Part shown: one piece after another, positions 1 to 57,366 of the stretch
How positions within the stretch are numbered: the first letter of the stretch is position 1
How the letters are laid out: each line of letters opens with the position of its first letter
DNA from: a virus
Lineage: Duplodnaviria > Caudoviricetes
Direction: 5' to 3' (one strand)
DNA: 57,366 nt
Virus record (IMG/VR): IMGVR_UViG_3300025543_000028
Span: 1 to 57,366 of that record
Position numbers and translations under genes: made by a program
Notes under the pieces: model-generated
Told to the model about the DNA's origin: nothing
The model's input: only the letters and a program-made list of their open reading frames with translations
Database searches by the model: none

Positions 1-2627
1 TAATTGCTTGTTGATGTTTCGTATTGGTCTCTCCAAGATAAGTAATGTTGAAGATTTGATATATCGTCTGTGAAACTTAAATTAAATTGCTGAAAGGACT
101 TGTTTACACTTCCATTAACTGTTAAGTTTCCTGCTACACTAGTATCACCTTCTATAGTTAAAGACTTGTCTTCTCCCACTGTAAGCGCAACTGCTTCTGC
201 GCTAGAACCATTAGGTGTTGTTTTAATTTCTAGTTTAGTTCCACCGTTAGTGCCTGATGCATGGTCTTCTGTAGCTACAGCTTGTATTCTAAGTGTTGAG
301 CCGTCATCATCTTCATTAAAAAAATTAATTATACCTACCACATCTCCACTTGATACTGTAGTGCTTGTATCTACAATGGTAATAGCTGGAGATGAATCTC
401 TTATCTGTAAATCTCCATTAAAATAAGTTCTTGCTATTGACCTCTTAAAATAAATCTGTCGCATAAACACATTGTTATGCATAGTTCCAATAGCAAATTC
501 ATCTGCAGTTTCATTATATACTATTTTAGCTCCGTACTGTGGAGAGTCAACATCGTATGTACCAGTTTCAAAAAATGTAATACCACCACCTGAAGAGTCA
601 TTTCCACTTTGTGCGTCTATAGAAATCCAATTATTACCTGTATCTCCTGTACCTCCAAGCCTTAAGTTACCCTGAATTGTTTTATCACCTGATGTTAAAC
701 CAACTGCAGTAGTTGCTGCTATACCTAAAGCGTCTATATCAGCTTTTGTTTGGTCAGCAGTTGCACCATTTTCAATTCCGTCTAATTTAGTTCCATCTGC
801 CGCTACATCTCTACCGTCTACTGTACCCCCTAAACTCACATTACCATCTTCTGTTACAAGAAATACAACTCCTGTAGCACTATTTCTAACTTCAAAAAAC
901 TGAGTATTTTCGTCATCATCATTATCCAATATAACACTAATGCTACCGTCTGTAGAGATAAGAACATCTCCATCAGTAGGGCCTGATATACCTACAGCAG
1001 TAATTCCTAAAGCATTTATTTCAGCTTGTGTTTGGTCAGCTGTAGCGTTGTCTTCAATGTTATTTAACTTAGTATGGTCTGCGTCAGTAAAGTTATTTTG
1101 TGACAACTCTCCGTCTTGTATGCTATATGTAGTGTTAGTATCTGTAAATACAGCATTAGCAGGCACATTAGTAAGAACTTGACTGTCGTCTACTTTAGCA
1201 TTAAGTGCGTCTTGTAAACCATCAGTCATTGCAATAGTTAAATCTTCGTCTCCAATTGCGTCTTGCTTGGCGTTTAGTGCCGATTGTAAACCCGTAATAA
1301 CTGATATGGCATGATTCGTAGGATGTGTATACACAGTGTCAGTAAAGACTGCATTTGCTGGTACGTTTGTAAGTACCTGGCTGTCATCTACTTTTGCGTC
1401 TAATGCATCTTGCAAACCGTCTGTCTGCTGTATTGTTAGGTCTTCGTTTCCTATAGAGTCTTGCTTTGCATTTAAAGCTGTTTGCAAGCCTGTTATCAAA
1501 GATATGGGGTGACTAGTAGGATGGGTGTATACAGTGTCTGTATAGTTGTTAGAATGTACTGTACCAGCACCATCAACTGTTAAGTCTGGCTTAGCAGTGT
1601 TCGCAGTAATTGCGTTAGCTTGACTAGTTGTAATACCCGTCTTTGCTGTATTAGCTGTAATAGCAGAAGCCTGCTCTGTAGATATTGTAGTTGTATCTCC
1701 TTCTAAAGAAGTGCTACTAGTAGTTCCAAAACCAGGAAAAGATGTTTTACTTGTGTTTACAGTTATTGCAGATGCTTGTGAAGGAGTGATACCTACCTTA
1801 GCTGTGTTGGCAGTTATTTCGTTTGCTTGCGATGTTGATATACCTAACTTTAAAGTATTTGCTGCTACATCAGTGGCTATATCAATACCATCGACTGTTC
1901 CAGATAAAGATAAATTACCACTTTGGTCAAATGATACTATCGTACTACCTGACGTGTTCTGTATATTAAGTTGGTCGTGTGTCTTAATGTTTATATCATC
2001 TCCTGCAGGACCTTCTATAAGAGCAGGGCTACTACCTTCTAACTCTAAATGATTAACTGTTACAGTACCTGCAAGTGTTACATTGTCTTCTATCTTGTTA
2101 CCATCAATAGAGTTGTCTACATATAAGTCTCTAACTATAGTATTGTTAGCAATTTGACCTGCAGTAATACTCTTATCTTCTATTTGGTCTCTTGATATAA
2201 CACCTAGTTCTAATAACTCTTGCGTAATAGCCCCATCAGCTATTTTAGATGCGTCTACAGAGTTGTTTTGTAGCTTATCGCCACTAATAGAGCCATCTGA
2301 TAGCTTGCTTCCTGATACACTATCATCAAGTATCTTGTTACCATATATAGCACCATTGGCTATCTTTGCGTGTGTAACAGAGCTATCTATTATTTCAGGT
2401 GTACCTACAGAATTTGTAGCCATATTAGCTTGCACAACAGAGTCTTCTGCTGAAACACTACCTGTAGCACCTGTATCACCTGTCGGGCCTATTCCCCCCG
2501 TGGCAACATATTGTATACTAGGATTAAGGTTTGAAGCACCAGACACAGAACCTGCCTCTATAACAGATATGTTTACAGTTGGGTCGTCTTTAGCCTGTAT
2601 CTTTATATTTATAATGTTTTCAGCCAC
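1..2627 (-). CDS. Tail fibre protein, 3'-truncated by the window edge (about 875 aa visible; absent from the ORF track)
   Basis: GTG at 2627-2625 overlaps the TAG of the upstream gene. My manual translation stays open to base 1: MAENIINIKIQAKDDPTVNISV..GPTGDTGATG..KIADGAIT-type 10-aa repeats..ITANTAK repeats..KLDGIENGATADQT, typical fibre shaft motifs. Confidence 0.85.
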   Translation of the reverse strand, partial: MAENIINIKIQAKDDPTVNISVIEAGSVSGASNLNPSIQYVATGGIGPTGDTGATGSVSAEDSVVQANMATNSVGTPEIIDSSVTHAKIANGAIYGNKILDDSVSGSKLSDGSISGDKLQNNSVDASKIADGAITQELLELGVISRDQIEDKSITAGQIANNTIVRDLYVDNSIDGNKIEDNVTLAGTVTVNHLELEGSSPALIEGPAGDDINIKTHDQLNIQNTSGSTIVSFDQSGNLSLSGTVDGIDIATDVAANTLKLGISTSQANEITANTAKVGITPSQASAITVNTSKTSFPGFGTTSSTSLEGDTTTISTEQASAITANTAKTGITTSQANAITANTAKPDLTVDGAGTVHSNNYTDTVYTHPTSHPISLITGLQTALNAKQDSIGNEDLTIQQTDGLQDALDAKVDDSQVLTNVPANAVFTDTVYTHPTNHAISVITGLQSALNAKQDAIGDEDLTIAMTDGLQDALNAKVDDSQVLTNVPANAVFTDTNTTYSIQDGELSQNNFTDADHTKLNNIEDNATADQTQAEINALGITAVGISGPTDGDVLISTDGSISVILDNDDDENTQFFEVRNSATGVVFLVTEDGNVSLGGTVDGRDVAADGTKLDGIENGATADQTKADIDALGIAATTAVGLTSGDKTIQGNLRLGGTGDTGNNWISIDAQSGNDSSGGGITFFETGTYDVDSPQYGAKIVYNETADEFAIGTMHNNVFMRQIYFKRSIARTYFNGDLQIRDSSPAITIVDTSTTVSSGDVVGIINFFNEDDDGSTLRIQAVATEDHASGTNGGTKLEIKTTPNGSSAEAVALTVGEDKSLTIEGDTSVAGNLTVNGSVNKSFQQFNLSFTDDISNLQHYLSWRDQYETSTSN
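1141..1536 (-). repeat. Two tandem 198-bp (66-aa) repeats inside the tail fibre gene
   Basis: TDTVYTHPT.H.IS.ITGLQ.ALNAKQD.IG.EDLTI..TDGLQDAL.AKVDDSQVLTNVPANAVF occurs twice. Anchor positions 1141, 1339 and 1537 are 198 bp apart. Confidence 0.9.
1590..1850 (-). repeat. About four copies of an I-x-x-x-Q-A-x-x-I-T-x-N-T-x-K fibre shaft repeat
   Basis: ISTSQANEITANTAK, ITPSQASAITVNTSK, ISTEQASAITANTAK and ITTSQANAITANTAK in my manual translation. Confidence 0.75.
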
Positions 2628-3022
2628 TATATATCTACTACTTTAAGTTTACCAATCATAATAGTATTAGTTACATTGTCTGTTGTTGTTTTTACATAAT
2701 ACTTATATTTATATGTTCCGCTTCTTAACGTTATGTTACTAGCAGGAGCATTAATCTCTAAAGTAGACGTAGAAGATGTTACGTCTATAGTACTACCATG
2801 TATATTTGCGTTATCATTTGTTACTGATGAAAAGCCTAATATTAATATATCATTAGCATCATATACCTCAAATAATGCAACATAATCAGTCGATGATGAA
2901 TCAACAATATTATATATAGTGCCGTCTGTATTTGTAAGCTCTGTTTTTAAATAAAAAGAATCGTTACGTCTAGCTGTAATATCTACAACAGATGCTACGT
3001 CAATTGAAATTTTAGTTGCCAT
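2627..3022 (-). CDS. Tail fibre adaptor-like protein (BppU N-terminal/Ig-like), paralog of 10171..10695
   Basis: 131 aa. Shares ITARRNDSF and a C-terminal G.YKY...G...V pattern with the 174-aa ORF, and sits directly upstream of the fibre gene. Confidence 0.6.
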   Translation of the reverse strand: MATKISIDVASVVDITARRNDSFYLKTELTNTDGTIYNIVDSSSTDYVALFEVYDANDILILGFSSVTNDNANIHGSTIDVTSSTSTLEINAPASNITLRSGTYKYKYYVKTTTDNVTNTIMIGKLKVVDI

Positions 3023-3037
3023 TGTATGTGTTTTGTG

Positions 3038-3045
3038 TAAAGATA
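3038..3045 (-). promoter_or_regulatory. Possible Bacteroidota -7 promoter element variant (TATCTTTA)
   Basis: One mismatch to TAnnTTTG, 15 nt upstream of the ATG at 3022, in a short intergenic gap. Confidence 0.35.
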
Positions 3046-3050
3046 ATAAA

Positions 3051-3989
3051 TTATAGATTTATAAATTTTGCTAAATATGCTTCACCTGGTTGCATATCTT
3101 CAATACCATAAAAATTATATTGTGGAAGTATTTGTGTTCCTTTGTAATCTTTAACTAAGTAAACTTTGTTTTCATCTATAAAAGGCTGTAAATAGTCTTT
3201 GATATTTATATTTGATAATGAATTAAAGGAAATGTATTGCCATCCATTTACGTAATTGGCGTCAATATCATTTATAGTAGAAATTTCATTATATTTTTGA
3301 GCTTTAATTTTAAAAAATATTTTAGTCTTAAGATTTATCTGATAACCATAAAATGGATTTACGCTTTTTATTCCATCAAAATCGTATTCAGGAATGTACG
3401 CATTAGCGCCTGAATTTTTTATTATACCAATAGATTGTTTATATTTTTCTGAGTCTTTAAAAAACAGGGGTATTTCGTCATCTAAACTTTCGTATACATT
3501 ATTTTTAAAAAATAAAGCCATATAATTAAGCTCATAGTTAATATAAGGATTTGTCGATGCATTTGCAGGTTTATAAGTCAAATCTGTATTTGTTGTGTAA
3601 TCAAAACTATCACCTATTACATAACCATCCATATAATTATGAGTCATTGACGCTTTACTTACATCTATAGGGCATGAAAAAAAAGACCATCCTAATGGTA
3701 TTTCATATTGCCAATTAAAGAATTCTACAACATTATCATCTACAATAACTTCATCTACAAACGCTTTTTTAATCTTTTCTTTTACTGTTTTAACATTAAT
3801 ACCTTTAACTGTATTTAGTACATATATAAATTCATTATGCAAAGATAAATCCAAGTCTTTAACATGATTTATTACGGTATGTAAAGACTTAGACAGTGTT
3901 TTAAAATTTAGTTTAGACTTAGTGGTTAGATTTATGTTTAAACCTAAATCTGTATTTGTTACATTTATATTTTTTGTAGATAATATCAT
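3051..3989 (-). CDS. Tail-region protein with two copies of a GW..IKxxxG..Y.PEY.F.GI...G.GY domain
   Basis: 312 aa with internal repeats GWSFF..IIKNSGANAYIPEYDFDGI..GYQI and GWQYI..LVKDYKGTQILPQYNFYGI..PGEAY. Confidence 0.7.
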   Translation of the reverse strand: MILSTKNINVTNTDLGLNINLTTKSKLNFKTLSKSLHTVINHVKDLDLSLHNEFIYVLNTVKGINVKTVKEKIKKAFVDEVIVDDNVVEFFNWQYEIPLGWSFFSCPIDVSKASMTHNYMDGYVIGDSFDYTTNTDLTYKPANASTNPYINYELNYMALFFKNNVYESLDDEIPLFFKDSEKYKQSIGIIKNSGANAYIPEYDFDGIKSVNPFYGYQINLKTKIFFKIKAQKYNEISTINDIDANYVNGWQYISFNSLSNINIKDYLQPFIDENKVYLVKDYKGTQILPQYNFYGIEDMQPGEAYLAKFINL

Positions 3990-4750
3990 AAAATACCAAA
4001 TAATACAGGGTTATAATGTTTAATTGTATATTGTTTTATTATATATTCTTCTAATGTAATAGTAGACAAATTATTTGCAGTTATAACTGAAGGATTCGTA
4101 AATATTATTATCTCTTTATTTGTTGTTGTGTTTTTAAAAAATAATGTAACTACATCGTTGGCTGCAAAACCATCTTTGTTTTCTGTTTGAGAATCTGATA
4201 TAGGACAACTTAAAACAGATACAGAATTTTGTTGAATTTGTGATACAGCTATACTTTCAGTTTGTGCATGTGCTGTACCTTCACTGTCTTTTGCAAGAAT
4301 TATAAAATTGTAATTAAATTTATCTGGTATACTTAATATTGCTTCTATAAATTGTTCTCTTCCAATCATTTCATATTTACCCTCTAAAACATCTTGTATA
4401 AATATAAAATAACCTCTACCCTTATATATTGGAGTTAAATCAATACCTATAAGAGACTCTAAATTAATATCTATTAAAGTCTCTATTTGTTTTAACTTAT
4501 ATAAAGTTACATTTTCTGGTTCTGGTAAAATATTATGTATAAAGTTATAAAAGTTTTCAAAAACTAACTCAAATTTACCATCTGTTGTATTTGTGTTAGC
4601 ATTATCATTTGTAAAACTATTACTATTTAAATTTGGGTTTACTAATATATATTCACCAACAGTACTATTGCTCTTTTCTTTATGTATACGAGAAAACATT
4701 TTTTTTCGTACATCTAAAGTTATTGAAGTTTTAGTTCTGTATGCTTTCAT
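3986..4750 (-). CDS. Hypothetical tail-region protein
   Basis: 254-aa ORF with an ATGA overlap to the downstream gene. No motif recognised. Confidence 0.7.
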   Translation of the reverse strand: MKAYRTKTSITLDVRKKMFSRIHKEKSNSTVGEYILVNPNLNSNSFTNDNANTNTTDGKFELVFENFYNFIHNILPEPENVTLYKLKQIETLIDINLESLIGIDLTPIYKGRGYFIFIQDVLEGKYEMIGREQFIEAILSIPDKFNYNFIILAKDSEGTAHAQTESIAVSQIQQNSVSVLSCPISDSQTENKDGFAANDVVTLFFKNTTTNKEIIIFTNPSVITANNLSTITLEEYIIKQYTIKHYNPVLFGIL

Positions 4751-4756
4751 AATTTA

Positions 4757-5611
4757 TTATGCTATTGAGTTAGTAAAATCTTCAGTTACAAGCAGAGTAA
4801 TTTCGACATCAATTTCAGATTTTATTTGGTAGCCTTCACCTGGAACTACATCACCGATTCCATTATAATTATATTCTGGTAGATAAGCAGCTCCATCATT
4901 ATTTTTGATTATTACCAAGTTGTTTATAACGCTAGCTAAAAGAAAATCTAAACCTTGACTAAACTTTAAGGGAAATCTTATAAAATTCCAACCACTACTT
5001 ATTTTTACATATCCACCAAACTGTACAAAACTATTAGTTATTCCATTAACTGTTGACTGCACAATTATGTGGTCTCTTTTTGATGTCAATTTTAAAGTAA
5101 AACTGATATTGGTTTTAACTTGAAAACTTTCGTACTTACTCATATTACCAATTCCATCATAACTATACTCAGGTAAGTATGCATTACCATTGTTGTCTTT
5201 AGCTATTACAATTTGGTTATCAGCATTAGGAAGTTGAAGTAATTTCGTTATTCCAAAACTATCATGTACCTCTTCAATATATCCTGGCCTATTGAGCTGA
5301 GAGTTGCTTACTTCTGTAGTGTAACCTTTCTTGGTGTAAATATACACGTCACTTTTAGGTATATTGGTGTCAGTTGATATTAAAACATCATTAACAAAGT
5401 ATTGAATTTTAGTTACATCTTCAATTCTACAAGGTAAAGCTATAATATTCCAACCATCTAAAAAAGGTATACTAAAAGTTTCTTCTTCTATTGTAATAGT
5501 GCTATCTACTACTAAAGTCGGTAAAGATAAGTTGATATAACTAACACCATTAATAATGTTATCTATTCTTTCATCTCCTTCTAAATCAGCTATTTTTAAA
5601 ACCCCTGACAT
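4757..5611 (-). CDS. Tail-region protein with two copies of the same GW/PEY domain as 3051..3989
   Basis: 284 aa with GWNII..IAKDNNGNAYLPEYSYDGIG..FQVK and GWNFI..IIKNNDGAAYLPEYNYNGIGDVVPGEGYQIK. Confidence 0.75.
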   Translation of the reverse strand: MSGVLKIADLEGDERIDNIINGVSYINLSLPTLVVDSTITIEEETFSIPFLDGWNIIALPCRIEDVTKIQYFVNDVLISTDTNIPKSDVYIYTKKGYTTEVSNSQLNRPGYIEEVHDSFGITKLLQLPNADNQIVIAKDNNGNAYLPEYSYDGIGNMSKYESFQVKTNISFTLKLTSKRDHIIVQSTVNGITNSFVQFGGYVKISSGWNFIRFPLKFSQGLDFLLASVINNLVIIKNNDGAAYLPEYNYNGIGDVVPGEGYQIKSEIDVEITLLVTEDFTNSIA

Positions 5612-5612
5612 A

Positions 5613-6206
5613 TTATTGTATTAAAAATATATTAGAGGCAGAAACCCCATTTACTTCCATTACTATTTCAGGTATTTCTTTACCATCAATTGCACGTATA
5701 GTATTAACATAGTTTGCTTTAATTTTAAACTTTTCTACAGAAGATGGTTGCGCCCCTATTTTGTATTGAACTACTAATTCAGCTCTGTAAAAATCAATTT
5801 TTCCATTTTTAGGATTAAAAGCTAAATTAAAATTCCAAGTTAAACCACCATTTAAAGTAAATTTTTTTAGAGTTTTATAGTAAGACTTATTAGTGGGCAA
5901 TACCCAAATAGAAGTCATGTTTTGGTAAGTAACATTACCTATTTTGTAAGGATAATAAGAAGGGTATGGAATTGTGTAGTCTGTATCTTCTACATTTACC
6001 ATACCTTCATAATTATAATCCCTTAAATGTATACAAAAACTTGTATAACTATCAGACTCTTGCCAGTTAGATATAATGTTATTTACATATACTTTTTCTA
6101 TTACGGCACTAATTGTTCCTGCGTTTTTAATACCCATTTGGGTTTTTACACCAGGGTCAGTTCCATTCCAATAATTAGTGTTATAATATTGATATATAAA
6201 AGCCAT
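5613..6206 (-). CDS. Tail-region protein, possible ASH-type Ig-like domain
   Basis: 197 aa with IKNAGT..I..V and F.LAFNPK.G..YRAELVVQY, resembling segments of the 1081-aa neighbour. Confidence 0.6.
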   Translation of the reverse strand: MAFIYQYYNTNYWNGTDPGVKTQMGIKNAGTISAVIEKVYVNNIISNWQESDSYTSFCIHLRDYNYEGMVNVEDTDYTIPYPSYYPYKIGNVTYQNMTSIWVLPTNKSYYKTLKKFTLNGGLTWNFNLAFNPKNGKIDFYRAELVVQYKIGAQPSSVEKFKIKANYVNTIRAIDGKEIPEIVMEVNGVSASNIFLIQ

Positions 6207-6210
6207 TTCA

Positions 6211-9200
6211 TTATCCTATATTCATATTAGGTAATTGTATTGTACTTCCAGCTTCATCATCTTCAGAATCAACCACCTGTAAAACACCTTCTGCTGTAAC
6301 CTCACATTTAATTAAATATTTAGAAACGTGCAATCTTGTAGATTCACATGTGCTTGAAGAGCCTGCTGTAGCTAAATCTTCTGTTATATTACCACTACCA
6401 TCAACTGATGGCTCATATCTATTTTTATAATCATTAACAAAATATGTAACCATAAGTTGAGCGTAATAAGCACCTTGGTCTTGAGACGCATTATTTGTAG
6501 GGTCTAAAACAAATTCAACAGCAATTTTATGGAAAAAAGGATGAGAAAGATATTCACCTGTTAGGTCTTTATGAGGCCTTACATAGCTGGCGAGCTGTGG
6601 ATTGGCAACACTATGCGTCATATATTGAGTTGATATATCGTTCGTGCTTCCTGTCCAATCAGAAGGTGATGTCAAATGCTGGTATCCTGCGTATTTATCA
6701 CCACTTACTTCTGCACTAGGTTGCGCACCATAGGTAGAAGTTAAATTACCAAAACTAGGGTTACCGCTTTTTACATAAGCTGCTGTCCACGTAGGCTCAG
6801 CAGAGTTAGCGTGTGGTTTTCTAGTATCTCCTTCGCCTGTAGTACTTCCTTCTGGGAATAACATTTTAGCGTTATCCATGTAATTACCTACGGTATATGT
6901 ACCATGAGATAATTTTAGATTTCTATGACCTATAGAAACTGTTTGAATATAGCAGATGTAATCCCCTGTGTTTTTCACCCCTAAATAACCTTTTGCTTTA
7001 TATGTAGATGTAGTAGTGTCATAAACAGCATCTTCCATTTTAAACAAGAAATTAGCTGCTGGACCAGCTTCATTATAATAATCATTAGGATTAACTGTAT
7101 TTTTAATAAGATTGTTTACAGGATTGTGAAGAACTGTATAGTTTACAGTCGATATATCGTAATCTCTGACGTTTATACCAGTCCAAGCTCCTGGCTTATG
7201 AATAGTCATACCAGCTGCTCCATACCAACCACCTTCTTCGCTTAATACACCACTTCCTGCTGTATATAATTTAGTTTGTATGTCTGCACTTATTGCAGTT
7301 GTACCTTCTTCTTCGTAAAAATTATCTACTGCAATATTTTTCATAGTAGTAGATTGAGAAACATTATTGACAGTATGGTCCAAGCTTAAATTAATTATTT
7401 CGCCATCAATATTAGCTGTTTCTAAATCAACTAATTCTAACCTTGATTGAATTGGTAAAAAATTTAATCTGTAGGCTATGTGCGATACATTATGGTGTCC
7501 TAAACCTTTTGCCCATATAGTATACGGATTAGTTGGATACGCAGGAGTAATTCTAGTAGAAATAACTCCGTAAGGTTCTTCTTTTCCAGGTTCATGGTCT
7601 ACTTTTGTGTAAGTAGCAATTGATACACCTGCATAATTAGGATACAAATGCCCTTTACTAAATTTAGTTACATCTATGTTGTATTTTAAGGCTAAAGTGT
7701 TTGCGTTTACAGCATCAGCTGAAAATACTTGTAATGCAGCATCGGTTGCTACTGTTTCTATCTCAGTTCCCCATATTTGACCACCATTATCCCAAGTAAC
7801 TGAAGTATCATAGTAAGCAGGAAATTTATAAGTACCATTTGCCAAATAATCGTGCTCCAATGCTATACTATTATCATTAGCTTGTTGCAAGTTTATACCA
7901 GCTGTGTTAATTTTATATGCATCATCAGCATTATTGTCAAAATTATTATATCTAAAATACACAGCTAAAGTTGTCATTTTATCTCTAAACATAGGTCCTG
8001 TTGTACTAGAAATATATGGACCTTCAGTGCTTTGGTTTAAAGTTAAAAAAGTATTAAAACTGTTATCATTCCAATCTATTTCACTTGGCAATTTTTTATT
8101 GTCAGCATGTAAATTTTTTTCATCTTCAGACATTGTAAGTTTATTATAAAACCCTGTACGTACTGAAAAAACAAACGATTCGTTATTCGTGCCAGGAGCT
8201 GTAAGCTGTGGAGAATTAATGTTTCGAATTGCATTAAAATAGTAATGTGTTTTTAATGTAATGTCTGCCGCTGTAACGTGTTCATAATCCGCAGCATCAC
8301 TAGCACCTATCCAATTTCTGTGTGATGACCTTATGTTAATCAATTCAGGTGCATCAGAGTCATTTCTGAATTCAAAATTTTTATAAACATTTGGTGCTAC
8401 CTCCATCGCAGTTATTGTAACATTTGGTCCTTCATTTTCTAGAGTTCCACAACTACCAACTTCAGTTATAGTACCACGTATATGTTTATATGATTCATTT
8501 AACCTCTCTCGTAAAAAATAATTACCGATTTCATTGCTGGCCAAACCATAACCGTCTAAAGTTACGTTTCGATATGAAAAAAATGCTTTAGTATAAATCC
8601 CCATAGCTTCAAAAGTATATTCACCTGGTGTTGTACTTATATCAGTAAATTTTAAAGTTTTACTGTCAGTTCCCCAGTCATATCCTGTTGGATGATAACC
8701 TAAATTAAATTCACCTTCATCATTAATTACACCACTTGTAGCAGTAAATGTATCAGTTGCTCCTGGATTATCAGTAGCAGTACCTACAACTGCGGCAAAA
8801 ATTAAATCATTTGCAGAAACACCATTAAATGTAATTACTTTTTCGTTATAACTATTACCAATTGTAAGCTGCATTGGATTGTCAATAAGGTCTTGTTCAC
8901 TAAAAGAAGTTGTTGGTTTATACCTAGCTATAAAAGTTGCGTAACTGTTTGGTGGTATTGGGTTATTAATTATATCGAGTGTTTTGTAAAAAGTTCCTAT
9001 TTTAAATGAACCTACTGCATTAAAAGTAGAATCCCATGGTAATTCACCAACATTAGAAACAAATAATCCATAATGCCCTACTATTCCAGACGCTAAGCTT
9101 GCTGCAGATACAAGCTGTGCATTTGTTACACCTGTAGCTGTTGCAGTTAAACCTCCTGCATTCGGAGCTTTTATTACATTGTTCGCTTGTCCATCAGGCC

Positions 9201-9456
9201 CCATGTGTAATAAAGATTGACCATCTTCTATAAAGTCTAAAGTAAAATGCTCATTAAAGGCTGCATTACCTTCTATACTATTAATTAAAAGGTTTTCTCC
9301 TGAGTCTGTTGCTGTGTTTTTTAAAACAAAAACTAAAAAAGCAGTTTGTATGTTGTTGCTATCTGAAGAAACAAAAATATCAAAATCATTATCACTATTA
9401 GTTGATAAATCAAATTTTGATTGTGCATTTCCTGATATTAGTGGGTAATTAGCCAT
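6211..9456 (-). CDS. Large tail spike/fibre-associated protein with putative Ig-like domains
   Basis: 1081 aa, T/N/G/S-rich beta-type composition. Contains LKNTA..LLINSI..ATFIARYKPT and VKNTGD..I..VSI..FVLDPT..GAYYAQLMVTY. Confidence 0.7.
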   Translation of the reverse strand: MANYPLISGNAQSKFDLSTNSDNDFDIFVSSDSNNIQTAFLVFVLKNTATDSGENLLINSIEGNAAFNEHFTLDFIEDGQSLLHMGPDGQANNVIKAPNAGGLTATATGVTNAQLVSAASLASGIVGHYGLFVSNVGELPWDSTFNAVGSFKIGTFYKTLDIINNPIPPNSYATFIARYKPTTSFSEQDLIDNPMQLTIGNSYNEKVITFNGVSANDLIFAAVVGTATDNPGATDTFTATSGVINDEGEFNLGYHPTGYDWGTDSKTLKFTDISTTPGEYTFEAMGIYTKAFFSYRNVTLDGYGLASNEIGNYFLRERLNESYKHIRGTITEVGSCGTLENEGPNVTITAMEVAPNVYKNFEFRNDSDAPELINIRSSHRNWIGASDAADYEHVTAADITLKTHYYFNAIRNINSPQLTAPGTNNESFVFSVRTGFYNKLTMSEDEKNLHADNKKLPSEIDWNDNSFNTFLTLNQSTEGPYISSTTGPMFRDKMTTLAVYFRYNNFDNNADDAYKINTAGINLQQANDNSIALEHDYLANGTYKFPAYYDTSVTWDNGGQIWGTEIETVATDAALQVFSADAVNANTLALKYNIDVTKFSKGHLYPNYAGVSIATYTKVDHEPGKEEPYGVISTRITPAYPTNPYTIWAKGLGHHNVSHIAYRLNFLPIQSRLELVDLETANIDGEIINLSLDHTVNNVSQSTTMKNIAVDNFYEEEGTTAISADIQTKLYTAGSGVLSEEGGWYGAAGMTIHKPGAWTGINVRDYDISTVNYTVLHNPVNNLIKNTVNPNDYYNEAGPAANFLFKMEDAVYDTTTSTYKAKGYLGVKNTGDYICYIQTVSIGHRNLKLSHGTYTVGNYMDNAKMLFPEGSTTGEGDTRKPHANSAEPTWTAAYVKSGNPSFGNLTSTYGAQPSAEVSGDKYAGYQHLTSPSDWTGSTNDISTQYMTHSVANPQLASYVRPHKDLTGEYLSHPFFHKIAVEFVLDPTNNASQDQGAYYAQLMVTYFVNDYKNRYEPSVDGSGNITEDLATAGSSSTCESTRLHVSKYLIKCEVTAEGVLQVVDSEDDEAGSTIQLPNMNIG

Positions 9457-9457
9457 G

Positions 9458-10171
9458 TTATATTATTTTTATGTATGTACTGTCTGGGTCAAACCAAACA
9501 CGTTTTTTATTATTATTATTTGGTACGCAATACCCAAGAGACCTAATCCAATTACCTGATGAGCTTGTAGGTGTTATGTCAAATAAATTATCATCATCTA
9601 AATACAAACCTCTACCTGCAGTCCATTGTGATATATTTTCGTCTTCTAAATCAAAGAATCCTTTTTGTAAAAGAATTAATGTATTGTTTATATGACTTAT
9701 AAATATAAATAAATTATTGTAAGCTCCTTTGTCTATATCATTAACATCTGCTGTTTTACAAACAGCTCCCCATTCATTTGCTGTATCGGATAAATCTGAC
9801 TTTAAGAAAACTACATCGCCAAACTTATGTGTAGGTCCATGAATAGTTGTGGTTATTCCTGCGTCTACAAAGTTTGGATAAGCATATTTAAAACCATCTA
9901 ACTCAGATGCAACAGGACTTTCAAGTAATGTACCTATTGTAACATTTAATTGAGCTCCTATATTTATAACATCTGCACTATTATCTGCATACGTATTAGC
10001 AGTTACTATAGTAGCACCAGACTCACCTAAAACATTTATTGTATTCGAAGGCTCAGCCACAACATATGGACTACCAGCGCTCACGTCTGTAATAACTAAC
10101 CCATCAGGATAGCCTGATATGGTGAGTTCTTCAGTTGGTGTACTAACATTAACTGTTATTTCGTGAGCCAT
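9458..10171 (-). CDS. Tail fibre-like structural protein
   Basis: 237 aa. The C-terminal GDVVFL..WTAGRGLYL..ITPT.SSGNWIRSLGY..WFDPD pattern recalls small phage structural domains. Its start overlaps the upstream stop codon. Confidence 0.6.
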   Translation of the reverse strand: MAHEITVNVSTPTEELTISGYPDGLVITDVSAGSPYVVAEPSNTINVLGESGATIVTANTYADNSADVINIGAQLNVTIGTLLESPVASELDGFKYAYPNFVDAGITTTIHGPTHKFGDVVFLKSDLSDTANEWGAVCKTADVNDIDKGAYNNLFIFISHINNTLILLQKGFFDLEDENISQWTAGRGLYLDDDNLFDITPTSSSGNWIRSLGYCVPNNNNKKRVWFDPDSTYIKII

Positions 10172-10695
10172 TATATCTGTGTTATATCAGCATTTAAAGT
10201 AAATGTTCCAAACAACCACGTTGTATACTCACAAGCTGTTTCATTAGTATTGTCAATGCTTGTGTTTTTTCTTATTTGAAAATCGTATTTATAATCTCCT
10301 GATTGAAAAGCCATGTGCGTAAAAGGAACAGTTAATACTACTTTAGTATTAGAAGCACCGCCTGTTTGTCCAACTAAATCAATACCTTCAGTATTTGCAT
10401 CACCTGACCAATGACCTTCTTGACTACTGTTTGCGCTCGTAGTGTTTGCTGGGTGACCAGAACTATCAGGAACAACAGCTTTCCAGTAATAACTGTATAT
10501 ATTAAGTACAGGCTCGCCTGATTGGTTTATAATAGACATTTTAGCTTGGTAATGAGGCAAAGAACCTTGCAAACCACTTAAGTCCATAAGACCACTAGAG
10601 TCTTTAACTTCTAGAAATAATTGAAATGAATCATTTCTACGAGCTGTAATATTTACTTCCTTAGCTATGTCTGCTTTTAGTGTCTGTATTGCCAT
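10171..10695 (-). CDS. Tail fibre adaptor-like protein (BppU N-terminal/Ig-like), paralog of 2627..3022
   Basis: 174 aa with ITARRNDSF and SGDYKYDFQI..TWLFGTFTL. First gene after a TATATTTG element. Confidence 0.6.
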   Translation of the reverse strand: MAIQTLKADIAKEVNITARRNDSFQLFLEVKDSSGLMDLSGLQGSLPHYQAKMSIINQSGEPVLNIYSYYWKAVVPDSSGHPANTTSANSSQEGHWSGDANTEGIDLVGQTGGASNTKVVLTVPFTHMAFQSGDYKYDFQIRKNTSIDNTNETACEYTTWLFGTFTLNADITQI

Positions 10696-10709
10696 TTTAA
10701 TTGTTTTAA

Positions 10710-10717
10710 CAAATATA
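10710..10717 (-). promoter_or_regulatory. Bacteroidota sigma-ABfr -7 promoter element TATATTTG
   Basis: Exact TAnnTTTG match in the 30-bp gap upstream of 10695. Confidence 0.65.
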
Positions 10718-10725
10718 CTAATTAT

Positions 10726-13700
10726 TTAGTTTAATTTTCTGTTACTTTTACCTGCGCTACCAGTTTCTAACACTGAGCGTAATGATGCAGGCATAAGTCT
10801 TGCAAAGTGTGCCATAGCTTTAGCGTCTCCTTTGTCTCCATACTTAGCTTTTCTTTGATACTCTGTTCCAGCAATACCATGTGATATAGCTAAAGCTAAA
10901 TTTTCCATAGTATCGGTGGCTGGTATGTTAGTCATGTATATAAGCTTTGGAACATTTACCATAAGCATTGTATCACCAAGAAACTTTTCCATCATTTTTT
11001 CTGTATCATCCCACTCATCATCATCTGTTCCGTGCAAGACAAGAGCATATAATAGCGCAGCTAGAGTAGTAGCGGTAGTACCATTATAGAATCTAGTTAC
11101 TGCCTCTTGTCTGTGCTTAGGTAAAGCATTGTATGCCTTTTTAAATTCTTTAGGATTAGACATTTTGCCTTCAGTCCACATCTTTACTAAGAAATCTCTA
11201 GATGCTACCATAGAGCCAATTGTCATATCACCTAAATCATTTACATCTTCTCGTCTTAATCTATCAGCAAAAAAGGTTGGCAACCAACGTTTGAATTGCA
11301 TAACCATATTACCTAATGAATAAAGTTGTATATAACGTATATCGGTTTCAGAGTAACCTCTACCTTGCACATCAATTACTTTACGCTCTAACGAAGCAAC
11401 GTCTTCTTTTGTAAGTTTAAGATTTTTACCTGTACGTTTTTTAAAGTCAGCAGATTTTTCTACCCACTCTAAGCGTTCAGTTTCAGTAATACCTTTTTTA
11501 TCGCTTTTATGTTCAAGTTCTCCGTCTTTATTGATAAAATACGAATCCCATTGTTCTTGCTCTAAATTACCCAAGAAAGATGCTTGTTGTATCCAGTTTT
11601 CTGCTAGTACCATTGGGCCAAAAAACAAACTACTCAATGAGCTACCACCAATACCTTCAGCAACTTCTTCAGCTCTATAGGTCAAAATACCGAAAGTGCT
11701 AATCATTTTTCTAGCTTTCTCTCTATCTGATGGGTTGTAAGCAGTATCTTTATTTAGACCCCAGAATCTAGCTTCTCCTTTAAGTAGAGCTTTACCTCCT
11801 GCTTGTCTGTATGCATTAAACTTACCAATAAGCACGTTACCTGCTGCAGCACTAAAGTTTAGACCTAAAGCAACATACATTGTCCATTGGGTGAAGAAGT
11901 TTACTACAACTTTTTCTGGTTGTTGATTAAGTATTTTGTATGGGCTATCTGTCCAAGTTAAATTCTTTTCTTTTTTAATTAAACCACCTTTAACTACTTT
12001 TTCTAAATACTTAAAAGCGTTTGGATTGTTGTCTTTAATTTCTAATGAAGATATTGCTGCATCAACTTCTCCTAGTTTTTCGTTAAATCCTGAAAATGCT
12101 AAAGGAAATGTGTCAGGACTAATAGGGTTTACCACTTCGAATCCATCGTCACCAGCCCAAGACAAATGATGGTATACACCATTCTTATCTTTGTATTGAT
12201 TACCATGCTGAAACATCATTAACCTATTGTAATTAGATAAAGCTTTGTGCATATTAAAAGTAGCTAAATAAGCTGACGACATAGAACGTCTATGTAAACT
12301 TCTGTTTATAACTGTTTCACTTTCTAAATTCATTAATTGATTTAATGCACTCGGTATCTTTACAAAGTCACCATTATCATCTTTCCTTGCTTCCCAAATA
12401 CTTTTAGCTTTACTTTTAATTTCATTAAAACCTTTTCTTCTTTCTAAAGCAGTCATTTGCTGCAAGCTAGTTTCTTCTCTAGAAACCATTGTAACACCTC
12501 TTTTAGTTTTTTGTGGTCTGTACACTGTAAACTTTTCACCTGGTGCATGCATGTATATTGCTTTCCAACTAAAGTAATCTAGAGTTTCTTCTTGATTAGT
12601 AATTGGGTTAATTGCTGTAATCTTAATGTCTTGGAAATCCTCATCCCCTTTAGACATTTGGAAGTACATACCATATAAACCACGTCTGTGTAAAGTTTCC
12701 CAAGTAGAAGAGTTTATGTTAGGTATATATGCAGCACCTTTATTTGCTTTGTAAAGGTTTTTAGCCTCAATCATGTTTCTGTAGAAGTTTGTATACTTTA
12801 CATACATTTTTAAATAATCTAATTCTGCTTTGGATAAACCAGCCCCACCCTTATCTTTAGACTTAGTTAAAAACTCGTCGCTTTTTAGTTCATGTGAATT
12901 AGCAAATTTACCTCTAGAAAAAAAGAAAATACTTTTAAGTTCTAAATTAGACACATCTCTGTATGTAACTTCACCATCTTTGTTAATGGTTTTTTTAATA
13001 CCTTTTCTGTCTCTGTCGTTAAAACTAAAGAAATTACCAAATAGTATTTCATCATAAGATAAAGTTCCAAACGGTATGTATTTTTTCATCAAAGCTATAC
13101 CCTTAGAGCGCATACCATCACCAAACTTTTCTTTGTACAAAGCATCTAGTTTACCATTCATTTCTTCAGTCATCAAAGAAATATTTCTAGTAAAGGTCAT
13201 GTGTGTGCCTTTAAGCTCTTTATTAATATACGCTATAGCAGGTTTGCTTTTACCAAAATCACCAGGTGACCATATTAAGTCTAATAAACCTATATCTTTT
13301 TTTCTAAGCTCAGAATTAGGTTTTGTAATTTCTTCAACAAAACTCTTACCGTGTTTGTTTTCCCAATCAGCAATTTGGTATTCAGTAATATGTTCACTGA
13401 ATTTGTATTGCATGTACTGTATAAGGGAAGCTGCTGCTATAGGGTCTACATTATAATTCTCTTTACCTAAAGCAATTCTCTTGCTTTTAATTTCATCACG
13501 TAGTTCTTTGTACGCTTCTGATACTGCATTCATTTTAAGTTTTAACGCAGAAAAACTATTAGCTTTGTCTTTATAGTTAAGTTTGTATGTAGAGTTATTA
13601 AACAAATCTTTGTCTTGTGTATATAATCCTTTGATAAACTCTACAGACTTTTCATAAACCTTATATTGTTTTTCTAGCTGGTCTATTTCATTTTGATTAA

Positions 13701-16700
13701 GGTCTGAAAGTTTTCTAACATTACTTTTACCTTCTCTAACAAGCTGCTCTAATAGAGTTTTATAGTAGTCTCTTTTATTCATTTTTTCACCTACAGCACC
13801 GTAATTTTGCGTACCATGAGTGGGAACTTTAAGGTATTTTTTATTTTGTTCATTCTTTAAATCATTTTGAATCTCGTCTATTAAAGCATTTCTGTCTTCA
13901 TATGTAATAAATGATTCCACTGAATTTTTGTCATTAGCAATTTCTTTACTTAAAGTAGTAATGGCTAATTGTGGCCAACTTGTATTTTGTTTAAATTGGT
14001 ATTCAGATTTTTTGTACACATAACCATCTTTTTTAGATGTTAATTCTATTCCTGTACGAGATGATATTTCAGTTTTGTGATGCAAATCTTTAGTAAAAGA
14101 TGATTCATTTGCAAAACCACCCTGATTTAAAGATTTCGAATAGGTAGGATATAAACCATTATAAGAGTTGTATGCAACAACTTCGCCTGTTTCTTTTATA
14201 GTCCTAGATTGTGCATCTACACCGTTTACCATTAGATTAAGTATAGCTGCAATTCTTCTATTATCAACTGCAGGTATGCCTGTAAAGTTTACCTTATCAG
14301 ATAGCCTATCTTTTAAAATTTCCATGTCACCATCAAAAGTACTTACGTCTTCATTGTTTTGTACTTTTTTATAATAATTATCTATTTTAGAAATAGTATT
14401 ATTATCCATATAAGGTATCATAGAAGTACCAGAATTTTTACTTCCCCAGCCAGTGTTTAAAAAGTCTGTAAGTACTAACAACGTTTTCATTTTAGGGCTA
14501 AGCTTAGCAAAATCTTTTTTATACAAGTCTACTTGCTCAACAAATTCTAATTGTTTAGATACCTTTTCTACATCTATAGATACGTCGTAATTATTAACTT
14601 GTGATATTACACCTTTGCTATTAGTAACAAATGAGGTTCTAGGTCTTATTTTAAGTATTCCGTTCTCTCTATCTAACCACTTGTTGCCTTTATATTTATT
14701 AGCTTGTACATCGTCTGATATTTTAGTATAAGCCATGTCAAATAAGTTAAACATTTTAAGCTCGACCGATGATGTTGCCCAATCAGAAAGAGGACTTTCT
14801 TCGCCTAACATTTCTTCGTGTAGTTTGTTAAGTTCAGTTTCTACATCATAATTAGAATGTATAAGCATTCTACCAAAATTTAATGCTTTTACTATATTTT
14901 TGTTTTTATCAGCATTACTAGCAACATCATCAAAGTCCGAATAGATGTTTATTGGTAAATAAACGTCTGGGTCAGTTTCACTTTGTTTCGGTGCTAATGC
15001 ACGTTCAGAATTAAGTATACCATCATTGTCTGTTGTAATAACTTCATCTATTGTAAAGTCACCTAACAGCCCCTTGCTATAACCGTTATTTAGCTGTGTA
15101 CTTTCATCTAAGCTTTGCTTAATAAGTTTATAGTTTTTGTCTCTGAAATTAGAAAAAACTGGATTGTTAGATTGTGTTTTTTCTATATCTTCCTGTCTAT
15201 TTAGTGCTGCAACAGCTTCTTGATGTTCAAATAAACCTGATATAGTATCTACATTAAATCTTTTGTCTAGACTCACAAATAAACTAAGGTTTAATATGTC
15301 TTGACTTACTTGTTTCATTACGTGGTTAAACAATAAGGCTTCTTTATTGTAACCTTCTTTTTTATAGAAAGGAGATTGTTTATCAGTCATTGCTGCTAAA
15401 TCAAACTCGAGGCTTCCGTTTAAAACAAAAATTTCTTGTATAATTTCATTAACTGATGGTGTATATTTTGAGCCTGGATATTTATCTCTAAACAAATCAT
15501 GTGCAGCTCTTTCAGTCAATTCTTTAACCTCAGAAGTTTCCATGTTATCAAAGCTTGCAAAATTTACTTCTTTTAAAAACAATGAAATTTCAGCAGGCTT
15601 CATACCATATTTAATCAATGTAATAAATTGGCTTGCTGTAGACTTTACAAATTGAAACTTAGCTCTATTACCATATTTACCATCATCTAAAATAAGATTT
15701 AAGTAATTACACAGTTCATAAAAAGTACCCTTACCATCTCTGTTTATTGTATTGCTTAGATTAGTAAACCCCTTTCTATTGCTTTTAGTTTTAATGGTAA
15801 TAGGGTTTTTTTGGTCTTCACTAAATTCAAAGAACAGCCTAGGGTTGTTTTGTGCTATATAACTAAATGTAAGGTTCTGTGCTGCTATATTACCAATCAT
15901 TGGTACATTACCCTTGCTTGTTGCAAAAGTGTTGTTAGCGCCTAAAATACTTAAATCGTTATTTATATCTGTACTACCTTCTTTATTGCCATATAAAGCC
16001 ATGTTTGAAGGCTCTGCAATGTTCTTGTCAAATTCAATAATTTGAGTCAACATGTTTATGGTTTCAGGCATAGAATACAAGTCTATAATAGATTGTATAA
16101 AGTCGTTTTTAGCTTGAGCTATTTCAGATAATTTTTTGCTTTTATCTAAAACATTTATGTGTAACATATCGCCATCTAAATCTGCACCAATAATTTCAGA
16201 GCTTTTAGAACTAATAGCTATAGTGTTACCGCTTTTCTTAGATATTTTTTTAACTTTCATTACCATGGTTGAACCAGCCGATGAAGCAGGTATACGAGTT
16301 GCTAAAAACAAATCACCTTCTTTTACGCCTAGTTTACGAGCCATATGTCCACTTACTATAGCTTCAGCATGCTCTACTACCATTTCTCCATTAACCTCTT
16401 CTACACTTGTTGGTTTTAGTGTATCATCAGTTTCTATAAGTTTACCATCTTTTATTTCATGACCTTCTATTAAGTCTGTTTCTTGTATAGAAAGTGTACC
16501 TTTAGTTCTAAGTTTTTGATTCTTTTTAATTTTAGAAGAAGCAATTTGGTATGCTGCGTCTTTCATTGCAGGTAAAGACATGTACCCTTGAGAAAACATA
16601 GCTCTAATTGCAGGTGGCATAGAAGATGCATTTAAATCTTGTTTAGCTAGACCCTCAAAAGAATAACCTTCTAGATTATCTTTATATTGTAAATCTAAAG

Positions 16701-19700
16701 CTTTACCGTATGCTACGTGTACTTTTTTAGTTGCAGCTCTCACTGAAGCGTCTTGATGGTCATAAAACACGTTTATACTACCTATTTTTTGTTTAGCTGC
16801 AGTTGCAGTAACTGCTTCTTTATCAAGTTCGTTTTGAACACCAAAAAATCTACCATCATAACCTCTAAGACCAGTACTAACGTCAAATGAATACTTATCC
16901 ATTTCTACGTTTATATCAAACTGTTTGTCGTTTAAATTAGCTAGTGAGAATGAATTAACACCCTTTACTAAACCTTTCTTTACGGCTTCAGAGTTGTAAG
17001 CTATAACACTGTGATTATCAAGGCCTTTAGATTTGTAGTAGGCCTCTCTAGATTTCATCTTTGTATATATACCTTTCAGAACACCTTTAACTTTATTGTC
17101 TAATACAATAGTGTGTCCTTTAAAGTAAAATTGATTTGCAGACAAACCAATATGTGATGCCATTCTTTTGTTGTCATAATTACGTCCTGCACCAACTAAT
17201 TTAAAAGAGCCTTGAACTCCAGACATACCTCCGTAAGAAGCCATCATTCTTTGAGCTTCGTCAATAGTAACAAAAGATGCAGAATCAGCTGTTTTAGGAT
17301 TAAGCTCTATTTCTTTTAACTTTCCAGTTTCGTAGTCGATTACCTTAACCTTTTGTTTCTGGTCTTCAAATGATATTTTTTCGTCATCAAAAACCAAAGG
17401 CTCAACTCTTCTACCTCCAAACAACTTATCATGTGGGGCTATAAATAATGTAGACCTTTTATTTTTCTCTGAATAGTTTGATTCTTCACCTACAAAAGAG
17501 TTTAAATCTTGCAACCAATACTTATTCAGTGTATAGTGTAAAGAAGCAATAGCTTGACTATAGTCTAGGTCAAGAGCCTCCATCATTTCTACATGAGTAT
17601 TTGTGTCTAAAACATCATATATCTTACCATCTATAGTTTGTTGAAAAGCTAAGTCACCTAATAGGTTAAGCTCTCCTTTAACTGTAGATACAGATTTACC
17701 ATATCCTTTAATGTCATAGGTTTTTGATAAGAAGTCTATTGTTTTTTGACTAGCAACTTTAAACAAATCAAAATCTGAATCACTATTGTGGTTATCTATA
17801 ACTTGTTTCGTTTTAGCATTATGATAAGCTCTAACTTCTGCAAGCTTTTTTTGCAAGTCTTTAGTAGTTGATTTTATCCAACCTTTAATAAATTTCTTTT
17901 CTAATTTTTTTTGTTCTGCACGTGCGTTTTTTATTTCTTTGTTATTAGAATAAGCTCCTGCATATAAATTAGAGTCTATTTCCATATATCTATTGTAATC
18001 AAGACCATTTTTTTTCTTGACTACATTATTAAAATAATTTCCATACGAAGTCCTTTTTGCAACTGATATAAAGGCTTTAGCATAGTATCGTCTAGATTTG
18101 TCTGAGAAATCTCGTATTACTTGCATGTAAGAAGTATTGCCTTCTTTAATTGCTTTAGATATAGCTTTTATATCGCTTCTAGTTATTTCGTCTGCTTGTA
18201 TGTTATCTCTATCTTTACCTGTTGCAATACTACCATCTAAAGATGTGTATTCAAGTTTGTAAGAGTTGTCCATCATTCCAGCAGCATAAGGATTTACAAT
18301 ATCTCCTTCTGTAAACATGTTAGAAAAATCGTCAAAGTTGTTGACAACCATATCGTTAAGCAAGTCTTTATTGTACTCTAAGAAGTACTTTCTTGTGTTT
18401 TTGTTTAAAGTATTACCTTCTGGTGTCTTTATATTAGACATGTACAGATTGTTATTTTCACTTTGATATGTTGCAATAACAGCCTTAGCTGATTTTTTAT
18501 GACCTTGCAGATTGTTAAGCGATAAATCTATAAAGCCTTTTTGATTAGCTCTAATATTAATAGAGGCTCTAATTGGCTTATTCCAAGTTTTTTCAGAATA
18601 CTGCAACCATAAACCTTCTTCCCCTATAGCTTCTATTTCAAAATATTCTAAAACTTCAGGTAAAGTCATGCTTGAATCTAAACCTAAAAAGTTTAGTGCG
18701 TTTCTTAAACTTGTTTCAGAATTTGTATCAATCTTAGCTGACTTAATACGAGCAACGACATCGTCTTTTGCAACTAAGCCATTGTATATTTCATCAGCTT
18801 TTGGTGAAAATATTCTTGATTGTGTATTCAGTTTTGTTACATAATTAGGCTTACCATGTTTAGCTACACTAAATCGTTCTGTGTTTTGATAAGCAAATCT
18901 AAAATTGTTTAAAAACTTTTCTTCAGCTATAGCTAAATTTTCAGGGCTAATAGAAATTCTCTTACCACCTTTGATTGCTGGAGAATTTTTAAATACAGCT
19001 CTAAACACTTCGGTCATAGCTTTGTCTTTATACGCCTGACCTGATTCTTTTGCAGTTTTACCAGCTATAGTTTTCCAAGACATGTCTTCTCCTTGAGGAA
19101 ATTGTATTGTCATAGAGTCAAACAGTAGTTGTTCAATTCTATTGTTAGAAAAATAATTTCTTAAAGAAACATTAGAGTCTGTATCGACATCATAAACCAT
19201 AAAATCATCAAGGTTTTCGTATGTAAAAGCATACCCATTACCTTGAGAATTATTTTGATTCATAGGTAGGAAATATGTATTTATAAACTCTAACAATTGA
19301 GTGTCTCCTATGTTATCGCTATATAAAAGTTCAGCAGCACTTTGAGAGTATTTCATTCTCTTTTGATAAGTGTACATAGCCGCCTTATCATCTCTACTTA
19401 ACTCGTTTTTAGAAAATTGGAATCCACTTAAGAAACTTAAAGTTTGTTTTAACCTTGTAGTTCCTGGCTTTATAGTGTCAATGTCAAGCATTAAAGTATA
19501 GTCTAATGCACTTTGTATACTTCTTGCAGCTTCTCTACTTGTTGTGTATCCAAAGCCATCAGTGGTAATGAACATACTTTTTTCAGTAACCATAGAATCA
19601 AGTTGCAAATAAGCTCCTTGCAAAGCAGTACCATATAGTTTGGTGCTACCCATTCTGCTATAAGGCGTCGTATAAGGTATTATATCTAGTTCTGAAGTTA

Positions 19701-22700
19701 AATAAGTAAAAAAGCTTCCTAATATTGCATCTTGTCGAGTTAGTTTTGCAGAGCTACCTTTTAGATATTCTTCAATTTTACCCCAAGACTTTTCAACAAA
19801 TTCATCACTACTACGTGTTTCGTCTTTAAAATTTCTTAATATAGTAAGTAAGTTGTCTTTAGTAACACCTGAACCTCCTTGTGAATTGTTTTCTCTACGT
19901 ACATAGAAGTCTATTACTGTAGAAAATTGTTCAGATATACCTTTAGGGTCTGCTCCTATTAAATCAGAAAAAGTATCATCAGCTGTTAATTCTTCTGTAT
20001 ACTCGACAGGCCCTTCTACTTTTACAAATTGCTCAAGGTTTTTAAACTTTTGAGACAAATCGTTTATCTCCGCACTATCTAAATTAATTAAAACTTGCTC
20101 TGTTTTTTGTGCTATTTTATTTTTTAAAGCTTGTTTGTGTGCATTAAGTATATGTTTCTTAATTTTCTTATGCTCACTTAGCAGTATTGTTTTTGCTATA
20201 TTATAATCAGGCGAGCCTACATACGTTTCTTGAGCGTATTTACCAAGCAACGTACTTGCAACTTGTTTATAGGTTTTTTGTACGCTAGACTGTAAATTTA
20301 TAGAGTCTTCTATAAACTCTTTTAAACCTTCTTCATTATCAAGTTTAGCTTTGTCCATTAAGGCATCGAAACTTGTTTTAGCAAATTCTTCAGCATATAA
20401 CTTAGCTTGACTTTCAGAACCATTAATTATGTTAATAGCTTCTTTAGTAATAGCTTTACGCTTATTATATTTTTTAGTTTGTGCAGCCTGTGTACTAGCG
20501 TACTCACCATAATTTGCCTCATTCTTACGAACTACATCATTAATTTTAGCAAATAAAGTTTCTAAAGACTCAGTACCTTTACGAGTTTTGCTTGGGTCAT
20601 ATAAATCTTTTGATATAACTTGGAATGCAGATTGTGCTTCTTCCTCTGTAATAGAACCTCTTATCATTTCTTTAAACGATTTCATGCCATCGTTAAAGTC
20701 TTTCTTAGCTTGTCCTTGTATAAATATGTCTTGATTAACCGAACCGTATAAACCACCTAGTTTTGCTAATGCTTCGTCTTGTATATGTACTTGCTTACTT
20801 CCTGCAAGTTCAACAAAACCAGCTTCGTTAAATAAAATTAAAGAAGCCTCATAAAAAGCTTTCTTTGTTTCATCGTTATTTGCTAAACCATTTTCTCTTA
20901 TATAGTCTGCATATTTCGTTATAACTGGAAATAAACTACCTTGACCATTAGATTCTTGTATTCTTTTTAATAGAGTTAATGCTTCTTTTTGGGTAAGAGT
21001 TCTCATTTTACCAGTACCATCAGGCACTGCGTATAAAATGTTTTCTTGATAATCGAGCTTCATCTTCTTGTACACAGGTTGATGTACAACAGCTCTCATC
21101 ATCTTCATTACTTCTTTAGTCTTACCATATAGCATTCTAAATATATGGAAGTTCTCGTGGAACAATGCCTCTTCTGGGCTATCTGTAGACGCTGATGGGT
21201 TAATAAACACACCCATACCCATAGCATAAGCTGCGGCAGTCTCACCGTGTGAATATATTTCATCTAAAAACTGTATAGATATAATACCATCTACAGCTTT
21301 CTTTGCATATAAATTAGCTAGAGTTCTATCTGAACCACCACCCATTCTAATTGTACGTCTGACTTTTCTTCGCATAGCAGCAGCTTCAATAGCATTAACT
21401 ATTTTTACTGCTTTCTCTTTATTAAAAAACGCTTTCGCAAACTTTAAAGCTATATCTCTAACTAATAAAGCAGAGTCTTTAATGTTTTTTCCATTTAGAT
21501 AAGAAGGTATTTTAATCTTAGGCTTATCCTTCTTGTCTTCTTCTTTTTTGTCTTCAGTTTTATCTTCAGTCTTATCTTCTTCAGCCTCTTCTTTTGCTTC
21601 TTCTTTCTGTTTTTCTTCTTGTTTTTCTTTTTCTAGTTTTTCCTTCTCTAAGAGGTCTTTTTCAACTTCATCTACTACCTCATCAATTCTACCAGAAGTC
21701 TTCTCTATCGAGCCGTCAGGGTTTAAGGTTACAGTGCTAACACTACCTTCTTTCTTGTTTTCTTTAACAAACACATAAGTGCCGTCTTTTGTCTGTGATT
21801 TATCTAAAGTATAGCCTTCCATGTCGTCACCCATTTCGGACTCCACTTTTTCATAAGCTTCTTTTGTATCTTGCTCTGCTTTTTCAGCCTTATAAAACTC
21901 TTTTGACAATTCACTATCATCAATCAAAGCTTTCTCTTCATCAGTCAGCTCTTCACCTCTTTTTTCTTTTGCTACTATTTCTTTAAGCTTAGGTGCTTTA
22001 TCTGATATAAAGTCTTTCGTTTCCTTACGCTTTTCAGACTCTCTATATACTTCGTCTATATTTTCTTTAGCACCTTTAATAAGTTCTTCTTGTGCTGCTA
22101 ACGATGACTCGGCTAACTTCTTAAGACCTTCTATTTGTTTCTTACCTGACTTCTCTTTGATGTCTCCATCTTTAATGCTTTGCTCTATAGATGCTATCTT
22201 AGCTTCAATACCTTCTCTCTGTTGTGCTAGTCTTTTCTTACTTGTTTGCAACAACCAAGAGTTAGCAACAAGCTTAGATTTACCCATGTTATCTAAATCA
22301 TGAGTTGGTTTACCTTCCATAGCTGTTTCAACCTCCTTAAGAGTATCTTTAAATGTAGTGTGTTGCTCTTCTGTTATATTACCTTGTTGGTATTGTTGTT
22401 CAAAAAAGTCTAGTACTACTTCTTGGTCTCCTTCCTTAACAGCATTCATTGCCATATTGTAAGCTGCTGAGTCTCTCATAAACTCTACTGCTTCATCTGC
22501 TGACAACTCTTCTATTACTTCTTTTTGCTCTGTACCTATTACTACTCCTTGTTCATTCTTTTTATTAACTGTAACTTGTCGTTTAACAGTAAACTTTCCA
22601 TTACCTAAGTCTTTAGTAAACGCAGACACATACTGGTGTGTTTCGTTTCTATTATCTATAGACTTCTGCATTAAGCTTCTGTTTTCTGTGGCTGTACGTA

Positions 22701-24000
22701 TTGTGTTAGATGTACCTGACATGATAAGACTAGTCGCAAAAGACAAAACTCTTGTTGGTCTTTGTTCATCAGCTAAAAAGAAATCTAAATAATCAGGAAA
22801 GTCTTGACCCTTCTGTTCTGCTATTCTTCTTTGTATTGCCCAATCTTGATAAACCTCTTGAAATTGTTCTACTACACCATCAGTGACACCTTGAGCAGCA
22901 CCCATTCCTATAGCTTTAAAAGAGTTTTTAATTACATTCTTTATACCAGGTGCTTTTAATGCACTTGCTCCTGTTTTCACAGCTGCTTTTCCTGCAACGC
23001 CTGCAACTGTTTTAGCAGTACTTGTGCCAGCAAATTTAGCACCTAGTTTTTTTGCACTATTAAGCGCACCCTTACCTATACCCATTTGACCCATAAATAG
23101 TCCATACTGAACTATATCAGCCGCCATAGAAGCTAAGTTATCTGTGTATACTAAGTGTGCAGCATTCATTGCCTCACGCTCTGTAAGGCCTTGCTTTACA
23201 CCTTCGTTTAATGTTTGCCCTGCTAGTGCAGCACCTTCTATAAGGTTAGCTGTAGCACCTGCTCCTGTAGTAGCCATTCCAGTTTGTATTAAACCTCTAG
23301 CAGCTAATGAAGAACTGTATTTTTTTATACCTAAAGATGAAGCACCCTTTGCTATCGCTTTTGATGACTTTAAAAACTTTGCACCTTTTGTAACTGCAGA
23401 TATACCTTTAGCTGCATATGTTGCAGGAACCATTAATGACAATGCAAATGGTATCATACGAGCTACACCTGTAGCCCAAAAATCAACATCTGCTAAATCA
23501 TCCCATGTAACATTCTCTAAGTCATTTAAACCAGGAACATCGTCACCAAATGAATGCAAGTAATCTGCAAAATTATGTAACGAATCTGAAATAGGTTTAG
23601 ACGTATCTGTACCAAAGACTTGTTTAGACACGTCGCTAGATACACTACCCCCCATAAAATCAGCTATGTCTCCAAAGCTGTCAACCATATCACCAACACC
23701 AACAACAAAAGACTTTCCAGCCATTTCTATGAAACCCATGTTTTCATCAATCTCAACTGGGTTAACAGGGTCTGCATAAGAAGCGTCTGTGAGTGCAGAC
23801 TGCATTGGAGATTCGTCTTCAGGTCTCATCCAAACAGGCATAGGAACGTCTGTTCCTTGAAAGTGTATGCCGTCTGATGTAGGTGGAGTTTTAAAGCTGC
23901 TATCTAACTCTTTATCATATTGCTCTATACCTTGTTCAGGTGTTTGATTGTTCCAATATTCGTTAGATTGTTGTTCAATAGGATTCGTTTTTTCAGCCAT
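10726..24000 (-). CDS. Giant virion-packaged DNA-dependent RNA polymerase (crAss-like two-barrel RNAP) with zincin-like domain
   Basis: 4424 aa. ATRIP...IIGADLDGDML matches the RxP..DxDGD catalytic pattern (motif at 16168-16188). HENFH HExxH motif at 21145-21159. Ala/Gly-rich hydrophobic N-terminus. Lies beside cargo genes, as in phi14:2 and crAss001. Confidence 0.88.
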   Translation of the reverse strand: MAEKTNPIEQQSNEYWNNQTPEQGIEQYDKELDSSFKTPPTSDGIHFQGTDVPMPVWMRPEDESPMQSALTDASYADPVNPVEIDENMGFIEMAGKSFVVGVGDMVDSFGDIADFMGGSVSSDVSKQVFGTDTSKPISDSLHNFADYLHSFGDDVPGLNDLENVTWDDLADVDFWATGVARMIPFALSLMVPATYAAKGISAVTKGAKFLKSSKAIAKGASSLGIKKYSSSLAARGLIQTGMATTGAGATANLIEGAALAGQTLNEGVKQGLTEREAMNAAHLVYTDNLASMAADIVQYGLFMGQMGIGKGALNSAKKLGAKFAGTSTAKTVAGVAGKAAVKTGASALKAPGIKNVIKNSFKAIGMGAAQGVTDGVVEQFQEVYQDWAIQRRIAEQKGQDFPDYLDFFLADEQRPTRVLSFATSLIMSGTSNTIRTATENRSLMQKSIDNRNETHQYVSAFTKDLGNGKFTVKRQVTVNKKNEQGVVIGTEQKEVIEELSADEAVEFMRDSAAYNMAMNAVKEGDQEVVLDFFEQQYQQGNITEEQHTTFKDTLKEVETAMEGKPTHDLDNMGKSKLVANSWLLQTSKKRLAQQREGIEAKIASIEQSIKDGDIKEKSGKKQIEGLKKLAESSLAAQEELIKGAKENIDEVYRESEKRKETKDFISDKAPKLKEIVAKEKRGEELTDEEKALIDDSELSKEFYKAEKAEQDTKEAYEKVESEMGDDMEGYTLDKSQTKDGTYVFVKENKKEGSVSTVTLNPDGSIEKTSGRIDEVVDEVEKDLLEKEKLEKEKQEEKQKEEAKEEAEEDKTEDKTEDKKEEDKKDKPKIKIPSYLNGKNIKDSALLVRDIALKFAKAFFNKEKAVKIVNAIEAAAMRRKVRRTIRMGGGSDRTLANLYAKKAVDGIISIQFLDEIYSHGETAAAYAMGMGVFINPSASTDSPEEALFHENFHIFRMLYGKTKEVMKMMRAVVHQPVYKKMKLDYQENILYAVPDGTGKMRTLTQKEALTLLKRIQESNGQGSLFPVITKYADYIRENGLANNDETKKAFYEASLILFNEAGFVELAGSKQVHIQDEALAKLGGLYGSVNQDIFIQGQAKKDFNDGMKSFKEMIRGSITEEEAQSAFQVISKDLYDPSKTRKGTESLETLFAKINDVVRKNEANYGEYASTQAAQTKKYNKRKAITKEAINIINGSESQAKLYAEEFAKTSFDALMDKAKLDNEEGLKEFIEDSINLQSSVQKTYKQVASTLLGKYAQETYVGSPDYNIAKTILLSEHKKIKKHILNAHKQALKNKIAQKTEQVLINLDSAEINDLSQKFKNLEQFVKVEGPVEYTEELTADDTFSDLIGADPKGISEQFSTVIDFYVRRENNSQGGSGVTKDNLLTILRNFKDETRSSDEFVEKSWGKIEEYLKGSSAKLTRQDAILGSFFTYLTSELDIIPYTTPYSRMGSTKLYGTALQGAYLQLDSMVTEKSMFITTDGFGYTTSREAARSIQSALDYTLMLDIDTIKPGTTRLKQTLSFLSGFQFSKNELSRDDKAAMYTYQKRMKYSQSAAELLYSDNIGDTQLLEFINTYFLPMNQNNSQGNGYAFTYENLDDFMVYDVDTDSNVSLRNYFSNNRIEQLLFDSMTIQFPQGEDMSWKTIAGKTAKESGQAYKDKAMTEVFRAVFKNSPAIKGGKRISISPENLAIAEEKFLNNFRFAYQNTERFSVAKHGKPNYVTKLNTQSRIFSPKADEIYNGLVAKDDVVARIKSAKIDTNSETSLRNALNFLGLDSSMTLPEVLEYFEIEAIGEEGLWLQYSEKTWNKPIRASINIRANQKGFIDLSLNNLQGHKKSAKAVIATYQSENNNLYMSNIKTPEGNTLNKNTRKYFLEYNKDLLNDMVVNNFDDFSNMFTEGDIVNPYAAGMMDNSYKLEYTSLDGSIATGKDRDNIQADEITRSDIKAISKAIKEGNTSYMQVIRDFSDKSRRYYAKAFISVAKRTSYGNYFNNVVKKKNGLDYNRYMEIDSNLYAGAYSNNKEIKNARAEQKKLEKKFIKGWIKSTTKDLQKKLAEVRAYHNAKTKQVIDNHNSDSDFDLFKVASQKTIDFLSKTYDIKGYGKSVSTVKGELNLLGDLAFQQTIDGKIYDVLDTNTHVEMMEALDLDYSQAIASLHYTLNKYWLQDLNSFVGEESNYSEKNKRSTLFIAPHDKLFGGRRVEPLVFDDEKISFEDQKQKVKVIDYETGKLKEIELNPKTADSASFVTIDEAQRMMASYGGMSGVQGSFKLVGAGRNYDNKRMASHIGLSANQFYFKGHTIVLDNKVKGVLKGIYTKMKSREAYYKSKGLDNHSVIAYNSEAVKKGLVKGVNSFSLANLNDKQFDINVEMDKYSFDVSTGLRGYDGRFFGVQNELDKEAVTATAAKQKIGSINVFYDHQDASVRAATKKVHVAYGKALDLQYKDNLEGYSFEGLAKQDLNASSMPPAIRAMFSQGYMSLPAMKDAAYQIASSKIKKNQKLRTKGTLSIQETDLIEGHEIKDGKLIETDDTLKPTSVEEVNGEMVVEHAEAIVSGHMARKLGVKEGDLFLATRIPASSAGSTMVMKVKKISKKSGNTIAISSKSSEIIGADLDGDMLHINVLDKSKKLSEIAQAKNDFIQSIIDLYSMPETINMLTQIIEFDKNIAEPSNMALYGNKEGSTDINNDLSILGANNTFATSKGNVPMIGNIAAQNLTFSYIAQNNPRLFFEFSEDQKNPITIKTKSNRKGFTNLSNTINRDGKGTFYELCNYLNLILDDGKYGNRAKFQFVKSTASQFITLIKYGMKPAEISLFLKEVNFASFDNMETSEVKELTERAAHDLFRDKYPGSKYTPSVNEIIQEIFVLNGSLEFDLAAMTDKQSPFYKKEGYNKEALLFNHVMKQVSQDILNLSLFVSLDKRFNVDTISGLFEHQEAVAALNRQEDIEKTQSNNPVFSNFRDKNYKLIKQSLDESTQLNNGYSKGLLGDFTIDEVITTDNDGILNSERALAPKQSETDPDVYLPINIYSDFDDVASNADKNKNIVKALNFGRMLIHSNYDVETELNKLHEEMLGEESPLSDWATSSVELKMFNLFDMAYTKISDDVQANKYKGNKWLDRENGILKIRPRTSFVTNSKGVISQVNNYDVSIDVEKVSKQLEFVEQVDLYKKDFAKLSPKMKTLLVLTDFLNTGWGSKNSGTSMIPYMDNNTISKIDNYYKKVQNNEDVSTFDGDMEILKDRLSDKVNFTGIPAVDNRRIAAILNLMVNGVDAQSRTIKETGEVVAYNSYNGLYPTYSKSLNQGGFANESSFTKDLHHKTEISSRTGIELTSKKDGYVYKKSEYQFKQNTSWPQLAITTLSKEIANDKNSVESFITYEDRNALIDEIQNDLKNEQNKKYLKVPTHGTQNYGAVGEKMNKRDYYKTLLEQLVREGKSNVRKLSDLNQNEIDQLEKQYKVYEKSVEFIKGLYTQDKDLFNNSTYKLNYKDKANSFSALKLKMNAVSEAYKELRDEIKSKRIALGKENYNVDPIAAASLIQYMQYKFSEHITEYQIADWENKHGKSFVEEITKPNSELRKKDIGLLDLIWSPGDFGKSKPAIAYINKELKGTHMTFTRNISLMTEEMNGKLDALYKEKFGDGMRSKGIALMKKYIPFGTLSYDEILFGNFFSFNDRDRKGIKKTINKDGEVTYRDVSNLELKSIFFFSRGKFANSHELKSDEFLTKSKDKGGAGLSKAELDYLKMYVKYTNFYRNMIEAKNLYKANKGAAYIPNINSSTWETLHRRGLYGMYFQMSKGDEDFQDIKITAINPITNQEETLDYFSWKAIYMHAPGEKFTVYRPQKTKRGVTMVSREETSLQQMTALERRKGFNEIKSKAKSIWEARKDDNGDFVKIPSALNQLMNLESETVINRSLHRRSMSSAYLATFNMHKALSNYNRLMMFQHGNQYKDKNGVYHHLSWAGDDGFEVVNPISPDTFPLAFSGFNEKLGEVDAAISSLEIKDNNPNAFKYLEKVVKGGLIKKEKNLTWTDSPYKILNQQPEKVVVNFFTQWTMYVALGLNFSAAAGNVLIGKFNAYRQAGGKALLKGEARFWGLNKDTAYNPSDREKARKMISTFGILTYRAEEVAEGIGGSSLSSLFFGPMVLAENWIQQASFLGNLEQEQWDSYFINKDGELEHKSDKKGITETERLEWVEKSADFKKRTGKNLKLTKEDVASLERKVIDVQGRGYSETDIRYIQLYSLGNMVMQFKRWLPTFFADRLRREDVNDLGDMTIGSMVASRDFLVKMWTEGKMSNPKEFKKAYNALPKHRQEAVTRFYNGTTATTLAALLYALVLHGTDDDEWDDTEKMMEKFLGDTMLMVNVPKLIYMTNIPATDTMENLALAISHGIAGTEYQRKAKYGDKGDAKAMAHFARLMPASLRSVLETGSAGKSNRKLN

Positions 24001-24001
24001 C

Positions 24002-25747
24002 TTATAGTGCCTTTTGTATTTTTTCTCTTAATTCATCAACTTGTGTAATGTATTTTTCTGCTTCAACTGGGTCTGCGCCCATGTCAGTTAGATACTTAAA
24101 ATACAATCTGTAGAAATCATTTGATGTACCTGTTAATAAAGCTTGATTAAGTTCTGGTGCATTGTTAGGGCTAAATCGCTCCATCAATGAATTTATACCT
24201 GAACTCATATCGCCTTCTACAGCTGCTAAAGATAATAAAATACTTTTTGTAGTATCATTCTTCTTTGTACCTAAACCAATCTTATTCATTATGTTTTCTA
24301 CAGGAGCAACATAATTCGGTATTTGTTCTTGTAATTCGAGTTCAGATGATTGTGCGCTTATTGGTTTTGTTTGAACTTGCGCAGGTGCGTCTGATAATTT
24401 CTCTGCAGTAAACTTGCCTATAGACGCATCTTCACCTAACAACTTACTGTATGTTGTCATCACCTTAGTTTGCTCAGGGTCTATTTCATTATAATAGTAA
24501 CTGTTAAACCATAGCACGTCATCGCTTTCGTATTCTTGAATAAGAGCATGTTCCACTTCTCTAGCGTCACCATCTAAATCTTCTTTCTTAACTAATTGAT
24601 ACGAACCATCTGCTTGTTTTATCTTGTAGCCCATAAATATAGCGCCTGGTCTTAAATCACCCATAGTTTCACCTGGTGTTACCATAGCTCCGTCTTCTTC
24701 ATACCAACTACCACTGATTGCTTGCACATCAGGTATAAACTTATCTATATCATCAACGTTGTCTTTACCTAACACAGCTTTTGCCATAGTAAGCTCATTT
24801 CCAACAAAACCTCTATGACCCATAATATTAGTATTTTCAGGCGTTACACCCATAGTAAAATTACCCATATCGTAGTCACGTAAAGTTTGTACATACTCAG
24901 GTGACTTACCAGATATTACAGAGGTATCTACCTTCTTCATTCCTAGTAGTTTATGCTGACGTTGTATACGTCCAGCCACTGATTTGTTTACGCTTGTTCC
25001 TTCTTGAGAAGTTCTTTGCAATGCACGCATTGGATTACCACCACCTACGTATTGTGCAACGTATGGTCTTAAATCATCTTCCGTGAGCTCCATAGCTTCT
25101 TCTGGAGATAAACCATACTCAATCATATAGTTATCTTGGAAAACTCTAAAGTTGTGATTATGTTGTAAAAACTTGTCTGCTAAAGTATTACCTACAGCTT
25201 TATCATCTGGTTGTTCCCATTTATGTAGACTTCTGTGTTTAAACGTGTCAATACTACCTTCCATAAAAGCATTAAATTCACGTCTTTCTTGATTAGATAT
25301 TAAATGTGCAAACTCACCTTTATTACCTTCAAGTTGCTCATAAAAACCTTGTACTTGCTCTGTGTTAGATTTTATTCTTTTAGCTTCATCAGATTGTGAG
25401 ATGTTGTTAAAAAAATTAGTCATAGTTCTTCTGCCTCCTGAATTCATAAACTTAACAGGGTCGTTATTGTGCTTAGCAAGCTCAGATATAAACGTTTCTT
25501 TTTCTTGGTCGTACAAAGCTTGTATTCTGTCTTTGTCTTCATTACGTACAGCAATTTGACTTGCCATACCGTGTATATACTCTTGCCAATCGTTAAGCTC
25601 TTTTTCTTTAGCGTAGTTATTTTCTTGAACTTGTTGTTGTGCTTGCATCATTTGCATAGCATCTGCTAACTCTGTTTTAGCTCTATCTCTTCTAGCTCCT
25701 GAGCCAACCCAACCATTAAGGGCATTATTTACTTTAGAATAGTCCAT
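24002..25747 (-). CDS. Internal virion (cargo/ejection) protein
   Basis: 581 aa, helical Q/M-rich N-terminus, located between the muramidase cargo gene and the RNAP. Confidence 0.6.
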   Translation of the reverse strand: MDYSKVNNALNGWVGSGARRDRAKTELADAMQMMQAQQQVQENNYAKEKELNDWQEYIHGMASQIAVRNEDKDRIQALYDQEKETFISELAKHNNDPVKFMNSGGRRTMTNFFNNISQSDEAKRIKSNTEQVQGFYEQLEGNKGEFAHLISNQERREFNAFMEGSIDTFKHRSLHKWEQPDDKAVGNTLADKFLQHNHNFRVFQDNYMIEYGLSPEEAMELTEDDLRPYVAQYVGGGNPMRALQRTSQEGTSVNKSVAGRIQRQHKLLGMKKVDTSVISGKSPEYVQTLRDYDMGNFTMGVTPENTNIMGHRGFVGNELTMAKAVLGKDNVDDIDKFIPDVQAISGSWYEEDGAMVTPGETMGDLRPGAIFMGYKIKQADGSYQLVKKEDLDGDAREVEHALIQEYESDDVLWFNSYYYNEIDPEQTKVMTTYSKLLGEDASIGKFTAEKLSDAPAQVQTKPISAQSSELELQEQIPNYVAPVENIMNKIGLGTKKNDTTKSILLSLAAVEGDMSSGINSLMERFSPNNAPELNQALLTGTSNDFYRLYFKYLTDMGADPVEAEKYITQVDELREKIQKAL

Positions 25748-27993
25748 TATTCAGGTTTTATTTCTTCTGTTGATACATTATCGGTTTCTACATCATTTGC
25801 ATATAAAGATGCAGTTGTTATTGGAGTGTCTTTAACATCGGCTTTAGTTCCACTTCCAGAAGTTTGGTTTAACAATTGGTTTGTTAAGTCCATCATTTTC
25901 TCTCTATTTGGGCTTAAATAATATCCTACATCGCTTAACGCATCTGAGAGCAAGTTACCACCAATTCCTGACAAAGTCTTTCTATTATTGTTAATAGTTG
26001 CTTGTCTCATAGTCTCAACACTCATATCTCTGTTCATTTGCAATGTACCTACAGAGCTTGCTAAAGCATTATACTGCTTAACATTTTGTCTTTTTAGTTT
26101 TGCATCTTCAGCCGCAAGCTGATTAAGGCCTTGTATTCTACCTGCGTCTACTACACCTTGGTTAGCTAAAAACATACCTCTTTGTCCGCCTGAAGCCCTT
26201 AAAACATTCTTCATAGCACCAGCATAAGCATCATTTAGATTTTGCATTGCAGCTGACTTTTCTTTTGAAGTCATTCCTGACTCTGCTAGTTCTTTTGATT
26301 TTTGCAAAGACTCTAACAATAAAGGTGAAAGCTCAGGAGTTTCAACTTCAGGTGCTTTAAGTGCTTGTGATAAAGATATTATACCTGCTGCTGCTTTAAG
26401 ACCTGTTAAAGCCATTTCAGCATTTTTTAATTTTGATGCATCTTTTTGGTCTTGTAAAGCTTTTTGTTCAGCTATTCTTGCAGCTTCTTTTTTATTAGCT
26501 TGTTTTTCTGTAATTAAAGTACCGTCTTCATTATATGAACCAGTATCTTTAAGCATTTGTTTGATACGAGCGTCATGAGCCGCCTCTCCTTCTTTTATAG
26601 GAGCTTCATCCATAGCTTCTTCAACCAATGCTGAAGTCACATTTTCAGGTCTAGACTTATCTTCTTTAACAAGTTTTATAATACCTTTTTGGTAATCTTC
26701 TAAAACTTGGTCGTATTCACCATTTAAAATTCTTTGCTGAACGACTGGATTGTTAGCTGCGATTTCAGTTATAGCAGCCTCAGTAGCGTCGTCAACATTC
26801 CTTTTACTTACATGAGGGAAACCTATCTGGTCAGCCTTAAAGGTGTAATCTCCAGACGCTTGAACTAACTGAGTTTCGTTAAAAGATGAATCACTAACTA
26901 AATCTATATAAGCTAATTCAGAACCAAAAAAAGTTTGAGGGACTTGTTTCTCATACGCTTTAGATATGTTTTTTTGATACGTTTCATTATTAACAAGCTT
27001 AGTGAATCCTCTAATTCTCCTTTTTAAAGCTTCAGCTCCTTCGCTAGTATTACCATCTAAACCTTGAGATAGATTACGAATTACAATTTCATTAGCTTGA
27101 TTCCTAAATCCTTCAGTTCCTCCTCTTTTTTCTGGAGAAACAAATCCTTTTTCGTCTTTCCATTCCCTACCATGGTCTTTAATCATGGTTTCTCTTAATT
27201 CTTTTTCTGCTAACTCTAAGGCCTCGTTATCGCCAGGCTGTAAAAAATCATAATTAGCAGTTATCTGCCTATTCCTATCTATTAAGCTAGCTATATTACT
27301 AGTACCTTCATCTATAGTTGTGCCTGTACCAGGTATTATTTGGTCTCCCGTAGTACCTTTTAAGTCGGCAGTAGTTAACTGTTCAGTATTAGTAGTAGAT
27401 GTAGCAAATTGTGGAAAATCAACTCTTACAGAGTCGTTTAACACACTAGTTACTGTATTTACATATTCTGAATCAGTTGCATATCCTGCTTCCTTTAATT
27501 GTATAATTTGTTCTTCAGGAGTTTTAGCTGCTCTTACTTTAGCGTACCTATCTTTTTGACTTTGTTGGTATCCTTCTCCTGTTAAAAATCTAACATGTCC
27601 TGAAACGCCCTCTTCAGGAGTTTTGAATATTCTAAAAGGCTGACCAAGAGTTACAGTATAACCACCAGCAGGATTAACTTCTATTTTTGATTTTTGTCCC
27701 CCTGTTTTTCCCTTTGCCTCTTTCTCTTTTACGTAAGCTTCAGCCGCTTCTTTTGTTGGTAAATCTTCTTCTGTCCCCATGATAACATAGTCGACACCTT
27801 CTTTACCTTTCGATAAAGTAACACCACTTGCTTTTTGACCTGAATAATTGTTATATTTTGTAGATAGTTGAGATAGGCCTTTTTTATTATTCATACCAGA
27901 CTCAGTAATCATTTGAGCCATCATAGCTTCAGGAAATAATCCAGTACCTTTAGTATGAATTTTTAATAACCTTAAAAGTTCTTTTTTATCCAT
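25747..27993 (-). CDS. Virion cargo protein with N-terminal GH73 (FlgJ-like) glucosaminidase and C-terminal helical domain
   Basis: 748 aa. AQMITESG..NNYSGQKA..FRIFKTPEEG...H..FL..RY...GYATDSEY fits the GH73 catalytic Glu and YATD motif. Confidence 0.85.
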   Translation of the reverse strand: MDKKELLRLLKIHTKGTGLFPEAMMAQMITESGMNNKKGLSQLSTKYNNYSGQKASGVTLSKGKEGVDYVIMGTEEDLPTKEAAEAYVKEKEAKGKTGGQKSKIEVNPAGGYTVTLGQPFRIFKTPEEGVSGHVRFLTGEGYQQSQKDRYAKVRAAKTPEEQIIQLKEAGYATDSEYVNTVTSVLNDSVRVDFPQFATSTTNTEQLTTADLKGTTGDQIIPGTGTTIDEGTSNIASLIDRNRQITANYDFLQPGDNEALELAEKELRETMIKDHGREWKDEKGFVSPEKRGGTEGFRNQANEIVIRNLSQGLDGNTSEGAEALKRRIRGFTKLVNNETYQKNISKAYEKQVPQTFFGSELAYIDLVSDSSFNETQLVQASGDYTFKADQIGFPHVSKRNVDDATEAAITEIAANNPVVQQRILNGEYDQVLEDYQKGIIKLVKEDKSRPENVTSALVEEAMDEAPIKEGEAAHDARIKQMLKDTGSYNEDGTLITEKQANKKEAARIAEQKALQDQKDASKLKNAEMALTGLKAAAGIISLSQALKAPEVETPELSPLLLESLQKSKELAESGMTSKEKSAAMQNLNDAYAGAMKNVLRASGGQRGMFLANQGVVDAGRIQGLNQLAAEDAKLKRQNVKQYNALASSVGTLQMNRDMSVETMRQATINNNRKTLSGIGGNLLSDALSDVGYYLSPNREKMMDLTNQLLNQTSGSGTKADVKDTPITTASLYANDVETDNVSTEEIKPE

Positions 27994-27994
27994 C

Positions 27995-29398
27995 TTATTT
28001 GTGTTTCCAAGTTGACATTTCGTTTTGTACTGCTTTACCTGCTTCTTGGTATCTTCCTCCAGCTAATAGATTACTAAGTTTTCCCATAAATGGTTTATCA
28101 AAAACTCCTTCACCACCTGTTAGTTCCATTCCTGTATCTTTACCGTTTTTATCTACGACAGTTAGTGGGTTTGATGAATGACTATATGCTCCTTTTGTCA
28201 TACCTCCAACTTCAAACTCTTGTGCAAATTTAACATTTTCTGCACTAGGTCCTGCTCCTGCCATGTCTAACATATTTTGAGTGACAGGTTTGCTTCTATC
28301 TCTTCTTACAAAGTTTTCTAATCTTTTTTCTTCAGACTCTATAAAAGGCAGTGTATTTGTTCTTGTGTTGTCGCTATATGTATTATTAAAACTATCTAAA
28401 AACTCTTGCTTGTATGAGTCTCCTGTAATTTTTTCTATATTTTTTTCTTGCTCTAAAAGTCTGAGGCTTTCTTCGTTTGACAAACTTGCGTATTTTAAAC
28501 CTCTTTCATATTTTTTACTTCCTAAAATAGTACCACCATCTTGAAAGTTTTTTGCCTTTAATGCCGCAGTCACTGCTGCATCTCCAAGAAAGCCTAAATC
28601 AATTTTATTACTAACCTCTTGTTTTACAACGTTTCTTATGTCTTGTTTTTCAATACCTGAGCCAACAGTTGCTTCGTGTAATTTATCTAAATTAAGGCCA
28701 CTATAATACTTCAGGCCACTTTTTAAACCCGTGATTCCTTTCGCACCTTTTCTTATATCACGATAGCTATTTGCTATTGTATTAACATTATCTACTGGTA
28801 AATCTACTAATTGATTGTAAAATTCAGGATGATTTACAGAAAACCTTAAGCCTAATGCATTTGTAAGAATATTTTTTTTGTGCTTAACTGCATTATTTAT
28901 TTTATCAGTTTCACCAGTTTTAATTTTACCACCTTCTTCATAGCCAGCAAACTCTTCCTGGTCTTCCATAAACATGTTGTAGCCTTCATCTTGTTCTAAT
29001 TTTTGTTGTGCAGCTTTTTCCTCTTTTTTCTTTTTTTTGTTTTGTACTAGACCAACACCAGCTCCAATAAGCGCTCCTACACCTGCTCCTATTGGACCAG
29101 CAACCATACCCATTTGAGCGTATTTAGCTGCACTTCCGACTACATTACCTGTGTCTCCACCAATTGCTTCAGCAGCAGCTCCAACTACCCCAATACTTGC
29201 CCCAACTGTTTTAGCAGTTTTCTCACTTCCAAAAGATGTAAGTTTACGTGCATCAGACATATCTTCCCTATTTGGGTTATCTCTATCGTAAGTACCTTTA
29301 AAAAAACCTCCTTCAGAGTATTTTTTAGTATAACCTCCACCGTAATAGATTTCGTTAGCTAACTCTTGTTCTTGTTCGAACGATAAATTTTTTATCAT
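27995..29398 (-). CDS. Virion cargo protein with Gly-rich hydrophobic segment and repeated [YF]xxGG motifs
   Basis: 467 aa with GMVAGPIGAGVGALIGAGVGLV, motifs YSEGG/YEEGG/FQDGG/FEVGG and a C-terminal G..SH..NP...E.TGGE. Confidence 0.7.
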   Translation of the reverse strand: MIKNLSFEQEQELANEIYYGGGYTKKYSEGGFFKGTYDRDNPNREDMSDARKLTSFGSEKTAKTVGASIGVVGAAAEAIGGDTGNVVGSAAKYAQMGMVAGPIGAGVGALIGAGVGLVQNKKKKKEEKAAQQKLEQDEGYNMFMEDQEEFAGYEEGGKIKTGETDKINNAVKHKKNILTNALGLRFSVNHPEFYNQLVDLPVDNVNTIANSYRDIRKGAKGITGLKSGLKYYSGLNLDKLHEATVGSGIEKQDIRNVVKQEVSNKIDLGFLGDAAVTAALKAKNFQDGGTILGSKKYERGLKYASLSNEESLRLLEQEKNIEKITGDSYKQEFLDSFNNTYSDNTRTNTLPFIESEEKRLENFVRRDRSKPVTQNMLDMAGAGPSAENVKFAQEFEVGGMTKGAYSHSSNPLTVVDKNGKDTGMELTGGEGVFDKPFMGKLSNLLAGGRYQEAGKAVQNEMSTWKHK

Positions 29399-32300
29399 GT
29401 TGTAATTCTATTATGCACTAAAGCTCCAAACAATTCTATTGAAGAACCACTTGAACTTTGTATGTTGATTATTAAATGTTGGCCTGTAGCTTTAGCTGTT
29501 CCGTCTGCATTTGTTATTGGTATTACATGTTTGCCATGTGACATTCTAATTAAGTTATCACCCACTGATTGCGTAAAAGATGTGTTGCTTACAGAATCTG
29601 TAAATGTAAAAGTAGTAAATTTTTGGTCATTCTCATTTCCAGATAGATAGAGAACTAATTTATCAAACTTTTTAGTTGTATATACATTTTCATTACAAAC
29701 AAAAGTAACATCTAAAGTGTAATTATTTAACGCCGCGTAATATTGGTTATAAGTACTATTTGAGTTTTCTAAGTATATTTCAGAAGCATCTATAGACGTA
29801 ACTCCAGAATTTCTACCTACAGTAAGTAACTCTCCTGGTAAATTAAAAGCTAACGCAACAACGTCTTTTCTTTTTGAAACCATCACATCTTGTAACTCAC
29901 TATAAACCATGTGGGTAATACTATTGTTATTTGCAGTTGTAATGCAAATACCTACTTCATCAAATATTTTATTGTAATACAAAGCTATACCACCTACTAT
30001 ATAATCTAAAGGCTTATCTCCTATAGGCGAATTTTTAAGTGCATTAAATATATTAGAGTTTTGTGTAGTTATTCCTAAATCTTGTACAGCAAGTCCTTTT
30101 CCGAATACAAGTTTACAAAAAGCAGACATATGCGAATCATACCAATATGCAGAAGTATTAGTTACAAGTAAATTATTGTAATGCTGACTACCATACATTG
30201 TGTCTACATAATCACTTCTCTGTATAACTTGCCCTGTACCTGTAACTATTGTTACAGCTGAAGCATCTGCGTTATCTACAACCACTCTAGGGTTGATTGA
30301 TAATTTACTTACACCTTTTGATTGTAATGCAAACAATTCATTTCGTAAATTAAATAAATTGTATATAGCTCCCTTACTGCTATCAAGTTCGTGAATTTCA
30401 TTAGCATCCCATGTAGTGAATGCATCAAATAAATCACCTGCTAACTTTAAATTAGATGATGCTATTAAATTTCCGTAGTTATTTACATCTTTAAAGTTTG
30501 CAGGCTTCTGTAAAAAAGTTTTAGAAGTATTTCTAGCTCTATATGTTTCATTTAATAAAAAAGCATCATGAGCTAAATAACTTAAATTATTTGTGCTACC
30601 AAAAAATGTACCATCTCTTAAATCTATATTTACAGAAGATTCTACAGGAAATATTATAGCTGGAGACGGATACATTTTAGACCCTAAACTAACACCATCT
30701 TCTCTAGCAAATTTTTGCAAAGAGTACATATTAATATAAGTATCACCACCAAACACTTCATCATTATTTAGTGTTTGTGGATTAAAGTTTACATGACCTG
30801 TCGATATATATTGGTTAGATTCGTAGTTAGATGGCGAACTACCACCATATTGACTTTCTCTTACATCACGTCTAATCTGTCCGTAAAGTTTTTGTGCAAA
30901 ACAATATTGTTTATCAACTTCGGCATCATCATTAAAGTTTAATATAAATGGATTTTTATTTGTACTATTTACTTCTTTACCTATTTGAAAATGTTCAGGT
31001 TGTATTTCATAGGCTTCAATATTTGCAGAACTATAAGTTTCTGTTCTACCACCTAAAGATATATAAATTGATTCTACACCATGTAAAGTTACAGCATCTC
31101 CACTGACATGGTTTTCTAATTTTTTTGTAGCAAATTCATCTGGAACATGCACAAAAACATTTTCTATTGATTGTACTCTAGCTTTATTTATAAAAGGTCT
31201 AGTTGTTCTTCCTGTGCCATGATTGTCGTATCCTTGTTTATTACTAGATACAGATTCAGCAGGACCTATATTTTGACCGTAATCAATCTCTCTTATACCC
31301 CTGTTGATGTTTTGTGCACTTCCTGTAGTAGCATTTATAACATCGTTTACTCCTGTGTAATATTGCGTGTATATAACTTTTTGTGAATATTGATATGATA
31401 AATCGTTTGAGGTCGATTTTGGGTCGTATCTACCTGATAATAAAAAATTATTATACGAAGTTTCGTATTGTCTCAAATGTTTTATAGCATTTTGTGTTCC
31501 TATAGTTGCAAAGTCTGGAACAGTATCAGCATTAAAATCTTCAAAACCTGCATCTAAACGTGCAACTATTTTTATTTTATCTCCACTTCTTTTTGAATAA
31601 TTTAAACTTCCAAGAGTAGATTCTGGTGTGTCATAAGTAAAAGTACTACATGAAACAGATTGATGAGCTTGAGCAGGAGAATAAATATTAGAAAACATTG
31701 TACCATTCTTGTGTTTCATAGAATCATTTCCATCAACATTAGCATGTATGATGGTTTGATTTAAAACTCCTGACGATAAAATAGATTTATCTTGTTCTGT
31801 TCTGTCTACTCTTACAATTGAATATCCACTTATTTTAGACCTTGTATCTGCTGAAAGCTTTACTTGAAACTTAGGATACATAACAAATCCATGTACGTCA
31901 TCTGTAGGTGTATCAAAATACAATGTGCTTGTAGCACTATCTGTAGCAGTCATACTGATTGTAACAGAATTATTATCACCTGCTATAGATGCCACATAAG
32001 TTCCAGGACGTATACCAACACCACTAACTATATCACCTATAGATAGTTGAGCCCCTATACCGTTTAGTGTTAATGTAGTATTGCTAGATTTAACTACAGA
32101 GTCTATTTTTTTAGTAATATTACCTGCATGCTTAAATGTTAATTGTCCATCAGCAGTATTACCTACCACTCGACCATTAGCAGTGTCATTTGTAATATAC
32201 TCCATAGTACCATCAGGCATACGTATATCGCCTATAGGACTCACGAAGGTTGGATTACCATTTAAATCATAAAACAAAATACCAAATCTGTATATTTCAC

Positions 32301-34152
32301 CTCTTTGGTATCCAGTAAACTTTTCAGTAAATAGTGGATTTTTGTAATTATTAAAACCACCATCTATATTTTTGTCAATATATCCATAATGAGGTACTTG
32401 TCCAATTGTAGTTTTAGCTTTATCATGCGCACTACTAGTATCAATAACATTTGAATTATCAAAATATTTAACTTGTGATAAGTCAAACTTTTTTGTTGCA
32501 AATGTAACGCGTACACCATCTGTTATATTATCATAGTTAGGTGTTTCTGCTCCTGGAATTTTTGCTGTATGAGTTTTTTCTAAAAAACCAAATCTACCAT
32601 CTACATATAGAGTGTCTTCGTGTATATCATTATTTTCAGTGCCTGCATATGTAGTAGCTGTTCCTGTACCGTCTGATGCGTACTTATAAGATTTAACTCT
32701 AAAATCTACATCTATAGAGTCAGCATTATTAGTTAAGTTAGCTGCAAACAATCTATTGTCTTTAATTGCTATGTCTGCACATATATTCCAACTAATGTGA
32801 CTTCTTAATAACTCTCCTATAGATACTGAAACTTTAGTTTCATTACCATTATGAGTATAATTAAACGTATTTGAAGTAATCTGACTTTCAGATATTATAT
32901 TAGCTGTTATTGCTCCTTCCGCAGAAGTGTATGTTATATCTATAATTTGTATAGTTCCATAAGAATTGTCTATATTATCTACACGTAAAGATACAGCGTT
33001 AGACGAATTAGTACTTAAACTACCTCCTAATGTTTCGTGATAACTTGTGCTAGGAACTGTTTTAACAATGTTAATAGGGTTTGTAATGTTTGACACTCTA
33101 GATGTTTTTCCATCTGTTGTTACTAGCCTATAGCAATATGAGTGCGCACCACAAGAAACATTACCACCACCTATTATATCTTGTACAACAGGTGCTAGTA
33201 ATTTAGATTCTTTAAAAACATTTAAATCTTCTGCAGTTTTATCTAAATAATAGTTAGCGTCTTCTTTAAGGTTTATTGTTCTTAAAGGATTCACTCCGTC
33301 TGTCCAATAAATCCTATGAAAATGTTCGTTTTCTTCTGATAATTCTACTCTCAACAATTCTTTGGATGTTAATCCTAAGTCTGTACGTAGTATTATATCT
33401 GTTGTTGATGATGAAAAATCATCAGATGGTGTAATTTTAAATATTGCATCTAATGCATTTTCTGTAGAGGTTTTTGCTATAATAGCAATGTAATTAGAAA
33501 ATTCAGCTACACCTAATGCTTCATAATCAATACTTGATGAATTTAAAGACCCTGGATAGTCTTTATATTCAAAATACACTACTTCTCCTCCTGGTCCATG
33601 ATATACGTATGGCTGAATTGCAATAGTCATGTTTTCTGTGAGCCTATTGCTATAAGATATTATGTATTCAGCATTGTTATTTATTGTAGCTGAAATATTG
33701 ACCTTGTTAGCTACAGTACTATTTTGTAAAGCAACTAACAAACCTATAGTCATCATTCCGTTTGAACTAACATTCTGGTCAAAACCAGTCCCTACACCCC
33801 AAGTTTGATTTGCGTAAAGTATACCTGTGTGTGCCTCTACTATAACTGGAGTAAATCCATCATCACCTGTTATAGTAATTTTCCACCCTAATAATTGTGG
33901 GTTTGCTAAATTAACAATATTAGTAGACGCAAGGGCTAATGCATCTGAAAATGTAATTGTACTAACTGTATCTGTTAAAGTTGTAAATACTGTATTACCT
34001 TGTGCATTTTTTAAAACAAAAGAATTATCATCTCTTGTTAAAAGTCTAACTCCAACAGCTTCTTTGTAAGTATCTGGTGGTAAGACATTTGCATCTAAAT
34101 CTGACATCATCCCCTTAGAGAACGAATTAGGTTTCTTAGTAGATTTTGCCAT
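29395..34152 (-). CDS. Tail muzzle / stabilisation protein (P22 gp10-like, crAss001 gp44-like)
   Basis: 1585 aa with N-terminal NSFSKGMMSDLD, RIYWTDGVNPLRTIN, KDNRLFAAN, YQRGEIYRFGILFYD and FGGDTYI motifs of crAss-like muzzle proteins. Position is syntenic. Confidence 0.85.
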   Translation of the reverse strand: MAKSTKKPNSFSKGMMSDLDANVLPPDTYKEAVGVRLLTRDDNSFVLKNAQGNTVFTTLTDTVSTITFSDALALASTNIVNLANPQLLGWKITITGDDGFTPVIVEAHTGILYANQTWGVGTGFDQNVSSNGMMTIGLLVALQNSTVANKVNISATINNNAEYIISYSNRLTENMTIAIQPYVYHGPGGEVVYFEYKDYPGSLNSSSIDYEALGVAEFSNYIAIIAKTSTENALDAIFKITPSDDFSSSTTDIILRTDLGLTSKELLRVELSEENEHFHRIYWTDGVNPLRTINLKEDANYYLDKTAEDLNVFKESKLLAPVVQDIIGGGNVSCGAHSYCYRLVTTDGKTSRVSNITNPINIVKTVPSTSYHETLGGSLSTNSSNAVSLRVDNIDNSYGTIQIIDITYTSAEGAITANIISESQITSNTFNYTHNGNETKVSVSIGELLRSHISWNICADIAIKDNRLFAANLTNNADSIDVDFRVKSYKYASDGTGTATTYAGTENNDIHEDTLYVDGRFGFLEKTHTAKIPGAETPNYDNITDGVRVTFATKKFDLSQVKYFDNSNVIDTSSAHDKAKTTIGQVPHYGYIDKNIDGGFNNYKNPLFTEKFTGYQRGEIYRFGILFYDLNGNPTFVSPIGDIRMPDGTMEYITNDTANGRVVGNTADGQLTFKHAGNITKKIDSVVKSSNTTLTLNGIGAQLSIGDIVSGVGIRPGTYVASIAGDNNSVTISMTATDSATSTLYFDTPTDDVHGFVMYPKFQVKLSADTRSKISGYSIVRVDRTEQDKSILSSGVLNQTIIHANVDGNDSMKHKNGTMFSNIYSPAQAHQSVSCSTFTYDTPESTLGSLNYSKRSGDKIKIVARLDAGFEDFNADTVPDFATIGTQNAIKHLRQYETSYNNFLLSGRYDPKSTSNDLSYQYSQKVIYTQYYTGVNDVINATTGSAQNINRGIREIDYGQNIGPAESVSSNKQGYDNHGTGRTTRPFINKARVQSIENVFVHVPDEFATKKLENHVSGDAVTLHGVESIYISLGGRTETYSSANIEAYEIQPEHFQIGKEVNSTNKNPFILNFNDDAEVDKQYCFAQKLYGQIRRDVRESQYGGSSPSNYESNQYISTGHVNFNPQTLNNDEVFGGDTYINMYSLQKFAREDGVSLGSKMYPSPAIIFPVESSVNIDLRDGTFFGSTNNLSYLAHDAFLLNETYRARNTSKTFLQKPANFKDVNNYGNLIASSNLKLAGDLFDAFTTWDANEIHELDSSKGAIYNLFNLRNELFALQSKGVSKLSINPRVVVDNADASAVTIVTGTGQVIQRSDYVDTMYGSQHYNNLLVTNTSAYWYDSHMSAFCKLVFGKGLAVQDLGITTQNSNIFNALKNSPIGDKPLDYIVGGIALYYNKIFDEVGICITTANNNSITHMVYSELQDVMVSKRKDVVALAFNLPGELLTVGRNSGVTSIDASEIYLENSNSTYNQYYAALNNYTLDVTFVCNENVYTTKKFDKLVLYLSGNENDQKFTTFTFTDSVSNTSFTQSVGDNLIRMSHGKHVIPITNADGTAKATGQHLIINIQSSSGSSIELFGALVHNRITT

Positions 34153-34155
34153 CTC

Positions 34156-34761
34156 TTAAAATAATTTTCTAGTTCTCAAGTCTTCTTTATAAGGCAAAAG
34201 AGTGTTCCAATACTTACTTATATTTCTCCATTGTTGTTTAGTTGGCATATTATCTTTACCTCTAGCTTGTGCACATTGATATGACCATTCTTTTTTTAAG
34301 TCCATATAAACATATCTTGGTAGCTTTTGATTGTAATATTCTCTACCTTTATATTTATACATTATATATGAAGCAATAGCGTCTTCATGATTTGCAGATA
34401 TAGTAGGAAAACCTTCTTCATCAGTACTTATAGCTTCGTAATGTAAATCTATTGTTGTATTTGATACGTCTATATTAAGATAATTACCTGAAAAGTAACA
34501 TTTAGCTTCATCATAAACGCCACCTGACTGACTTACGATTTCTATTAAATTAAGAAAATCCGTAGGCAGTAAAGTTTTTTTATCAGTAACTGTAAGTGTT
34601 GCAATTTTTTTATCAAATGTAATGCTAGAACCAATTTTCTTTTCTGCTTCAAAAGCCCACTCTACAAAATTGTGAAATTCTCTTGCTGCGTCTTGTATGC
34701 CTAAGTTTCTTATAACTGCTGACACTACTTGTTTGACGCTAATTTTAGGACTACCTTTCAT
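34156..34761 (-). CDS. Tail ring / tubular protein
   Basis: 201 aa with EWAFEA.KIG, LP.DF, Y.AI.TDEEGFP.I and W...C.QAR. Syntenic with crAss ring proteins. Confidence 0.7.
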   Translation of the reverse strand: MKGSPKISVKQVVSAVIRNLGIQDAAREFHNFVEWAFEAEKKIGSSITFDKKIATLTVTDKKTLLPTDFLNLIEIVSQSGGVYDEAKCYFSGNYLNIDVSNTTIDLHYEAISTDEEGFPTISANHEDAIASYIMYKYKGREYYNQKLPRYVYMDLKKEWSYQCAQARGKDNMPTKQQWRNISKYWNTLLPYKEDLRTRKLF

Positions 34762-35188
34762 GTTTTATTTTTCTTTTAAATTTATTTAAAGGAAGGACTT
34801 TGAACTTACTGTATTTATATGGTCTTTCCCATACTAACTTTGTATATTCATCGTCTAATATTGGAACTTTATACAAAACTAGTTCATTTATTTCATTACT
34901 TTTTTCCAAATCCATTCTTACATGAAAAGGTCTTTTATGTGGTAATTTTTTAATAAATAAGCTACCTAAATTTAAAGGCATATTAACGACTTCTTGATTA
35001 ATTGCTACCTCTTCTACCATTTTATCAAGATATGCCGTTAAAATAGCTGTATAGTCTTTATAGCTTAAATATTTGTCACCACGCTCACCCCTAACTTTTA
35101 TATTTTCTCTTATAGAGTTATAAATTTGCTTTGTTAAAACATATTTATCTTTGTATTGCTTGTATTTATTTTTTAGCTTTTTTTGCAC
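34751..35188 (-). CDS. IHF/HU-like DNA-binding protein of the crAss tail block
   Basis: 145 aa, basic, with V.MPLNLGSLFIKK (HU-like beta turn). Syntenic with the IHF gene among crAss-like tail genes. Confidence 0.6.
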   Translation of the reverse strand: MQKKLKNKYKQYKDKYVLTKQIYNSIRENIKVRGERGDKYLSYKDYTAILTAYLDKMVEEVAINQEVVNMPLNLGSLFIKKLPHKRPFHVRMDLEKSNEINELVLYKVPILDDEYTKLVWERPYKYSKFKVLPLNKFKRKIKHER

Positions 35189-35837
35189 TTACTTGTTTTT
35201 TAGGTAACGCAACTTTTTCGTCAGACTGATTATTTGGCCCATTAGACGGTACGCTCATTATAACGCTAAATTCTTGTTCTAAAACTTGTTTAACTAAAAC
35301 AGTAATTAGTTCTTCTGGTATAGGATATTGAGTTGTATCATCATCTACATAAGAACTTACACTAGTCGGGTCAGAAAAAACACCATTAATTTCTAAAAAA
35401 CCATCAGAAACTACTGAATCTCCTTCCCAAACATAAAGTTTTCTATCTGCTAGTGTAGCAATTCTACTATTAGATGCAAAAACAAATCTAGAGCTGTTCA
35501 CGAACATTCTATCATGGTGTTGTACTATTGGAAGGACATTATAAGTTGCTTCCACTGAATTGTCTTCCTTATACGCAATACTACGTATAGCTCTATTATC
35601 ATTAAAACCTACGTAATCTTTTATGTTTGCTCCATTAAATGATGCTGGTATAGTATCTATTTGAAAACATGAGTTAGATGTTTTTTTTCCACTATCTGTA
35701 TACTGCATTAAAAGATTAGCTCTATGATAATGCACCATAAATTTAATCTGTCTAGTAGATATATCAGAATCGTCTGAGCCAACACCTCCTGAAATCAAAT
35801 TTTTAATGTTGTAAGCTATTTCGTTTAATGTTGCCAT
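35166..35837 (-). CDS. Tail ring protein
   Basis: 223 aa with MATLNEIAY, IS.RQIKF.V..RA.L and GVF.DP...D..YPIP motifs. Position is syntenic. Confidence 0.7.
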   Translation of the reverse strand: MATLNEIAYNIKNLISGGVGSDDSDISTRQIKFMVHYHRANLLMQYTDSGKKTSNSCFQIDTIPASFNGANIKDYVGFNDNRAIRSIAYKEDNSVEATYNVLPIVQHHDRMFVNSSRFVFASNSRIATLADRKLYVWEGDSVVSDGFLEINGVFSDPTSVSSYVDDDTTQYPIPEELITVLVKQVLEQEFSVIMSVPSNGPNNQSDEKVALPKKQVSAKKAKK

Positions 35838-35855
35838 ATTATATTTTTATTAATA

Positions 35856-35893
35856 AGAAAGGGTAAAATAGGTTACCCTACTCTACCCTTTCT
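35856..35893 (-). terminator. Long RNA hairpin (17-bp stem, GUAA loop): terminator or processing site
   Basis: Minus strand reads AGAAAGGGUAGAGUAGG-GUAA-CCUAUUUUACCCUUUCU. Two G-U pairs form only on this strand. The U-tract is weak. Confidence 0.6.
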
Positions 35894-35918
35894 AGAAAGC
35901 AGGGAGCAAAAAGCTTCG

Positions 35919-36506
35919 TTATACTCGTCGTTCAGATATTTCAGCCTGAAGTATTTGGTATCTAGGGTCTCCCAATGTTGCTAGTACCTTACGAGATGAA
36001 ATCTGACACACTTCTTCGTGTGTAGAAACATTTAATTTTGTTAACTCAGTTGTATACTGCAAATATGTTACCACACAGGTGGTTGCAGTAGATAAACCTA
36101 AAGTATTTATTTTTTTCTCCTTAAAATATATAACTGGATTACTAGAATCAGCTTTATTAAAAGGGTCATTTAAATAAGAACTTATGTCGCTAATTTGTAT
36201 AACTTTTAAGTTTACGTTAGGTGTAGCCTTTACATATGCAGATAAAAATCTACCATAAGTGTCGTTTTCATCTAAAGTACCTATTAGAACAGGAGCACTA
36301 TCTTGTAATGCTTGTTCTTTACTTATAACTAAATCAGATAACTTATCTCTTGCGTCTTGTGTAGTTTCAAACGCCATATAATATTGTTGAATAAACTCGT
36401 CTATACCCATTTTGATGAATTCTTTTAACTCAGCATCGCTAAAGTATGCAGTTGTTTCACTTTCAATAATATTTCGTATTCGAGCTACGGCGTCAGTTAC
36501 TTCCAT
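35919..36506 (-). CDS. Head-tail connector / ring protein
   Basis: 195 aa with YF.D.E...FI, FE.TQ..RD.LS.L, DPFNK and H.E.C..S motifs. Two genes downstream of the MCP. Confidence 0.7.
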   Translation of the reverse strand: MEVTDAVARIRNIIESETTAYFSDAELKEFIKMGIDEFIQQYYMAFETTQDARDKLSDLVISKEQALQDSAPVLIGTLDENDTYGRFLSAYVKATPNVNLKVIQISDISSYLNDPFNKADSSNPVIYFKEKKINTLGLSTATTCVVTYLQYTTELTKLNVSTHEEVCQISSRKVLATLGDPRYQILQAEISERRV

Positions 36507-36510
36507 TTAT

Positions 36511-37182
36511 TTACTTCTTTGCAAGTTTTTTCTTAGGTGAACTTTCACCTCTCATTTCATGCTTCAAGATAGCTAAAATATCTTGATTCTTTTTTAACCA
36601 AACCATCACTTGAGATTTGCTTGTGCCTATAGCTTCTTTGTTATAAAAATATGTGTTATTTCTAAAATTAAGAAGATTAGCTTTAAGTGCTTGCAACAAA
36701 AATACTTCTAAATCCTTGTCTGGATTGAATTGTACTTCCATAAATTGTTCTGCATTAGTTTGAGCCATCATAATTATTTTAGCTCTTAGCGTATCCATAT
36801 CAGAGTTCATATTATAACCTCTTAATATAGAAAAGTCTTTAACCTCAGAATCAGTCATTTTAGCTGCTACTATAATAGCTCGTGCTGAATCTAATGTGTT
36901 TTTAGTTTGCTTCTCTTCTACAGCTTGTAAATCAGTTCTTTTCCACTCTCCTGCTCTTACAGCTGGATAAAATTTTAAAAACTCATCTATTAATACATGA
37001 CCTTCATTATTCATGTCTAACAACATTACAGGAGATGTAAATCTCAAACTTTGCTGTAATCCATTTACATCTTTGTAAATCATAAATTTTCCAGTTTTGT
37101 CGCGGTAATTAGCGAACTCGAAAAAATTGAAATTTTTATGAGTGTAATACTCATATCTTACTAATCTTGATTTTGCTTCCAT
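36511..37182 (-). CDS. Conserved crAss-like protein downstream of the MCP (start reassigned to ATG 37182)
   Basis: The track start (37212) lies inside the terminator hairpin. ATG GAA GCA at 37182 follows an A-rich leader typical of Bacteroidota. Confidence 0.7.
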   Translation of the reverse strand: MEAKSRLVRYEYYTHKNFNFFEFANYRDKTGKFMIYKDVNGLQQSLRFTSPVMLLDMNNEGHVLIDEFLKFYPAVRAGEWKRTDLQAVEEKQTKNTLDSARAIIVAAKMTDSEVKDFSILRGYNMNSDMDTLRAKIIMMAQTNAEQFMEVQFNPDKDLEVFLLQALKANLLNFRNNTYFYNKEAIGTSKSQVMVWLKKNQDILAILKHEMRGESSPKKKLAKK

Positions 37183-37201
37183 TTTTTTTTGCTTTATTGT
37201 T

Positions 37202-37230
37202 AAAAAAAACACACCCCCGAAGAGGTGTGT
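37202..37230 (-). terminator. Intrinsic terminator after the major capsid gene
   Basis: Minus strand reads ACACACCUC-UUCG-GGGGUGUGU followed by a U-run, with a cUUCGg tetraloop. Confidence 0.85.
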
Positions 37231-37245
37231 CTTACTATTTATTTA

Positions 37246-38736
37246 CTAGATTATTACATCTACAGGACGTAAGATACCACATGAAAGTGGGTTACGCACA
37301 ATAATACCTGATTGTGTTAACCAGTGACATTCAAATTTATCATCACCTGACGCTGCAAGCATTGATTTTGAATCGTAAGGGTTAATCATACCAGGAACAT
37401 ATTTCTTCACCCAGTTACGGTTAGTTCCTTCAGCACCTTTAGCAATCAATTCAATGTTAGCTACACCTTGTGTAGAACCCATATCTAAGAATACCATAAG
37501 TCCAGATAAAGAAGCAGTGCTAGAGAACGCATCACCTACAGCTGCATCATTTTCATAACCTGGAGCAGGAGCTACATTAGGGTCATCAAATACAGGACAG
37601 TGAGCTAAAGTAATTTTATTACCTAAAGCCATGTATGTAGAGAAGTTAGCACCCACTTGTACGTCTTGTCCAAACTTGTCTACCAATACAGAAGATGCAT
37701 TCGTTCCTGAGCTAAACAATAAATCTTTCATTGCTTTGTGAAACTGAATTTTCCCTTGTGTACCTGTAAATACTACATACTCATTACCTGTAGCGTTTTC
37801 AGAATTCAATGATAAATTACCAATAAATTCTAATAACTTGTCTTCTGTTAAAACTGCTGCATCTGCACCTGTAGCATTACCAGTAGTACCATAACTTAAT
37901 GTGTTAGCACCTTTAATTTGTTGCAAGATACCATCACCAATTACAGGTAAATTAGCACCTTGTGCTTGTGCACCACCTGGAGATGTAATGTCTCCTGACA
38001 TAGATGACTTACCAAACCAACGCATAACTTCAAGGTCATACATAAATTGAGCTTCTGTCTGTTGCTCTTTAGTAAAGAACCATAAACGGTGTCCATTGTG
38101 CTCAACCCAAGTAACATCAGTTAAATCAGTTGCATCAATAACTAATTTCTTACGAGAAATAGTTACGTAGTTCTTACGAGTTTCAGGATAAGCATATCCT
38201 TCACCTACATCTGAACCGTTAGAACCTTCGGTAAATGCGTTACCAATTACTGCTACTACATCGCCTGCTTCAGCAATTACTGCACTATTTGCATGTGCTT
38301 GCATAGCTGTACACGCAACTGTTGCGTGGTCTTCAGAGCCTGTTCCTGGCGTTACAAGTGTTACGTGAAATTGATGTGAACCAATTCTAATAATATCATT
38401 TTTATTAATCATACAAACATTTCCGCCTGTATTGTCTTTAACATCAAATGAAATTGCCCCACCAACTGCTACTGCACCATCAGCAGCAAGAGTTTTACCT
38501 GCATCTAATGTTTGTTTTTGTCTGTAACGACCCATTGACTTCCACTCAAAAGAATTGTCTCCTAATACTTTTTCAGAAGCACCGAATCCTAATTTTTCAA
38601 GTAAGTAAGTTGTTGTGTATCGAGGATAAAGCTCGATTACTTTTTTTGCTATCTCTGGATACTTTAATAAGTTTGATACCAAAGAGTTTTCCGCTGTGTT
38701 GTAACTAGCGTCATATTTAGCTGAATATACCTTCAT
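37246..38736 (-). CDS. Major capsid protein (HK97 fold, crAss-like)
   Basis: 496 aa with FEWK, AF.EGS, NYVTISRK, GDGILQQI, VVFTGTQG..QF and LAHCPVFDDP. Followed by a strong terminator, downstream of portal and scaffold. Confidence 0.88.
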   Translation of the reverse strand: MKVYSAKYDASYNTAENSLVSNLLKYPEIAKKVIELYPRYTTTYLLEKLGFGASEKVLGDNSFEWKSMGRYRQKQTLDAGKTLAADGAVAVGGAISFDVKDNTGGNVCMINKNDIIRIGSHQFHVTLVTPGTGSEDHATVACTAMQAHANSAVIAEAGDVVAVIGNAFTEGSNGSDVGEGYAYPETRKNYVTISRKKLVIDATDLTDVTWVEHNGHRLWFFTKEQQTEAQFMYDLEVMRWFGKSSMSGDITSPGGAQAQGANLPVIGDGILQQIKGANTLSYGTTGNATGADAAVLTEDKLLEFIGNLSLNSENATGNEYVVFTGTQGKIQFHKAMKDLLFSSGTNASSVLVDKFGQDVQVGANFSTYMALGNKITLAHCPVFDDPNVAPAPGYENDAAVGDAFSSTASLSGLMVFLDMGSTQGVANIELIAKGAEGTNRNWVKKYVPGMINPYDSKSMLAASGDDKFECHWLTQSGIIVRNPLSCGILRPVDVII

Positions 38737-38785
38737 TTTGTGTTATTTAAAATTATAAATTATTTTTATTAAACATTATATAGAT

Positions 38786-39808
38786 TTACGACATAAATTT
38801 ATTAGGGTCAAAGCCTTTCGAAGGGGCTTCAAAACTATTGGAAGAGCGATTATTTCTACTAGGAGAAGTAATACCATCAAGTACTTTAGATTTTCCTTGT
38901 TCAACGCCTTGCGTTTTAATCATTTTGAAAATCTTTTCTTTGTTTTGCCATAAGAAGGCGGCCTCCGCAACATTGGCATGAGACTCGAATACATCTTGAG
39001 CAAATTTCCCTTTTGTTATATATCCATACAATTGTTTCTTATCTTTCTGAGATACTTTACCACCAAAGAAATCGTCTTTGTTTTTGATAAAGTTTTGCAA
39101 ATCTTTTCTCGATTTGGTAGCATTCTCAGTTTTATTTTTTTCTGCCTTTACTTGTTCCTGTCTAATTCTATCTTTCTCACTGTGAATATGTTTAGTAAGT
39201 TGTTGTCTTACTAATGTTGCTTCACGTTTTAAAAGACCAGACGAATCAAGCCTATCTATTGTGTCTTCTATATCGTCATCAGAATATTTAGCTGCACGCA
39301 TATCTGCTACAACTAAATCTCTATCAGACATATCTAGAAAAGAACTTAAATTTTTAATAGCATCATTATCTTCAACTGCAGGCTTCATAGCCTCTTTTAT
39401 TTGTTGAATAAACTCTTCTTTAGAAGAAGCTTCTATACCTGCTTCTTTCCCAATAGATTCCCAGTCAAGCTCTTGTGTAGCCTTTTCTGCTACAGCCTCT
39501 GGTTCTTCTATCTTGTCTTCTTCATCCCAATCAAGCTCTTCTTCAGTTTTTTCTGATTTTGCTTCAATTGGCTCTACTGTTTTTTCTTCTACCTCTACAG
39601 AATCCCAAGAAAAATCATCGCTATCTACATTTTCTGTAACTTCATTTTGCATTGGCTCAGATTCTTTTTCTGAGTTATCAACACTTTGATTTACCACTTC
39701 TGAGTTTACAGAATCACCTAAAAAAGATGTCGGGTCAAATGAAACTTCTGATGTAGCTTCATTTGTTTCTTCTAAAACTTCTTCTACTAATTTGCTTTCT
39801 TCTGCCAT
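38786..39808 (-). CDS. Acidic scaffold-like protein between portal and MCP
   Basis: 340 aa with a very acidic N-terminal half and a helical C-terminal half. Position is syntenic. Confidence 0.65.
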   Translation of the reverse strand: MAEESKLVEEVLEETNEATSEVSFDPTSFLGDSVNSEVVNQSVDNSEKESEPMQNEVTENVDSDDFSWDSVEVEEKTVEPIEAKSEKTEEELDWDEEDKIEEPEAVAEKATQELDWESIGKEAGIEASSKEEFIQQIKEAMKPAVEDNDAIKNLSSFLDMSDRDLVVADMRAAKYSDDDIEDTIDRLDSSGLLKREATLVRQQLTKHIHSEKDRIRQEQVKAEKNKTENATKSRKDLQNFIKNKDDFFGGKVSQKDKKQLYGYITKGKFAQDVFESHANVAEAAFLWQNKEKIFKMIKTQGVEQGKSKVLDGITSPSRNNRSSNSFEAPSKGFDPNKFMS

Positions 39809-39831
39809 TTTGCTTTTTTATTAACTTTTTA

Positions 39832-39839
39832 CAAATATA
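39832..39839 (-). promoter_or_regulatory. Bacteroidota -7 promoter element TATATTTG for the scaffold/MCP genes
   Basis: Exact TAnnTTTG match in the gap upstream of 39808. Confidence 0.65.
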
Positions 39840-42095
39840 TTACTTTTTATTGTCTTTTTTTCTAGCATCACTTTCTTTTTGATGCTTCATCTCTTTATCT
39901 TTCTGCTGTGAGCTCATATCTGCTTTTACTTTTTCAACAACTATCTTGTTTTTCTCTCTAGTATCGTCTACATCTCTCATAGCATCTGACGCAACTTCTT
40001 GCGCAGTAATTCTAGCTTTAGCATTTATTTGAGCAACTTGTATACGTCCATCAATCTCCATTTGAGCTAATTTAATTTGACCTTGTATTTTAGACTCATC
40101 TGCCTGAGCTTGAGCTTGTTGTGCTTGTTGTTGTTGTTGCTGAACTTGTTGTTGCTGACCTTGCATAGCTTCTAATCCTTGTTCAAGAACTGCTTGCGCT
40201 TCAGTCATAGTATCTGCCTTCAACACCTTTAAAGCATCAAGTAATGTTATAGTACCAGATTGTAATGCAGCTTGTGACATTTGCTGTACTTGTGTTTTTA
40301 AAGCATCATCTTTACCAGAGTCACCCATAAAAATACCATAGTCATTTAATGCAATATCAGGTAAAATGTTTAACATCTTATAACCTGCATCTCCAAATAT
40401 ATATGCAGCTTTTTTCCCACCAGCCCATGCTATTTTCATTAAATTGGCTAGTTTCTCCATAACTTGTTTCTTAACTAAGTTGTGAGAGTAAAACCAAGCA
40501 CCAGTAGCTACAGAAGATTGCACAACACTTCTTTGTACGTTTCCTACATATTCATATTGAGCAACTGAGCCTTCTCTTTGTGGAGAAACACCTGATATTT
40601 GTCCAGCTGTTTGTTCTAACATTAATTTTAAATTAATTAATTGCTGTACAGAACTAGACAAAGTAAAATCAACTTGTTGAAATTGATTAAAAGATGCAGT
40701 ATCTCCACCTTCATCTCTTGTGTTTATAGGTATTATACCATCATTTTTTAGATGATACATTACTTCTTGCATATCCATACCTACATTACTAGGCATTTGA
40801 GATACATCATATACAACTGCTTTACCACCTGCTCTAGCCATAGTAAGCTCTATATGATACATTACTATATTATACAGCATTTGAATGTGGCTAAGCACGT
40901 CCATAAGGCTTGTAGACTTACCTGTAGTGTGATTAAATACACAGCCTACATATGAAAGCGATGTGCTACCAGCATCGTCAACAGACCTAACTTGATTAGG
41001 GCGTCTGCGACAGTTAACCAAAACTTTACCACCAATCTTTGTACCTTCCCATATATCATCAACATGTTTGTACTCAATGTTGTCACCTTTTCTTGCTTTG
41101 TATTTTTCACTTATAACTTTTTGAAATGGTTGCTCTGGATTGTATTTATTCTCAGATACTTTTACTCTTATAGTTTTAATAGATTTCCATTCAGCAGATA
41201 TAACTCTTACCTTTAATGTTTTAAATCTATCTATTTCAATCCATTTAAAATCAGAATTAAATCTATCTATATTTTCGTTTGTAGCAACTCTCATTTCTTC
41301 AAGTTGTCTTACATCATCGTCATCTAGTTCATCTCTAAATTCGTCTATAATTTCGTTTACAGATAACCATCTTTCTTCTCCTGCCCATTGAGCGTCATCT
41401 AAAAAGTCTGAATCTATTGATTTATCAAATACAAATGTTCTTGGGTCTACACGTCTAAAATATGGGTCACCGTTCTTAACATATATTTTATAAAACTCTT
41501 TACCTGTAACGAGTAAATCTCTCATACCTTCATGAAAGACTTTTTTCATTTTATATTTTTCAGCTAAATAGTCTATACCATCTCTAATAGACTCTTCAAT
41601 AACTTCTTTATACTCGAACCTCATGAAGTGGTCAATGTCGTCTGGAATAGGAAAGTCTTTGTTATCCATTTCTAATTCCATGCCGTAAACCTTTTCCACC
41701 TCTGCATTTATTTCTTTCAGCAAATCATTTGCTATTAAAGAAATTTTAAACTGTTCTTTACGTAATGCAGCATCCATGTTAACTGCAAACACAGACTTGT
41801 CTATAGGTCTATTTAAATCTTCATTACACAGTAAATCAATTTTATTTTTAGATAATGGATAGTTGGATAGAGTTGCAGGAGAAGGCATGTTGTATTGCTC
41901 AGTAACATAACTATAGTCATCGTGCTCTACATCACCATTGTAAAGCCTATAATTTTTAATGTCTTTGTCGTAGTCACTAATATAACCTTCTTGATTATTA
42001 TAGTCTAATGCTGAAACAATTGCATCAAGGTTTTTCTCACACCAATCAAGTGTTTTTTCGTTTTCAGGTAAAAATTGTTTAGGAAATTGACTCAT
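39840..42095 (-). CDS. Portal protein
   Basis: 751 aa with FPKQ..P..EK..W, NY.LYNG, WEGTKIG, ISGVSPQREG and a Q-rich C-terminal barrel. Directly follows the terminase. Confidence 0.88.
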   Translation of the reverse strand: MSQFPKQFLPENEKTLDWCEKNLDAIVSALDYNNQEGYISDYDKDIKNYRLYNGDVEHDDYSYVTEQYNMPSPATLSNYPLSKNKIDLLCNEDLNRPIDKSVFAVNMDAALRKEQFKISLIANDLLKEINAEVEKVYGMELEMDNKDFPIPDDIDHFMRFEYKEVIEESIRDGIDYLAEKYKMKKVFHEGMRDLLVTGKEFYKIYVKNGDPYFRRVDPRTFVFDKSIDSDFLDDAQWAGEERWLSVNEIIDEFRDELDDDDVRQLEEMRVATNENIDRFNSDFKWIEIDRFKTLKVRVISAEWKSIKTIRVKVSENKYNPEQPFQKVISEKYKARKGDNIEYKHVDDIWEGTKIGGKVLVNCRRRPNQVRSVDDAGSTSLSYVGCVFNHTTGKSTSLMDVLSHIQMLYNIVMYHIELTMARAGGKAVVYDVSQMPSNVGMDMQEVMYHLKNDGIIPINTRDEGGDTASFNQFQQVDFTLSSSVQQLINLKLMLEQTAGQISGVSPQREGSVAQYEYVGNVQRSVVQSSVATGAWFYSHNLVKKQVMEKLANLMKIAWAGGKKAAYIFGDAGYKMLNILPDIALNDYGIFMGDSGKDDALKTQVQQMSQAALQSGTITLLDALKVLKADTMTEAQAVLEQGLEAMQGQQQQVQQQQQQAQQAQAQADESKIQGQIKLAQMEIDGRIQVAQINAKARITAQEVASDAMRDVDDTREKNKIVVEKVKADMSSQQKDKEMKHQKESDARKKDNKK

Positions 42096-42098
42096 TTT

Positions 42099-43898
42099 TT
42101 AATTTTTATATGGAATTAGTCTACCGTTTTCTCTTCTGTAATAAACAAAACCTATTCCTTGTTCTTGTATTTTATCTTTTTTAACTTGTTTGTCGTAAAG
42201 GTCTATATCATGTATAAGACATAAACCAAATGCTATTACCCTATCCGTGTTTCTTAAACCATAGCTCCCTAATTCATCTAATAAATCTACAAACCATATA
42301 TCTTCACAATTATCTTCTATGTAGCTTTCTAAAAACTGTTCCATTACAGCTTTAGTATGTTTGTTCATTTGTAATCCGTATCTGTTTCTATTTACAGTTT
42401 TCGGAGAATGTGCTGTTGCTGGTCTTTCTTTTAAATACTGTTTACCTCCTGCTCTTTGGAAGTGTCCAATAATACCAATACGTGTAAACTCAATTAACAT
42501 TTTGGCATTGTAATATACGGCTAATTTTAGACATCCATCCCAGAACTCTTCTGCTGTGTCAGGACGCTCAGTATATTCAGCTATAGGGTAATTACCTGCA
42601 ATTTCTGTGCTGTAAAACCTTCTAAATATAACAGCACTACCTAAAGAGCTTGTAGATGCTTCGTCTTGGTCATAAGAATCTATCCCACCTATATCAAGAC
42701 CTTTAAGTTCAGTGCGTGGGTGTGCTAGTATTTTATATGGGCCTGTTCTATCTAGTACAAACTTAACTTCCATACCGTCACCTTCCCATTCTAATCTACC
42801 GTGTTGTATTTGACCTCTTAATGATTCGTTAGTAAGTATCTCGCTTCTTTGAGCGTTTATCTTTGCTATATTAAATCTCGAGTTTTTGGTTTGTAAAAAA
42901 GCTTCCTCTACAGTTAAGGGGTAATTTTGTAATTCTAGATTGTATCCTTTTTGATTTCCTGCTTGGTGTAATTTTTCTCTACGTTCTTTTAATGCTTTAG
43001 TAGCACCATCATTATCAGACAAACCTTTATTTAAATCAAAAAATCCATGATAACACATAGAAGCTGGTATAAACATAGGTATTAAATTAAACGCATCTGC
43101 GTTATAATACATCTCCATAAAATCTTTAGATGCTGCTTCTATATCACCACCAGTACCTCCAATAACAGGAACACCATATTGCACATCACCATCCATAAAA
43201 CATGCTTTAGATGACATGTATGCATTTAGTAGCTCTTTAAATTCTCCTGCTTCTTCAAATACCATCACTGATAAACGTTCCCCTTTATAAACTTCAGGGT
43301 TACTCATTGTTCTACAGTGTATTACAGATTGAAAACCATCTACACCCCACTTACCGTCACGTCCTTTAACTTTATAACCTGACTTCATTACCTCTTCACC
43401 TTCTTTAAAAGTTGAATGTCTAAAATTTGAATGTTGATTATTAAGTCCAGCCTTAACTTTATCAAAAAAAGATGTCGCAGTAACTTGCAAACCTGCAGCA
43501 ACTCCAACATGATTATAAGGGTAAAACGTATATTCGTGAGCTAGTATGCCAGAATTCATATAAGAAAAGCCTTTATCTCTTGCTTTAATTACAATCATTC
43601 CTTTCTCTTCTTTCTTACAAGTATCAAACAGGTCAAAATAGTTTTTGTCCATGTCTCGATACCAAGGAGAGATAAGAGTTTTACGACTGTTACCTTTAAC
43701 ACCATCACTACCTAAAATTTTATAGAAGTTTAAATAGTAATAATGTTTACCTGTAATAAAATCCATGCCTTTAGGTTTAAAACCTTCTTTGCATCTACGA
43801 ATTTGCTCATCCCAGTACTCTCTATACATAACACTTTCAGGGTTCAAGTCAGGTATTCCTTCATATATTAAAGGTTGGTATTTTTTTATGTTACCCAT
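42099..43898 (-). CDS. terL: Terminase large subunit
   Basis: 599 aa with Walker A-like KARDKGFSY, Walker B VFEEAG, GGTGG coupling motif, nuclease GGIDSYDQD and C-terminal N.DRV.A. Confidence 0.92.
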   Translation of the reverse strand: MGNIKKYQPLIYEGIPDLNPESVMYREYWDEQIRRCKEGFKPKGMDFITGKHYYYLNFYKILGSDGVKGNSRKTLISPWYRDMDKNYFDLFDTCKKEEKGMIVIKARDKGFSYMNSGILAHEYTFYPYNHVGVAAGLQVTATSFFDKVKAGLNNQHSNFRHSTFKEGEEVMKSGYKVKGRDGKWGVDGFQSVIHCRTMSNPEVYKGERLSVMVFEEAGEFKELLNAYMSSKACFMDGDVQYGVPVIGGTGGDIEAASKDFMEMYYNADAFNLIPMFIPASMCYHGFFDLNKGLSDNDGATKALKERREKLHQAGNQKGYNLELQNYPLTVEEAFLQTKNSRFNIAKINAQRSEILTNESLRGQIQHGRLEWEGDGMEVKFVLDRTGPYKILAHPRTELKGLDIGGIDSYDQDEASTSSLGSAVIFRRFYSTEIAGNYPIAEYTERPDTAEEFWDGCLKLAVYYNAKMLIEFTRIGIIGHFQRAGGKQYLKERPATAHSPKTVNRNRYGLQMNKHTKAVMEQFLESYIEDNCEDIWFVDLLDELGSYGLRNTDRVIAFGLCLIHDIDLYDKQVKKDKIQEQGIGFVYYRRENGRLIPYKN

Positions 43899-44418
43899 TC
43901 TTTTGCGCCTGTAAAGTTTCTAAATAGCTTAACTCTCTATTACCCGCAATCTTAGTTCGTTCACCTCTTCTCTCGATAGCGTCTAATAGTGTCTTACGGG
44001 TTGCTAAAATTTTATCTACACCTATCATAACTTTCTGTATGTCAGCTGCGTTTTCTATATCTATTTTAGTATTTTCTAATAAAGATGTGTATTCATTTAT
44101 CTTTTCATTAAATGCAGCAAGTTGTGCATCTAATGGGTCGTATTGTAATTGATTATACTTAAGTATCGCGCTAGCGATTTTTTTGTTTTTTACACCTTTC
44201 CATTCGTAGTTGTCAAACAAATCTTTAGACACCACTCGCATTCTTTCTGACTCTGAAAAATGTCTATAAGGTGAATCGTAATCTGCAATATAAGCAACAA
44301 ACATAAGACCATCATTAGAAAGGCCACTTGTTTCTAAAACAGATTTAAACTCAGGTATGCCGAACACACCATCATCCTCTACAATTCTACCTTTTTTACT
44401 TATCTTTAATAGGTACAT
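43891..44418 (-). CDS. Conserved protein upstream of terL (putative small terminase)
   Basis: 175 aa, helical, with a D.DSPY motif. Overlaps the terL start. Confidence 0.55.
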   Translation of the reverse strand: MYLLKISKKGRIVEDDGVFGIPEFKSVLETSGLSNDGLMFVAYIADYDSPYRHFSESERMRVVSKDLFDNYEWKGVKNKKIASAILKYNQLQYDPLDAQLAAFNEKINEYTSLLENTKIDIENAADIQKVMIGVDKILATRKTLLDAIERRGERTKIAGNRELSYLETLQAQKNG

Positions 44419-44710
44419 GCTTTTTTAGTTCTGTTTTCATAATAAATATACCATGATTTACATATGGCATACTACCTTCTTGCCTTACATTAAATTCATC
44501 TAGATATTTGAAGTCAATTGTGTCTACGCTACCGCCTTGTAATATATATTTATTATTCAGTGGCAAGTAGCCCATATCAATGTAGTCTGAGATAATTTCG
44601 ATTTCTTTTTTATCGGTCATGCTATTGACATTTACATAACCAAATATTTTTTGGTTTGGCATAATTTCTATTACACCAAATTTACTTTTCTGCTTGTCCA
44701 TAATTTCCAT
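44396..44710 (-). CDS. Hypothetical protein
   Basis: 104-aa ORF overlapping the next gene, preceded by a TAACTTTA -7-like element (44715-44722). Confidence 0.6.
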   Translation of the reverse strand: MEIMDKQKSKFGVIEIMPNQKIFGYVNVNSMTDKKEIEIISDYIDMGYLPLNNKYILQGGSVDTIDFKYLDEFNVRQEGSMPYVNHGIFIMKTELKKHVPIKDK

Positions 44711-44724
44711 GATGTAAAGTTAAT

Positions 44725-44757
44725 AAAAAAAAGGGTACAATATACTGCACCCCTTTT
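44725..44757 (-). terminator. Intrinsic terminator after the two small basic genes
   Basis: Minus strand reads GGGGUGCAG-UAUA-UUGUACCCU followed by a U-run. Confidence 0.8.
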
Positions 44758-44796
44758 CTAACCAAAAAACAAACAATTATTATATTAAATCATTAT

Positions 44797-45096
44797 TTAA
44801 TCATGTTGAATAATTCCACCTTTCTTAAAGGTTTTCTTATCAATACCTACACTAGCTAAAACTCTATTACCCATATCTTGATTATAACCGTCCATGTATT
44901 TAGACTGTCTTTTTGCTGCGTATATAGAATCTACTGCCAGACTTTTTCTTTCACGTCTAGGCATACCTTTAAGAGTAGTCTTCATGTTTTCAGAGTAAGC
45001 TCCTTTTCTTTTAGAATTACCTCTTATAAGTTTCTTAGCAGCCCTTTTAGTTTGCTTTGATACTTTACGTCCACCAAAATTTCTAAGCCTTGCCAT
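44797..45096 (-). CDS. Small basic (K/R-rich) protein, putative internal DNA-binding virion protein
   Basis: 99 aa, ending FKKGGIIQHD. Confidence 0.7.
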   Translation of the reverse strand: MARLRNFGGRKVSKQTKRAAKKLIRGNSKRKGAYSENMKTTLKGMPRRERKSLAVDSIYAAKRQSKYMDGYNQDMGNRVLASVGIDKKTFKKGGIIQHD

Positions 45097-45449
45097 TAGT
45101 CGTGTTGTATATACCCACCTTTATTATACATTCTAGAGCTAGATGATTTTTTAAGCATACCACCTTTAGAATAACCTAAAGTTTCAGATATTTTTTTGTT
45201 ACCAGAAGAAAGATTCTTTTTTGCTCTTGTAGATAAAGCACTTTGCGCCATACCACTTATATTTTGTCCTGTTGTTGTTTTTTTTATAGAACCTGAACCA
45301 CCTTTTACAGGGTCTTTTGTTCTAGATACAATTTTATTTAAGTATGCTTCTGAAGCTGCTGTCTTACCACTTTTATTTGCGTTCTTTATAGCTTTTTTTA
45401 CTTTACGCTTTTTATTAGCTGCTTTTAATTTTTTTATTATACCAGGCAT
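45096..45449 (-). CDS. Small basic (K-rich) protein, putative internal DNA-binding virion protein
   Basis: 117 aa, containing YSKGG and ending YNKGGYIQHD. Its TAA overlaps the ATG of the next gene. Confidence 0.7.
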   Translation of the reverse strand: MPGIIKKLKAANKKRKVKKAIKNANKSGKTAASEAYLNKIVSRTKDPVKGGSGSIKKTTTGQNISGMAQSALSTRAKKNLSSGNKKISETLGYSKGGMLKKSSSSRMYNKGGYIQHD

Positions 45450-45474
45450 AATTATATTTTTTATTGTTATTCGT

Positions 45475-45482
45475 CAAATATA
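45475..45482 (-). promoter_or_regulatory. Bacteroidota -7 promoter element TATATTTG at the head of the late block
   Basis: Exact TAnnTTTG match 25 nt upstream of ATG 45449. Confidence 0.65.
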
Positions 45483-45580
45483 CTTAAAAAAAATTTATAG
45501 TTTTTTGAGTGTGGATGTATTATGGTGAATCCCCCACCGCTACGGCAAACCTTGGACGCCCCCATTGCGTAACCATAACC

Positions 45581-45596
45581 TGCTAATCCTTCCCGA
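45581..45596 (+). promoter_or_regulatory. Repeated early motif copy 1 (TGCTAATCCTTCCCGA), candidate phage-RNAP promoter
   Basis: Near-identical copies at 45858 and 46341, each intergenic and upstream of an early ORF. Confidence 0.55.
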
Positions 45597-45648
45597 TATT
45601 AAATAACGTAGTACTAAGCTACGTTAGTTAACTTAAACTTATTAAGAC

Positions 45649-45855
45649 ATGAAATACATTACTTTAATCGAAATGTGTGAGTATCTTGATGTGACAAGCA
45701 TCATATACCCTATCACACTAGAGTTAGTGTTACCAATGGACAGCCCAATGCGTATGGAGTTCTCTTCAATAGAAGACTTCAACGAATGGCTAGTCGACAC
45801 AGTCGGCTTCATCGGTAACACAGGAATAAAGGAGAGTTTAGCACGCATAGTATAG
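45649..45855 (+). CDS. Hypothetical early protein
   Basis: 68 aa, with leader TAACTTAAA..TAAGACATG shared with the next ORF. Confidence 0.7.
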   Translation: MKYITLIEMCEYLDVTSIIYPITLELVLPMDSPMRMEFSSIEDFNEWLVDTVGFIGNTGIKESLARIV

Positions 45856-45857
45856 CG

Positions 45858-45873
45858 TGTTAATCCTTCCTGA
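45858..45873 (+). promoter_or_regulatory. Repeated early motif copy 2 (TGTTAATCCTTCCTGA)
   Basis: Matches copies 1 and 3; intergenic, upstream of 45900. Confidence 0.55.
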
Positions 45874-45899
45874 TTTTAATTAACTTAAATTGATAAGAC

Positions 45900-46130
45900 A
45901 TGTACGACTTCAAAATCCTTCACGACAAAGCTGTTAATATTCAAAAGAAAATTAACCAATGGAAACATAGCTTTAGCGTGAAGCATCAGTCCACCATAGC
46001 GTGCCCTCATAAAGAAGGCTTCGTTATCGTAACCTTGTTGTTAATCCCTAAAGCGAAAGCAGAGGACAAACCAACAACGGAAACAAAGACTGTAACGGAA
46101 ACGAGAACTGTAGACGAAGCCCCATTCTAG
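45900..46130 (+). CDS. Hypothetical early protein with SSB-like C-terminal tail (DEAPF)
   Basis: 76 aa with a TETKTV/TETRTV 18-bp duplication before DEAPF. Confidence 0.7.
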   Translation: MYDFKILHDKAVNIQKKINQWKHSFSVKHQSTIACPHKEGFVIVTLLLIPKAKAEDKPTTETKTVTETRTVDEAPF

Positions 46131-46145
46131 GGTTTCGTTTTACTT
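46113..46145 (+). terminator. Intrinsic terminator overlapping the stop of 45900..46130
   Basis: GACGAAGCCC-CATTCTA-GGGTTTCGTT followed by TTACTT. Confidence 0.6.
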
Positions 46146-46340
46146 GTTCACTATCATGATGCGTAGTACTACAGCGTTATACATAGTATGCATCGTTATT
46201 TCTGTGTGTGTCCTTGTGTGTAGAACACATCCACAGCGTCTATTTGTGCGTCTAAAATGTTTGTCTTGTTGTTGTGTGTGTTGCGTAATGCGTTGTCTTA
46301 CAACAGTTTGGGTTAAAAATTAAGACGGAAAAGTGCTTCT

Positions 46341-46356
46341 TGTTAATCCTTCCCGT
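46341..46356 (+). promoter_or_regulatory. Repeated early motif copy 3 (TGTTAATCCTTCCCGT)
   Basis: Matches copies 1 and 2. Its 3' part can pair with AAGACGGAAAAG at 46322-46333. Confidence 0.5.
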
Positions 46357-46425
46357 CTTTATTTAACAATCTTCTATTTATTTAGATGATTGCGTAGCTT
46401 AATGGGTATTAAACCACTTACCCAC

Positions 46426-46456
46426 CAAAGTTACAATAAATAATTGACATAGTCAA
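46426..46456 (-). promoter_or_regulatory. Possible leftward Bacteroidota promoter (TTG-20 nt-TAACTTTG)
   Basis: CAAAGTTA at 46426-46433 and CAA at 46454-46456 on the plus strand. No ORF lies immediately downstream. Confidence 0.4.
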
Positions 46457-46538
46457 GTCGCAGTTGATAGCGCGACAGTCTCATGTATTATTTATTTAAA
46501 CGATTAATAGTGGTACAATATATTAAAAACTTATACAT

Positions 46539-47231
46539 ATGTTTACAATTCCTAAAACAGCAAAATCTACTTTTGCTAAATCGCCATTGAAATTAAACGT
46601 AGCAGTTGACAACCTCAACTCTACCGTTGCAAAGTTTACAGACGGTACTTACGATATATATTCCGACGGAGTGTATGTCAAGACAGCACCACAAGCTAAA
46701 CTAAACTTAGTATTTCCTGATTTATCTAACGATAACAATCAAGTATACTTTGACTTGCGTTTCAATGGTTTGACAATTATGGATATTCAGACTTACATTT
46801 ATTTCTATGAATTACGTGACCGTCTTGTAGAGTCTTCTGAAACTAAATACATTCAGGAAGCTATTCAACACCTAACATCAGTTCACAAAATAGATGATGT
46901 ACCAACAGCATCGATATTTCACAATGCCGACGGTACACCAATGTATACTCTTAAAGAGTTTCGTGACACATTCGAGTTGCCATCCTCTACGAGTAAACTA
47001 TACTCAATATTACGTGAGAACAGTACTGAATTCCTTAGACACGATTTACAAGGCTCACTATTAGGCAAGCAACTTATAGTTAAATCTTATTTCAACGATA
47101 AGCTAAATAACTACACAATTTGCTCACCTAATCACAAGCCTAGAGTATCTCAACGTCAAGAAGAACAAGACGTACCTGTAGCGAAAGCTTACAGCCGTCG
47201 ACGTGCTCAAGTTGGTAACCCTTTCGCATAA
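46539..47231 (+). CDS. Hypothetical early protein
   Basis: 230 aa with an A-rich leader, followed by a terminator. No family recognised. Confidence 0.8.
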   Translation: MFTIPKTAKSTFAKSPLKLNVAVDNLNSTVAKFTDGTYDIYSDGVYVKTAPQAKLNLVFPDLSNDNNQVYFDLRFNGLTIMDIQTYIYFYELRDRLVESSETKYIQEAIQHLTSVHKIDDVPTASIFHNADGTPMYTLKEFRDTFELPSSTSKLYSILRENSTEFLRHDLQGSLLGKQLIVKSYFNDKLNNYTICSPNHKPRVSQRQEEQDVPVAKAYSRRRAQVGNPFA

Positions 47232-47235
47232 TCAT

Positions 47236-47260
47236 GGCGAGGGGGTGACCCCTTGTTTTT
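47236..47260 (+). terminator. Intrinsic terminator
   Basis: GGCGAGGGG-GTGA-CCCCTTGTT-TTT with a GNRA loop. Confidence 0.8.
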
Positions 47261-47309
47261 GTCACTATCACTATGCAGCGTATACATAGTCTAGAGTTTA
47301 ATATATTAA

Positions 47310-47612
47310 TTAACATCCTTGCGCAGGATGAGCGGTATGATGCACCGTGCAACCCCAAGCACCCAAGAAAGCAACCTCTAGGAACAATAAGTGTTGTATC
47401 ATGACTAATAGGAAAGACTATTACGGCACAATCTCTTGTTTAAAGTAACAGTTATGTCTAATGGGATATACAGTTGCATGAGATACACCTAAACATGTGT
47501 TTAAACTGTTTATTTTTTATTAAAAGCAGGTAGCAAAGTGTGAAACTCACTTGTAGCGTCATATAGCTAACTCAGGTTACATTCCTGAAGCGATATATGA
47601 ACCTGCTTATTT
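47310..47612 (+). ncRNA. Putative structured RNA region (hairpins, multibranch element, pseudoknot, three-way junction)
   Basis: No credible plus-strand ORF. Visible stems include CATCCT/AGGATG, TAATAG/CTATTA, GCAAC/GTTGC, AAGCAGGT/ACCTGCTT and TCAGG/CCTGA. Confidence 0.45.
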
Positions 47613-47722
47613 TTAATTAACTAACTAAATTGAAAGCAAAATGGCTGGATTAGTACCAACGCGAAACGTACGCAAACAAATACGTCAAGAAGAGGCATGA
47701 AAGAAACACTGCATACAGAGAA

Positions 47723-47833
47723 ATGATTAGTACACCTGAAGGTATTGCTAATTATATTGAAACTACCAACAATATAGGTAGAAAGCAAATGCAGTTTTTA
47801 GTAAATCTGCAGAAAAAACTAGTAAAGAAATAG
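47723..47833 (+). CDS. Micro-ORF (36 aa), last of three ATGA-coupled micro-ORFs starting at 47641
   Basis: Translates to MISTPEGIANYIETTNNIGRKQMQFLVNLQKKLVKK. Below the track size cut-off. Confidence 0.4.
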   Translation: MISTPEGIANYIETTNNIGRKQMQFLVNLQKKLVKK

Positions 47834-47919
47834 GGTTGTATCGTTAGAGGGTATACCCTGACCTAAGCATGTCATAAACTGCTTATTTATTAACTATTAA
47901 TCATTAAAACTTGTCAAAA

Positions 47920-48324
47920 ATGGCTAGAAAAACATTATCAAAAGTAGAAGTGGAGAGTATCAAAAAACTTATGGTTGAATCCATGAGAAAGAACAAAATA
48001 TTTGTTCCTTACGGAGTTGCTGGTAAGACTAAATTACCAAAAAAACCTAATGATATACCACAAAGTATGGTAACATACAAGAATAAAATATACATGGCTG
48101 CATATAAGATGCATTGGAAGAACAATAGTAAAGCAGTATCTGCTCAACCTAATTATGTAGTAGGAACTAAGCATGTTGTTGCACCTGTTAACAAACAGAA
48201 AGCAAGAACAACAAGAGTGGCACAACCAGACACTTCACAACCTGTTATTATTACATACAGTAATGGTACAGTAGTGAACATCAATCCTAATGGTCCAATC
48301 ACTGTAAACTTTAAAACCACATAA
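47920..48324 (+). CDS. Basic hypothetical protein (ATG 47920 preferred over TTG 47911)
   Basis: About 134 aa, K-rich, with an A-rich leader. Confidence 0.7.
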   Translation: MARKTLSKVEVESIKKLMVESMRKNKIFVPYGVAGKTKLPKKPNDIPQSMVTYKNKIYMAAYKMHWKNNSKAVSAQPNYVVGTKHVVAPVNKQKARTTRVAQPDTSQPVIITYSNGTVVNINPNGPITVNFKTT

Positions 48325-48325
48325 G

Positions 48326-48493
48326 ATGGATGAAACTATGATACAGCTTATAGCTATGAAAGATGCTCAAATTCAAGCACTTACAAAAGCTAATGATGAA
48401 TTAAATTCTAAATTAGAATTAGTTAGCTCTAATACTAGAATCCTTTTAGAAAAAGTTAAAGTACTTTACCCAGGTATATTCGATGAAGACTAA
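48326..48493 (+). CDS. Small coiled-coil protein (55 aa; not in the track)
   Basis: MDETMIQLIAMKDAQIQALTKANDELNSKLELVSSNTRILLEKVKVLYPGIFDED fills the gap between its neighbours. Confidence 0.65.
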   Translation: MDETMIQLIAMKDAQIQALTKANDELNSKLELVSSNTRILLEKVKVLYPGIFDED

Positions 48494-48938
48494 AATAGGA
48501 TTAGGTAGTATAATGGTATGTGATGAAGACTTAACTGTACTAGTAACTAAGCAATCAGATATTGAAAGCATGAGTGAAAGAACAGTTTTGTTTTCTAACC
48601 ACATATCAGGTAGAGATTATTCATTTACCGAAGACGAGATTCAAAGATGTACTAACTTTTCAGATGCGTACAAAATTGACATTACATACAAAGATGATAA
48701 CGTAATAGAATCAGTATGTAAATATATAACAGCAGAATTTTTTGACTGTCGTACAGACACAAATACGCTGCTACTTTCAGACAATAATATGTTTAGGTTA
48801 TTATCTATTGTGAAGATGCACGCAAGTGAAATCAAAACATTTATTAACAAAGACAGATTAGACTTATTCAAAGCAAAACATAATCTATCAGATGCACAGT
48901 ATGACGAAATACAACAGCACTTTCAAGCTATTAGTTGA
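48483..48938 (+). CDS. Hypothetical protein
   Basis: 151-aa ORF in the operon. Confidence 0.7.
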   Translation: MKTKIGLGSIMVCDEDLTVLVTKQSDIESMSERTVLFSNHISGRDYSFTEDEIQRCTNFSDAYKIDITYKDDNVIESVCKYITAEFFDCRTDTNTLLLSDNNMFRLLSIVKMHASEIKTFINKDRLDLFKAKHNLSDAQYDEIQQHFQAIS

Positions 48939-49122
48939 TTACATCAACAGCCTTGGACATAAACCTAGTACATATACTATACTAAGGCATCATGAATGTG
49001 AAGAGTTTCACTTGTACAACAAAGGAGACTTCATTGAATGTATACCTGTAGATGGTTTTTATTCAAGTGTTACATTACAAGCAATTAAAAGATTTATGTT
49101 TAGACATAGACAAATCAATTAA
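48892..49122 (+). CDS. Hypothetical protein
   Basis: 76-aa ORF filling the gap before the GATase. Start uncertain (ATG 48892 or 48901). Confidence 0.55.
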   Translation: MHSMTKYNSTFKLLVDYINSLGHKPSTYTILRHHECEEFHLYNKGDFIECIPVDGFYSSVTLQAIKRFMFRHRQIN

Positions 49123-49141
49123 CTATTAAAGATTAGAAAAT

Positions 49142-50107
49142 ATGTGTGGAATCACAGCATACTCTGGTAAGAGTGTAAATATACTAAAGGCAATGCACTT
49201 GTTAAACGACAACGACAGCCGAGGCGGACACAGCACAGGATTGTACGCAGAGAACGGTAGCTTTAAAAAGCTATACAAAACAACAGAAGAAAGCCACAAC
49301 TTACTTAGAATGATTGAACATAATAAGTGTGAACTATTCATAGGTCATACACGTTATGCAACTCACGGTAAAAAGACTGCTACCAACAGTCATCCATATG
49401 TAATCGATAAGTATATCGGTTGCCACAATGGTGTATTGAGTAACTATGAAAAGTTGTGCAAGGACAATGGTATTACACCACCTGATGTAGACAGTAAAGC
49501 TATCTATGAAATGCTATCTAAGACAAATGATTATCAAAGTCTTGGCATGCATGGTGGTACTATCAATGCAGTGTGGACTGAGCGTGATGGTAGATTGTAT
49601 GTATACAGAAGAAACAACCCGTTGTTTATGTTAGACACAGGTGATGGTGTATACTTTTCATCTCTTGAAGCAGGTCTATTAGACATAGCTGATGGTAATA
49701 AAGTAGTAGAAGTCCCTAAGAATGTATTGTTTGTATACAATCAAGGTATTCTTGACGCTGAACTTGACATTCCTGTAACATATGTTGAACCTGTTGGCAA
49801 GAAAGTTATGAACTGGACTGACTATCAAGTAGATAACACGAAAGAAACTACATACGATGCAGGGTATTGGACTAACAGCTATGCTAAAGCACCTGTTAAA
49901 GATGAGCCTGAGCATATAACCATTATAAGAACACAACTTAACGTGTGTGAAATGATATACTGGGAAGCCGACCACTTCTTTGAAAAGTTTGAGCTAGAAG
50001 CTATTGATGCTTTACGTTTAAAACTTGAAGATGAATTGGAAGCAGCAAATCAACAAGCTCAGTACGAAGAAGTGATGAAATCTAATCAATTAACAGCACC
50101 ATTTTAA
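49142..50107 (+). CDS. Class II (Ntn) glutamine amidotransferase
   Basis: MCGI with the N-terminal Cys nucleophile, plus RG..STG, GHTRYATHG, NSHPY, HNGVL.N, VDS and RRNNPL. Confidence 0.92.
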   Translation: MCGITAYSGKSVNILKAMHLLNDNDSRGGHSTGLYAENGSFKKLYKTTEESHNLLRMIEHNKCELFIGHTRYATHGKKTATNSHPYVIDKYIGCHNGVLSNYEKLCKDNGITPPDVDSKAIYEMLSKTNDYQSLGMHGGTINAVWTERDGRLYVYRRNNPLFMLDTGDGVYFSSLEAGLLDIADGNKVVEVPKNVLFVYNQGILDAELDIPVTYVEPVGKKVMNWTDYQVDNTKETTYDAGYWTNSYAKAPVKDEPEHITIIRTQLNVCEMIYWEADHFFEKFELEAIDALRLKLEDELEAANQQAQYEEVMKSNQLTAPF

Positions 50108-50274
50108 TGAACAGTAACATGGAAAAGAACCTTGTCTTTGTATCTGATACTCAGTACATTGACGAGGTCCTCACCTCTACTAGGAGATTGAGAGAGCGCG
50201 CTATTAATAAGGAAGATGTTGATGTAGTTATTAACAAACTTGTAAACATTAAGAAGTTATGCCAGAAGAAATAG
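50107..50274 (+). CDS. Small helical protein (55 aa; not in the track) between GATase and amidoligase
   Basis: TAATG coupling to the GATase stop. Translates to MNSNMEKNLVFVSDTQYIDEVLTSTRRLRERAINKEDVDVVINKLVNIKKLCQKK. Confidence 0.6.
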   Translation: MNSNMEKNLVFVSDTQYIDEVLTSTRRLRERAINKEDVDVVINKLVNIKKLCQKK

Positions 50275-51686
50275 ATGTTAGTAGTATACTAAATGAAGAA
50301 GTAAGTGGTGATGTGTTAGACATGTCAACATTTGACGACACTGAGCAAGATGACAACATGTGTATAATAACGGTAGGAAGTGTTGAGATAAACGTAGAAC
50401 GTAGTTTTACATATCGTGGAGAAGGTAATGAGCTTGACGAAGATTGTTTCGAAACAGAAGACATGATTGAGTTTGCTAAAGAACATGAATATGGTTTCAT
50501 ACAAGGTTCATGGCAATCATGTAGTGAAGATATTGTATATGCAGAATACAGTGATGAGTATATCGAGCAACGTGAAGCTGTATACGGTTATATTAATAGA
50601 CATGACCTAGGATACTTTCACCATACTGAAGACTATGTACGAGTTGGTGACGAAGCATATGCAGATACAGGTATAGCTAATGAACATGATATATACTACT
50701 ATGATTGTTGTGATGAGTACTGTCATATGGACGACCACCATTGCTCTGATGATGATGATGATGACTGTTACTTTGATAACATAGTAAGCTCTCATAAATC
50801 AGATTCATTAGATGTTAAGAAACGTTATGGTACAGATAGCCCTACATATTCTATTACTAACGGTATGCGTTATACATTCGGTGTAGAGATAGAAACAAGT
50901 AGAGGTAACCTATATGAACGTGATTACTTAAATCTTAAATCTGTATACGATGGTTCAACAAGTGGCCCTGAGTATGTTACAGGCGTTCTTAAAGGTGACT
51001 ACGGCTTTAATCATCTCAAAGATATATGCAACGCAATTGCAGAAGACCATGAGATTAATAAACGTTGTGGTATTCATGTACACGTCGGTGGTATATTCAA
51101 TAGGCTGTTCACTATCATGCTCTTACGTCTAGGTCATCAACTTCAAGATGATATTTATCGTATGATGCCACCTTCTAGGCTTGGTAATACATACTGTAAA
51201 TACATTCCTGATTATGTAATGGATATAAACCTTACTAATTGGCGTAAGCACTTAGGTAAGTACATACACGGTTCTGGTAATGAGTTAAATAAAAACTGTA
51301 ACAAGAAATCACGTCTTGGCTCTTACCCTTCTACACGTTACAGATGGATTAACTGCGTAAACTTTAGTAGTAACAGTGGTAAACCGACAGTAGAGTTCAG
51401 AAATCATGGTGCATCTATGAGTTATGATAAAATACGCAATTGGACGTTGATATGTATGGCTATTGTACGCTATGCAGAAAACAACCAGAAAAGAATATGG
51501 TATAATTTGTCAGAAATTACTCTTAAAGAAGTTATTAGAACATCTTTAGGTGATAATATAGGTGAACAGATTATGAAATATTACGAAAAACGTGTAGCTT
51601 TATTCGCTCATAATTATACAGAAGGTGGTGCTTACTATGATAGGCTGCCATCGGGATACATAAGAAATAGTGAAACAATAGATTAA
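50259..51686 (+). CDS. Putative amidoligase (COOH-NH2 ligase, Amidoligase_2-like) with acidic Cys/His-rich N-terminal extension
   Basis: TFGVEIE, DGS...EYVT, CGIHVHV, RY..IN and TVEFR motifs of the glutamine synthetase-like amidoligase family. Confidence 0.85.
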   Translation: MPEEIDVSSILNEEVSGDVLDMSTFDDTEQDDNMCIITVGSVEINVERSFTYRGEGNELDEDCFETEDMIEFAKEHEYGFIQGSWQSCSEDIVYAEYSDEYIEQREAVYGYINRHDLGYFHHTEDYVRVGDEAYADTGIANEHDIYYYDCCDEYCHMDDHHCSDDDDDDCYFDNIVSSHKSDSLDVKKRYGTDSPTYSITNGMRYTFGVEIETSRGNLYERDYLNLKSVYDGSTSGPEYVTGVLKGDYGFNHLKDICNAIAEDHEINKRCGIHVHVGGIFNRLFTIMLLRLGHQLQDDIYRMMPPSRLGNTYCKYIPDYVMDINLTNWRKHLGKYIHGSGNELNKNCNKKSRLGSYPSTRYRWINCVNFSSNSGKPTVEFRNHGASMSYDKIRNWTLICMAIVRYAENNQKRIWYNLSEITLKEVIRTSLGDNIGEQIMKYYEKRVALFAHNYTEGGAYYDRLPSGYIRNSETID

Positions 51687-51845
51687 TATACAGTAGGTAA
51701 GAGTAAGTAGTGTACACTTTTTTAAGACCGTGATACTAGTGCGAGCCTGGCAAACCACATGTGCGCCTACTATATATTATCTTACGGTGCAGAGGTGCAG
51801 TAGGGCAAGGGTATATATAATACCCTGCACCATGCCCCTACATCG

Positions 51846-51902
51846 TACCCTAACGGGTATAAAATGTATTGATAAGTGATTAATTATACCCTAACGGGTG
51901 TA
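51846..51902. repeat. Two direct copies of the palindrome TACCC-TAAC-GGGT, 41 bp apart
   Basis: TACCCTAACGGGT at 51846 and 51887. Confidence 0.8.
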
Positions 51903-51969
51903 ATATTGCGTGTCAGAATATGAGCCAAATAGACAAATTAATTGGCTCAAAACTAAAACAACTAAGACT

Positions 51970-52152
51970 ATGGGAGTAATGAAAGACTTAGCTATAAAAA
52001 TAGCTGAAGCAAATATATCAAGCCTCTACAGAGATGCAGATGCAGAAATGTTATTCATAAAAGCTATGGATACAGAACAGCAACAACGCGTTATGCACGA
52101 AGAACAACTATTAGAAAAACAGATAGATGACGACAAAAAAGAAAACAGATAA
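51970..52152 (+). CDS. Small hypothetical protein (60 aa; start reassigned to ATG 51970)
   Basis: MGVMKDLAIK start after an A-rich leader ending TAAGACTATG, similar to other early leaders. Confidence 0.65.
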   Translation: MGVMKDLAIKIAEANISSLYRDADAEMLFIKAMDTEQQQRVMHEEQLLEKQIDDDKKENR

Positions 52153-52296
52153 ACCAAAAATGGTTACAGAAACCACTGATGTATTACAATTTGGTGCAGT
52201 TGGTTTGACAGGGGGTTACTATAGTAGTAGTAACAACAGACAAATAAAAGCATCATCGAGTTATTCACATATGTTAAACGGAAAAAAAATTAAGTA

Positions 52297-53172
52297 ATGA
52301 CTAGACAACAATTTTTACACAACGGAGGGTTAGACTTTACCGTTGAGAAAGTGCCTGTACATACATATGATGTGTTACACGCAGACGACTATAACAAAAC
52401 ACCATTCTTTGCTACAGTGAATGTAAATTCAGGTGAAGCATTAGGTACAGTAAAAAGTAAATACACTGTAAAACAAAACAACGAGTTGTTAGATTATATA
52501 TTAGAAAAGATTGGTGATGGTAATTACGACTTAGCTGAATCTAAGTGTGGACATTTTAACCATGGCCGTAAGGTATACTTCTATATAAAGACAACTTATA
52601 AAGCTGACTGGGGTCAAGAACTAGCAGATACATTTGTGTATGGATTATCGTCACATGATGGTAGTCAAAAGCTAGTGTTTGGTGTGTGTAATAAGATACA
52701 CAGTTGTAGTAATATGTTTGGAGTTCTTATGAATGACAAAGATAAAGCTCATATTGTTAAGCATACCAAAGCTATATCAAGTATCGAAGGTAGTAACACA
52801 CTTGAAGATATGATTAATAGCAACATACGTGGTATATCTAACCTTATGAAGAAGATGCAAGGTCATAGGTTATTAGTGGATAATCCTATAATATCTCAAG
52901 TGATGGATATTGTTGCTGACTCTAAAGGTAAAGTATTACGTACACCTTACTACACTAGACGTAAACTAGTAGAAGAATCAGTTTTATCTGAAATGCAATC
53001 TAAAGGTAATACATACTACGGTTTGTTTAACGGTATGACTCACTATATTACACATAACATGGAGTCTAATGACAACATCATGAATAGTATAGTAGGTAAG
53101 GGTAGCGAAATATCTAAGAAAGTTGTTCAAAAAATTGTTAAACATATGAAAGAAACTGGATGTCTAAACTAA
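52297..53172 (+). CDS. DUF932 family phage/plasmid protein
   Basis: GLDFTVEK, LG.V..KY...QN, G.F..GRKV, SHDGS, C.NM and KHT motifs. Confidence 0.8.
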   Translation: MTRQQFLHNGGLDFTVEKVPVHTYDVLHADDYNKTPFFATVNVNSGEALGTVKSKYTVKQNNELLDYILEKIGDGNYDLAESKCGHFNHGRKVYFYIKTTYKADWGQELADTFVYGLSSHDGSQKLVFGVCNKIHSCSNMFGVLMNDKDKAHIVKHTKAISSIEGSNTLEDMINSNIRGISNLMKKMQGHRLLVDNPIISQVMDIVADSKGKVLRTPYYTRRKLVEESVLSEMQSKGNTYYGLFNGMTHYITHNMESNDNIMNSIVGKGSEISKKVVQKIVKHMKETGCLN

Positions 53173-53756
53173 ACAAAGCAACTGATAGTTTGTTATGTGT
53201 TTACGAAGATGCAAAGTTAGAAATATCTTTGCTTTCATTTATACTTCTAGAGTACCACGTGTCGACTGACTTACAAGAAATGAGGCACGAGGTACTTAGA
53301 GGTACATATGGTTATACGGATGAGCAGTTTAATGAAAGCTATAATGAGCTGGAGTATTATGGTTACGTTGTAATTAAACATAACTTTATTAGCTTTACAC
53401 GCTCTACTAAAAAGTTATTTAATACCAAACATGTAAGATTATCTGTAGTAGATAAAAAATTGTTGGAAGAAAGTTTTGATTTATTCTGGGCAAAATATCC
53501 TATTAAGGTAGGTAAGAAAAAAGCCAAGTTTGAATGGATGAAACTAAGACCAAACAAAACACTGTCTAAGCACATAATCGAATCCATTGACGTACAAATA
53601 CAGTACAAAATAAAAGAAGAAAGAAAAGGACAATTTGTTCCTGAATTTCAACACGCAGAACGATGGATAAAAAATGAAAGGTACAATGACGAAGTAGTAG
53701 TAGGACAAAACTTCATAGGAAAACTATTTACTAAACCAATAAGAGATGAGCGATGA
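53160..53756 (+). CDS. Replication initiator / replisome organiser-like protein
   Basis: Putative N-terminal wHTH and a C-terminal FDLFWAKYP.KVGKKKA..W..L..HAERWI..ERYND domain. Directly upstream of DnaB. Confidence 0.75.
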   Translation: MSKLNKATDSLLCVYEDAKLEISLLSFILLEYHVSTDLQEMRHEVLRGTYGYTDEQFNESYNELEYYGYVVIKHNFISFTRSTKKLFNTKHVRLSVVDKKLLEESFDLFWAKYPIKVGKKKAKFEWMKLRPNKTLSKHIIESIDVQIQYKIKEERKGQFVPEFQHAERWIKNERYNDEVVVGQNFIGKLFTKPIRDER

Positions 53757-55032
53757 CATAGAAGAATTATTAATTAGTCAGTTAATCAACAAGAAAGATG
53801 ACTACTATACGTACAACGAACAACTGAAGCCACACTTATTTAAAAGCACTCATTGGCTTAATATATTCTCATGGTTAGATGCAGAGTATCAACAAGGCAA
53901 TAACTTTGATTTAGTTAAAGGCTTAATGGAAATTAAGAATGTACCTAATGTAGATTACTTACTATCTAAGTGCTCTTCTAATGACAGTTGGATGCATAAC
54001 ACTGGCACACTAATTAAGAGTCTTGAGAACACATATAAACACGGTAAAGTCAAGAGTATGTGTCAGAATGCATTACTTGAACTGAACAGTGACGAAATAG
54101 ATGTTCAGATTAAATCTATTGAAGATTCTATTCTTGAGATGTCTCGTAATGAACATGGTGGTATCATTGAGCTTACTGAGCATTTACGTGATACTATACA
54201 TATGATAGAACGTAATTCACTATCACCAGGACTTTCAGGTATCACTTCAGGCTTCGAGTCTATTGATAAGTTTACAGGTGGTTGGCAACCTCAAGACTTG
54301 ATTATAGTAGGTGGTGCATCATCTATGGGTAAAACTTCATTTGCATTAGCTTTAGCGCATAACGCTGCTAAAAGTGGACATGGAACTGTAGTATTTTCAT
54401 ACGAGATGTCAAGTACACAGCTGGTATCTAGACTGTTAAGTGCAGAAACATGTATAGACAATAGATACTTAATTAAAGGTACTCTCACCGATGAAGAGTG
54501 GCGTTCGATACACAGTGCGACAGGTGTTATAGAAAAAGCACCTTTGTATATAGACGAGTGTAAAAGCACAGAGCTACGTTACCTATTAAATAAGGTAAGA
54601 CAGTATGTAATAACTAGAGATGTAAAACTTGTAATGATAGATTACCTCCAGCTTGTAAGCAATATGCAAAAAGGCAGAAGCAGGGAACAAGAGGTATCTG
54701 TCATTGCAAGGTCTCTAAAGAATTTAGCTAAGGAACTTGACATTACAGTAATTGCGTTATCACAACTATCAAGAGGTGTTGAGCGTAATGAAGGTTCAAG
54801 ACCCATGTTGTCTAACCTTAGAGAATCAGGTGAAATAGAGCAAGCTGCAGATGCAGTAGTCTTTGTATACAGACCTGAGTATTACAACATCTTTGCAGAC
54901 GACGAAGGTAACAGTGTTGAAAACATGGCAGAAATTATATTTGCTAAGGGTAGAAACATTGGTATCGGTAGTAAATGGTTAAGATGGATTAATTACTTAA
55001 CAAAGTTTGAAGACTTAAGTCAAAAATATTAG
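53746..55032 (+). CDS. dnaB: Replicative DNA helicase
   Basis: GGASSMGKT Walker A, FSYEMS, IDYLQL, SLKNLAKEL, LSQLSR, LRESGEIEQAAD and KGRN. Confidence 0.95.
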   Translation: MSDDIEELLISQLINKKDDYYTYNEQLKPHLFKSTHWLNIFSWLDAEYQQGNNFDLVKGLMEIKNVPNVDYLLSKCSSNDSWMHNTGTLIKSLENTYKHGKVKSMCQNALLELNSDEIDVQIKSIEDSILEMSRNEHGGIIELTEHLRDTIHMIERNSLSPGLSGITSGFESIDKFTGGWQPQDLIIVGGASSMGKTSFALALAHNAAKSGHGTVVFSYEMSSTQLVSRLLSAETCIDNRYLIKGTLTDEEWRSIHSATGVIEKAPLYIDECKSTELRYLLNKVRQYVITRDVKLVMIDYLQLVSNMQKGRSREQEVSVIARSLKNLAKELDITVIALSQLSRGVERNEGSRPMLSNLRESGEIEQAADAVVFVYRPEYYNIFADDEGNSVENMAEIIFAKGRNIGIGSKWLRWINYLTKFEDLSQKY

Positions 55033-55060
55033 TTTGTTAATAAATTATTCATTATATTTG
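55033..55060 (+). promoter_or_regulatory. Bacteroidota promoter (TTTG at 55033; TATATTTG at 55053)
   Basis: Exact -7 element 8 nt upstream of ATG 55069. The spacer to TTTG is short (16 nt). Confidence 0.55.
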
Positions 55061-55068
55061 TAAAACAT

Positions 55069-55296
55069 ATGAAAACATCGAAAGACATTATAGATTCTAT
55101 AAGCAAGAACATTCCGTACAGCAAACAAGTTATTAGAAAAGTAGTTAATAACACGTTTGGAGAAATAAAAAACAGAATGAACAACAAGGAAAAAATAATG
55201 CTTAGAGGTTTCATAAAGTTTGTGTGCGCAAACAACAAGAAAACCAAAACGTATACACTAAAAGAATATCAAAAGTTAAAAACCAAAAACAAATGA
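55069..55296 (+). CDS. HU/IHF-like DNA-binding protein (short)
   Basis: 75 aa following the HU pattern: DII..IS....SK..I.KVV...F.EI...M...EKI.LRGF.KF. Confidence 0.7.
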   Translation: MKTSKDIIDSISKNIPYSKQVIRKVVNNTFGEIKNRMNNKEKIMLRGFIKFVCANNKKTKTYTLKEYQKLKTKNK

Positions 55297-55928
55297 AACC
55301 AAACATTATCATTGTAGGAAAGAGTGGCTCAGGTAAGTCCACATCACTACGAAATCTCAACCCAGAGACAACAGCTGTATTAAATACAGAAAGAAAACAA
55401 TTACCTTTCAAAGGTGCAAGTAAGTTTAAGAATGTGCCTGTGCCTGACTTAAACACATTCAATGCAGCATTCAAAAAAGCTGTTGAATCAACTGAAATCA
55501 AAACTATTGTAGTAGAATCGTTTACATCTTTAGTAGAGATGATATACAGAGAAGCTGATGTAAGGTTCAAAGGCTTTGATGTGTGGTCATTCTACAATAA
55601 AGAGATAGATAGAATCTTAAACATGAGTAAGAACACTGATAAGCATATCATATACTTAGCTATTGATGGTGCTTACGACAGCGAAGACGGTGTTCAAGAA
55701 AGATTTGTTGCAGTGGATGGTAACAGATGGAAGAAACGTGTAGAGAAAGAGTTTGTTGTATGTTTATTTACAGACAACCATTACTCAAACGAACAAACAA
55801 GCTATAGATTTAGAACACAAAGCCAAGGAAAAGACTCAGCAAAGAGTCCTATGGAAATGTTTGACAACCTATATATAGACAACGACCTAGCACAGGTTAT
55901 CGAAAAGTGCAACGAGTATTATATTTAA
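55293..55928 (+). CDS. AAA-family P-loop ATPase (AAA_24/Sak4-like); start reassigned to ATG 55293
   Basis: IIIVGKSGSGKSTS, LPFKG and IVVES motifs. ATGA overlap with the HU stop, upstream of an SSB-like gene. Confidence 0.8.
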   Translation: MKPNIIIVGKSGSGKSTSLRNLNPETTAVLNTERKQLPFKGASKFKNVPVPDLNTFNAAFKKAVESTEIKTIVVESFTSLVEMIYREADVRFKGFDVWSFYNKEIDRILNMSKNTDKHIIYLAIDGAYDSEDGVQERFVAVDGNRWKKRVEKEFVVCLFTDNHYSNEQTSYRFRTQSQGKDSAKSPMEMFDNLYIDNDLAQVIEKCNEYYI

Positions 55929-55947
55929 TAACTAAAACCAGAGACAA

Positions 55948-56493
55948 ATGTTTCCAGATTTAAACAAAGTAGAAGTAAAAGAAACTACAAGTTACCTAAC
56001 AGCAGGTATACATGAAGTTAAAATTGATGAAATGAGAAACTCTAATCAAAAAGAAGGGTACACAGGTACTCCTTATGTAGAGTTTAAAGTATCAAACAAA
56101 GACGGTATATCATACCTTAAGTTTAGTGGAGTAGATGCTAACACATCAGAGAATGCAGCACGTGTACGTACAGAAATCTTTAAAGGATTTTTACAGACAT
56201 CAGGAGCAACCTCTTTTAATAGTCTTCCTACGGCTTGTAAAGAAGCTCTTGGCAACAAGATTAATGTATGCTTAAGAGAGCGTGAGTACTGGACGACTGA
56301 TAAAGATACAGGTGCGCCTGTTATAAAAACTGTTGTTGAGTATAAGTTTGCTAACCCTATTGGTAAAAGTATATCATGGCAAGATAAGTACAATCAAAAA
56401 CTTAATCCAGCAGACCAAGCAGCTTACAAAGCTGCGCATGATGCATTCATAATGAGTCAAGGTAATGTACAGACAGATGACATGCCTTTCTAA
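55948..56493 (+). CDS. Single-stranded DNA-binding-like protein (DUF669-like)
   Basis: 181 aa with L.AG.H.VKI and an acidic DDMPF tail. Follows the Sak4-like ATPase. Confidence 0.65.
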   Translation: MFPDLNKVEVKETTSYLTAGIHEVKIDEMRNSNQKEGYTGTPYVEFKVSNKDGISYLKFSGVDANTSENAARVRTEIFKGFLQTSGATSFNSLPTACKEALGNKINVCLREREYWTTDKDTGAPVIKTVVEYKFANPIGKSISWQDKYNQKLNPADQAAYKAAHDAFIMSQGNVQTDDMPF

Positions 56494-56504
56494 ATAATTA
56501 TAAG

Positions 56505-56532
56505 GGGGGTAGTTAATACTACCCCCTATATA
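56505..56532 (+). terminator. Hairpin, probable terminator after the SSB-like gene
   Basis: GGGGGTAGT-TAAT-ACTACCCCC, with only a weak T/A tail. Confidence 0.6.
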
Positions 56533-56534
56533 TT

Positions 56535-56933
56535 ATGAAGTTAAAACATATAGCAAAAGTAATTAAGTGTAAACTACACTTTGGTGATGTAGCCAGACTT
56601 AACCAAGACATTTGTAGATACGAAGATAAAACTGTCGAAGTAACTATAAAAGAATACAAACCTAAAAGAAGTAACCAATTGAATCAATACTATTGGGGAG
56701 TTGTTGTCAAGATTATATCCGATTATACAGGGTATACTAAAGAAGAAACACACGAGCTGTTAAAGCAAACTTTTCTAAAAAAGAAAATCCTTATAGATGA
56801 TGAATGGTACGACACTACGGAGAGTACTACTAAGATGAACAATAAAGAAATGTTAGAGTTCATTGATGAGGTTAAGATGTGGGCATCACAAACACTAAGC
56901 GTTTATATACCCGACCCACATGAAAAAGAATGA
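56535..56933 (+). CDS. NinB/Orf-like recombination protein
   Basis: KRS..LN.YYWG.V, HE.LK..FL and STTKM..KEM..FI..V..WA.....IPDP. Confidence 0.7.
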   Translation: MKLKHIAKVIKCKLHFGDVARLNQDICRYEDKTVEVTIKEYKPKRSNQLNQYYWGVVVKIISDYTGYTKEETHELLKQTFLKKKILIDDEWYDTTESTTKMNNKEMLEFIDEVKMWASQTLSVYIPDPHEKE

Positions 56934-57327
56934 AATATTTATACCATTTAATGTTAGTTCAAGTAAGAACAGCAAGCAATGGACAGGTAAATACCTGATT
57001 AACAGCAAGGCAACAAGAGAGTATATAAAGAAGAGCAAGAGCTATTACGTCGAACAGACTGAACGGTTTATCAAACTCACCAAAGACTTACCTAAACCCT
57101 TGCATATATCCTTCTATTTCATACGCAATAGCAGACGTAAGTTTGACTATATCAATCCAGCACAAACAGTACAAGACCTAATGGTTAAGTACGGGTGGAT
57201 TGAAGATGACGATGTATACAACTTAGTACCATACTTTCATGGATACCACGTTGATAAAGAAAACCCAGGAGTAATTATAAAAATACTAAAAGATGAACAA
57301 AACAATTTCAATAGCGGCAATAAGTAG
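56920..57327 (+). CDS. RusA-like Holliday junction resolvase
   Basis: S.KN, F.F.R.SRRKFDYIN..Q.VQD.M...G.IEDDD and PGV.I, the RusA acidic pattern. Confidence 0.7.
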   Translation: MKKNEIFIPFNVSSSKNSKQWTGKYLINSKATREYIKKSKSYYVEQTERFIKLTKDLPKPLHISFYFIRNSRRKFDYINPAQTVQDLMVKYGWIEDDDVYNLVPYFHGYHVDKENPGVIIKILKDEQNNFNSGNK

Positions 57328-57366
57328 ATTAAAATCTCTACTTAATTGGAGCGATAGAATAGGTAG
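57293..57366 (+). CDS. Start of a hypothetical ORF truncated by the window end
   Basis: ATG at 57293, translating MNKTISIAAISRLKSLLNWSDRIG and open to the edge. Confidence 0.4.
   Translation, partial: MNKTISIAAISRLKSLLNWSDRIG

What the first reader, a model, noticed from the sequence alone, without database searches (positions are those of the whole stretch)
47485..47885. Two copies of a compact H-type pseudoknot with compensatory changes in both stems
Seen: copy 1 (47485-47512) is ACAC-C-TAAACA-T-GTGT-TTAAAC-TGTTTA and copy 2 (47859-47885) is TGAC-C-TAAGCA-T-GTCA-TAAAC-TGCTTA. Stem 1 (ACAC/GTGT versus TGAC/GTCA) and stem 2 (TAAACA/TGTTTA versus TAAGCA/TGCTTA) covary, while the loop C, junction T and TAAAC are fixed. 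Both follow another stem and precede a T-rich run. Established: a 1-nt loop 1 with a 6-7-bp stem 2 is the topology of the T2/T4 gene 32 operator pseudoknot. Inference: a repeated functional RNA motif (translational operator, nuclease block or ligand sensor), possibly undescribed.
Basis: partly seen in the sequence, partly recalled or inferred. Interest (0 to 1): 0.75.

Follow-up and report, generated by a model that had tools for sequence, protein, structure and literature searches.

The report
Widespread phage gene-boundary RNA pseudoknot
The two repeats are real copies of a tiny (27-28 base) knotted RNA fold that hundreds of unrelated phages place just after a gene or just before a tRNA gene; no RNA catalogue lists it, and it probably acts as a compact roadblock at message boundaries, though this is untested.

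Summary
Both copies sit exactly where stated. A covariance model finds only these two in the 57-kb contig, a divergent crAss-like phage. Pattern scans found the same 28-nt element, NNAC-C-URRGCA-U-GUNN-NNAAAC-UGCYYA, in 63, 105 and at least 118 IMG/VR stretches. It also occurs in 34 stretches of bacterial genomes from many phyla and in four cultured phages.

On 141 distinct copies both stems covary: 94.8% of cells pair against 82.7% in shuffles, and 19-36% when partners are slid. G.U pairs outnumber A.C pairs 41 to 14 on the sense strand, which points to RNA. Rfam has no match.

Copies lie between co-directional genes, with a sharp preference for 5-6 nt after the upstream stop codon. They also lie 0-6 nt before tRNA 5' ends or tmRNA-piece 5' ends. 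Each phage carries 1-3 copies.

Function is untested. My best reading is a mechanically robust roadblock resembling the coremin or frameshifter pseudoknots. A gene-32-type operator or a riboswitch is unlikely. This scan has already noted what appears to be the same family on at least 25 other genomes.

The parts
47485..47512 (+). Pseudoknot copy 1. S1 is 47485-47488 paired with 47497-47500. L1 is C47489. S2 is 47490-47495 paired with 47507-47512. The junction is U47496. L3 is 47501-47506 (UUAAAC).
   Evidence: Sequence. CM match of 37.6 bits, E 9e-7. Orthologous compensatory change in L002. Family covariation.
47859..47885 (+). Pseudoknot copy 2. S1 is 47859-47862 paired with 47871-47874. L1 is C47863. 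S2 is 47864-47869 paired with 47880-47885. The junction is U47870. L3 is 47875-47879 (UAAAC), one base shorter than in relatives.
   Evidence: Sequence. CM match of 41.5 bits, E 1e-7. Relatives L001, L002, L048 and L067 have UUAAAC. Contigs of runs X13 and X17 carry an extra T behind 47874.
47833..47858 (+). Stem-loop directly upstream of copy 2, starting at the stop codon of the small ORF. Its two outermost predicted pairs would compete with S1 of the pseudoknot.
   Evidence: RNAfold MFE and centroid structures. Conserved in L001, L002, L048 and L067.
47513..47530 (+). U/A-rich run after copy 1.
   Evidence: Sequence. Family-wide, the 35 nt after the element are less structured than a distant control (mean -2.9 against -3.9 kcal/mol, 204 copies).
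47886..47919 (+). U/A-rich unstructured spacer between copy 2 and the ATG of the 134-aa ORF.
47642..47833 (+). Small ORF flanked by the two pseudoknots. It is intact (64-67 aa) in relatives. In the window a 2-nt gap behind 47697 splits it into 19-aa and 36-aa pieces. Its stop codon lies 25 nt before copy 2.
   Evidence: Contigs of runs X9 and X17 carry GT behind 47697.
47920..48324 (+). 134-aa ORF downstream of copy 2, with no family match.
   Evidence: Pfam and PHROGs gave no hit. 84-91% identical homologues in L001 and L002 keep the pseudoknot upstream.

Best explanation
Both elements are members of a widespread family of compact H-type RNA pseudoknots in phages and mobile elements. The layout is S1 4 bp, L1 a single C, S2 6 bp, one junction U, and L3 NNAAAC. 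The element folds in the sense transcript at cistron or RNA boundaries.

Shown: the fold, its strand, its distribution and its placement.

Inferred: the nearly invariant unpaired and stem bases (ACC, UGU, AAAC, the GC core of S2) lock the two stems by tertiary contacts into a mechanically robust knot. This knot would act without a dedicated protein as a roadblock or insulator at message boundaries. It would stop or shield against a processive enzyme travelling along the RNA, such as an exoribonuclease, a scanning RNase or a ribosome. That would fix or protect the ends of the neighbouring RNA.

In this phage the neighbouring RNAs would be the small early cistron between the two copies, the ORF-poor stretch before copy 1, and the 134-aa gene after copy 2.
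For: Structure:
- On 141 distinct copies, 94.8% of cells pair against 82.7% in shuffles (0 of 500 reach it).
- 199 cells change on both sides against 73 in shuffles. Slid registers pair at 19-36%.
- There is an orthologous compensatory change in L002. In Proteus phage Myduc an otherwise invariant A-U pair becomes C-G.

Strand:
- G.U outnumbers A.C 41 to 14 overall, and 22 to 2 at the two internal variable pairs.
- The nearest upstream ORF is on the same strand in 125 cases, opposite in 7 and absent in 35, of 167.

Boundary placement:
- The distance from the upstream stop is 5 nt in 26 cases and 6 nt in 20, of 177. It is 0-3 nt in none and 4 nt in one.
- Counted once per unrelated upstream protein cluster, 27 of 72 clusters sit at 5-6 nt and 2 at 3-4 nt.
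- In long intergenic regions the element is nearer the upstream stop in 33 of 50 cases.
- It lies 0-6 nt before 8 distinct tRNA starts and 2-3 nt before the 5' end of the coding piece of permuted tmRNAs.

No dedicated partner gene: 72 upstream and 89 downstream protein clusters, of varied function.

Self-contained fold: the same letters are kept across phages of Firmicutes, Proteobacteria, Bacteroidota, candidate-phyla-radiation (CPR) bacteria and others.

Roadblock analogies:
- Tandem copies lie 7 nt apart in L193 and L157. Pairs bracket single small ORFs of 38-129 aa in 8 distinct places, counting the window once for its own broken small ORF and overlapping loci of one contig once.
- The element shares the closing C-G pair, a pyrimidine L1 and the stretch UUAAACU with the coremin motif GUCCGAAGACGUUAAACUAC. 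That motif stalls Xrn1 and scanning ribosomes and stimulates -1 frameshifting (passages read).
- A folded xrRNA blocks bacterial RNase J1 purely mechanically (PMC5760640, passages).
Against: No experiment bears on function.
- Only 1-3 copies occur per 50-214-kb phage contig, so it is not a general gene-end device.
- Some hosts, such as Proteus and Leclercia, are gamma-proteobacteria. From recall, these lack a 5'-3' exoribonuclease, so an Xrn1-like target cannot be universal.
- Two defining coremin features are not met: the loop rule YGAD and a downstream hairpin.
- The direction of protection is unresolved. In mRNA contexts the knot hugs the upstream stop. In tRNA and tmRNA contexts it hugs the downstream 5' end.
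- In this window neither copy shows the typical 5-6 nt spacing. Copy 2 is 25 nt after the stop and copy 1 follows no clear ORF.
- The sequences were gathered with patterns that fix many positions. Conservation is therefore overstated, and only the positions left free test pairing.
Confidence: 0.45

Rival explanations
1. Translational operator of the T4 gene 32 type. A phage RNA- or ssDNA-binding protein would nucleate on the pseudoknot and spread along the unstructured A/U-rich leader to repress the downstream gene.
For: The topology matches that described for the gene 32 pseudoknot: 1-nt L1 and a 6-bp S2. The gene 32 topology is recalled; its autoregulatory role and absence from Rfam are stated in PMC10690425 (passage). 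The element is followed by unstructured A/U-rich RNA. A same-strand ORF starts 20-39 nt downstream in 54 of 190 copies. In the window both copies precede ORFs beginning AUGGCU.
Against: Downstream genes fall into 89 clusters among 153 proteins, and no recurring partner gene is seen on either side. The window's downstream protein matches no family. Eight copies abut tRNAs and five (L006, L017, L063, L113, L243) lie in tmRNA precursors. Placement tracks the upstream stop, with 27 of 72 clusters at 5-6 nt. In 20 of 167 cases the next downstream ORF is convergent. The same letters are kept in phages of unrelated phyla, which would require one shared binding protein.
Confidence: 0.12
2. Processing punctuation. 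The coaxial S2+S1 stack (10 bp plus a single-stranded 3' tail) would mimic a tRNA acceptor/T arm. Host tRNA-processing enzymes (RNase P, RNase Z, CCA-adding enzyme) would then cut or mark the polycistronic RNA there.
For: Copies lie 0-6 nt before 8 tRNA 5' ends and 2-3 nt before a tmRNA-piece 5' end, which are RNase P sites. 37 of 222 copies have a tRNA or tmRNA within 1 kb. In Proteus phage Myduc the element lies between a tRNA-Arg and a CCA-adding enzyme gene. Pseudoknotted acceptor arms exist in plant-virus tRNA-like structures (recalled).
Against: Most copies have no tRNA nearby (185 of 222). The 3' tail is not NCCA-like and position +1 is not conserved in the unbiased genome set. The stack is 10 bp, not 12. 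No enzyme data exist.
Confidence: 0.1
3. Transcription-level element. The nascent pseudoknot would act on RNA polymerase, either as an unusual terminator or pause signal together with the U-rich run, or as a cis-acting antitermination RNA like HK022 put.
For: Both window copies, and many viral copies, are followed by a T-rich, G-poor run. The 1-3 copies per genome are clustered in one region. Letter conservation across phyla would fit a universal target such as RNA polymerase. Canonical terminators are rare nearby: 2 downstream and 6 upstream of 208.
Against: Three of the four search patterns forced T at +1. In the genome set found without that constraint, only about 9 of 35 tails are T-rich (my count). 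Copies sit inside tRNA clusters and inside a tmRNA precursor, where termination would be harmful. S2 is A/U-rich and weak for a terminator (-3.6 to -4.4 kcal/mol). Tandem copies 7 nt apart are not expected of a polymerase-modifying site.
Confidence: 0.1
4. Riboswitch-like ligand sensor: a minimal pseudoknot aptamer comparable in size and topology to preQ1-I.
For: It is a compact H-type knot with an A-rich L3. Unpaired C and U at the helix junction are invariant. A pocket like that of preQ1-I is conceivable (recalled comparison).
Against: There is no gene association. There is no expression platform: S2 does not cover a ribosome-binding site, and starts lie 20-40 nt away. The element occurs before tRNAs and after stop codons. 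The Rfam scan gave no match on or overlapping the element, preQ1 included, even at E up to 10.
Confidence: 0.05
5. DNA-level signal: a promoter (TGCTTA resembles a T4 MotA box, recalled) or an extruded single-strand hairpin promoter for a virion RNA polymerase, as in N4.
For: The element sits upstream of genes and tRNAs. The host phage is crAss-like. In crAss-like phage phi14:2 the virion polymerase gp66 works on single-stranded or denatured DNA, and no early promoter motif is known (bioRxiv 10.1101/2020.03.07.982082, passages).
Against: Complementarity at 7 variable pairs, with G.U only on the sense strand, is not what duplex-DNA recognition gives. TGCTTA is not enriched in the window: 41 found against 62 expected. 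The family occurs in phage contigs and prophage-bearing genomes of many unrelated hosts. There are 1-3 copies per genome. The element is absent from phi14:2, whose middle promoters read TTG...TAnnTTTG. It lies 5-6 nt after stop codons within operons.
Confidence: 0.03

Closest known systems
Coremin motif (xrRNA-C) and its Watson-Crick variant xrRNA-WCC, from beny-, cucumo- and other eukaryotic RNA viruses (Dilweg et al.: PMC6546385, Results part 1 read; PMC10520033 and PMC10321173, passages read)
   Same: Both are very small (about 20-30 nt). Both have a short hairpin with a sequence-specific closing C-G pair and a loop that starts with a pyrimidine. Both follow this with UUAAACU. In xrRNA-WCC the hairpin loop pairs with the bases after the A-rich spacer to give an H-type knot with a 1-nt L1. 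Both occur in intergenic regions and in multiple or tandem copies.
   Different: The phage element has an 8-nt loop, C-URRGCA-U, which does not obey YGAD or YGNNAD. Its S2 is 6 bp and starts after AAAC, against 3 bp that includes the C. It has a junction U. It has no required downstream hairpin: only 15% of copies have a stable fold in the next 35 nt, against 22% in a distant control. Its hosts are bacteria, which lack Xrn1. No resistance assay exists.
T2/T4 gene 32 autoregulatory pseudoknot
   Same: Both are H-type knots with a 1-nt L1 spanning a 6-7-bp S2 (recalled). Both are followed by unstructured A/U-rich leader RNA upstream of a start codon.
   Different: The gene 32 knot is tied to one gene and its own protein. 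This family has no gene association. It precedes tRNAs and follows stop codons. It also has conserved letters that the gene 32 element is not known to share.
Luteoviral (BWYV-type) -1 frameshift-stimulating pseudoknots
   Same: From recall: they are about 28 nt, with a short L1 containing C, an extruded junction U, an A-rich L3 lying in the S1 minor groove, and a spacing of 5-8 nt from the codon in the ribosomal A site. The phage element sits 5-6 nt after the stop codon.
   Different: There is no slippery heptamer or extended alternative frame here. The element follows stop codons of unrelated genes and also occurs where nothing is translated, in tRNA clusters. Stem lengths are inverted: a short S1 and a long S2.
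Flaviviral xrRNAs
   Same: Both are protein-independent folded RNAs. The flaviviral ones are used as directional mechanical blocks, often in tandem, and can stop bacterial RNase J1 (PMC5760640, passages).
   Different: Flaviviral xrRNAs are about 70-nt three-way junctions with a ring around the 5' end. The size and fold are unrelated.
preQ1-I riboswitch aptamer
   Same: It is the smallest known riboswitch, an H-type knot with an A-rich L3 (recalled).
   Different: The Rfam scan gave no match on or overlapping the element. The gene association and expression platform of a riboswitch are absent.

Membership tests
Coremin / xrRNA-C | hp1 of 3-5 bp with a sequence-specific closing C-G pair | tested here: met
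   S1 is 4 bp. Pairs A3-U14 and C4-G13 are invariant in 141 of 141 copies. The coremin requirement comes from PMC6546385.
Coremin / xrRNA-C | hp1 loop obeys YGAD (4 nt) or YGNNAD (6 nt) | tested here: not met
   The loop is the 8-nt C-URRGCA-U. The second base is U, not G.
Coremin / xrRNA-C | Conserved 8-10-nt spacer GUUAAACUAC with essential A16-A20 | tested here: inconclusive
   UUAAACU is shared and AAAC is invariant. However, AAAC was fixed in all my search patterns, and the base after CU is G, not A.
Coremin / xrRNA-C | A second hairpin (hp2) directly downstream, required for Xrn1 resistance | tested here: not met
   The 35 nt downstream are less structured than a distant control: mean -2.9 against -3.9 kcal/mol, and 15% against 22% at or below -6 (204 copies). 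Neither window copy has one.
Coremin / xrRNA-C | Stalls a 5'-3' exoribonuclease in vitro | not testable with these tools
   This needs an enzyme assay.
xrRNA-WCC (Watson-Crick coremin) | 3-bp antiparallel S2 between loop nt 6-8 and spacer nt 18-20, with a 1-nt L1 | tested here: inconclusive
   The 1-nt L1 and an antiparallel S2 are present and covary. But S2 is 6 bp and is registered after AAAC, not from its C.
T4 gene 32 translational operator | Lies in the leader of the gene for the single-strand-binding protein that binds it | tested here: not met
   The downstream 134-aa protein has no Pfam or PHROGs match. Family-wide, downstream genes fall into 89 clusters among 153 proteins.
T4 gene 32 translational operator | H-type pseudoknot with 1-nt L1 and 6-7-bp S2, followed by an unstructured A/U-rich leader | tested here: met
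   The gene 32 topology itself is recalled, not fetched.
Intrinsic (Rho-independent) terminator | G+C-rich hairpin directly followed by a U tract | tested here: not met
   The consensus scan does not call either copy, though it does call the sites at 46112-46140 and 47240-47254. S2 is A/U-rich. The T-rich tail is not universal.
Any Rfam 15 family | Reaches the family's gathering score | tested here: not met
   There were 0 matches in the whole window. No match overlapped either copy at E up to 10. In 10 other loci, only tRNA and tmRNA-type models scored near copies.
crAss-like phage middle promoter (phi14:2 type) | Tripartite motif with -35/-10-like blocks upstream of middle genes | tested here: not met
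   The upstream regions of phi14:2 g070, g075, g108 and g110 read TTG...TAnnTTTG and bear no likeness to the element. There is no CM match in the whole phi14:2 record.

The most novel reading that the evidence does not exclude
The knot could be a phage-borne mimic of a tRNA acceptor/T arm. It would make host tRNA-processing enzymes (RNase P or RNase Z) cut polycistronic phage RNA at chosen gene boundaries. That would be a 'tRNA punctuation' system like the mitochondrial one, but built from a 28-nt pseudoknot and spread by phages across bacterial phyla. Nearly as novel is the reading that it is the first exoribonuclease- or ribosome-stopping RNA class of DNA phages, convergent with or related to the coremin knots of eukaryotic RNA viruses.
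Probability: 0.1. Interest if true: 0.85.

Novelty: new variant of a known kind. Interest (0 to 1): 0.7.

Why it matters
At 28 nt this is among the smallest conserved structured RNAs. Its letters are kept almost unchanged in phages of Firmicutes, Proteobacteria, Bacteroidota, CPR bacteria and others, yet Rfam does not hold it and none of my seven literature searches turned up a description.

Its precise placement, 5-6 nt after stop codons and 0-6 nt before tRNA starts, points to a general mechanism for defining, insulating or protecting RNA segments in bacteria. If it is a roadblock, it would extend the xrRNA concept from eukaryotic RNA viruses to DNA phages. It would also give synthetic biology a very small insulator or stabiliser part.

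The element is present in cultured phages (Latilactobacillus TMW 1.1365 P1, Lacticaseibacillus P7.1, Proteus Myduc), so the question can be tested directly.

Tried and rejected
1. MotA-box or middle-promoter idea. TGCTTA is not enriched in the window (41 found against 62 expected). The pairing evidence speaks against a duplex-DNA signal.

2. phi14:2 middle promoter. These are ordinary TTG...TAnnTTTG promoters, unlike the element. There is no CM match in the phi14:2 record.

3. 'Copy 3' at about 47598-47614. It lacks the loop part. It is the 3' strand of the closing stem of an insert of about 100 nt that folds as a three-way junction (z -3.7).

4. Near-identical DNA in the 'phages' collection for 46500-49000: none. 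The capsid protein is only about 25% identical to crAss-like phages.

5. Hsp20 lead. The largest upstream-gene cluster is Hsp20 (29 members). The named pelagiphages and cyanophage that I checked have no element beside hsp20. Their whole records gave none either, apart from two weak hits in Melnitz, E 0.03-0.06.

6. E. coli complete genomes and PLSDB plasmids gave no match to the Leclercia variant with flanks.

7. RNA evidence. Only Logan contigs of RNA libraries were available. They cover late genes too, so DNA carry-over cannot be excluded and no ends can be read.
- One X17 piece runs 47513-47892. It begins right after copy 1 and ends 7 nt after copy 2.
- Another X17 piece stops at 47451, followed by adapter letters. 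An X13 piece stops at 47453.
- Other pieces bridge both copies.
I draw no conclusion from these.

8. T-rich tail as a family feature. Part of this is an artefact, because three of the four patterns required T at +1 (against 58, 59).

9. Coremin-type hp2: not found.

10. DFDxD polymerase motif in the four longest ORFs of the window's minus strand, the 4424-aa one included: not found. I therefore make no claim about a virion polymerase.

11. Supplements of PMC10690425 (10,006 candidate viral RNAs) could not be opened. The element may be listed there under a number.

12. The scan's earlier notes on 'coremin-like' knots were retrieved by words, not by sequence. I cannot prove that they describe the same family.
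Full report
**What is in the window.** Copy 1 is 47485-47512 and copy 2 is 47859-47885, both on the + strand. The window is the whole of a 57,366-nt contig. It comes from a divergent crAss-like phage:
- Pfam Crass_capsid matches at E 2.5e-27.
- The capsid is about 25% identical to crAss-like phages.
- Structural genes fill the minus strand up to about 45.4 kb, and small plus-strand ORFs follow.

Both copies lie in this plus-strand block of small ORFs. By analogy with other crAss-like phages I take it to be an early region; this is inference. Copy 1 closes an ORF-poor stretch of about 220 nt that starts after a terminator-like site at 47240-47254. Copy 2 lies 25 nt after the stop codon of a small ORF and 34 nt before the ATG of a 134-aa ORF. 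A hairpin fills the gap between that stop codon and copy 2.

**Is it more than chance?** Within the window alone it is not. A shared 10-mer occurs twice against 1.03 expected, and folding energies are unremarkable. The decisive evidence is comparative.

- *Close relatives.* They keep both copies (L001, L002, L048). At the orthologous position of copy 1, L002 has TAAGCA/TGCTTA where the window, L001 and L004 have TAAACA/TGTTTA, while stem 1 stays the same.
- *Pattern scans of IMG/VR.* I ran three scans, each leaving a different pair of stem-2 positions free. The flanks are unrelated.
- *Free positions.* Among 181 unique contexts these were overwhelmingly complementary: TGAGCA/TGCTCA 56, TAAGCA/TGCTTA 52, TGGGCA/TGCCTA 13 (a G.U), TAAGTA/TGCTTA 9 (a U.G), TAAACA/TGTTTA 5, TAGGCA/TGCCTA 5.
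- *Formal pair count.* I aligned all 141 distinct element sequences. None were dropped, including four rows that are probably chance hits of the loosest pattern. I counted pairs for the structure ((((.[[[[[[.))))......]]]]]].
  - 94.8% of cells pair against 82.7% in shuffles (0 of 500 reach it).
  - 199 cells change on both sides against 73 in shuffles.
  - 7 of 10 pairs show double changes.
  - Slid registers pair at 19-36%.
  - Stem-1 pair 2-15 shows all four Watson-Crick types (68, 37, 17, 13).

*Caveat.* The patterns fixed ACC, TGT, AAAC and parts of stem 2, so conservation of those letters is partly by construction. BLAST, which carries no such constraint, did find a copy in Proteus phage Myduc in which the 'invariant' A-U of stem 1 is C-G.

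**RNA, and on which strand.** G.U or U.G pairs number 41 against 14 A.C or C.A. At the two internal variable pairs the counts are 22 against 2. The structure therefore forms on the strand as given. That strand is the sense strand of the neighbouring genes: the nearest upstream ORF is on the same strand in 125 cases, opposite in 7 and absent in 35, of 167. G.T could also form in single-stranded DNA, so the chemistry is inferred, but a sense transcript is the simplest reading.

**Not a catalogued family.** Rfam 15 gives nothing at gathering thresholds for the whole window. Nothing overlaps either copy at E up to 10. In ten other loci only tRNA and tmRNA-type models score near copies. None of my seven literature searches turned up a description.

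**Distribution.**
- *Bacterial genomes.* A scan of one genome per prokaryote species found 34 stretches. They came from Saccharibacteria, Parcubacteria, Lachnospiraceae, Lactobacillales, Bacillales, Bacteroidota, alpha-, beta- and gamma-proteobacteria, Actinobacteria, a phytoplasma and Poribacteria.
- *Possible CRISPR spacers.* Two of these stretches sit between repeated flanks that look like CRISPR repeats. By my reading they are spacers taken from an invader carrying the element.
- *Cultured carriers.* These include Latilactobacillus phage TMW 1.1365 P1, Lacticaseibacillus phage P7.1, Clostridium phage phiCT19406B and Proteus phage Myduc.
- *Copy number.* Whole contigs of 50-214 kb hold only 1-3 copies, clustered in one region. 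The window holds two.

**Placement.**
- *After stop codons.* The clearest rule is the distance from the stop codon of the upstream same-strand ORF: 5 nt in 26 cases, 6 nt in 20, 4 nt in one and 0-3 nt in none, of 177 with such an ORF. Related contigs inflate these counts. Counting each unrelated upstream protein cluster once, 27 of 72 clusters have a modal spacing of 5-6 nt and only 2 have 3-4 nt.
- *In roomy intergenic regions.* The element is still nearer the upstream stop in 33 of 50 cases.
- *Downstream starts.* A same-strand ORF starts most often 20-39 nt after the element.
- *Before tRNAs and tmRNA.* Eight distinct copies end 0-6 nt before a tRNA. Five lie in the intervening segment of a permuted tmRNA (L006, L017, L063 and L113; L243); where the alignment was read, in L006, the copy ends 2-3 nt before the 5' end of the coding piece.
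- *Flanking genes.* They are diverse: 72 upstream and 89 downstream clusters. They include Hsp20, RIIB, head proteins and ribonucleotide reductase.
- *Pairs and tandems.* Pairs of copies often bracket one small ORF of 38-129 aa; the window repeats that layout around its own broken small ORF. In two contigs, two copies lie 7 nt apart.
- *Flanking structure.* The 35 nt after the element are less structured than a distant control. The 35 nt before it are more structured.
- *The T-rich run.* It is real for both window copies but is not a family rule. My viral patterns forced T at +1. In the genome set only about 9 of 35 tails are T-rich.

**How it most likely works.** What is shown is a very small, sequence-constrained knot in the sense RNA, at boundaries between cistrons or just ahead of stable RNAs, with no partner gene.

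The onset of spacing at 5 nt equals the reach of a ribosome whose A site holds the stop codon. This is established for frameshift signals, and I give it from recall. The knot therefore sits as close to the ORF as it can without being unwound. That argues it must stay folded and that proximity to the terminating ribosome or the ORF end matters.

The invariant unpaired bases (L1 C, junction U, AAAC) and the fixed GC core of stem 2 are what one expects if loop-groove triples lock the fold, as in luteoviral frameshifter knots (recalled).

The nearest described element is the coremin motif, GUCCGAAGACGUUAAACUAC. It shares the closing C-G pair, a pyrimidine at the start of the loop and UUAAACU. It stalls Xrn1 and scanning ribosomes and stimulates frameshifting. 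It also has a Watson-Crick variant with a 1-nt L1. A folded xrRNA stops bacterial RNase J1 by mechanics alone.

I therefore favour a protein-independent roadblock or insulator that fixes or shields RNA ends (confidence 0.45). Which enzyme is stopped, and in which direction, is open. Some carriers infect gamma-proteobacteria (Proteus phage Myduc) or lie in their genomes (Leclercia); from recall these lack a 5'-3' exoribonuclease. Candidates therefore include 3'-5' exonucleases, scanning RNase E and ribosomes.

**Membership.** This is not a coremin. The YGAD or YGNNAD loop rule and the obligatory downstream hairpin are not met, and stem 2 is longer and in another register. It is not a gene-32 operator either, since there is no gene association.

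**Rivals.** Each is set out with its own evidence in the rivals section:
- a gene-32-like operator (0.12);
- tRNA-like processing punctuation (0.10);
- a polymerase-directed terminator or antiterminator (0.10);
- a riboswitch (0.05);
- a DNA-level promoter (0.03).

**RNA data.** RNA-library contigs from two studies cover the region, but they cannot show ends or exclude DNA. I draw nothing from them.

**Earlier notes of this scan.** Word searches returned at least 25 other genomes where follow-up agents described a 26-30-nt 'coremin-like' knot after stop codons and before tRNAs. They gave me the coremin papers, which I then read and tested against this element. I could not compare sequences, so identity of the families is probable but not proven.

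**Verdict.** The element is a new variant of a known kind: a compact H-type roadblock or frameshifter-like knot, here in DNA phages. Its function is untested.

Noticed in passing
window 45581-45607, 45858-45884, 46341-46367 (+): There is a second repeat family of three copies, 85% identical: TGYTAATCCTTCCYG...TTWAWTAAC. Two copies sit just upstream of small plus-strand ORFs, and one ends an ORF-poor stretch. It is likely a promoter or regulatory site of the presumed early region.
   Followed up: no
window 46146-46195 and 47262-47292 (+); core 47316-47370: Both terminator-like sites (46112-46140 and 47240-47254) are followed by a shared TCACTATCA...AGCGT(T)ATACATAGT motif. Each motif heads an ORF-poor stretch of about 200 nt. 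The second stretch has a core (GCGCAGGATGAGCGGTA...CCGTGCAACCCCAAG) conserved in L001, L002 and L004. These are candidate small RNAs. RNA-library contigs start at 47264 (runs X11 and X13, one sample) and stop at 47451-47453 (runs X13 and X17, two studies); this is weak evidence.
   Followed up: partly
window 47517-47613 (+): This is an insert of about 100 nt relative to L001, L002 and L004 that is shared with L048. It folds into a three-way junction closed by AAGCAGGU/ACCUGCUU and followed by AUUUUU (z -3.7). Contigs of runs X9 and X11 carry a form that skips 47367-47603. Another first-stage note (e1-6294135) concerns this stretch.
   Followed up: partly
window 47642-47833 (+): The small ORF between the two pseudoknots is broken in the window by a 2-nt gap behind 47697. 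Relatives have an intact 64-67-aa ORF, and contigs of runs X9 and X17 carry GT there. This is either an assembly error or a real frameshift.
   Followed up: partly
L006 2451-2836; also L017, L063, L113, L243: Phage contigs of about 100 kb and a Bacteroidaceae bin encode a permuted (two-piece) tmRNA. ARAGORN predicts the tag GNVNNIVDYT(N/C)VA in L006, L017 and L063, and in L006 Rfam tmRNA_permuted scores 44.9 bits, just under its gathering score of 47. The pseudoknot lies in the segment between the two pieces.
   Followed up: partly
L245 about 570-660; L248 about 900-990: In a Veillonella bin and a Poribacteria genome the element lies between two copies of a repeat of about 30-35 nt. It therefore looks like a CRISPR spacer acquired from an element-bearing invader (my reading of the flanks).
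   Followed up: no
window 49142-51686 (+): Adjacent genes encode a class-II glutamine amidotransferase domain protein and an Amidoligase_2 protein. This pairing is known from predicted peptide- or metabolite-modifying systems (recalled).
   Followed up: no
window 10726-24000 (-): This 4424-aa ORF has no PHROGs match and no DFDxD motif. It is too divergent to call a crAss-type virion RNA polymerase from these checks.
   Followed up: partly
L229, L242, L244, L034, L040: In Lactobacillales genomes and some phage contigs the pseudoknot is followed by a shared TTTTTTATGCAGT...CGTGG..CCACG hairpin block. This suggests a larger conserved module in one group of prophages.
   Followed up: no
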